NCBI GenBank assembly: GCA_016432445.1 | Contig: CP066689.1 | Location: 30,001-62,000, forward strand | DNA from: Candidatus Saccharimonadota bacterium | GTDB lineage: Bacteria > Patescibacteriota > Microgenomatia > UBA1406 > GWC2-37-13 | Reading direction: 5' to 3' | DNA length: 32,000 nucleotides | Part shown: in pieces, positions 1 through 32,000 of the stretch | Layout: each line of letters opens with the position of its first letter | Numbering within the stretch: position 1 is the stretch's first letter | The notes under the pieces: model-generated | What the model was told of the DNA's origin: nothing | The model's database searches: none | Seen by the model: only the letters and a program-made list of their open reading frames with translations | Translations under genes and position numbers: made by a program

Positions 1-1
1 C

Positions 2-310
2 CCAGATTATGCCAAAAAAGTAGCTCAAGCTGTTCTTCAGAATCCTTCAGAGTTTTTAGGCATTGTTATCTGCGGATCAGGAATAGGAGTCAGTATGGCC
101 GCTAACCGCTTTAAAGGCATCCGCTGTGCTTTAGGTTTTGATATTTCACAAGTTAAACACGGCCGGGAGAATGATCATATTAATGTTCTGGCCATACCTG
201 CAGAGTATACAGATTTTGAGACTGCCACTCAAATGATAGACACGTTTATCCAAACTCCAATTATCAAAAAAGAAAAATATTTAAGAAGATCAAGAAAGCT
301 AGATGAATAA
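2..310 (+). CDS. rpiB: Ribose-5-phosphate isomerase B (RpiB/LacAB family), 5'-truncated by the window edge
   Basis: The frame is open from nt 2. The translation PDYAKKVAQAV..GIVICGSGIGVSMAANRFKGIRCAL..HINVLAIPA carries the RpiB C-G-[ST]-G-I-G active-site motif and the conserved NVLA segment. Stop TAA is at 308-310. Confidence 0.85.
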   Translation, partial: PDYAKKVAQAVLQNPSEFLGIVICGSGIGVSMAANRFKGIRCALGFDISQVKHGRENDHINVLAIPAEYTDFETATQMIDTFIQTPIIKKEKYLRRSRKLDE

Positions 311-313
311 AAT

Positions 314-398
314 GAGATCTTAGATGTTAGATCTTTGATCTTAGATCAAATTACAAAAATATATAATATCGAATATCCAAGATCTAAGATCTCAGATC
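314..398. repeat. B-type heptamer-periodic inverted repeat (AGATCT-rich), likely a bidirectional terminator between convergent rpiB and dprA
   Basis: The left arm is gagatct tagatgt tagatct ttgatct tagatc. The right arm is ccaagat ctaagat ctcagatc. The arms are mutually complementary and near-identical to the element at 14347-14432. Confidence 0.6.
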
Positions 399-1485
399 AA
401 AAATCTCTTAACTGGAACTTCCCCTCTTCATTTCTGTCAATTATTTTTTTCACTTCCATAATTGACAACAATGGCAGTAAGTTATGAATTTGAGTTTTAC
501 ATTCCAAAGCTAGATCATCAGCATTAAGCGGCTGAAAACTTAAACAGTCATATATTTTTTTCTCATCTGCAGTTAAGGTAAGATTAACTTCTTTTTTTGA
601 AGGCGCCGCTTTAAGATTAAACTCATTTAAGATATCCTCAACTGAAGTTGCTAAAACCGCGCCTTGTTTTAGTAGAATATTTGGCGCTTCAGAAAGTTCA
701 GAGGTTAAAGGCACAGGGGGCGCAAAAACCTCTTTTCCCTGCAAAGCCGCATACTTGGCTGTTATCAAAGCTCCGGATTTATTAGTTCCCTCAACTACTA
801 AAACTCCCTTAGATAAACCTGAAATTAGTCTGTTCCGGGCAATAAAAAGTCCCGGCAAAACTGTCCTTCCCGGAGGAAATTCGGAGATAACTAATCCATT
901 CTCTTTAATTATCTGCTCATATAATTTTCTATTACCAGGAGGATAAACAATATCAACGCCACACCCTAAAAAAGCTACCGTTTTTCCATGGCAGTTTAAA
1001 GCTGATTGATGAGCGATCGTATCAATTCCTTGCGCCAAACCCGACACAATGGTGGCCCCGGTTTCGGCAAGCTTAAGAGAAAACATTTTGGTTATTTGCT
1101 GACCATAAGGACTGGGTTTTCTTGTTCCAACAACTGCAAAATAAAATCCCTCATCAAAATTATATTTTTTAATATCTCCCTTAACATAAAGGCATATTGG
1201 CGGATCTGGGATATTAATGATGGATGAAGGATAAAAAGAATCTTCTTGAGTAATAATCATTATCTCTTTTTCTACAATTTCCTGGTATTTTTTTTGAGCA
1301 TCAAACTTATTTTTAAAATCAATAAAATCTGCGGCTGTTTTTTCTCCAATTAATGGTTTTATTTCGGAAAAAGAAGCTTCATAGGCTTGTTTTACATCAC
1401 CAAAAGTATCTAATAATTTTCTAAATTTCATCGGCCCAATCCCTAAGAAATGGGAAAAGGCGAGGTAATAATAAATATTCTTCAT
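397..1485 (-). CDS. dprA: DNA-processing protein DprA (SMF family)
   Basis: Motifs VVGTRKPSPYG, GLAQGIDTIAHQSAL, VLGCGVD-like FLGCGVDIVYP and RNRLISGLS are present, with a C-terminal winged-helix-like tail. I place the start at ATG 1485 (MKNIYYY). The 1500 start lies inside the A-type repeat. Confidence 0.85.
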   Translation of the reverse strand: MKNIYYYLAFSHFLGIGPMKFRKLLDTFGDVKQAYEASFSEIKPLIGEKTAADFIDFKNKFDAQKKYQEIVEKEIMIITQEDSFYPSSIINIPDPPICLYVKGDIKKYNFDEGFYFAVVGTRKPSPYGQQITKMFSLKLAETGATIVSGLAQGIDTIAHQSALNCHGKTVAFLGCGVDIVYPPGNRKLYEQIIKENGLVISEFPPGRTVLPGLFIARNRLISGLSKGVLVVEGTNKSGALITAKYAALQGKEVFAPPVPLTSELSEAPNILLKQGAVLATSVEDILNEFNLKAAPSKKEVNLTLTADEKKIYDCLSFQPLNADDLALECKTQIHNLLPLLSIMEVKKIIDRNEEGKFQLRDF

Positions 1486-1517
1486 AAATCCAAATGACAA
1501 ATTTCAAATGTCAAATT
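1486..1517. repeat. A-type heptamer-periodic repeat (aaatccaaatgacaaatttcaaatgtcaaatt)
   Basis: It contains degenerate NTCAAAN heptamers directly upstream of the dprA start. It belongs to the same family as the elements at 1862, 3342, 4078, 10371, 13455 and 15252. Confidence 0.6.
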
Positions 1518-1890
1518 ACTTACAACTTCTAATAATGGAGGAAAATATTAAGGATAATTCATGAGCCTCTTGAGAAAATTTTCTACACTGAATTCCCAAA
1601 TCAGGGCGAGCTATTAATAACATACGTACCCAATAAACAGATTCTTTTGCCTCTTTCTTGCATAACCCAATTTTGTGAATAAAATCTTTTTTTGATTCAG
1701 CACCATCGGCTTCCGCATAATTAGCGCCTATACTAGTAGCCGATCTTACAAGCTGGCTTTTTATTGGTGTAATTATAGGGTTATCAGATAACCTCATTAA
1801 GAATGTGATAACCTCTTCACCATATTTTGCAGTTCTCTCTATTAAATCGTATTTTCTTTGTAAATTTGGATTTTGGATTTGATTTGGCAT
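1516..1890 (-). CDS. Four-helix-bundle protein (23S rRNA intervening-sequence protein family, TIGR02436-like)
   Basis: SQLVRSATSIGANYAEADGAESKKDFIHKIGLCKKEAKESVYWVRML matches the family signature (sQl.RAa.Si..N.AEg....s.kdF...l.ia.gE..E...wl). Confidence 0.8.
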   Translation of the reverse strand: MPNQIQNPNLQRKYDLIERTAKYGEEVITFLMRLSDNPIITPIKSQLVRSATSIGANYAEADGAESKKDFIHKIGLCKKEAKESVYWVRMLLIARPDLGIQCRKFSQEAHELSLIFSSIIRSCK

Positions 1891-1913
1891 TTGACATTTG
1901 AAATTTGGATTTT
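1862..1913. repeat. A-type heptamer-periodic repeat (reverse orientation: tttggat/tttgaca units)
   Basis: The sequence is aaatttggattttggatttgatttggcatttgacatttgaaatttggatttt. It overlaps the first codons of the 1516-1890 ORF. Confidence 0.6.
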
Positions 1914-1919
1914 CCTAAA

Positions 1920-1939
1920 CTGTATTACCTTCCATACAG
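1920..1939 (-). terminator. Weak hairpin downstream of the M20 peptidase gene
   Basis: ctgtat-tacc ttcc-atacag forms a 6-bp stem. On the minus strand it is followed by TTTAGGAAAATCC. Confidence 0.25.
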
Positions 1940-1987
1940 AAAGTCTAGAGACTATATACAACAATATTAAGTAAAGCAGAAGTTAAT

Positions 1988-3340
1988 TTAGGCAGAATAT
2001 ATCTTCTTTAGGGCTTCTATGCCTTTCCAAAACATCTCCTCGTCAAAATTTTCATTGGGAGAGTGAATATTATCACCAGGAAGTGTGAATCCTGTTAAAA
2101 CAACTGGTTTTTTAAAAATACGCTGAAGTATCTCAGCGGCGGATATTGAACCGCCTGATCGGTTAATCAAGGTTTCATGATTAAATACTTCTTTAAAAAC
2201 CTGAGCTGTTTTTTCAATATAAGGATTTTCTATATCCGTATAAAAAGGCGCGTCTTTACCTAAGTTTTTTAGCGAAAACTTAACATCTTCAGGCAAGTTG
2301 TCTTTGATAAACTGTTTAACTAATTTTTCTATTTTTTCAGGTTCTTGGTTCTCTACCAGCCGAAAGGAAAATTTTGCTGCCGCTTTATTGGGAATAACAG
2401 TTTTTAAACCCTGCTCAGTAAAACCTGACCAGATGCCATGAGGATCAAAAGAAGGATAAGTTTTAGTTGATAAGTGAGGATGTTTTTCGTCAACCGTAAC
2501 CAGTTTATAAGTTCCTGTTTCTTTTTTCTCTTGAGACTCAGTTCTGGCCACTTTTTCCAAAAGTTCTATTTCTTGCTGACTTGAAGTTCTTACATCATCA
2601 TAAAAATGAGGAATATTTATCTTGCCGGTTTCACTTGATTTTATTTTTGAAAGCAGTTCGCTTAAAAGAAGAATCGGGTTTAAAACCCTGTTGCCGTAAA
2701 CTCCCGAGTGCAGATCTTTTTCTCCAGTCTCAACCTCAAGTTCAAAATAAATAATTCCCCGAAGACCGTAAAAAATCTGAGGAATATTTTTTTCATGCAT
2801 CCCCACATCAGTAATATAAAAAACATCAGCTTTCGCCAAAGTTTCTTTGGCCTTAAGAATCATCTCTTCTAAATGAGAACTGCCGGTTTCTTCCTCACCT
2901 TCAAAGATAAAAATAATATTATTTTGTAAGGACAGGTCGCGACCTGTCCCTACATCATTGATCAATTCTTCAACCGCAACAATATTTTGAAAAAGATGCC
3001 CTTTATCATCTGCAATCCCCCTCCCCAATATCTTACCGTTGTTAACAACAAGTTTAAAAGGTGGAGTCTTCCACCTTTCAATCGGGTCTTCAGGCTGAAC
3101 ATCATAATGGGCATAGACTGCAATTGTTTTTTCAGGCTTACCTTGAGCTGGCCGAAAAGCTACAATTAAAGGAGGAACTTTATCTACTTTTATAATTCTC
3201 ACCTCAAAATTTAAAGCTTTTAGCTTTTTTGCCAAAAGCTCAACCGCATTGATTATTTGCCCAAAACGGTTAGGGTCGGTTGATACCGATTCAATTGCTA
3301 TAAAATCCGATAATTCCTGTAAAATTTTAGTTTTGTTCAT
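1988..3340 (-). CDS. M20 family metallopeptidase/dipeptidase (ArgE/DapE/ACY1/CPG2 family)
   Basis: YAHYDVQPEDP..W..PPF, the GRGIADDKG metal-binding Asp, EGEEETGS and HSPNE near the C-terminus are present. The start is taken at MNKTK (3340). The 3352 start lies in the A-type repeat. Confidence 0.85.
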   Translation of the reverse strand: MNKTKILQELSDFIAIESVSTDPNRFGQIINAVELLAKKLKALNFEVRIIKVDKVPPLIVAFRPAQGKPEKTIAVYAHYDVQPEDPIERWKTPPFKLVVNNGKILGRGIADDKGHLFQNIVAVEELINDVGTGRDLSLQNNIIFIFEGEEETGSSHLEEMILKAKETLAKADVFYITDVGMHEKNIPQIFYGLRGIIYFELEVETGEKDLHSGVYGNRVLNPILLLSELLSKIKSSETGKINIPHFYDDVRTSSQQEIELLEKVARTESQEKKETGTYKLVTVDEKHPHLSTKTYPSFDPHGIWSGFTEQGLKTVIPNKAAAKFSFRLVENQEPEKIEKLVKQFIKDNLPEDVKFSLKNLGKDAPFYTDIENPYIEKTAQVFKEVFNHETLINRSGGSISAAEILQRIFKKPVVLTGFTLPGDNIHSPNENFDEEMFWKGIEALKKIYSA

Positions 3341-3341
3341 A

Positions 3342-3374
3342 AAATTTGACATTTGACATTTGGATTTTGGATTT
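3342..3374. repeat. A-type heptamer-periodic repeat
   Basis: aaatttgacatttgacatttggattttggattt lies immediately upstream (minus sense) of the M20 start. Confidence 0.6.
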
Positions 3375-3476
3375 ACTTGTTCTTTTTATCCATTCCAAAA
3401 GCTTTTAAAATTATGGTAAATAGCCATCCCAAAAGCGGAATATTCCTTATGCTTTCATATCGTGGCGCTTCTTTAC

Positions 3477-4058
3477 TCATATCTTTTTATAATAATGGAC
3501 TGTGGCCATACCCCAACCCATATTATACTCTGCAGTATGCAAAGGCTTAATCCAATCTGAATGAATACTTTTGGTAACGGTAATAATTCTTGTTCCAGGT
3601 TTTAATTTTTCAAATTTATTTATAATCTTAATCCACAGTTCATCATAAAAACACGTTGAGTGAGTAAAAATAATGTCAGCATCAGAGAAATCATGATGAA
3701 GAAAATCTTCATTAATAAACTCTATTTTTTTATCCCCTTTAAGTCTTTGCAATACACTATGGGAAACTTTATAAAGTTCAGGCAGAATCTCAATACCGAC
3801 ACATTTGGAAAAATCAAAAAGAAGATAAGCCAGTATTACCGGTTTGCCGACTCCTGACCCAAGATCATAAAACACTTCTCCACTTTTGGCTTGGGCTTTT
3901 TTTAATATTTTATAAAATGCATCAGGAGTAACCTCACCATAAGTGTAAGATTTATCATGATAACTAAGTTTTCTTCTAGCTTCACCCGAAACCGTGTAAC
4001 CGCGGATATCATGATAAAGATCATCAAGTATAGTCTTGGCTGTTTCCAGATCTAACAT
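3477..4058 (-). CDS. Class I SAM-dependent methyltransferase with DOT1-like signature
   Basis: YGEVTPDAFYKILKKAQAKSGEVFYDLGSGVGKPVILAYLL..CVGIEI...DADIIFTHSTCF..L..K..KLKPGTRIIT parallels the DOT1 catalytic core (YGETS..F.DLGSGVGQVVLQ...GVE...VIFVNNFAF...LK.G.RIVS). Confidence 0.65.
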   Translation of the reverse strand: MLDLETAKTILDDLYHDIRGYTVSGEARRKLSYHDKSYTYGEVTPDAFYKILKKAQAKSGEVFYDLGSGVGKPVILAYLLFDFSKCVGIEILPELYKVSHSVLQRLKGDKKIEFINEDFLHHDFSDADIIFTHSTCFYDELWIKIINKFEKLKPGTRIITVTKSIHSDWIKPLHTAEYNMGWGMATVHYYKKI

Positions 4059-4077
4059 AATTTAATTATAAGAATTT

Positions 4078-4191
4078 TAAATCTAAAATCCAAATGACAA
4101 ATGTCAAATCAAATTCAAAGTTCAAATGTCAAATTTCGAATCATTTAGATTTTGGATTTCGTTTGTTATTTGGATTTTGACATTTGGATTT
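4078..4191. repeat. A-type heptamer-periodic inverted repeat in a divergent intergenic region
   Basis: The left arm is atctaaa atccaaa tgacaaa tgtcaaa .. caaatgtcaaattt. The right arm is tttagat tttggat ttcgttt .. tttggattttgacatttggattt. The arms are complementary. Confidence 0.65.
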
Positions 4192-4206
4192 ATGTATAAT
4201 ATTCCA

Positions 4207-4884
4207 ATGAAAGTCATGCCTTCGGTTCTCACTAACTCTCCTGAAGAATTTTCCCTCCAGATGAACCGCTTAACTAAATATTTTTCTTATTTTCAGATCG
4301 ATATCGCCGACGGCCAGTTTGTTCCTAATGTAACAACTAAAATAGAAGATATTGCTTTATTTCAAAGATCAAAGATCTTAGATCTTAGATCTTTGATGTT
4401 TGACTTTCATCTAATGGTCGTCGATTATGAAAAGGAAATAGAAAAACTTGTGCAGCTTTCCCAGCTCATCAAAATCAATATTATTTTCATCCATCACTCC
4501 CTGCGCCCTAATCTTCAAAAGCTCTCCCAAGACTATCCTCAGTTTTCTTTTGCACCTACTCTTGACACTCGTGATCAAGTAGAAGATATAAAAAAATACT
4601 ATGATCCCAAAAAGCTTCAATATCTTCAAATTATGACGGTTACTCCTGGGTTTCAAGGATCATCTTTCATCAATGATTCGCTTAAAAAAATTGAACACCT
4701 AAGACTTGTAAACTATAGGGCTAAAATTTACATTGATGGAGCTGTCAATGATCATTCTATACCTTCAATTATGAAATTGAAATATCAGCCTGATTTTTTA
4801 TGCCCGGGCAGTTTCTTAAGCAAAGCCGAAAACCTTGAAGAAAGAATTAATTACCTTAAGTCTCAAAATTTGATTATTGCTTAA
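4207..4884 (+). CDS. rpe: Ribulose-phosphate 3-epimerase family protein (divergent)
   Basis: MPSVL, the FQIDIADGQFVPN metal-site motif, FHLMV, MTVTPGFQGSSF and IDGAVN are present. The start is uncertain: ATG 4207 (MKVMPSVL) is preferred, while 4192 and 4126 lie in or next to the A-type repeat. Confidence 0.7.
   Translation: MKVMPSVLTNSPEEFSLQMNRLTKYFSYFQIDIADGQFVPNVTTKIEDIALFQRSKILDLRSLMFDFHLMVVDYEKEIEKLVQLSQLIKINIIFIHHSLRPNLQKLSQDYPQFSFAPTLDTRDQVEDIKKYYDPKKLQYLQIMTVTPGFQGSSFINDSLKKIEHLRLVNYRAKIYIDGAVNDHSIPSIMKLKYQPDFLCPGSFLSKAENLEERINYLKSQNLIIA
4363..4399. repeat. B-type heptamer repeat embedded in frame inside the rpe-like CDS
   Basis: aagatca aagatct tagatct tagatct ttgatgt, with 11-bp inverted arms atcaaagatct (4368-4378) and agatctttgat (4387-4397). 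It translates as QRSKILDLRSLMF. Confidence 0.6.
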
Positions 4885-6606
4885 TTATTTTATAAACCAA
4901 AGTGAGGATAAATTTTTATTGTTCCATAATGTACCAAGATCAGCAAGATTAAACTTACCGTCTATATTAAAATCCAAAGGCAGCATAACTGTAAAACCTG
5001 TTTGGTTTAAATCTTTCTGAAAAATAATGTGCTTTTGCCTAGGAAGGTAATAAGGCCTTAATACAACTAAGCGATATCTCCTGCCGACAATGATATTGGG
5101 AACTTTTTCAATAATGCCTTTTCCTTGAGAAACAGGAATATTTTTTTCTTTGTAGATTAACTCTTCATTATCATTAAAAATCTGCAGCTCAACATCTTTA
5201 GCTTGAGCTTTCACTTTTGGGAAAAAACCAATCTTAAACTCAAGACGCGGCAAAGGCAGGATCTCAAAAAGCCATTCTTTGCTCTCTATAATTTTTTGGT
5301 TGTCTTTTTTTAGAGATATCTTAAGCTTTCCCTTTCCTATATCCTGCTTAGTTTTCAAGGTTACATTAATTGATTGATCTCCCCCAGGCTTTATCTTGCT
5401 TATATTATCAAATAATGCCTCAACGTAGGGGTTATCATCAACTGCAAGCTCGTAACCGTCAGATTTATCCCACAAAGCCTGGCCTTCATTAATAAGCGTA
5501 ATTTTAAAACGATAAGTTGATTTAACAATCATTTTTTCAGGTAAATCAGTTATTATCTGCCCTTTTTCTACAATCTCGGGCGATCCTTTTACTTTGGATA
5601 TATTTTGAGTTACGTAGTATTGAGGGTAAAAATTCTGGTTGTCAGGAGCAATCCATGAGAATATAGCAAAAGGCTCGCTTAAATAACTTAACACAAAAGG
5701 CGTGACTGCCTTAACTCTCTCATCTGGTACCCAAATTGACTCAAAAGCTGTTTTATAAAGATCGCCAATTCTTTCTTTTGACATTCGGCCGCCATCCCAT
5801 CCCGTTTCGGTAATAAAAACAGGCAGATCTTTAATGCCTTTTTCTCCTAAAATTTCAAGTTCCCATTGATAAGTTTTGAGGGTTCCTCGGCCCGTATCAT
5901 AAACCGATCCTAAAAAACCAGGATTAGGATAAGAATGTGATACCCAGCCTGAAAATAATTCATTAAACTTAGAGGAAGAAATTGTGTTTATAACCCGATC
6001 AAGATAAAAAGCTTCATCTTCATATAAAGGAGAAGATGACGGAGCTGAGGCATCAAGGCCAGCAAGCATGATAAAATAGTCTTTATTCTTTGTCTTCAGT
6101 TTTTCGGCAAATGCTTTGGCAATATTAGCGTAACCTTCAGGGTCAACCGTTCCACCCCACTCTAGTCCATGATTAGGTTCGTTAAAAAGGATTATATATC
6201 TGTTTTTTACTACCCAGTTTAAAGACTCTAAAAAATTAACCCATTCGTCAACATCCTCTTTTTGAGGCCGTTTCCAAAAATTAGATTGAGGATTAGTTGC
6301 TAAACGAATAAGAGGTATAAGATGAAATTCTCTTAAAAAGTCAAAAACTTCCTGCCATTTTTCGCGGTTGCGGTCATTTTCCTGGATAACCAAAGTTACA
6401 TAACCCCATTTGCCTCCGGTTGAGTTAACTAAATCAGCCGCTTTTTTAATATCTTCAAGATTAGCAACAGCCAGATGAATTCCGAATTTATTATTAGCAG
6501 CAAAAATCTCACGAGGGAATATAACCGTTATAACGGTTATAACAATTATGCCGGCAATAATGCCGAGCATTCTCGATGAAATCGGAATAAAAGTTATAAT
6601 TCTCAT
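4885..6606 (-). CDS. Membrane-anchored clan GH-A (TIM-barrel, GH5/GH39-like) glycoside hydrolase-like protein with C-terminal beta-sandwich region
   Basis: There is an N-terminal TM/signal anchor (LGIIAGIIVITVITVIF). ILFNEPNHGLEWGG fits the N-E-P acid/base motif and VFITETGW fits the nucleophile Glu. The C-terminal ~230 aa look non-catalytic. Confidence 0.5.
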   Translation of the reverse strand: MRIITFIPISSRMLGIIAGIIVITVITVIFPREIFAANNKFGIHLAVANLEDIKKAADLVNSTGGKWGYVTLVIQENDRNREKWQEVFDFLREFHLIPLIRLATNPQSNFWKRPQKEDVDEWVNFLESLNWVVKNRYIILFNEPNHGLEWGGTVDPEGYANIAKAFAEKLKTKNKDYFIMLAGLDASAPSSSPLYEDEAFYLDRVINTISSSKFNELFSGWVSHSYPNPGFLGSVYDTGRGTLKTYQWELEILGEKGIKDLPVFITETGWDGGRMSKERIGDLYKTAFESIWVPDERVKAVTPFVLSYLSEPFAIFSWIAPDNQNFYPQYYVTQNISKVKGSPEIVEKGQIITDLPEKMIVKSTYRFKITLINEGQALWDKSDGYELAVDDNPYVEALFDNISKIKPGGDQSINVTLKTKQDIGKGKLKISLKKDNQKIIESKEWLFEILPLPRLEFKIGFFPKVKAQAKDVELQIFNDNEELIYKEKNIPVSQGKGIIEKVPNIIVGRRYRLVVLRPYYLPRQKHIIFQKDLNQTGFTVMLPLDFNIDGKFNLADLGTLWNNKNLSSLWFIK

Positions 6607-7055
6607 TTTTTGACTACAATTATTCCTGCAGAAGTTAGAAGTTTATGACCAAAATCATCAGTGTGACTGTCAGAATAAACAACTGATGAAATACCACAGT
6701 TTATGATTGCCTTAGCACACTGCAGACAAGGAGCTACTGTTGAGTAAAGAACTGCTCCTTTGGTAGAAACTCCGTACAAGGCTGACTGAAGCAAAGCATT
6801 TTGCTCGGCATGCATGCAGATACACAAATCTTTGCGTTCACCTTCTTTAAGAATATTGTTCTCACGATCCAAACACCGCTGACAGCCGCCGTCATAACAG
6901 TTTGTTACGCCGGCCGGTGTGCCATTGTAACCCGTAGCAATAATCCGTTTATCTTTTGCGATTACAACCCCAACCGACATACGAAGACAGTTGGATCGGC
7001 TTTTTACTACCTGAGCAAGATCAATAAAATAATCGTCCCACGATGGTCTTTTCAT
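6603..7055 (-). CDS. Deoxycytidylate (dCMP) deaminase, ComEB-type
   Basis: The zinc motifs CMHAEQNAL and PCLQCAKAI are present, with the typical N-terminal WDDYF. Its stop overlaps the start of the downstream gene by 4 nt (ATGA). Confidence 0.9.
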   Translation of the reverse strand: MKRPSWDDYFIDLAQVVKSRSNCLRMSVGVVIAKDKRIIATGYNGTPAGVTNCYDGGCQRCLDRENNILKEGERKDLCICMHAEQNALLQSALYGVSTKGAVLYSTVAPCLQCAKAIINCGISSVVYSDSHTDDFGHKLLTSAGIIVVKK

Positions 7056-7069
7056 AAATTGTGAATCTT

Positions 7070-7173
7070 TGACTCTTTCCTAAGAGTCATTAATTTGCCA
7101 TGAAGTAGATCAAAGATCACTTCATGGCCCTGAAGTGATCCGAAACCTCATTTTTTTCGGATCTACTTCAGGG
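7070..7173. repeat. Three consecutive hairpins (REP-like) between tRNA-Pro and the dCMP deaminase start
   Basis: H1 (7070-7089) is tgactct/agagtca. H2 (7098-7127) is ccatgaagtagatc aaa gatcacttcatgg. H3 (7128-7173) is ccctgaagtgatccgaaa...tttcggatctacttcaggg. H2 and H3 share the arm core TGAAGT(A)GATC, and H3 abuts the tRNA 3' end. Confidence 0.6.
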
Positions 7174-7247
7174 TCGGGGCGGGCAGACTTGAACTGCCGA
7201 CCTTTGGACCCCCAGCCCAACGTTCTAGCCATCTGAACTACGCCCCG
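7174..7247 (-). tRNA. tRNA-Pro (anticodon GGG)
   Basis: Manual cloverleaf: acceptor CGGGGCG/CGCCCCG, D arm GTTC-AGATGGCTA-GAAC, anticodon arm TTGGG-CTGGGGG-TCCAA (positions 34-36 = GGG, G37), variable AGGTC, T arm GGCAG-TTCAAGT-CTGCC, discriminator A. No CCA is encoded. Confidence 0.85.
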
Positions 7248-7521
7248 TTAGCTTAACATTAATATTATTATTCTTCATATAATCAACAATTAATTTTTTA
7301 ATATTCTTACCAAACCCTGTTTTATAGAATAACTCTCTAGAAATTGCATCTTTATCACAGTGATATTTTTCATAATATATGAGGGTAAAGGGTCCATTAT
7401 TTCTTGACCATGTATTTGATCCACTATTATGTTCCTTTAAACGTATAGTCGGATCTTTACTCGTCTTTCCTACATATACTTTATTATTTTTAATACTCTG
7501 TATGAAATAAACAAAAAACAT
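7225..7521 (-). CDS. GIY-YIG nuclease family protein (YhbQ/UPF0213-like, catalytic domain only)
   Basis: FFVYFIQS..NKVYVGKT.D...RLKEHNSG......N.PF.LIYYE.Y....DAISRE...K matches the GIY..YVG..R..EH..G...E core. The last 7 codons and the TAG stop (7225-7227) lie inside the tRNA-Pro gene. Confidence 0.8.
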   Translation of the reverse strand: MFFVYFIQSIKNNKVYVGKTSKDPTIRLKEHNSGSNTWSRNNGPFTLIYYEKYHCDKDAISRELFYKTGFGKNIKKLIVDYMKNNNINVKLTGRSSDG

Positions 7522-7587
7522 TTATTTATATTTTCCCAAATCTGTGGGCCAAAGGCCCATCGGCCCTTGGCCGAAACTACGCCCCGT
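7236..7587 (-). mobile_element. Putative GIY-YIG cassette bounded by a 13-nt direct repeat copying the tRNA-Pro 5' end
   Basis: aactacgccccgt occurs at 7236-7248 (tRNA positions 1-12 plus 1 nt) and again at 7575-7587. Only the GIY-YIG ORF and two GC-rich hairpins lie between the copies. Confidence 0.35.
7545..7574. repeat. Two abutting GC-rich 6-bp-stem triloop hairpins
   Basis: tgggcc-aaa-ggccca (7545-7559) and tcggcc-ctt-ggccga (7560-7574) lie directly next to the duplicated tRNA fragment, upstream of the GIY-YIG ORF. Confidence 0.6.
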
Positions 7588-7631
7588 AAGTATGCTCTAT
7601 TTTACCAAATTTTGCCTTTATATTTAGCATA

Positions 7632-8510
7632 TTAAGCAGCCTCTTGAAAAGTTTCACTGGAAGAGGCACGTCTTGATACAGAACAAATGAAGGAAACGGC
7701 ATTTTTCATCAAACTATCCATTCTAGACACTACTTTTAGTTTTTCCGGCAATGGCAATTGATCGTAAGGAACTGTTTTTTCTGTTGTACCATCTGGTTTT
7801 ATTAATATTCCATAATTTAAATAGACAAGTTCTTTGGCTCTATCAGCTATATTTTGTTTAAACCAATCTAGTTCAGCTAAAGTAAAAAATGATCTTCTAC
7901 CTGTAATTAACTGCAGTGCTCCTTCTGCCCCAGTAAATCTGTTCATTTTTAAACGATTGCTAGAATAAAAGTCATTAAATCCAGGATGTAACTGATCCAT
8001 TAGAGTTCTCCATCCTCTCCTATCCATTGCATGATCAGTTATTGTATCTGTTATAACTGGCCCTTCAAGATAATCTAGTAAAATTTTAGTTTGCGATTTG
8101 GCGAGAGCACCTTTATCCTTATAAGCTGCCTCAAAATTATAGTTATTGATCATTTTTCTAAACTCATCTATGTCTGGTAAAAACTCGATTTTTTCAACAA
8201 CGCCAAGATCAGGATAATGATTTAAAAAGCTCTTAACCATCTCAACCTGATCCACCTTGCCTTTTGTTGTTTTCATCTTGGCTAAAATCTTATTAACAAT
8301 TGACTTAATCTCATTTCCTTCTCTATCAGCTAAAACACATTGGCTATTACGAAAATTCTCTGGTTTATACCTCCCTAAAATTTCTGTAAAGTCTTGCCAG
8401 CTATTAATAGTCTCTGCATGATCAGGAATCGGTTCAACCTTGTCAACCGCAGTATGAGGATTAGTTTTCCCAATAAGAGCTGTTGTTTCTACTGCACTGA
8501 TTGTTGACAT
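7632..8510 (-). CDS. Hypothetical protein (292 aa, no TM segment, no motif I recognise)
   Basis: This is a long uninterrupted ORF with coding-like composition. No recognisable family signature was found. Confidence 0.5.
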   Translation of the reverse strand: MSTISAVETTALIGKTNPHTAVDKVEPIPDHAETINSWQDFTEILGRYKPENFRNSQCVLADREGNEIKSIVNKILAKMKTTKGKVDQVEMVKSFLNHYPDLGVVEKIEFLPDIDEFRKMINNYNFEAAYKDKGALAKSQTKILLDYLEGPVITDTITDHAMDRRGWRTLMDQLHPGFNDFYSSNRLKMNRFTGAEGALQLITGRRSFFTLAELDWFKQNIADRAKELVYLNYGILIKPDGTTEKTVPYDQLPLPEKLKVVSRMDSLMKNAVSFICSVSRRASSSETFQEAA

Positions 8511-8630
8511 AAGATAAAAATATTAATTCTTTATACGGTAATTCTACCAGATCAATAATTTTTCCAATAAGATATCATCTAATGATTTTACTAAACAAGC
8601 AATGTTTTTAATTTACTATATAATGGATGA

Positions 8631-9773
8631 ATGAGTATTTTTATACTCCTTGTTTTCTGGAAGATTTTTAATCTTCTAACTGCTTATCTTGCCCCTTATT
8701 TCATATCTTATCTTGGTTTTTTTCCTTATAAAGAATTTTTCAAATGGTCCAATCTGCCATATTTTGTAGAATCATTCGCCAACTTCGACGGACTTCATTA
8801 TATTGTCATTGCCTATCAAGGTTATCTGGTTTACAACCAGGTATTTTTTCCTCTTTACCCTCTTCTTATCAGAGGCCTTAATTTTTTCCTTCATGATTAT
8901 TTATTATCGGGTCTTTTAATCTCAAATCTTTCTTTTGTATTGGCAATATTAATCTTTAAAAAATATTTAACTAATTTAAAAATATCTTCCAAAAATAGTT
9001 TTTGGATCATTTTGGTAACATTAAGTTTCCCAACGGCTTTTTTCTTTGGCGCTTTATACACCGAAGGCCTTTTCTTTCTTTTATTTATTTCCGCCCTCTA
9101 TTTTTTGCAAAAGAAAAATTATTGGGCTGTTATATTTTTTTCCATTTTAACAGCATTAACCAAATTTATCGGTGTATTTCTTTTTGTTCCTTTTGCAATA
9201 ATTTTATTCTTTGAATATTTTGAAAAAAGAAAATATCTTAAAAAACCTATTTTGTTTTTGGTTATAGTCTCACCAATAATTGGCTTCTTGATTTATGGAT
9301 TTTATCTTTTTCAAACCACCGGAGATTTTTTCTATTTTTTCCGTTCTCAGGAAGCTTTTGCTGGCAGATCTTTAAACTTTGTTCCTTTATTTCAAGTTTA
9401 CTACCGCTACTTTAAAATATTAATTATCAATCCTCATAACTATTCTTATTTTATCTCTCTTTTTGAATTTGCGGTATTTAATTTAGTATTTGCGGTTTTG
9501 ATAGCCGATCTTTATAAACTCATTAAGAAAAAAATATATATCCATCGATCTTACAGATTGGCTCTTAATTTCTTCTCTTTCATAAACTTAATTATTCCCA
9601 CTTTCACAGGTACGCTTGCTTCAATCCCCCGCTATGCTCTTTTTTCTCTATCCTTTTTCTTTTTTCTATCGGAAATTAAACAAACTTGGCTAAAGATTGG
9701 ATTAGTGATCTTATTTTTGATTCTTCAGGCAGTTTTCTTGGCCTTTTTCATCCAGGGTTATTTTGTCAGTTAA
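8631..9773 (+). CDS. Polytopic membrane protein, GT-C-fold glycosyl/mannosyltransferase-like (PIG-V/GT76-like)
   Basis: About 10 hydrophobic helices are visible. The first-loop motif FANFDGLHYIVIAYQGY resembles the W/F-D-x-x-x-Y-x-x-I-A-x-x-G-Y motif of PIG-V-type mannosyltransferases. Confidence 0.5.
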   Translation: MSIFILLVFWKIFNLLTAYLAPYFISYLGFFPYKEFFKWSNLPYFVESFANFDGLHYIVIAYQGYLVYNQVFFPLYPLLIRGLNFFLHDYLLSGLLISNLSFVLAILIFKKYLTNLKISSKNSFWIILVTLSFPTAFFFGALYTEGLFFLLFISALYFLQKKNYWAVIFFSILTALTKFIGVFLFVPFAIILFFEYFEKRKYLKKPILFLVIVSPIIGFLIYGFYLFQTTGDFFYFFRSQEAFAGRSLNFVPLFQVYYRYFKILIINPHNYSYFISLFEFAVFNLVFAVLIADLYKLIKKKIYIHRSYRLALNFFSFINLIIPTFTGTLASIPRYALFSLSFFFFLSEIKQTWLKIGLVILFLILQAVFLAFFIQGYFVS

Positions 9774-9783
9774 ATATCTCTAC

Positions 9784-9825
9784 TGTCATTTCTCCCCCTC
9801 GACTTCGCTCAGGGTCGAAATGACA
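9784..9825. repeat. Hairpin element tgtcatttc...gaaatgaca with a GC-rich core
   Basis: The 9-bp stem pairs 9784-9792 with 9817-9825. The core ccct-cgacttcgctc-aggg resembles the GC-rich inserts inside the FNR-like gene. There is no flanking T-run, so it is not a canonical terminator. Confidence 0.5.
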
Positions 9826-9861
9826 AAAAGTCAGAATTGAAGTATAATTAAAATTCTTTAT

Positions 9862-9934
9862 GGGCCTGTAGCTCAATTGGCGGAGCGTCTGGCTGGCAGT
9901 CAGAAGGTTAGGGGTTCGACCCCCCTCAGGTCCA
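9862..9934 (+). tRNA. tRNA-Ala (anticodon GGC)
   Basis: Manual cloverleaf: acceptor GGGCCTG/CAGGTCC with the G3:U70 alanine identity pair, D arm GCTC-AATTGGCG-GAGC, anticodon arm TCTGG-CTGGCAG-TCAGA (34-36 = GGC), T arm AGGGG-TTCGACC-CCCCT, discriminator A. No CCA is encoded. Confidence 0.85.
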
Positions 9935-10059
9935 CCCTTCGCCAGATACTAGTCAGTACCTGGCTTCGGATTGGCACAGCCGCCTTGAAGACAGACAACT
10001 AAAATTTTCATCAAGAAGGGTGTCCCTAACGTATCCCGCCATAGGCGGGAGAAGTGGGG

Positions 10060-10359
10060 CTATTTTCTTATCTCAAACGCTTCAAGAATTTCTTTTGGTT
10101 CTTGGATAAAGATCTCAACATCATCAACCCGTGCCACTGACGGTCCTTCTTTTAAAACCTCTGCCATTTTTTCAACGTTTTCTTTCTCTCCTTGGATTAA
10201 GGCTTCAACTCCACCTGAATTACCAAAAATATCAGGTTTATCATAAACATTCCTCACCCAACCATTAACTTTAACAATCTTCGCCTGAATCTTTGTCCAA
10301 GCTCTAAAACCAACCCCTATAACATCACCTTTAATGTAGACATGAATTTGAGTTAACAT
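10060..10359 (-). CDS. acyP: Acylphosphatase
   Basis: VYIKGDVIGVGFRAWTKIQA....VNGWVRN......GGVEALIQGE.ENVEKM...L.EGP..ARVDDV matches the acylphosphatase signatures (V.G.VQGVGFR; GWV.N). The start is taken at MLTQIHV (10359). The 10422 start reads through a repeat and palindrome. Confidence 0.85.
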   Translation of the reverse strand: MLTQIHVYIKGDVIGVGFRAWTKIQAKIVKVNGWVRNVYDKPDIFGNSGGVEALIQGEKENVEKMAEVLKEGPSVARVDDVEIFIQEPKEILEAFEIRK

Positions 10360-10370
10360 AAATAAGTTTA

Positions 10371-10518
10371 ATCTAAATGTCAAAATCCAAATGTCAAACC
10401 TGCCTGCCGGCAGGCAGGTCAAATCCCAAGTCTAAATGACAAATGTCAAATGAATGTTTGAAATTTGGATTTTAAATTTTGGATTTCATTTGTTATTTGG
10501 ACTTTGACATTTGGATTT
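10371..10518. repeat. A-type heptamer-periodic inverted repeat enclosing a GC palindrome
   Basis: atctaaatgtcaaaatccaaatgtcaa [palindrome] caaatcccaagtctaaatgacaaatgtcaaatga / tttgaaatttggattttaaattttggatttcatttgttatttggactttgacatttggattt. Confidence 0.65.
10398..10419 (-). terminator. Perfect 22-bp GC-rich palindrome, candidate intrinsic terminator of the upstream (minus-strand) TPR gene
   Basis: acctgcctgccggcaggcaggt is its own reverse complement. On the minus strand it is followed by TTGACATTTGGATTTTG. Confidence 0.4.
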
Positions 10519-10519
10519 A

Positions 10520-10999
10520 TTATTTAATTGTTGGGTCTATTTCCTTTGCTTTCTCAAGATAAAACTGCGCCTGTTTTTTACTACCTTGCGTTTCGTAAAG
10601 CTTTGACAAGGCCAGATTAATGTCTCTCGATTTCGGGTTTTTGTTAAGGGCTGACTCTAAACGTTCTATCTCCTGTTTTCTATGGAAATAATCCTTGTTT
10701 ACCTCCGCTTTTATCTTACTCCCATAATTATCTAATGCCATAATCAGATAATTTCCATACTCCGGCAAAACCTGTATTTTCCTTAAAAACTCAACCGTCG
10801 CATTCTTATCTTCAACGCCAATGATGCTGGGATTAAAAATCTTAAAATACAAAGAGCTCACGGCTTGCGAAGCCACGATATTTTTGTATAATAGTATCAT
10901 AAGGATTGATAATCCCAGTATCTTGAGATTAAAAAAAGCAAAGTCAAGTAAGGATTGTTTGACACTCTGTTTTATAACTTCCTGTATTTTTTTTCGCAT
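10520..10999 (-). CDS. Membrane-anchored TPR-like protein
   Basis: One N-terminal TM segment is present (FAFFNLKILGLSILMILLY). The C-terminus LALSKLYETQGSKKQAQFYLEKAKEIDP is a typical TPR unit. Confidence 0.5.
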   Translation of the reverse strand: MRKKIQEVIKQSVKQSLLDFAFFNLKILGLSILMILLYKNIVASQAVSSLYFKIFNPSIIGVEDKNATVEFLRKIQVLPEYGNYLIMALDNYGSKIKAEVNKDYFHRKQEIERLESALNKNPKSRDINLALSKLYETQGSKKQAQFYLEKAKEIDPTIK

Positions 11000-11010
11000 A
11001 GGTAAATCAA

Positions 11011-11073
11011 TTTTCGATATTCGACATTCGATGTTGGACTATTGAAGATCTAAGATCGAATATCAAAGATCTT
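11011..11073. repeat. B-type-related repeat (tcgatat/tcgacat/agatcta units) in the divergent region upstream of the ATPase
   Basis: The sequence is ttttcgatattcgacattcgatgttggactattgaagatctaagatcgaatatcaaagatctt. Confidence 0.5.
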
Positions 11074-11096
11074 ATTAGTATTATATACTTTTTTGT

Positions 11097-13451
11097 ATGG
11101 ATGCTATTTCTTTTCAAATCATAATTGACAGGATTATAACTCTGCTTTTAGCATTAGCTGCGGCCATCCTTGCCATCAGCCTTACCGCTGTCTTTATATA
11201 TCTTATTCTTATCTATCTAAGGCTTAGGAAAAGAGAACAGATCTCTTTGGAGATGGTCACTCTTGAGGTTAAACTTCAAAAAGATAATGAGATCAAGATT
11301 GATGCCGCTGACCAAATGTTTGCTTCATTTGCCTCTCTTAAAAAAAGCGGTTGGTTTTCCTTTATGGATCTTGATGATGTGATTGCTTTTGAGATTGTCG
11401 GTAAAAAGGCTGATATCCGTTTTTATGTCTCAGCCCCTTCACGCATTGTTGATCTGGTTGAAAAAACAATTTACGGCTATTATCCTACAGCTGATATTAA
11501 AAAAGTTGATGAACCTAATATTTTTACTGAGAATGGAAAAGTAGCCTTCGGAGGACTATATCAAAAAGAAACTCCTTATATGCCCCTTAAAGTTTATAAA
11601 GATATTCCGACAGACCCTTTAGCTGGCATAACTTCAACTTTATCTAAGATGAATGATGGAGAAGGAGCTATCATCCAAATTCTTATAAGACCAAGTCATG
11701 CTAAATGGAAAAAAATAGGTAAAGCTTATGTTGCCTCAACCAAAAAAAATGAAGCCACTCCTGAAAAAGCAACTTTTAAAACTGATCAAAAAGTGCTGGA
11801 AAGAATTGATGATAAATCTTCCAAGCCGGGATTTGAAACAACCATCAATTTTGTCGTATCGTCTCAATCAAAAGAAATGGCTGATACTCACTTAAGAAAT
11901 ATTAAGTCTGCTTTTTCTCAGTTTAATTCCGATTTAAACAGCTTAAAAAACACCCGCATATTTTTAAAAGGAGGCTTCATGATTAACTTTATCTATAAAT
12001 TCTTTTCAGTAGTTCAATTGCCTTTCTCCAGATCAATTTCAATTTTTTCCTCAGATGAACTGGCCTCGCTTTTCCATTTCCCCAATAAAACTATTGAAAC
12101 ACCTCACATCCAGTGGCTTAAAGCCAAGACAGCGCCCGTGCCAGCTGAAGTACCTCAGTTTGAGGGAACTTTTATCGGTTACGGCTATTACCGCGGAGTC
12201 AAACGGCCGGTAAGCATTGATTTTGAAGACCGCAGACGTCATGTTTATATAATTGGGAAAACCGGTGTTGGAAAATCAGAACTTTTGAAAGAAATGATTA
12301 AACAGGATATCAAAGCCGGTCACGGAGTCTGCGTTATTGACCCGCACGGAGACTTAATTGATGATACTGTCAAGTTTATTCCACCGGAACGTGCTGAAGA
12401 TGTTATTTATTTTGATCCTTCAGATACCGAACGGCCTATGGGTCTAAATCTTCTGGAAGCTAATACTGAAGAACAAAAACATTTTATGACTACAGCTATC
12501 ATCAACCTTATGTACAAGCTTTATGACCCTCAAAGAACCGGTATTATCGGCCCGCGTTTTGAACATGCAGTAAGAAACGCTATGCTTACGGTCATGTCGG
12601 AACCAGGTTCAACTTTTATTGAAATTGTCAGAGTTTTGACTGATCAAAAATTTGTCCAGGAACTTTTGCCTAAAGTCCAAGACCCTATTATCAGAAGATA
12701 TTGGACAGACCAGATTGCCCAAACTTCAGATTTTCACAAATCAGAAGTTTTAGATTATATCGTCTCCAAGTTTGGCCGCTTCGTTACCAACAAAACTATG
12801 AGAAATATCATCGGCCAGTCAAAGAGCGCTTTTGATTTTAGAAAAGTCATGGATGAAGGGAAAATCCTTTTGATTAATCTTTCCAAAGGAAAACTTGGTG
12901 AAGAAAACTCAAGCTTTTTGGGATTAGTTCTTATTCCAAAAATCCTTGTTGCCGCTATGAGCCGCCAGGAAATACCTGAGTCCGACCGCCGTGATTTTTT
13001 TCTTTATGTTGATGAGTTCCAAAACTTTGCTACCCCTGATTTTGCTACGATTCTTTCCGAGGCAAGAAAATACCGGCTTAACCTGACCGTTGCTAACCAG
13101 TTTATCGGACAGATGGACGAGGAAGTAAAGAATGCTATTTTTGGTAATGTCGGTACTCAAATTTCTTTCCGTGTCGGCGTCACCGATGCCTCTTATTTAC
13201 AAAGAGAATTTCAGCCGGTTTTCAACGAAGCTGACTTAATCAATGTTGAAAGATTTCATGCTTATATGAAAACTAATGTAAAAAATGATCCTGTCCCACC
13301 TTTTTCAGTTGATATGACCAAAGATATTGCTAAAATTAAAGCCGAAGAAAACAGCAAAATTGCCCAAGCGGTCATTCAGCTCTCCCGCCTTAAACACGGC
13401 CGCCCAAGAGAACTGATTGAAGCCGAAATCACCCAACGCGCAAGATTATAA
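11097..13451 (+). CDS. Membrane-anchored P-loop ATPase of the VirD4/TraD/TraG (FtsK-HerA superfamily) coupling-protein type
   Basis: An N-terminal TM hairpin is followed by a ~330-aa uncharacterised domain. Then come Walker A IIGKTGVGKS (nt 12255-12278), VIDPHGDL, Walker B FFLYVDEFQNF (around nt 13008-13020) and NQF..Q. Confidence 0.7.
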   Translation: MDAISFQIIIDRIITLLLALAAAILAISLTAVFIYLILIYLRLRKREQISLEMVTLEVKLQKDNEIKIDAADQMFASFASLKKSGWFSFMDLDDVIAFEIVGKKADIRFYVSAPSRIVDLVEKTIYGYYPTADIKKVDEPNIFTENGKVAFGGLYQKETPYMPLKVYKDIPTDPLAGITSTLSKMNDGEGAIIQILIRPSHAKWKKIGKAYVASTKKNEATPEKATFKTDQKVLERIDDKSSKPGFETTINFVVSSQSKEMADTHLRNIKSAFSQFNSDLNSLKNTRIFLKGGFMINFIYKFFSVVQLPFSRSISIFSSDELASLFHFPNKTIETPHIQWLKAKTAPVPAEVPQFEGTFIGYGYYRGVKRPVSIDFEDRRRHVYIIGKTGVGKSELLKEMIKQDIKAGHGVCVIDPHGDLIDDTVKFIPPERAEDVIYFDPSDTERPMGLNLLEANTEEQKHFMTTAIINLMYKLYDPQRTGIIGPRFEHAVRNAMLTVMSEPGSTFIEIVRVLTDQKFVQELLPKVQDPIIRRYWTDQIAQTSDFHKSEVLDYIVSKFGRFVTNKTMRNIIGQSKSAFDFRKVMDEGKILLINLSKGKLGEENSSFLGLVLIPKILVAAMSRQEIPESDRRDFFLYVDEFQNFATPDFATILSEARKYRLNLTVANQFIGQMDEEVKNAIFGNVGTQISFRVGVTDASYLQREFQPVFNEADLINVERFHAYMKTNVKNDPVPPFSVDMTKDIAKIKAEENSKIAQAVIQLSRLKHGRPRELIEAEITQRARL

Positions 13452-13454
13452 AAT

Positions 13455-13538
13455 AAATCCAAATGTCAAAATCCAAAGCTCAAATGTCAAATTTCAAATG
13501 TCAAAAAGTTTGTAATTTGAAATTTGGATTTTGGATTT
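13455..13538. repeat. A-type heptamer-periodic inverted repeat
   Basis: The left arm has 7 heptamers: tccaaat gtcaaaa tccaaag ctcaaat gtcaaat ttcaaat gtcaaaa. The right arm is complementary: aatttga aatttgg attttgg attt. Confidence 0.7.
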
Positions 13539-13543
13539 AAATT

Positions 13544-14344
13544 ATGGTACAAACCTACAAATCTCATCTTTTATCCAAACAGCAGCTGACTCACAACGTC
13601 TATCTTTTCCGTTTTGGTTTAGATGAGCCCAACGAACTTATATTTACGCCTGGCCAGTATATGATTTTATTTGTCCCACAATCTGAAGATGAACCCGCTT
13701 CGCCTGGACTTCAGCGAGGCGAGCCAATTTGCAGGCTTTACTCAATTGCCTCCCTTGCCTCGCCGAATTCCGCCTTGGCGGGAGAAGGCGGGACCAATTC
13801 TTTTGAGCTTTTGATTGAGATTATACCCAACGGTCTGGCCTCAGAGTTTTTGCTGAAGCTTGACTCGGCAACAGAGGTTACTTTTCAAGGACCTGCCGGT
13901 CAGTTTACACTAGCCCAAAATAATAAAGACAAAGTCTTTATGGTTACCGGTACAGGTATTGCCCCAGTCCGCAGCATCCTCCTCACAGCACTCACAAACT
14001 CACAACCCACAACTCATAACTCATCACCCATCACCAACTACCAACTCCTCTGGGGTCTTCCCACTTTCAAAGACGTTTATTTTTTAGAAGAATTTAAACA
14101 ATTAGCGGCTGTACACTCTAATTTTACTTTTACTATCTGTCTTTCAAGAGAAACCAAGCTCAGCTCGATTCCTGAGGAAGACCGACAATTTTTTAAACTT
14201 GGCCATGTTAATGACAATATCCAGTTAGATTTAACCAACACTGATTATTATCTTTGCGGCTCACCCAAAGTTATTGAGTCTCTTAAGAGTTATCTTGCCG
14301 CAAATAACGTCGAACCAAATTCAATTATCTTCGAGAAGTTCTAA
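13544..14344 (+). CDS. FNR-like FAD/NAD(P)-binding oxidoreductase (ferredoxin reductase-type)
   Basis: FTPGQYM, the R-L-Y-S-I-A-S FAD motif (RxYS), GPAGQF, the MVTGTGIAPVRS NAD(P) motif and a C-terminal YLCGSP are present. The ORF contains three unusual in-frame low-complexity or GC-rich inserts. Confidence 0.75.
   Translation: MVQTYKSHLLSKQQLTHNVYLFRFGLDEPNELIFTPGQYMILFVPQSEDEPASPGLQRGEPICRLYSIASLASPNSALAGEGGTNSFELLIEIIPNGLASEFLLKLDSATEVTFQGPAGQFTLAQNNKDKVFMVTGTGIAPVRSILLTALTNSQPTTHNSSPITNYQLLWGLPTFKDVYFLEEFKQLAAVHSNFTFTICLSRETKLSSIPEEDRQFFKLGHVNDNIQLDLTNTDYYLCGSPKVIESLKSYLAANNVEPNSIIFEKF
13985..14050. repeat. C-type heptamer-periodic repeat (AC-rich) inside the FNR-like CDS
   Basis: The sequence is caaactc acaaccc acaactc ataactc atcaccc atcacca actacca actcctc. 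It translates as LTALTNSQPTTHNSSPITNYQL. Confidence 0.55.
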
Positions 14345-14346
14345 AT

Positions 14347-14432
14347 TAGATCTTAGATGTTAGATCTTGGATCTTAGAAATAAAACATCCAATATCGAAA
14401 ATCGAATGTCGAAGATCTAAGATCTCAGATCA
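14347..14432. repeat. B-type heptamer-periodic inverted repeat, likely a bidirectional terminator between convergent genes
   Basis: ttagatcttagatgttagatcttggatcttaga ... tcgaagatctaagatctcagatc is near-identical in arms to 314-398. Confidence 0.65.
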
Positions 14433-14439
14433 TAAATCA

Positions 14440-15246
14440 TTAAAAGCTTGTTACAAAAAAGTCTGAGGGTATCTGAGGATATGACTGGAAAAGCTGAACT
14501 CGTCTGGTAACCCCAGCTTGTGTTTTGGCTTCAGAGGAAATTATCTTGCCTTGAGTTTTAAGACTAGCTGATCCATCAAACCCAAGCCGTGTTCCGTTAC
14601 CTATTGCTCTTATTATCATCAGTTTAGCTTGAGCAGGCACAGTAATTGATGGACTAGTTCTACAGTTGTAAGCAATGTTTAATGATCCATCATTAATTGA
14701 AATAGGACTTGCTGAAATATCCAAACCTCTCTCTTCTGTATCAGAGGTTAAATTATCCCCTGTATCAGCTATATACCTAGTCAGTGTGTAGGTAGGAGAA
14801 ACCCCAGTCAATATACTTATTTCCAGCGCCATTAAACTACAACCCACTGAATCGCCATAATAAAGAGTAATATTGCCAATGTAAGGACTTCCGGCAAACG
14901 TGCCATTATAATAATCATCCAGATAAAAAGTATACTGCTGATCCTGGCTAACTCTCGCGGAATTAAACTTAGCAGGAACAGATACGCTAGCTATTGTTGT
15001 TTGTCCAGTAATGCCTGAACCAGACAAACTGGGAAGAGAATCCAAAACTACTGTTGCCGTACTTCCTGTTCCAAGCATTTGTTCTATACCGGCCTCAGCT
15101 GCAGCCAAAGCTTTTTGCGCTTCCTCCTCAAGTTTGGTTGTTTGAGTCTCAGTTATGCTTTTAAAGGTTATTGACATCACCACAGTTGAAACTGTAGCCA
15201 AAAGCATAATTACAATTAATAGCACCTGCCCTTTTTGGTTATTCAT
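14440..15246 (-). CDS. PilX_N-like type IV pilus minor pilin/assembly protein
   Basis: The N-terminus QKGQVLLIVIMLLATVSTVVMSITFKSI.ETQ......EAQKALAAAEAGIEQ matches the PilX N-terminal domain pattern (rG..Ll.al..l.vl..lg......e.......a..aAEaGle). Confidence 0.6.
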   Translation of the reverse strand: MNNQKGQVLLIVIMLLATVSTVVMSITFKSITETQTTKLEEEAQKALAAAEAGIEQMLGTGSTATVVLDSLPSLSGSGITGQTTIASVSVPAKFNSARVSQDQQYTFYLDDYYNGTFAGSPYIGNITLYYGDSVGCSLMALEISILTGVSPTYTLTRYIADTGDNLTSDTEERGLDISASPISINDGSLNIAYNCRTSPSITVPAQAKLMIIRAIGNGTRLGFDGSASLKTQGKIISSEAKTQAGVTRRVQLFQSYPQIPSDFFVTSF

Positions 15247-15251
15247 AAATT

Positions 15252-15332
15252 AAATCCAAAATCTAAATGATTTGAAATTTGATATTTGAAATTTGGATTT
15301 CATTTGACATTTGTAATTTGACATTTAGATTT
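15252..15332. repeat. A-type heptamer-periodic inverted repeat
   Basis: The sequence is aaatccaaaatctaaatga / tttgaaatttgatatttgaaatttggatttcatttgacatttgtaatttgacatttagattt. Confidence 0.65.
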
Positions 15333-15333
15333 A

Positions 15334-17613
15334 TCATTGTAGTTGTCTCCAGTCATAAACTGATGATGAGAAATATGGTAACAGATCAAAATAATACTTG
15401 GGATCAAAAACTATAAATAATGACGGTTTAAAAAGATCATTAGACCGCGACCTTAAAGTTGTATCAGTGGTATTGCTTGAAACAACATTTCCTTTTATTT
15501 TTAACGGCGTAGTGGTTGAAACGGATGAAAAGTTTATAGTGTCTGCCACAAAAAGACCACTAGCCTGAGTCATTTTAGGACCAAAGGTAATATCGCCTGT
15601 TGCAATAATAACCACACTAGCATCACCATTATTAAAGTCGCTGCTTGACGTATCATCAATTAATACATCCCCATCAACTACCAAAACCATCGGAGCTTTA
15701 ACCGTAACTGTACTTGATGCTACAGTTGTCCCTACTCCTGTTGCTGTTGATCCAACAGCAAGATTACCTGTAAAAACATTAATTGTGCTGGGATCAAGAT
15801 CACTGTAAATATCAGTGACTGCAGTGTGAGATTTTCTTGATCTAACATAAGTAAGATAGCTTGAAGGACTAAAAGAATTACTGACGCTATAAGACATATT
15901 TTTCCAGTTAGCAGAGGAATGCTTAGGGTTAGCTTCAGGATAGCCGATAGAGATATTCCCAGGGCTTAAGATAGTACCGGCTGTATTAATTATCATATAT
16001 TTTTGTGAAACATCATCATCACCTGTCCCATCATAAGCCACTAAGTTAAAGGGAATAATATTGTTTCTTGAGATCTTGCTGTTAAAAGCGGCTGTATTAA
16101 GCTTAAACCAAGAACTGTTTTGATATTTGAAAAATATATCTTTTGTAAAATTATTGGCAGGTATTGCCGATTCAACATCAACTGCGATAGCAGTATCATT
16201 GCTGTCAGTACAATTGACAACTCCAGTATCAGCTCCGCGCCAGGTAATTGGATTGTAGCCACCATTAGGATAGTTTGAATAAAGAGTCAAATTCTGTACT
16301 GGTGTGACGTTAGGGGTAGTTTGATTATTAAAGGTAACATTACAGCTATAGCTGCTGCCGTTGTTAGTACAGGTTGAAGAAACTCCGGCAGAGGAAGCCG
16401 GCGTAATGGCAATTGTCAAAACAGGATTGGGAGTGAAAGGTGTTTGGCAGGAGTTACTGCTTGTGCCAGTATCTTCCTGATAATTTCCTTCAATATGAAC
16501 TGTAGGATAAAGAGTCGGGGTCACCACATCAATGATTGCTTGCGGGTCGTTTGAACCGTTGCCGCAGTACTTCCAAGTAGGATTCGGGTAAGTAATAAAG
16601 GGATTACCAGTGCATTTATTATTTGTTGTGTCAGCCGGATCATAAGCTACGCAGACTGCGTAAAAACTGCCGGCGCCTGTCAAGGTAGTATCGTAGTTTG
16701 TCGTCAGTGATGTTACATTATTGGCATTTGGAGAACTAAAAGGTGCTTGAGACCAGGCGGCTCCTGAAACCGGACTATTCCAGTGACTCAGGTTCATTGT
16801 TGTCGTATTTCCAACTCCATTCCAAGTTGTTTTTGAGCCGGCCACAGTTAAAGCGTTAGCATATGTTTTGCGATAAACTGCCTGATAATGTCTGGGTGGG
16901 CCAACTGCGGTTTGAGTCAAGCCTGAGACAGTAAGATTACATTTAATAGCCGGAGTAGGAGTATTGGTCGGCCAGGGAGAAGTAGGAGTTGGATCCCCTC
17001 CACCGCACGTCAGCCATGAGTTGTAACAATTATCGCCACACAATCGCCATCCGCCAGCACAGGCTGTACAGTCGTACGTGCCGCAACCTACTGCTGTAGT
17101 GGGCGTTGGCCCCCCTCCAGTTGGTGTCGGATACACACATCCACTGCAGTCTGAATAACAGTTACCGCCAGCTACATTACAGCGTCCTACTCCACCGCTG
17201 CATTCATTAGGGCACTGTGCGCCCGGACAGCCGGCATCACTAGTACAGGCTACCGGCCACTCACAAGCCCGACTCGCCCAACACGTCCCCGTACAATCTG
17301 CATTGCTGCAATATGTCGTGTACAAAGTATTATCAGGGCATGTTGTATCTCCACAATTTGTGTCACCCGGTGCGGCGCACCACCCTGAAAACTCCACACA
17401 ACAAGCATCGGCATTTGATCCATCCTGTTCACAACACTGGCCTATGTTAGCACCGCAATCTGCTCCAGGAACAGGAGTATCTGTTGGGACAGGCGTATCA
17501 GTCACATACTGAGCAATAACCGGCTGAACTGCAGATAAAGGCAAAAAAGAGTTTCTTATAAAGAAAGCGGCAAATAGCAGAAAAAAAACAACACAGGCTG
17601 TTCTTACAGTCAT
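15334..17613 (-). CDS. Secreted 759-aa protein: signal peptide, T/P linkers, extremely Cys-rich N-terminal domain, large Asn/Thr/Ser-rich body (candidate pilus-associated adhesin)
   Basis: The signal-like N-terminus is MTVRTACVVFFLLFAAFFI..AVQPVIAQ. I counted 26 Cys between aa 53 and about 205 (nt about 16998-17457). The ORF lies immediately upstream of the PilX_N-like gene on the same strand. No family motif was recognised. Confidence 0.55.
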   Translation of the reverse strand: MTVRTACVVFFLLFAAFFIRNSFLPLSAVQPVIAQYVTDTPVPTDTPVPGADCGANIGQCCEQDGSNADACCVEFSGWCAAPGDTNCGDTTCPDNTLYTTYCSNADCTGTCWASRACEWPVACTSDAGCPGAQCPNECSGGVGRCNVAGGNCYSDCSGCVYPTPTGGGPTPTTAVGCGTYDCTACAGGWRLCGDNCYNSWLTCGGGDPTPTSPWPTNTPTPAIKCNLTVSGLTQTAVGPPRHYQAVYRKTYANALTVAGSKTTWNGVGNTTTMNLSHWNSPVSGAAWSQAPFSSPNANNVTSLTTNYDTTLTGAGSFYAVCVAYDPADTTNNKCTGNPFITYPNPTWKYCGNGSNDPQAIIDVVTPTLYPTVHIEGNYQEDTGTSSNSCQTPFTPNPVLTIAITPASSAGVSSTCTNNGSSYSCNVTFNNQTTPNVTPVQNLTLYSNYPNGGYNPITWRGADTGVVNCTDSNDTAIAVDVESAIPANNFTKDIFFKYQNSSWFKLNTAAFNSKISRNNIIPFNLVAYDGTGDDDVSQKYMIINTAGTILSPGNISIGYPEANPKHSSANWKNMSYSVSNSFSPSSYLTYVRSRKSHTAVTDIYSDLDPSTINVFTGNLAVGSTATGVGTTVASSTVTVKAPMVLVVDGDVLIDDTSSSDFNNGDASVVIIATGDITFGPKMTQASGLFVADTINFSSVSTTTPLKIKGNVVSSNTTDTTLRSRSNDLFKPSLFIVFDPKYYFDLLPYFSSSVYDWRQLQ

Positions 17614-17655
17614 GTGTTGATGATAATAAAATCAGCGGTTTAATGCAAGTAAAAA

Positions 17656-19521
17656 TTACGGAAAGTATGGCTCTTCATGTTCATAAAGTTTATGTATATT
17701 TGATTTCCTAACCCACACCTGAGGCCATGGATCCATTGACCCCTTCAACGCCACTAAAATCCAATCTCCATCTATTCCTAATATCTCCACTCCTAATCCG
17801 TGCAAAACTGCCCCCCCACCCTTTATCCCAACTTTTCCATCTTTGGCTCCATCAGACCCATCATCATAGAGTATTGCTTCAATGACTTTAGTTGGGGTTT
17901 TATAGACTGGACCTGGAGTATTTTCTGCTTCTGGGGTAGGAGTATCTGCCGGTGGTTTTGGCGTGTTCGTTGGTTTTGGAGTGTTGGTTGCTTTTACCGT
18001 ACTCGTAGCTTTTGGCGACGCTACAGTAGCTGTTGGGTCAGGCTGAATCTCAACCTCATGATCTGTATCAACGTTCAGAGTACTGATAGTGATACTTCCA
18101 TCTTTACCGTTAGCCACAGATATTTGTTCTATCACCCCATTAGGAAAAAGCCCATTTAAAAAATTCCCTGCTTTACTGATATCTATAACTTTAATAACTT
18201 TTTTTCCGTCTTTGTCATTAAATATAGTTAGCGTTTTCTTTTCCTGATCATACTGCATAAAGATTTTACCGTCAGCCGGCTTAGGAAAAGATACACGAGA
18301 TGAAGGATTTGGACCAGTGCCGTCCCGGAAAGTAATACCCCATTGCGAACCATCATTACTCAAAGCAAGCTCCATTCTTAACGTACCGTTATACCAATCA
18401 TCACCTTCTTTTACTACGCCGCTAAAATATAGTGCATTGGAAGGACCCTCTATATTGTCTATCTTGACCTCAATGCCAAATTTGTTGCCGGTTGGAAGAG
18501 ATTTTGATTCAATTACTTTGACTGTCCTGTCTTTAGGACCAGGATTACTAAATGTTAAAGGTGCCTCATTAACATATTTTTTTAAGACATACCATAAGGG
18601 AACTGTTTCTCCTCGATTAGCTGTTGCAGTAGCAACTACTATTGGATTATCTGTCGGTGATGCCGCCGGGCTTGAAACTGTAGTTGCAGTAGATTTAATA
18701 CCTGTTGTTGGAGTCTCTTGGGGCTCAGCATAAGCTGTTTTTGGTGAGAAGAAACCGGAAATTTGTCCAAAATTAAAACTGCCTTTTCTGGGGTAATTAA
18801 TCTGTCTGCCGCTAGCTAAATCAGTTACTAAAATTCTTTCAACTTTTTCAGGGTCATCTACATCTTTCATTGCATCTTCACGGAATTTTTGGTCTTTTAT
18901 CAAAGCCCTTATTCTTGCTTCATACTGTTCTTGAGTTTCCCCAGCCTTAATCGGAGGAACAGTTTTATCCAGCCAGAAAGTTATATAAGGAATTTCTTCT
19001 TTACCCTTAAACGCGACCTCTTGAATGGCAACTTTTTTTTCGTTAGTAACCGCAAAAACTATTCCATTTGGTAAAAAATTCCACTCATTACCGTTTTTAT
19101 AAACAACATAAGTGTCACCCTTATCCATAAATATCCTCATAAATCCAATTGACTCCTCCCCCTTTTTACTCGCTTTTACATCTAAAACAGCCATAATTTT
19201 CCCATTATTATGTTCAGTTAACTGACCTTGTAATTTTGAATCAATGGAAGATGGAGCTATTTGTCGATAAATAAAATCACTTTCAACTGCTGGACGCTCA
19301 ATCGAAGGTATCGGAGGTTCATTGCTTGAAGGATTGCTGCAGCCTATCTGAAGTACAGCGCCAACACCTGCGGCCGCAAAAGACCCCATAGTTCTTCTAT
19401 TAAGATGAGGTAAATAACTATTTACGATATCTAAGACTAAAAGGGATGTAAAAAGAGCATGTCTGCCTTTATTCTCTACAGCTCCTCCTAAGTGTTTTAA
19501 TCCCTCGCTGATGTTAGCCAT
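17656..19521 (-). CDS. Putative lipoprotein with twin-Arg-like signal, T/P-rich linkers and C-terminal SH3b-like domain
   Basis: NRRTMGSFAAAGVGAVLQIGC has an RR pair followed by an L-x-x-G-C lipobox (Cys61, nt 19339-19341). The C-terminus GIDGDWILVALKGS....QVWVRKSNI resembles bacterial SH3 (SH3_3). The true start codon is uncertain. Confidence 0.5.
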   Translation of the reverse strand: MANISEGLKHLGGAVENKGRHALFTSLLVLDIVNSYLPHLNRRTMGSFAAAGVGAVLQIGCSNPSSNEPPIPSIERPAVESDFIYRQIAPSSIDSKLQGQLTEHNNGKIMAVLDVKASKKGEESIGFMRIFMDKGDTYVVYKNGNEWNFLPNGIVFAVTNEKKVAIQEVAFKGKEEIPYITFWLDKTVPPIKAGETQEQYEARIRALIKDQKFREDAMKDVDDPEKVERILVTDLASGRQINYPRKGSFNFGQISGFFSPKTAYAEPQETPTTGIKSTATTVSSPAASPTDNPIVVATATANRGETVPLWYVLKKYVNEAPLTFSNPGPKDRTVKVIESKSLPTGNKFGIEVKIDNIEGPSNALYFSGVVKEGDDWYNGTLRMELALSNDGSQWGITFRDGTGPNPSSRVSFPKPADGKIFMQYDQEKKTLTIFNDKDGKKVIKVIDISKAGNFLNGLFPNGVIEQISVANGKDGSITISTLNVDTDHEVEIQPDPTATVASPKATSTVKATNTPKPTNTPKPPADTPTPEAENTPGPVYKTPTKVIEAILYDDGSDGAKDGKVGIKGGGAVLHGLGVEILGIDGDWILVALKGSMDPWPQVWVRKSNIHKLYEHEEPYFP

Positions 19522-19528
19522 AGCAAGT

Positions 19529-19556
19529 TTATCCTATAGGATAATTATCCTATAAT
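19529..19556. promoter_or_regulatory. Perfect 16-bp palindrome plus a third half-site overlapping a TATAAT box in a divergent promoter region
   Basis: ttatcctataggataa (19529-19544) is self-complementary. ttatcctataat follows at 19545-19556, with TATAAT at 19551-19556, about 70 nt upstream of ATG 19626. Confidence 0.45.
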
Positions 19557-19625
19557 GTTGATTATAGCTAAAATTTATTGTTTTGCAAGCCCTATTTACT
19601 TCCTTTATACTTAAAGATATTTTTT

Positions 19626-20783
19626 ATGCGTATTTATCAACTGCTGACTTTCGCTGTTTTAGGATCAATTTTATTTTTTCCTTACCAATTAGATACACGG
19701 ATTAATTACATTATTTTTATCTTTGGAGTCTTGCTATTACCCCTTTTTATTAAAAAAATCCCGCTTTTATTTCATGTCTTTAAAGAAGATTTAGCACGTA
19801 AAAACTACACTTCATTATTTTTTATTGGATTAATTATCTCTACCCTTATCTCAACTTTTTTTTCCATAAATCTCTCATCTAGTATTTTTTCCTTAATTCT
19901 GATTGTTACCTATTTTATTGTTTTTCATACTGCTAAATTTATTTTTCCTGATAATAAAGCCAAAAATAGACTAATAATTTTTTTTGTATTAATAAATTTT
20001 TTTCTGGCAATTATCTCCCTTTATTACACACTTATTAATTATGGTGATCACACATCAGGCGGAGTCAGTTTTATGCGAGTGTACTTTGGACATAATCATC
20101 TCTCGGCCCTTCTGCTTTTTTCAATTCCTTTAAGCTTTTATTTATTAACCTGTTTAAAACAAAAAATTTATAAATTATTTTTTTGGATAATCTTTGTTTT
20201 CTTAATGATAAGTCTTTACCTTACTTTTGCCCGCGTCTCAATTATCTCTTTATTAACAACTTTCCTGATTACTTTTTTCCTTTTATTTAAAATAAATAAA
20301 AGAATATTAATCTTATCTACATTGGTATCCTCAATTATCATTATCTTTATGCTTGCAACTTCAGTAAAGCGAGCTCAAGAATTAAAAATAAGAAAGTTCA
20401 ATACACTAAGTTTATCTGTCAGACTAGGCTATTGGCAACAGTCTTTTGATAATTTTCTCCAGCATCCTTTAATAGGCTCTGGACCTGATACATTTCGGAT
20501 TGTAAGCAAAAAAAGTCCGCGCAATATAAAACCCTATACTTTCTTTTCCCACAATTTATTTATTCAGTTGCTAACAGATATGGGCATTATCGGTTTTATT
20601 GCTAATTTAGGACTATTAATTTCAATAATAATTTCCTCTTTTAAAAAACTGCAAAAATCAACCCCTATGATTTATGCTATCTGGATCGGTATGACAGCAT
20701 TAGTTATTAACGGATTATTTGATTATGATTGGCAGATAGCCAGTATTCCTTTTATCTTTTGGCTTCTGGCCGGAATATTGTAA
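19626..20783 (+). CDS. O-antigen ligase/Wzy_C family membrane protein (WaaL / PglL-PilO-like)
   Basis: The protein is polytopic. HPLIGSGPDTF....SHNLFIQLLTDMGIIGF is the Wzy_C signature region. The start is taken at ATG 19626 (MRIYQLL), because the ORF-track start at 19578 is a TTG. Confidence 0.7.
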   Translation: MRIYQLLTFAVLGSILFFPYQLDTRINYIIFIFGVLLLPLFIKKIPLLFHVFKEDLARKNYTSLFFIGLIISTLISTFFSINLSSSIFSLILIVTYFIVFHTAKFIFPDNKAKNRLIIFFVLINFFLAIISLYYTLINYGDHTSGGVSFMRVYFGHNHLSALLLFSIPLSFYLLTCLKQKIYKLFFWIIFVFLMISLYLTFARVSIISLLTTFLITFFLLFKINKRILILSTLVSSIIIIFMLATSVKRAQELKIRKFNTLSLSVRLGYWQQSFDNFLQHPLIGSGPDTFRIVSKKSPRNIKPYTFFSHNLFIQLLTDMGIIGFIANLGLLISIIISSFKKLQKSTPMIYAIWIGMTALVINGLFDYDWQIASIPFIFWLLAGIL

Positions 20784-20792
20784 TATCTTTAA

Positions 20793-22208
20793 ATGAAAAA
20801 TAAAAAAGAAAGACTAATACTTGGCTTAATAATATTAATAGGAGCTTTTCTTAGGTTCTTTAATCTGGGCAAAGAAAGCCTCTGGCTTGATGAGGCGTAT
20901 TCAGTAAAACTAGCCAATGTAAATTTTTTTCAAATTTGGGACAAGGTAAGAACAAGTGATGTCCATCCTCCTTTTTATTATATGCTACTAAACCTCTGGA
21001 TTAAAACCTTTGGTGACTCTGAATTTGCTGTACGTTCTCTTTCCGTAGTTTTTGGCATCTTAAGCATATTTATGATTTATAAATTAACACAACTGCTTTT
21101 TAATAAAAATACAGGCTTAGTTGCTGCTTTAATTTTAGCGTTATCACCTTTTCATATCCAATATTCTCAAGAAGCCCGTATGTACAACCTGCTGGTGTTT
21201 CTAATTATTCTTTCCATGTATTTTTTCGTAAAACTTTTGAATAACCCCAATGGCAAAATATTAATCGGTTACTTGCTAACAGGAACATTGTTAATGTATA
21301 CCCATTATTATTCTGTATTTATATTTATTGCTCAAAATATTTATTTATTTATTTACGCTATTTTTTTTAAAAAAGATAAAAACTTAATTAAAATCTGGCT
21401 CATTTTACAGATAGTGTTATTCTTCTCTTTTTTTCTTTGGATATTAGTTTTTATCAAACAAATTCATAGCTCCGCGGCATCGTGGATTCCCCCACCAACG
21501 ATCAATCTACTTGGCCAAACATTTTTATCTTACTCGGGATCAGAATATTTATTAATCATGTTTTTAATCTTATTACTAATAAATAATCATTTTAAAAAGA
21601 GCATTCAAAATGGATCATTTTTATTAATATGGCTTTGGATACCTATCATTTTGCCCTATGTAATTTCTATATTCTTTATGCCCATATATACTATCAAAGT
21701 AACTATTGTCGCAATGCCGTCATTCTATATTTTAGTAGCCAAAAAAATAAACGATATTAACCGAAACTTTATAAAATGGTCTTTTATTGGAGCCATGATT
21801 ATTTTTTCCCTAATTATCTTATGGCAGAAAAACATGCATATTTACAAAGAGCAATGGAGGGAAGTTGCTCATTACATTGACGCGCAAGCTATCAAGGGAG
21901 ATGTGTTGTTATTTAATGAACCTTATCTTCAAATACCTTTTGATTATTATTCTAAAAGAAATGACATTAAAAGAATCCCTCTTAATTTTAATACTTCTTT
22001 AGAACTTACTGAAAAAGAAAAAAATGATTTAAAGGGAATTACCGAAAAATATCAAAGATTTTGGTTTATACAATCTCATATTACCAATGCAAAGATCGTT
22101 CAAAAAAATCTTAATAGTTCTTTTAAAAAAGTCTTTTGCCAACAGTATAAAAATATTAAAGTATGCCTTTTTATAAAACGCCTTAAACCACTCAATGCAC
22201 ACTATTGA
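20793..22208 (+). CDS. GT-C glycosyltransferase, family 39/83 (PMT_2 / ArnT-like)
   Basis: The N-terminus has RFFNLGKESLWLDEAYS (first-loop D-E motif), DVHPPFYYMLL and ALSPFHIQYSQEARMYN, with about 11 TM helices and a soluble C-terminal domain. Confidence 0.75.
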   Translation: MKNKKERLILGLIILIGAFLRFFNLGKESLWLDEAYSVKLANVNFFQIWDKVRTSDVHPPFYYMLLNLWIKTFGDSEFAVRSLSVVFGILSIFMIYKLTQLLFNKNTGLVAALILALSPFHIQYSQEARMYNLLVFLIILSMYFFVKLLNNPNGKILIGYLLTGTLLMYTHYYSVFIFIAQNIYLFIYAIFFKKDKNLIKIWLILQIVLFFSFFLWILVFIKQIHSSAASWIPPPTINLLGQTFLSYSGSEYLLIMFLILLLINNHFKKSIQNGSFLLIWLWIPIILPYVISIFFMPIYTIKVTIVAMPSFYILVAKKINDINRNFIKWSFIGAMIIFSLIILWQKNMHIYKEQWREVAHYIDAQAIKGDVLLFNEPYLQIPFDYYSKRNDIKRIPLNFNTSLELTEKEKNDLKGITEKYQRFWFIQSHITNAKIVQKNLNSSFKKVFCQQYKNIKVCLFIKRLKPLNAHY

Positions 22209-23649
22209 AAAATTTCTACACAGTGTAATTTGGTTTTCCTTAGGTTTAGTCCTTCACAGAATTAAATATATTCTGCTTAGTCTTATTGTATTTCAGCTTG
22301 GAACTACCAATGTTGCCATCTTTTATATAAGTATTTATTTAATGACAGAGTTTTCTTCTTTTGCCAATAGGCTCACTTCATCAAGCTACAACCGATTCTT
22401 AAGAGATAAAAGATTTAGCTTTGATAAAGAGCATCTTAATGCTGTCATAAACTCTACACTTCAACTTTCGCTAATCTTGGGATTAATAAACGCTTTGATG
22501 ATCTTTTTTCTTGCTGACCCAATCGCTAATCTTATTAAAAACAGCTCTTTCTCACAGACTATAAAGCTTATGTCACTGGCTGTACCTTTTCTTGTAGTCA
22601 CAAATCAAGTCATCCAGATATTGTCCTTGCTTACAAAATATAAAGAAGCTGTAATATTTCATAATATTATCGAATCTCTGCTTGTCTTATCTTTTGCCGG
22701 AATTGCTTTAACTTTTTTTAAGCCATCTATCTACACTATCCTTTCCTGGCAAATCGCGGCCATCATAATCTCTTTCATTATTGCCTTAGGACTGCTCTAC
22801 CGCAGTTTACCTAGTTTCAAACTAAATCTAACCTTACTGGCAATTCCTATCAGGATATCCTCAGTTATTTTTTTAAACTCAACCTTTATTTTACTACTGA
22901 ATCATATTGATATTTTTATAGTTGGGGCATTATTTGGAAGCAAACAGTTAGGAAGCTATATCGGCCTGCTTGTTGCTCCTCACCTTATTTATGCCATTGC
23001 CACTAATGTGTTTGGAATGTTTATACATACCGCCGATTCTTTTTTTGCAGATACCAAAAAAGTTACTGTTTTTTCAAGAAAAGTCATTGAATCAATACTT
23101 ATCTTAGCTTCGCTTTTAACGCTGTTTTTGCTTCTTTTTCCACAAGAAACTCTTCAAAATATTCTAAGATTGCATATCAGAATTGAACCTTTAACCTTAA
23201 AACTGCTTTCATTGTCTTTTTTTATCCGTATAATTGCCTGGATGGCAGGCCAAATTCTTATTGTAACTAAACATTCTGATAAAAATATGCAGATTAATGT
23301 TTTTATCTCATTAATTGCTGCTCCTTTATTTATATTTTTTATTCCTAAATATGGTTTTTTTGGAGCTTCTTTATCTTTCCTATTAATTTCTCTTTGTGAT
23401 GTTTTACTTAAAACATTATTTGTTTATACCAAAACTTCTGTATCCTTTATCTCCGTCAAAGCTATAAAAATCTTATTAATAGGATTATTTTTTTATATAA
23501 TTAATGGGCTTGTACCAGTAAACTTTAATTTTTTTGTTATCTATTTTCCTTTTTTGTTTATAGCAGTTTTATTTTTACTAAAGGGTATTGAGCTTGAGGA
23601 TTTTATTTTGTTAAAACACAAACTTAATAAAAAAAATAATGCTGAATAA
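22195..23649 (+). CDS. Polysaccharide biosynthesis / Wzx-like (MOP superfamily) flippase
   Basis: This is a 484-aa protein with about 12-14 hydrophobic helices, positioned between GT genes. Its start overlaps the upstream stop by 14 nt and its stop overlaps the downstream start by 11 nt. The assignment rests on topology and context only. Confidence 0.5.
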   Translation: MHTIEKFLHSVIWFSLGLVLHRIKYILLSLIVFQLGTTNVAIFYISIYLMTEFSSFANRLTSSSYNRFLRDKRFSFDKEHLNAVINSTLQLSLILGLINALMIFFLADPIANLIKNSSFSQTIKLMSLAVPFLVVTNQVIQILSLLTKYKEAVIFHNIIESLLVLSFAGIALTFFKPSIYTILSWQIAAIIISFIIALGLLYRSLPSFKLNLTLLAIPIRISSVIFLNSTFILLLNHIDIFIVGALFGSKQLGSYIGLLVAPHLIYAIATNVFGMFIHTADSFFADTKKVTVFSRKVIESILILASLLTLFLLLFPQETLQNILRLHIRIEPLTLKLLSLSFFIRIIAWMAGQILIVTKHSDKNMQINVFISLIAAPLFIFFIPKYGFFGASLSFLLISLCDVLLKTLFVYTKTSVSFISVKAIKILLIGLFFYIINGLVPVNFNFFVIYFPFLFIAVLFLLKGIELEDFILLKHKLNKKNNAE

Positions 23650-26600
23650 AAAAAACAACTCCATAACAATATCTATAATTACCCGTAATAGAGATCAATC
23701 ACTTAAAAGATGTCTTATATCGTTATGCCAGCGAACAATTCATCCTAAAGAAGTATTAATTATAGATAATGACTCAAAAGACAACACAAAAAAAGTAGTA
23801 AATTATTTCTCTAATCTCTTACCCATCCGCTATATTCATGAACCAAAAATTGGTATTCCTTTCGCAAGAAACAGAGCTTTAAAAGAAGCTAAAGGTGAAA
23901 TACTGGCCTTTATTGATGATGATTGTGAAGCCACCCCCAACTGGATTGAAGAAATCTTGAAAGCTCATAAAAAATATCCTCAGGCTGCTGCCATTCAGGG
24001 AAAAAATATTGTAAAACCTAAAAATATATTTACTTACCTTCATTATGAACTTTATAAGCTATGGATAAACCAAAATAAAAAAAAAGATAAACTCTTTGTC
24101 CTAGATACGAAAAATGTCTCTTTTAAATTAAAAGTTATTAAACAAGCGAAAGTTAAGTTCGATCCGGGTTTTAGCCGCTGTTCTGATGTGGATTTCGGCA
24201 AACAGATTTTATTTAAAGGATTAGACATTGTATATTTGCCCCAGATAATAACGTATCACTGGGAAAACAATGTTCTTAATCTTTTAATTAAAGATTACGC
24301 CAAAGGTTTAGGAAATGCTAAATTAAGATATAAATGGACCAAAGAATTCACGGAATCAGAAGAAAAGAAAATAAAGTATCACAATAAAATTAACTCAATT
24401 AAAGTTGGCTTACCCTTACCTCAAAAGATCTTCGTAAGTTTTTGCTTAAAACTAAACCGTACTATTTTTAATTTGGGTCTTGATTATCAAAATCAGATGG
24501 ATATTTTAAAAGTCAGCCGCATTAAAGTTTTCAACAACACAGTTTCTGCTGCAATAGTTACAAAAAATCGCCCTAAATCACTCCAAAAATGTTTAATGTC
24601 TCTTGTCAAACAGACTATTCTTCCAAAAGAAATATTAATTATCGATAGTTCTGATGACGACAAAACAAAAAAGTTAATTAGTCTATTTAAAAGACAACTT
24701 AATCTTAAGTATATTTTCGAAAGTAAAACAGGAATCAGTAATGCTAGAAATAGAGCTTTAAAAGAAACAGCAGGTGAAATATTAGCCTTTATTGATGATG
24801 ATTGTGAAGCTTCCCCAAACTGGATTGAGGAAATCGTTAAAGCTCATCACAAATATCCTCAAGTCGTAGCTATCCAGGGGAGCTGCTCTATTTTTCCTAA
24901 GGATGATTTACTCAGCTCTGTTAGCCAAGAGGAATATGACATATGGATATCAAATAATTTAAAAAAAGATAATAAACTTTTTACCCTTGATCTAGAAAAT
25001 TCCTCATTTAAAACAGCTCTTCTTTCTAAATTAGACTTATCCTTTGATCCTTTTTTCACAAAAAATTATTACTGTGAAGATATTGATTTTGGTAAAAAAT
25101 TATTGGCTAAAAAACAAATAATAATTTATTATCCCCTTATAAAAATAGGCAGTTGGAGAAGAAAATCATTATTATCTTTTTTAAAGCAACGTTTTTTGAA
25201 AGGAAAAGGGAGAGCGTTAATTGATTATAAATGGGAACCTGCATTCGGCTTGCTAAAAATTAACCGTCTGATAAAACCTCTTGTTCCTCAAATTAAATTA
25301 ACTTCCATTTTTTTTAGAAAAATTTCGTGGATTTCAAAAACAGTTTTTCAACTGGGTGAAAACATTGAAAAAATAAAAATCTTGTACTCACGTTTATCTT
25401 ATCAAAATCCTCAAATGATCTCTTATATAATCGATTCTTTAGCCCTTATCAAGAAAAATTCCGATAAAAAAATTATTAATAAGTTTTTATATCGATTAAT
25501 TTTCTTGTTTATATTTCGCTCTAAAAAAAAAGATTTTCACTATAATCGCCAGCAAATTATTGAGAATAAAATAAATAAAATTTACGTCAGTGTTGCCATA
25601 AGAACTAAAAACATTAATGAATTGTTTAAAAAACTCGTTTTTTTTTCCAAAATAAAAAAAAGGCCTGATGAAGTAATCATTCTAACCTATCAAAAATGGA
25701 AATTTTTAAAGGATATCTCCTTTATCTTTTCACCTTTCTTTCGTACTCAATTTATCTTTGTAAAAGATCTACAATATAAGGAAAATATTAAAAATATTAT
25801 TAATGAGGCTCAAGGAAAAATACTTACTTTTATAGATGATGATTGTGAAGCTACCCCAAACTGGATTGAAGAAATCATAAAGACCCATCAAAAATTTCCT
25901 GATACTGCCGCTATTCAAGGAGATATCGTAATGAGAAAAAAAGAGCTTTTATTTCCACTGATCATCAGAACCATCTTTAAACTACAAATGAAACATAATT
26001 CCAATAAAGATGGACTATTATCCTACATTAATATAAAAAATATCTCTTTTAAAAAAAATCACCTTAAAGATATAGATTTAAAACTTGATAATGAGTCTCC
26101 TAGTGGAGCTTTAACAGATGTTGGAAGACAACTTTTTTTGAAAAACAAAAAAATAATTTACTGCCCAGAAATACGCAATTATATAAAATTTACCAACATA
26201 CTAAAGTTTTTAAAACAAGGATATGAAGACGGCCAGCTTCAAGCCAAACTTAATTACGACTGGCAAGGAGTAATTCCTAAAAAACCTCTCAAGCCTTTAA
26301 TAGAAGACTACCAAATAGTCGTGAATAATATGTTAAAAGCTCTTTCTTTATCCTATATTTCCAAACTACTCTCTAAGATCTTTTTAAAGATATATTTAGT
26401 TTTATTTAAAATCGGCTTCTACCGCATGAGTAATTTCTACCACATGAGTAACAAGTTTATTTTTACAGATAATAAAATATTTCAAGCTTATTTTTCTAGA
26501 AAAGAAGATATCTCAGTTGCTATAATCACCCACCAACATGACCAACTACTCAAGTCGTGTCTTTTATCTTTAGTAAAACAAACAATTTATCCTAAAGAAA

Positions 26601-29227
26601 TACTAATTATAGATAATGATTCAACAAACAACACAAAGGAAGTTATAAATTCTTTTTCTAATGTCTTACCCATACGCTATATTCATGAATCTGTTGTAGG
26701 TATCCCTTATGCCAGAAACAGAGCTTTAAAAGAAGCAACAGGTGAAATCCTTACCTTTATTGATAATGATTGTGAAGCTTCCCCAAACTGGATTGAAAAA
26801 ATCGTAAAAGCTCATAAAAAATTCCCTAATGTCGCTGCCATTCAGGGAGATATTTTATATAAATCAGATATACTGTCTTCAATCATACTTAAGCTCTTTT
26901 TTAAAATGCAAATTAATCATAACTTAATTAAAGAAAAATATCTTTCTTTTATCAATATTAAAAATATTTCTTTTAAAACTAAAGTCGTAAAATCCCTTTC
27001 CTTTGATGAAAACTTTTTACAAGAGTATTCTATTGACTTTGCCCGCCAGCTTGTATTAAATAAACAAAACATTTTATATCTTCCTCAAATTATTACCAAT
27101 AATAACCAATCTCAATCAATTATTAGTTTCTTAAAGGAATCACCCCACAAAGGCAAAGAACATGCAAAACTTGAATATAAATGGTGTAGTATGCTTCCTA
27201 AAAAAAACCTCTTTAACTTGTTAACCGAACATGAGCCATATTTGAAAACAATGGGCAAATCTATTCACTTTTTTTATCGCCCCATATTATATAGCATATA
27301 TAAAATTTACAAAGAATTATTTAGACAAGGATTTTTAAAAAATAAAAGAAAAGCTTTAATTGAAAATTTAGAGAGAATCACCTTAGAAAAAAATAAAGAC
27401 CTCAATATTTCTATTGCCATAATCACTCTTAATAGATATCAATCATTAGAAAAATGCTTGTTTTCTTTAGCTAAACAGTCAATCTATCCAAGAGAAGTAT
27501 TAATTATAGATAATGGCTCAACAGATAATACAAAAAAAATCGTTGATTCCTTCTCCAATGTCTTACCCATCCGCTATATTTATGAATCTGTAAGTGGTAT
27601 CCCTTATGCTAGAAATAGAGCTTTAAAAGAAACAACAGGTAAAATATTAGCCTTTATTGATGATGATTGTGAAGCTACCTCCAACTGGATTGAGCAAATT
27701 GCTAACTCCCACAAAAAATTCCCTAATGCTTCCGCTATCCAGGGAATAGCTTATTGCAAATACAAAGATCCCTATAGTTTTTTATCCCAAAAATACCATC
27801 TGAATTGGCTTCATAAAAATCTTAAAGATAACAATGAAATTTCAATCATTGATACCAAAAATGCATCTTTTAAAATCAGCTTTATAAATAATCTTAATCT
27901 TTCTTTTGATACTAATCTTTTAAGAGGATCTGATGCTGATTTTGCTAAACAAATTATATTAAAAGGAGGGAAAATATTTCATGATCCTTTTATTAAAATA
28001 TATTTCAAACCAAGAAACAGTTTGAAAAGTTTCCTAGATCATCGCTTTCAAGTTGGCTATTACAACGCCAAACTTCGCTATAAATGGGGTAAGGATTTAA
28101 ATAAAGATTTGAAAACATCCACACTTAGTTTTAAATATCCTCCAGATAAACTTATCCAAATATTAATTTTAGGGAATCTGGCGCGATTATATTACTCTTT
28201 AGGGCAAGTTTTCGGAAATATTAAAAAATACTATGATTATGAACGGCTTATTAAAATAACCTCCTCTCCATCTGATTATCTCTACAAAAGGAAAAAACAA
28301 GTGAAATTAGCTGTAATGATCATAACCAAAGATCGATATGATTCATTAATCAAAACACTTATTTCTCTGAAAAATCAAACTATGAAACCTGATCAAATTA
28401 TTATTGTTAATTCATCTGTAAATGCAGATATTCCTTTTATGTCAAAATTCAAAGAACTTCCGATATCTCAGGTCATTGAAAAAAGAATGGGTTTCGGTAT
28501 CGCACGCAATACAGCACTAAAAAAGATTAGAACGGATATCATAGCTACTATAGATGACGATGAAGAAGCACCGAAAGATTGGTGCCAAAAAATTATTGAG
28601 ACTCATCAAGAATTTCCTGAAGCTGCAGCCATACAAGGAAGATTGATATGCCAGCCTGAACGCTCTATTTATGCCATAACCGAACAAATAAAATTAGATC
28701 GGTGGTTCTTAAGCAAAATAAATTATCAAAATCGTATTTATACTATGAGCACTAAAAACGTCTCTTTTAAAACTGCATTTATTAGAGCCAACAATTTAAA
28801 ATTTAAGACTGATGATCTTCACGGAAAATATGGAGGCGAAGATATTGACTTTTCTAACCAGCTTTTATCTAAAAAATTAACAATAATTTATTCACCCCAA
28901 ATAACAGTTTTTCACCAAGAAAGATCAAGTCTTTTTTCATATTTATCACAACAGTCTAGAAAAGGTTCCTCAAGAGCTCTAATTAAAAGAAATTGGGGAT
29001 CATTTGAAAAAACTATTCCCAAATTTTTATCTATGAACTATAAAAGTAAGTTAGATATCCTATTTCATCCTTCAATAAAAAAAAATATATATCTTTTGCC
29101 GCTAATAATTACTGTTTATTTTTTATCATTAATTGCTTATGCTAAAGGTTTAAAAGATTTAGAAAAAGAGTTAAAATTATCTCCTGTTCAATCTCCTCTT
29201 TCATCATCAAAATTGACAGCCATATAA
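23639..29227 (+). CDS. Giant multi-module glycosyltransferase: six tandem GT2 (GT-A fold) modules plus a C-terminal TM helix
   Basis: Six repeats carry [IV]-x-I-[IV]-T-x-N-R ... I-I-D-[NS]-x-S ... ARNRALKE ... F-I-D-D-D-C-E-A-x-P-N-W-I-E-E-I ... AAIQG. The first D of each DxD motif is at nt 23915, 24794, 25835, 26762, 27659 and 28553. The hydrophobic segment IYLLPLIITVYFLSLIAYA lies near nt 29086-29150. Confidence 0.85.
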   Translation: MLNKKNNSITISIITRNRDQSLKRCLISLCQRTIHPKEVLIIDNDSKDNTKKVVNYFSNLLPIRYIHEPKIGIPFARNRALKEAKGEILAFIDDDCEATPNWIEEILKAHKKYPQAAAIQGKNIVKPKNIFTYLHYELYKLWINQNKKKDKLFVLDTKNVSFKLKVIKQAKVKFDPGFSRCSDVDFGKQILFKGLDIVYLPQIITYHWENNVLNLLIKDYAKGLGNAKLRYKWTKEFTESEEKKIKYHNKINSIKVGLPLPQKIFVSFCLKLNRTIFNLGLDYQNQMDILKVSRIKVFNNTVSAAIVTKNRPKSLQKCLMSLVKQTILPKEILIIDSSDDDKTKKLISLFKRQLNLKYIFESKTGISNARNRALKETAGEILAFIDDDCEASPNWIEEIVKAHHKYPQVVAIQGSCSIFPKDDLLSSVSQEEYDIWISNNLKKDNKLFTLDLENSSFKTALLSKLDLSFDPFFTKNYYCEDIDFGKKLLAKKQIIIYYPLIKIGSWRRKSLLSFLKQRFLKGKGRALIDYKWEPAFGLLKINRLIKPLVPQIKLTSIFFRKISWISKTVFQLGENIEKIKILYSRLSYQNPQMISYIIDSLALIKKNSDKKIINKFLYRLIFLFIFRSKKKDFHYNRQQIIENKINKIYVSVAIRTKNINELFKKLVFFSKIKKRPDEVIILTYQKWKFLKDISFIFSPFFRTQFIFVKDLQYKENIKNIINEAQGKILTFIDDDCEATPNWIEEIIKTHQKFPDTAAIQGDIVMRKKELLFPLIIRTIFKLQMKHNSNKDGLLSYINIKNISFKKNHLKDIDLKLDNESPSGALTDVGRQLFLKNKKIIYCPEIRNYIKFTNILKFLKQGYEDGQLQAKLNYDWQGVIPKKPLKPLIEDYQIVVNNMLKALSLSYISKLLSKIFLKIYLVLFKIGFYRMSNFYHMSNKFIFTDNKIFQAYFSRKEDISVAIITHQHDQLLKSCLLSLVKQTIYPKEILIIDNDSTNNTKEVINSFSNVLPIRYIHESVVGIPYARNRALKEATGEILTFIDNDCEASPNWIEKIVKAHKKFPNVAAIQGDILYKSDILSSIILKLFFKMQINHNLIKEKYLSFINIKNISFKTKVVKSLSFDENFLQEYSIDFARQLVLNKQNILYLPQIITNNNQSQSIISFLKESPHKGKEHAKLEYKWCSMLPKKNLFNLLTEHEPYLKTMGKSIHFFYRPILYSIYKIYKELFRQGFLKNKRKALIENLERITLEKNKDLNISIAIITLNRYQSLEKCLFSLAKQSIYPREVLIIDNGSTDNTKKIVDSFSNVLPIRYIYESVSGIPYARNRALKETTGKILAFIDDDCEATSNWIEQIANSHKKFPNASAIQGIAYCKYKDPYSFLSQKYHLNWLHKNLKDNNEISIIDTKNASFKISFINNLNLSFDTNLLRGSDADFAKQIILKGGKIFHDPFIKIYFKPRNSLKSFLDHRFQVGYYNAKLRYKWGKDLNKDLKTSTLSFKYPPDKLIQILILGNLARLYYSLGQVFGNIKKYYDYERLIKITSSPSDYLYKRKKQVKLAVMIITKDRYDSLIKTLISLKNQTMKPDQIIIVNSSVNADIPFMSKFKELPISQVIEKRMGFGIARNTALKKIRTDIIATIDDDEEAPKDWCQKIIETHQEFPEAAAIQGRLICQPERSIYAITEQIKLDRWFLSKINYQNRIYTMSTKNVSFKTAFIRANNLKFKTDDLHGKYGGEDIDFSNQLLSKKLTIIYSPQITVFHQERSSLFSYLSQQSRKGSSRALIKRNWGSFEKTIPKFLSMNYKSKLDILFHPSIKKNIYLLPLIITVYFLSLIAYAKGLKDLEKELKLSPVQSPLSSSKLTAI

Positions 29228-29238
29228 AACATTAATCT

Positions 29239-29907
29239 TTATTGGATTCCCCACTGCTTCATCCTCTTTCCTAAAAATAAAAGGAGATAATTAATCGGTA
29301 AATAAACAAAATAGGCAAGAATCGCAGTTACGATAAATATCATTGGAAAATCATTAAAGCCATTGTAAAAGGAAGAAAAATATAATTTGCAACTTTCTGT
29401 CATTCTAACTCCTTCGCTTCTCACGCAATTAATGTTTTCACCAAAAGGATCAGGCAAAATATAAGCCAAGACTGCGACTATGCTTGCGAAAAAATAGGCA
29501 CCAAGCCATCCTAGCCTATGAATTTTTTTAGTTACTAAAAGACCCGCCACAAGAGCCGGAACGAGAAAAAGATGATAACTAGTTACAATAAATTTAAATT
29601 TAGAATAACTTGCCTTAAAGGCATAATCGGCCACTTGAACTATATCTGCTTTTAAAAAAAAATTAGAAATAAAACTGATCGTCCAAATACTCTCGTTTAT
29701 AACTAATGCGCAAAACATAGAAGTTATAAGGAAACTGTTTCTTGTCATAAGAGCTATTGTAGTTAATCCTAAACCTGTAGCTGAATACCATAACATTCTT
29801 TGAGGAGCCTTCAAGATAAATATCTTCAGATAAGCATCTGCTAACCAAAAAGCAAAAGTTATAAGGCTTATAAAAAATAAAGGATCCTTTAGTTTTTTCT
29901 TAAGCAT
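29239..29907 (-). CDS. Polytopic membrane protein, unknown function
   Basis: This 222-aa ORF has about 6 hydrophobic helices. It is convergent with the giant GT ORF, with an 11-nt gap. Confidence 0.5.
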   Translation of the reverse strand: MLKKKLKDPLFFISLITFAFWLADAYLKIFILKAPQRMLWYSATGLGLTTIALMTRNSFLITSMFCALVINESIWTISFISNFFLKADIVQVADYAFKASYSKFKFIVTSYHLFLVPALVAGLLVTKKIHRLGWLGAYFFASIVAVLAYILPDPFGENINCVRSEGVRMTESCKLYFSSFYNGFNDFPMIFIVTAILAYFVYLPINYLLLFLGKRMKQWGIQ

Positions 29908-29934
29908 CTTTAAGAAAATTATTTAAAAACTAAT

Positions 29935-30654
29935 CTATATAACGAAAGTACTCACGATTTGATTGAAAATCTTTTCGAAACCCTTCTGCCATTTTTCTTC
30001 AAAACTAATTCCTGTAATTACAAAAATAAAATCATTATTTTCAAAAAAAATACTTTTTCCATGAAATGAGGTCAAAGCTAAACCCATTTTTACCTCTATT
30101 TCATACTTCTTTTTATCAAAAACGTTTAATGCTTCATCTTTTATAAAGTCTACCTTATTAAAACTATTTAATAGTTCTTTATCCTCATCTATAATATTTT
30201 TTAGTATGTAAGTCTTTTTATCTTTAATTCTTATATAAAGCCTGTTCTTAAACAAATTATCAGATTTCGGATCTACAAACATCATATCCACAAATGACAA
30301 ATATTTATTAAAGCTTTGTTTTTGATTATCGTTTAAAAATTTTGAAATAGTTCCTAAATTTTCTATATTTAAATCCTTAGTCTGCACCCAATTTTTGGGT
30401 AAAATAATCGTGTAGTTATATTTCGTACTTTTATAGTAAGAACGGGTATCTTTTGATACAGCAGGCTTTTTTATGGGCGTTGGAGAAATCAGAGACCTTT
30501 TACCGCTATTCGAATACTCTTCTTTTAACTTTATAGCAATAAAAATTGCTAAAACAATTAAAATTAGTAGAATAATATATTTTTTATAAGATTTTTTTTT
30601 CTCTACAGAGACTATTAAATTACCTGAGTCATTAGGTAAATTTTGATCTTGCAT
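29935..30654 (-). CDS. Single-pass membrane-anchored hypothetical protein
   Basis: A Lys-rich N-terminus is followed by one TM segment (YIILLILIVLAIFIAI) and a ~180-aa external domain. No motif was recognised. Confidence 0.5.
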   Translation of the reverse strand: MQDQNLPNDSGNLIVSVEKKKSYKKYIILLILIVLAIFIAIKLKEEYSNSGKRSLISPTPIKKPAVSKDTRSYYKSTKYNYTIILPKNWVQTKDLNIENLGTISKFLNDNQKQSFNKYLSFVDMMFVDPKSDNLFKNRLYIRIKDKKTYILKNIIDEDKELLNSFNKVDFIKDEALNVFDKKKYEIEVKMGLALTSFHGKSIFFENNDFIFVITGISFEEKWQKGFEKIFNQIVSTFVI

Positions 30655-30705
30655 ATAAAAATGATACCATAATATTCTTCAACATAGCTTTTGCTAATAT
30701 TCCTT

Positions 30706-31452
30706 TTAGATATCTAAAGCTTTCTTTAAAACTAAGTAGATAAATTTAATATTACCAATAGTATACCTTTTCCAGAGTCTTCGCGGCTCCTGTTTTAATC
30801 TATAAACCCACTCTAGCCCTATTTTTTGCATCCAAACGGGAGCTCGCGGCAAATAGCCTGAGATAACATCAAATAAAGCTCCTACAGACCAAAATACATG
30901 CACATCAAGTTTCTTTAAGTTTTTATAAATCCATTTCTCCTGAGTTGTCGAACCCATTCCTACTAATAAAATCGTCGGTTTTTTGATGTTTATATTTTTT
31001 AGAATATTTTTTTCTTTCCTAAGGTTGAAATAACCATTGTGATAACCCAAAATCTTTAGTTTAGGAAATTCCTTTTTTATTTTATTAAGTGCTTTTCTAA
31101 TCGATTCCTCTTTAGCTCCGATAAAATAAAATGACCATCCTTCTTTTTCTGCGAGCGAAAATATTTTATTTATAAAATCAGGAGTAGGAGTTCTATCAAA
31201 TAAAGGATCACCTAAAATTTTTGAGGCAAAAACTGGTCCGTAACCCCCTGAATAAATCAAAGATGCCTTGTTTAAAATATTTTTGTAAGTTTCATCTTTT
31301 TGAGCCAACAGAAGACAATAAGCATTTACATAAAAAATAGTGAGCTTTTTTTTGGAAGATATAATTAAATTTTTTATGATAAAAACGATATTTTGGGGAT
31401 GAGTTGCAGCTATTGAAACACCCAAAATATTTTTTTTCGCATAAGTAAGCAT
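30706..31452 (-). CDS. WecB/TagA/CpsF family glycosyltransferase (GT26)
   Basis: YVNAY....A..D..Y..IL..A.L...GGYG........LG, the GY.NGYF motif (GYHNGYF), KPTILLVGMGSTTQEKWI, VGALFD..SG...RAP.WMQK.GLEW.YRL..EPRRLWKRY are all present and together form the characteristic GT26 signature. Confidence 0.85.
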   Translation of the reverse strand: MLTYAKKNILGVSIAATHPQNIVFIIKNLIISSKKKLTIFYVNAYCLLLAQKDETYKNILNKASLIYSGGYGPVFASKILGDPLFDRTPTPDFINKIFSLAEKEGWSFYFIGAKEESIRKALNKIKKEFPKLKILGYHNGYFNLRKEKNILKNINIKKPTILLVGMGSTTQEKWIYKNLKKLDVHVFWSVGALFDVISGYLPRAPVWMQKIGLEWVYRLKQEPRRLWKRYTIGNIKFIYLVLKKALDI

Positions 31453-31476
31453 AAGGAATCAGAAAAGTATATCATA

Positions 31477-31974
31477 TTATTTTATAGATGAAGAAGGCGA
31501 AGCGTTTTTATCTTCTAGTATATTTACGCTATAAAGATTCCAAGTTTTCTTTTTGAAATTAAAGCTAACATTTAAATCAATATTTTGTCCTTTTTTTAGT
31601 GCATTTAAATTTGAAGTCATTTTTTTACCATTGCTACTTAAAGTTATCTTTGTTGATTTTTCAACTATAAAAGTAGGGATTTCATCATCTTTAAAATCGG
31701 TAACCAGTTCTTGACCTTTAGAGTCTTTCTTAATATCGTTTATAACCACTCGGATAACATAAGTTATGTAGGTGGAACGAACTGCCTGATTATTTATATT
31801 TATTGAAGGAAGAACTACATTATTTGAGTCAGGATTCACTATCTTTGTTGGAGAAATAGAGATTTGTTCTGTTGTTGATTTAGACACTCCTGCCTTTCCA
31901 AAATAGATAAAAAGTTCAACCAAAATAATAATAACTAAAAATATTAAGGGAATTAAAAGAAATGATCTATTCAT
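31477..31974 (-). CDS. Single-pass membrane-anchored hypothetical protein
   Basis: An N-terminal TM segment (FLLIPLIFLVIIILVELFIYF) is followed by a ~130-aa external domain. It sits first in the minus-strand run with the GT26 gene. Confidence 0.5.
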   Translation of the reverse strand: MNRSFLLIPLIFLVIIILVELFIYFGKAGVSKSTTEQISISPTKIVNPDSNNVVLPSININNQAVRSTYITYVIRVVINDIKKDSKGQELVTDFKDDEIPTFIVEKSTKITLSSNGKKMTSNLNALKKGQNIDLNVSFNFKKKTWNLYSVNILEDKNASPSSSIK

Positions 31975-32000
31975 TTAAAAAAGTATGGCATATTTTCAAT

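Follow-up and report, generated by a model that had tools for sequence, protein, structure and literature searches.

What does a bacterium with a small genome gain from stringing six GT2 glycosyltransferase modules together in one polypeptide, and do all six of them transfer sugars? This question is raised by a gene in the 32,000-nt stretch of DNA that was analysed here, referred to as the window in the following. The gene had been described from its sequence as a single uninterrupted reading frame at 23639-29227.

23639-29227, + strand: six-module GT2 gene, intact ORF of 1862 aa (QQG44338.1, annotated as 'glycosyltransferase')

All 1862 codons are continuous as described, and the other frames of 23639-29227 are full of stops, with 156 in frame 2 and 234 in frame 3. 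Since a stop-free run of this length has a chance probability of about 1e-68, these counts rule out a chance open frame. The ORF is a genuine and intact gene of a CPR genome (Candidatus Roizmanbacteria). It begins with an ATG inside the upstream Wzx gene, and the two genes overlap by 11 nt. Scans for promoters and terminators gave counts equal to those in shuffled sequence and were uninformative.

The division into six tandem GT-A/GT2 modules was confirmed by Pfam, where PF00535 matches the protein in six stretches (E=1.8e-136, 451 bits in total vs. a cut-off of 23.3). The DxD motifs were all found at the predicted positions (aa 93, 386, 733, 1042, 1341 and 1639), with DDD in five modules and DND at aa 1042 in module 4, and the beta1 starts agree with the predicted module starts within 3 nt. 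The modules and the C-terminal membrane helix are located as follows:

23639-24523, + strand: module 1 (M1), aa 1-295; full signature T15, N17, R18, D43, R77, N78, D93-D95, D183, H207
24524-25558, + strand: module 2 (M2), aa 296-640; core signature intact, longest tail/linker (about 110 aa)
25559-26491, + strand: module 3 (M3), aa 641-951; degenerate, with R18 (I), D43 (T), R77 (I), N78 (K) and D183 (L) lost
26492-27385, + strand: module 4 (M4), aa 952-1249; probably impaired, N17Q, R18H, D94N (DND), D183S, H207N
27386-28282, + strand: module 5 (M5), aa 1250-1548; core signature intact
28283-29224, + strand: module 6 (M6), aa 1549-1862; near-intact, beta2 Asp (D43) deleted and C25/C96 pair replaced by T/E
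29087-29143, + strand: C-terminal TM helix, the sole clear one, aa 1817-1835 (IYLLPLIITVYFLSLIAYA); Kyte-Doolittle 19-residue mean of 2.14

In each module, a catalytic domain of ~210 aa comes first and basic amphipathic helices of 60-110 aa form the tail, and the net charge is basic in every module. The original prediction of hydrophobic or amphipathic module ends with a clear TM helix only in the last one also held, the tail of M3 (aa 904-928) being borderline hydrophobic and the remaining internal tails amphipathic. Judged from hydropathy, the helix at aa 1817-1835 would anchor the whole array at the cytoplasmic face of the membrane. A membrane-embedded processive GT2 synthase of the BcsA, HAS or NodC type was considered and rejected, because the protein has one TM helix only and neither a Q..RW nor a [QR]..RW motif was found anywhere in its 1862 aa.

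Structure prediction with AF2 revealed the GT-A fold in M1, M5 and M6. The models of M1 (pLDDT 92.8, pTM 0.90), which shows three additional C-terminal helices, and of the M5-M6 di-module (pLDDT 87.8, pTM 0.81) match GT2 crystal structures at a probability of 1.00. The best PDB folds found by Foldseek for M1 are TarP, K4CP, TarS, WrtF and SpsA, together with PcManGT. The top TM-scores were obtained with PcManGT (0.68) and hyaluronan synthase (0.64), both membrane GT2 enzymes, in alignments that take in the tail helices. TarP/TarS, AvpGT, WrtF and SpsA have the GT-A fold in common with the modules (Foldseek E of about 1e-14 to 1e-12), but are separate single-module proteins acting on lipid- or polymer-linked acceptors and share only 13-19% identity with the modules. 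As is established for TarS and TarP, they follow the same catalytic logic of DxD plus a catalytic Asp. In M3, matches to glycosyltransferase models begin only at about residue 80, and no glycosyltransferase model of NCBIfam is matched by the ~80 aa at its start.

The original prediction had further assumed that every module carries the complete set of GT2 landmarks. This part has to be revised, as has the idea of six catalytic steps. At 27 family-conserved columns, M1, M2 and M5 depart only once each, as compared to 13 departures in M3, six in M6 and five in M4 (including R18H, D94N and D183S). The full catalytic signature is limited to M1, M2 and M5, with M6 near-intact. These three modules retain all positions that the family conserves for nucleotide-sugar binding (among them R18, D43 and R77/N78), for metal binding (DxD) and for the putative catalytic base. 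Instead of the motifs TxNR, IIDNxS and ARNRALKE, M3 has RTKNI, IILTYQ and KENIKNIINEA; M4 has THQH, and in M6 the sequences IIV-NSS, ARNTALKK and DDDEEA are found. An exact AAIQG motif is present only in M1, M3, M4 and M6. The changed columns of M3 include the candidate catalytic base, and DDD, QG and N159 are retained in this module. This candidate is D183, probably the Asp of the 'ED' motif, a role suggested by its alignment with the 'GGED' motif of the A1 domain of K4CP, the chondroitin polymerase of E. coli K4.

Among 29 multi-module relatives, the core set is kept by 82 of 105 modules. The residues lost in M3 and M4, including the 'GGED'-aligned Asp, are kept by 94-98% of the family members, and position D94 is an Asp in 97% of the single-module relatives. 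Since M3 and M4 have lost such near-invariant residues, four intact modules appear to be a better estimate than six, and M3 and M4 are most likely inactive, serving as non-catalytic spacers or acceptor-binding scaffolds. Nevertheless, M4 keeps D185 and a nearby Glu and may have a shifted catalytic base, and M3, with its DDD, QG and N159, might bind a different donor. A precedent for such pseudo-glycosyltransferase modules is provided by the heparan sulfate polymerase EXT1-EXT2, an assembly of four glycosyltransferase domains in which one is catalytically inactive (doi 10.1101/2022.06.19.496623). It is, however, a eukaryotic heterodimer of GT47/GT64 rather than GT2 domains and has no sequence kinship to the modules.

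How the six modules arose can be read from their mutual similarity. Comparing the complete ORF with itself by BLASTP gave no off-diagonal alignments; the similarity was seen in module-against-module comparisons, with 26-52% amino-acid identity and E values from 1e-18 to 1e-79. The N-terminal third is conserved at 59-70% identity among M1, M2, M4 and M5, and the middle part at 32-40%, a pattern which would fit modules that use the same kind of donor but differ in their acceptors. The long DNA identity noted earlier among M1, M4 and M5 does exist (76-82%), but is confined to about nt 70-365 of each module. It had been attributed to recent duplication or gene conversion, which the data do not bear out. 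The proportion of synonymous differences (pS) is 0.42-0.58 in the N-terminal third and about 0.6-0.8 elsewhere, with synonymous sites near saturation, and the longest exact match between any two modules is 35 nt. Recent gene conversion was rejected because all pairwise alignments share one end point, a domain boundary near nt 360 at the AIQG motif, and because of these pS values. Judged from the identities of 26-52% and the near-saturated synonymous sites, the module duplications are old. M4 resembles its paralogue M1 most closely (52% identity), and among the modules of the relatives it has no reciprocal best match; M3 and M4 are lineage-specific internal duplicates.

A repetitive gene of this kind could in principle be the product of misassembly. 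Independent short-read contigs, which were reached via the WecG and Wzx sequences flanking the gene, confirm both of its ends and break at the longest exact match.

24777-24811, + strand: 35-nt exact in-frame repeat, M2 copy, encoding ILAFIDDDCEA; the k=31 contigs L088 and L089 end within it
27642-27676, + strand: 35-nt exact in-frame repeat, M5 copy, encoding ILAFIDDDCEA; contig L086 starts within it

The k=31 contigs match the window only up to 24806 and from 27647 on, and the interior with M3 and M4 is represented by the deposited assembly only. If the C-terminal part of M2, M3, M4 and the N-terminal part of M5 had been misplaced between the repeat copies, the true gene would have fewer modules, and a join of M2 and M5 over the repeat would even keep the reading frame. 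That contigs from both sides stop inside the repeat would agree with this, but the break reflects branching of the graph at this point and fits an interior that is present in the samples (10 and 13 samples), and 35 nt are short enough to be spanned by any ordinary read. In addition, the deposited contig is 1.10 Mb long, the frame is unbroken through all codons, M4 finds its closest match within the same gene, and relatives from unrelated assemblies also have four, five and six fused modules. We therefore consider an artefact extremely unlikely.

The protein belongs to a rare metagenomic family, which it tops by module count. As anticipated, the number of modules varies among relatives, in a graded series from one to six with one relative split into 2+4, and a second member, P0003, likewise has six. 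Degenerate modules recur in the longer members, and the single-module relatives have a hydrophobic tail helix. M5 and M6 correspond to the first and second module, respectively, of the two- and three-module relatives P0027 and P0020 (52-53% identity for M6). When one genome per GTDB species was scanned with the module profile, the genome that carries the gene was not among the matches, and a single close multi-module relative was detected, L003, with at least four modules on a truncated contig; the remaining loci harbor distant GT2 genes, nearly all of them single-domain. In JGI metagenomes, the M3-M4 segment found no relative and a search by module profile brought in just L091, L092 and L093, which indicates that the family is rare in these collections.

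The genes surrounding the array give the most direct hints to its product:

19578-20783, + strand: Wzy_C-family membrane protein of the O-antigen ligase/polymerase type, first gene of the + operon (E=5e-20)
20793-22208, + strand: PMT_2 glycosyltransferase (GT-C, ArnT/PMT-like), specific to the locus in the window
22195-23649, + strand: Wzx-type flippase (Polysacc_synt_3, E=3.8e-11)
29239-29907, - strand: 222-aa polytopic membrane protein without a Pfam family
30706-31452, - strand: WecG/TagA-family glycosyltransferase (PF03808, E=1.1e-56), convergent downstream

The genes for Wzy_C, PMT_2 and Wzx are overlapping or adjacent and belong to the same operon as the six-module gene. In each of the six relatives examined, the family gene has a WecG/TagA gene beside it, with 52-59% identity to that of the window. 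The 222-aa membrane protein is a conserved partner in four relatives' loci (40-52% identity), in two of which it has been duplicated in tandem and fused. Of the five loci from Logan/NCBI/ENA, four have a Wzy_C gene upstream, and three of these copies are detectably similar to that of the window (about 26% identity). The export genes differ by lineage, with Wzx in the window and in L091, where the Wzx gene (47% identity) runs into the start of a five-module relative, and ABC-2 transporters in L001, L002, L083 and L085. Neither the window nor the 1.7 kb past its right end, which encode a PBP transpeptidase, contain a TagGH-like ABC-2 transporter. No initiating phosphoglycosyl transferase of the WecA/WbaP type was found among the scanned ORFs of at least 80 aa of the window; the genome may encode one outside the window. 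Another neighbour of the operon encodes a secreted protein that is Cys-rich and has linkers rich in Pro/Thr.

The lipid-linked glycan assembly proposed originally fits this context, with Wzy_C, PMT_2 and Wzx upstream and WecG/TagA downstream. The conserved set of WecG/TagA, Wzy_C and the 222-aa protein, together with export by Wzx or ABC-2 systems, points to the stepwise assembly of an undecaprenyl-PP-linked glycan at the cytoplasmic face of the membrane. With moderate confidence, we propose that the protein is a membrane-tethered array of six GT2 modules, of which about four are catalytic and M3 and M4 are not, and that it builds a lipid-linked surface glycan. A polyprenyl-PP-sugar primer made elsewhere would be extended by the neighbouring WecG/TagA enzyme, after which each intact module would add one sugar, about four in total as estimated from the signatures. 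Each of them would make a different linkage, as suggested by the divergence of the acceptor-side halves of the modules. The co-transcribed Wzx would then flip the finished lipid-linked glycan, and outside the membrane the Wzy_C protein would polymerise it or ligate it to an acceptor, possibly with further decoration by the PMT_2 GT-C enzyme. Within this scheme, the substrate, the succession of the steps and how many sugars are added are inferred, and so are the lack of activity in M3 and M4 and the topology of the array in the membrane.

The lineages with ABC-2 export bring up a different mode of action. The intact modules could add sugars in repeated cycles to the end of a lipid-linked chain primed by WecG, in the manner of the multidomain polymerases of ABC-transporter-dependent O-antigen and teichoic-acid-like pathways, with the degenerate modules as spacers or chain-length rulers. 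An ABC2_membrane and ABC_tran pair lies beside WecG in four relatives' loci, one of which also has a Glyphos_transf (TagB/F-like) gene, and these relatives resemble polymerase-type rather than repeat-unit pathways. Priming by TagA/WecG is typical of such pathways, namely of wall teichoic acid and ECA synthesis. Moreover, the closest sequence relatives among solved structures are the bifunctional GT2 polymerases K4CP (PDB 2Z86/2Z87) and PmHS2 (8VH7), which likewise carry tandem GT2 GT-A domains in one chain; the family profile matches the A1 domain of K4CP with E=4.8e-46 over a region that includes DxD and 'GGED', and Foldseek aligns the M5-M6 di-module to both domains of these enzymes in order.

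The arrangement of the two domains, however, is unlike that of the M5-M6 model (TM 0.25-0.32, rmsd 20-22 A over both domains), a difference in di-module geometry (TM 0.28-0.31, rmsd about 21 A) that speaks against a polymerase. Both enzymes have two modules instead of six, lack an amphipathic tail per module as well as a TM anchor, and are encoded in capsule (kps) loci rather than in a WecG/Wzx/Wzy_C context. We know of no degenerate modules described in either of them. Furthermore, the window and the closest relative (L091) both show translational coupling of the gene with a Wzx flippase, there is no ABC transporter in the window or just past its right end, and the number of intact modules varies from three to five among relatives, for which variable oligosaccharide units are the simpler explanation. 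A cyclic polymerase is thus regarded as a rather unlikely alternative to stepwise assembly.

Some of the modules could also supply another branch of glycosylation. As polyprenyl-phosphate sugar synthases of the DPMS/GtrB/ArnC type, one or more of them, for example the TM-anchored M6, would provide lipid-linked monosaccharide donors for the PMT_2 GT-C enzyme, and part of the protein would serve extracytoplasmic glycosylation. The highest TM-score of M1, that with PcManGT, the presence of DPMS among the sequence matches, the operon shared with PMT_2 and the secreted Cys-rich protein next to it are in line with this idea. Yet the M5-M6 unit is kept in relatives without a PMT_2 gene nearby, the family signature, whose 'ED' motif aligns with the A1 domain of K4CP, speaks for glycan acceptors, and the NCBIfam matches of the modules, all far under the cut-offs, are mostly to EPS-type transferases. 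Such a synthase is very improbable.

The stepwise scheme can be extended to a colinear assembly line, in which the order of the modules in the single polypeptide sets the order of the sugars in the lipid-linked unit, the pseudo-glycosyltransferases M3 and M4 act as spacers or scaffolds for acceptor hand-off, and gain, loss and shuffling of modules diversify the surface glycan of episymbiotic CPR bacteria. This extension is considered unlikely. If true, it would extend the modular logic of PKS/NRPS systems to carbohydrates, and in-frame recombination at the DxD-encoding repeat of M2 and M5 could delete exactly the segment from the C-terminal part of M2 to the N-terminal part of M5, resulting in a three-module enzyme.

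The six-module gene alone takes up 0.5% of a 1.1-Mb genome and has a PBP and candidate surface glycoproteins as gene neighbours. For these reasons, its glycan product probably has a central place in the cell envelope, and it possibly has a role in host attachment.

Glycosyltransferases that unite two or three catalytic domains in one protein are well established, and the six-module protein is an extreme case of this habit of fusion. In the literature, no GT2 protein with six or more modules turned up as characterised, and nothing relevant was found on glycosyltransferases of CPR bacteria or Roizmanbacteria. The chlorovirus PBCV-1 protein A111/114R combines three domains of ~300 aa in one polypeptide, and these have been proposed to attach the sugars of a single glycan one after the other (PMC7826918). 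In contrast to the paralogous GT2 modules described here, its domains are of different kinds, and the protein is viral and soluble and makes an N-glycan core. With members of one to six modules, module types that can be told apart and dead modules that occur repeatedly, the family itself constitutes a tractable system for relating module order to glycan sequence, for studying the role of pseudo-glycosyltransferase domains and for examining the effect of fusion on the efficiency of lipid-linked glycan assembly.

The architecture is rare, but not unique. Besides P0003, at least six PF00535 stretches occur in three unrelated predicted proteins, namely P0098 with nine, P0065 with eight (plus three GT4, TPR and methyltransferase domains) and P0034 with six. 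These belong to distant GT2 subfamilies, match the module profile only in part and carry other types of domains as well.

One open reading frame of 1862 codons occupies 23639-29227 on the plus strand of the window, and the other two frames of this stretch show 156 and 234 stop codons; a frame this long would stay open by chance with a probability of about 1e-68 at this base composition (about 29% GC). The encoded protein is identical to QQG44338.1, annotated as "glycosyltransferase" in a Candidatus Roizmanbacteria MAG and located on a contig of 1,103,789 bp. The Pfam model PF00535 (Glycos_transf_2) matches it in six stretches (E=1.8e-136). Module limits were set at aa 1-295, 296-640, 641-951, 952-1249, 1250-1548 and 1549-1862 (M1 to M6), and all 15 module pairs can be aligned (E 3e-18 to 2e-79, identity 26-52%). 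The original prediction of six GT2 modules in one ORF is upheld by the ORF call, the Pfam stretches and the all-pairs alignment. The DxD motifs also lie where it had placed them (aa 93, 386, 733, 1042 as DND, 1341 and 1639), and the beta1 strands start at most 3 nt away from its positions. By model match, fold and DxD motif, the protein is a GT2 member. As predicted, the last module ends in a clear transmembrane helix (aa 1817-1835), the only unambiguous one in the protein; the remaining tails, described as hydrophobic or amphipathic, are amphipathic, with that of M3 (aa 904-928) borderline hydrophobic. Each of the six modules carries a net basic charge (14-27 charges), and the QxxRW motif was not found anywhere in the protein.

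Both gene ends are matched at 100% identity by independent Logan contigs, with L088 (10 samples) covering 14356-24806 of the window, L089 covering 18358-24806 and L086 (13 samples) covering 27647-32000. The gene interior (C-terminal part of M2, M3, M4 and N-terminal part of M5) is verified by the deposited 1.1-Mb contig only. The Logan contigs end inside the two copies of an exact in-frame 35-nt repeat, AAATATTAGCCTTTATTGATGATGATTGTGAAGCT, located at 24777-24811 in M2 (L088 and L089) and at 27642-27676 in M5 (L086), which encodes ILAFIDDDCEA including the DxD motif. A k=31 graph is expected to stop at a repeat that exceeds k in length. These breaks show that the graph branches at the repeat and are compatible with presence of the interior in those samples. 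We consider it very improbable that the six-module gene is an assembly artefact, because any normal read spans 35 nt, the frame is continuous, M4 is nearest to M1 of the same gene and four to six fused modules are found in unrelated assemblies. Judged from the sequence, recombination between the M2 and M5 copies would cleanly delete the segment in between and leave an in-frame three-module protein, a concrete form of the originally suggested change of module number by recombination. A further repeat of 31 nt is common to M2 (24798-24828) and M4 (26766-26796).

The assumption that every module displays all catalytic landmarks proved false, as M3, M4 and M6 deviate at the TxNR, IIDNxS, ARNRALKE or DDDC positions. 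M3 reads RTKNI, IILTYQ and KENIKNIINEA where others have TxNR, IIDNxS and ARNRALKE, and none of the NCBIfam glycosyltransferase models matches its first 80 residues. M4 has THQH and DND, and M6 has IIV-NSS, ARNTALKK and DDDEEA. A search of 1.84 billion representative proteins supplied 86 single-module relatives, with which the six modules were aligned. Departures were counted in the 27 columns that at least 80% of these relatives conserve; the relatives themselves show a median of 2 and a maximum of 11 departures.

Departures of the six modules from the 27 conserved columns
M1: 1
M2: 1
M3: 13
M4: 5
M5: 1
M6: 6

In M1 numbering, the residues gone are R18, D43, R77, N78 and D183 from M3, N17, R18, D94, D183 and H207 from M4, and D43 together with the C25/C96 pair, both cysteines altered together, from M6. 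D183 is Asp in 94% of the single-module relatives and aligns, in a profile alignment, with the Asp of the "GGED" segment in the A1 domain of K4CP. We take this site to be the catalytic-base position of GT-A inverting enzymes (E-D of TarS, GGEDDD of beta4Gal-T1), and D183 is a candidate catalytic base. The loss of H207 tells little, because this residue is His, Phe or Ser depending on module type in otherwise intact modules of relatives. In our reading, M1, M2 and M5 are fully intact and M6 is near-intact, M4 is doubtful and M3 is degenerate. C25 and the Cys of DDDC (position 96), both with 92% conservation in the family, may contact each other; M6 has T and E at these sites, and M3 has a gap at C25.

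A recent duplication or gene conversion had been proposed from the nucleotide identity of M1, M4 and M5. This identity is real (76-82%), restricted to about nt 70-365 of each module, and all pairwise DNA alignments among the three stop at one site, the AIQG motif; a recent date finds no support, given synonymous differences of 0.42-0.58 there. In the N-terminal third of M1, M2, M4 and M5, amino-acid identity is 59-70% and the proportion of synonymous differences 0.42-0.58. Beyond it, the middle part retains 32-40% identity and the tail less, with synonymous differences of 0.6-0.8, effectively saturated for this AT-rich genome. Low identity, near-saturated synonymous sites and a longest exact inter-module match of 35 nt therefore indicate old duplications. 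Such a pattern would result if the donor-binding subdomain were conserved and the acceptor side had diverged, and the N-terminal parts of M1 and M4 (0.42) may have a somewhat later common ancestry.

A word-indexed search of 5.8 billion proteins returned 18 other proteins at E<=1e-20, all of them multi-module and with at most 45% identity to the window protein in the best local alignment. The exhaustive profile search revealed a graded family, in which the window protein is the largest member.

Members of the family by number of modules (P numbers are database proteins)
1 module: ~300 aa, many members
2 modules: ~620 aa, several members
3 modules: 917-996 aa, several members
4 modules: ~1230 aa, several members
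5 modules: 1515-1587 aa, P0002, P0004 and P0005
6 modules: 1825 aa (P0003) and 1862 aa (window protein)

In one relative's locus (L084, 8198-13657), a two-module GT2 gene (595 aa) is immediately followed by a four-module gene (1218 aa); the pair is a split form of a six-module array and evidence for module fusion or fission. Module correspondence across relatives is not colinear. The first two modules of both P0027 and P0020 correspond to M5-M6, with order kept and 48-53% identity, equal to that of the closest paralogue within the window protein. A module of the M6 type occurs once per protein in almost every relative, and counterparts of M1 and M2 are found at varied positions. M3 and M4 have no reciprocal best match among the modules of any relative, and their best matches are internal (M4-M1 52%, M3-M4 39%); both are lineage-specific internal duplicates. 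At least one core residue is absent in 23 of 105 modules from 29 relatives, and nearly all relatives with four or more modules have one degenerate module, located last in P0003-5 and P0007-12 and third in P0013, P0014 and P0016; P0017 has two (third and fourth). Degenerate modules are a recurrent trait of the family.

The family is rare, with a close multi-module match in one genome among 185,579 species representatives and in three contigs of JGI metagenomes. The many-GT2 architecture is not unique to it: P0098 has nine PF00535 stretches, P0034 six, and P0065 eight in addition to three GT4 domains, TPR repeats and a methyltransferase. Two- and three-domain glycosyltransferase fusions have been characterised (chlorovirus A111/114R, PMC7826918), as have the domain fusions K4CP and PmHS2 (PDB entries). 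No characterised protein with six paralogous GT2 modules was found in searches of open-access text.

In the AlphaFold2 model of M1 (92-sequence alignment, mean pLDDT 92.8, pTM 0.90), the GT-A domain extends to about residue 210 and three helices come after it (212-241, 244-253 and 260-294). Foldseek searches against the PDB matched GT2 enzymes at probability 1.00 (TarP, AvpGT, K4CP, TarS, WrtF and SpsA), and the best query-normalised TM-scores were obtained with two GT2 enzymes of the membrane, PcManGT (0.68) and the hyaluronan synthase of Chlorella virus (0.64). The model suggests that the tail helices are counterparts of the membrane-interface helices in the latter two enzymes. Since several single-module relatives end in a hydrophobic helix at this site, the ancestral unit looks like a tail-anchored or monotopic GT2. 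In the M5-M6 di-module model (pLDDT 87.8, pTM 0.81), both domains align with those of K4CP and PmHS2, but with a TM-score of about 0.3 and an rmsd of about 21 A, so that the predicted arrangement of adjacent modules is unlike that of these two-domain polymerases. By this modelled geometry, the protein is not a K4CP-type polymerase; a processive membrane synthase was rejected as well, given the missing QxxRW motif and the lone transmembrane helix.

The gene is flanked by the following genes.

19578-20783, plus strand: Wzy_C protein, upstream of the GT gene
20793-22208, plus strand: PMT_2 GT-C enzyme, upstream of the GT gene
22195-23649, plus strand: Wzx-type flippase, overlapping the GT gene start by 11 nt
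29239-29907, minus strand: 222-aa polytopic membrane protein, convergent, downstream of the GT gene

The first three genes and the GT gene share one strand with short gaps or overlaps. Also convergent and downstream is a WecG/TagA transferase gene (E=1.1e-56), which lies between the genes for two anchored proteins of 239 aa (membrane-anchored) and 165 aa. A PBP transpeptidase (PBP_dimer and Transpeptidase; L086, 35-1684) follows past the right end of the window, giving the minus-strand operon order PBP transpeptidase, 165-aa protein, WecG, 239-aa protein, 222-aa protein. The transpeptidase links the glycan locus to cell-wall synthesis. No initiating phosphoglycosyl transferase was found among the scanned ORFs of at least 80 aa in the window.

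Five relatives' loci were compared (L001, L002, L083, L084 and L085). WecG is convergent after the multi-GT2 gene in all five (52-58% identity to the window WecG), and Wzy_C is upstream in four, the contig of L085 starting too near the gene to show one. The 222-aa protein, which matches no Pfam or NCBIfam family, recurs in 4/5 loci (40-52% identity), as a tandem-duplicated fusion of about 454 aa in L002 and L084, and may belong to this glycan system. An ABC2_membrane/ABC_tran pair lies near the multi-GT2 gene in four of the five loci. L091, the closest relative, has five intact modules, a Wzx homologue (47% identity) that overlaps the gene start as in the window, and WecG downstream. On contig L092, an ORF of at least 972 aa (1-2916, cut at the contig end) apparently joins two GT2 modules of this family to a C-terminal region that resembles Wzx (26% identity to the window Wzx over 424 aa), with a WecG gene downstream.

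WecG/TagA enzymes act on undecaprenyl-PP-GlcNAc, undecaprenyl-PP-linked glycans are exported by Wzx as well as by ABC-2 transporters, and Wzy_C proteins act on such glycans outside the membrane as polymerases or ligases in O-antigen, ECA and teichoic acid pathways. The invariable linkage to WecG, and alternately to either type of exporter, therefore places the GT protein at the cytoplasmic face, where it would act on a lipid-linked primer, and the basic amphipathic tails and single C-terminal anchor fit this placement. Because of this context, we favour a membrane-tethered GT array that extends the WecG product. Each intact module would add one sugar, about four in all, before Wzx flips the glycan and Wzy_C then handles it; the role of M3 and M4 would be non-catalytic, as spacers or scaffolds. 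An inactive GT domain that is kept has a precedent in EXT1-EXT2 (doi 10.1101/2022.06.19.496623). As the main rival we consider a cyclic polymerase like those of ABC-dependent pathways, to which the ABC transporters of the relatives and the kinship with K4CP point; however, the coupling to Wzx in the window and a geometry not like that of K4CP speak against it. As a minor rival, some modules may produce polyprenyl-P-sugars for the PMT_2 enzyme. The protein fits the logic of lipid-linked glycan pathways. It is notable for its extreme module number in a 1.1-Mb genome, for its graded family with recurrent pseudo-modules and for the clean experimental handle that it offers on whether module order encodes glycan sequence.

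Adjoining the Wzy_C/PMT_2 operon, a 759-aa protein (15334-17613, minus strand) without a Pfam family match combines a signal peptide with 35 cysteines and with linkers rich in Pro and Thr (DTPVPTDTPVP, PTPTT), and is possibly an O-glycosylated surface protein. Its gene lies in a GC-rich patch (0.43-0.48 vs about 0.29 in the glycan locus), and large Laminin_G_3 proteins occupy the equivalent position in L083. Upstream of the glycan locus, a TraG/VirD4/HerA-like coupling ATPase (784 aa, 11097-13451, plus strand) and a 268-aa protein whose N-terminus is weakly of the PilX_N type (14440-15246, minus strand) look like secretion or pilus components. A small 23S rRNA intervening-sequence family protein and a free-standing GIY-YIG nuclease domain protein are encoded at 1516-1890 and 7225-7521 (both minus strand), and the DOT1 histone-methyltransferase family (PF08123) has a match in this CPR bacterium, a 193-aa protein (3477-4058, minus strand; E=1.6e-19).
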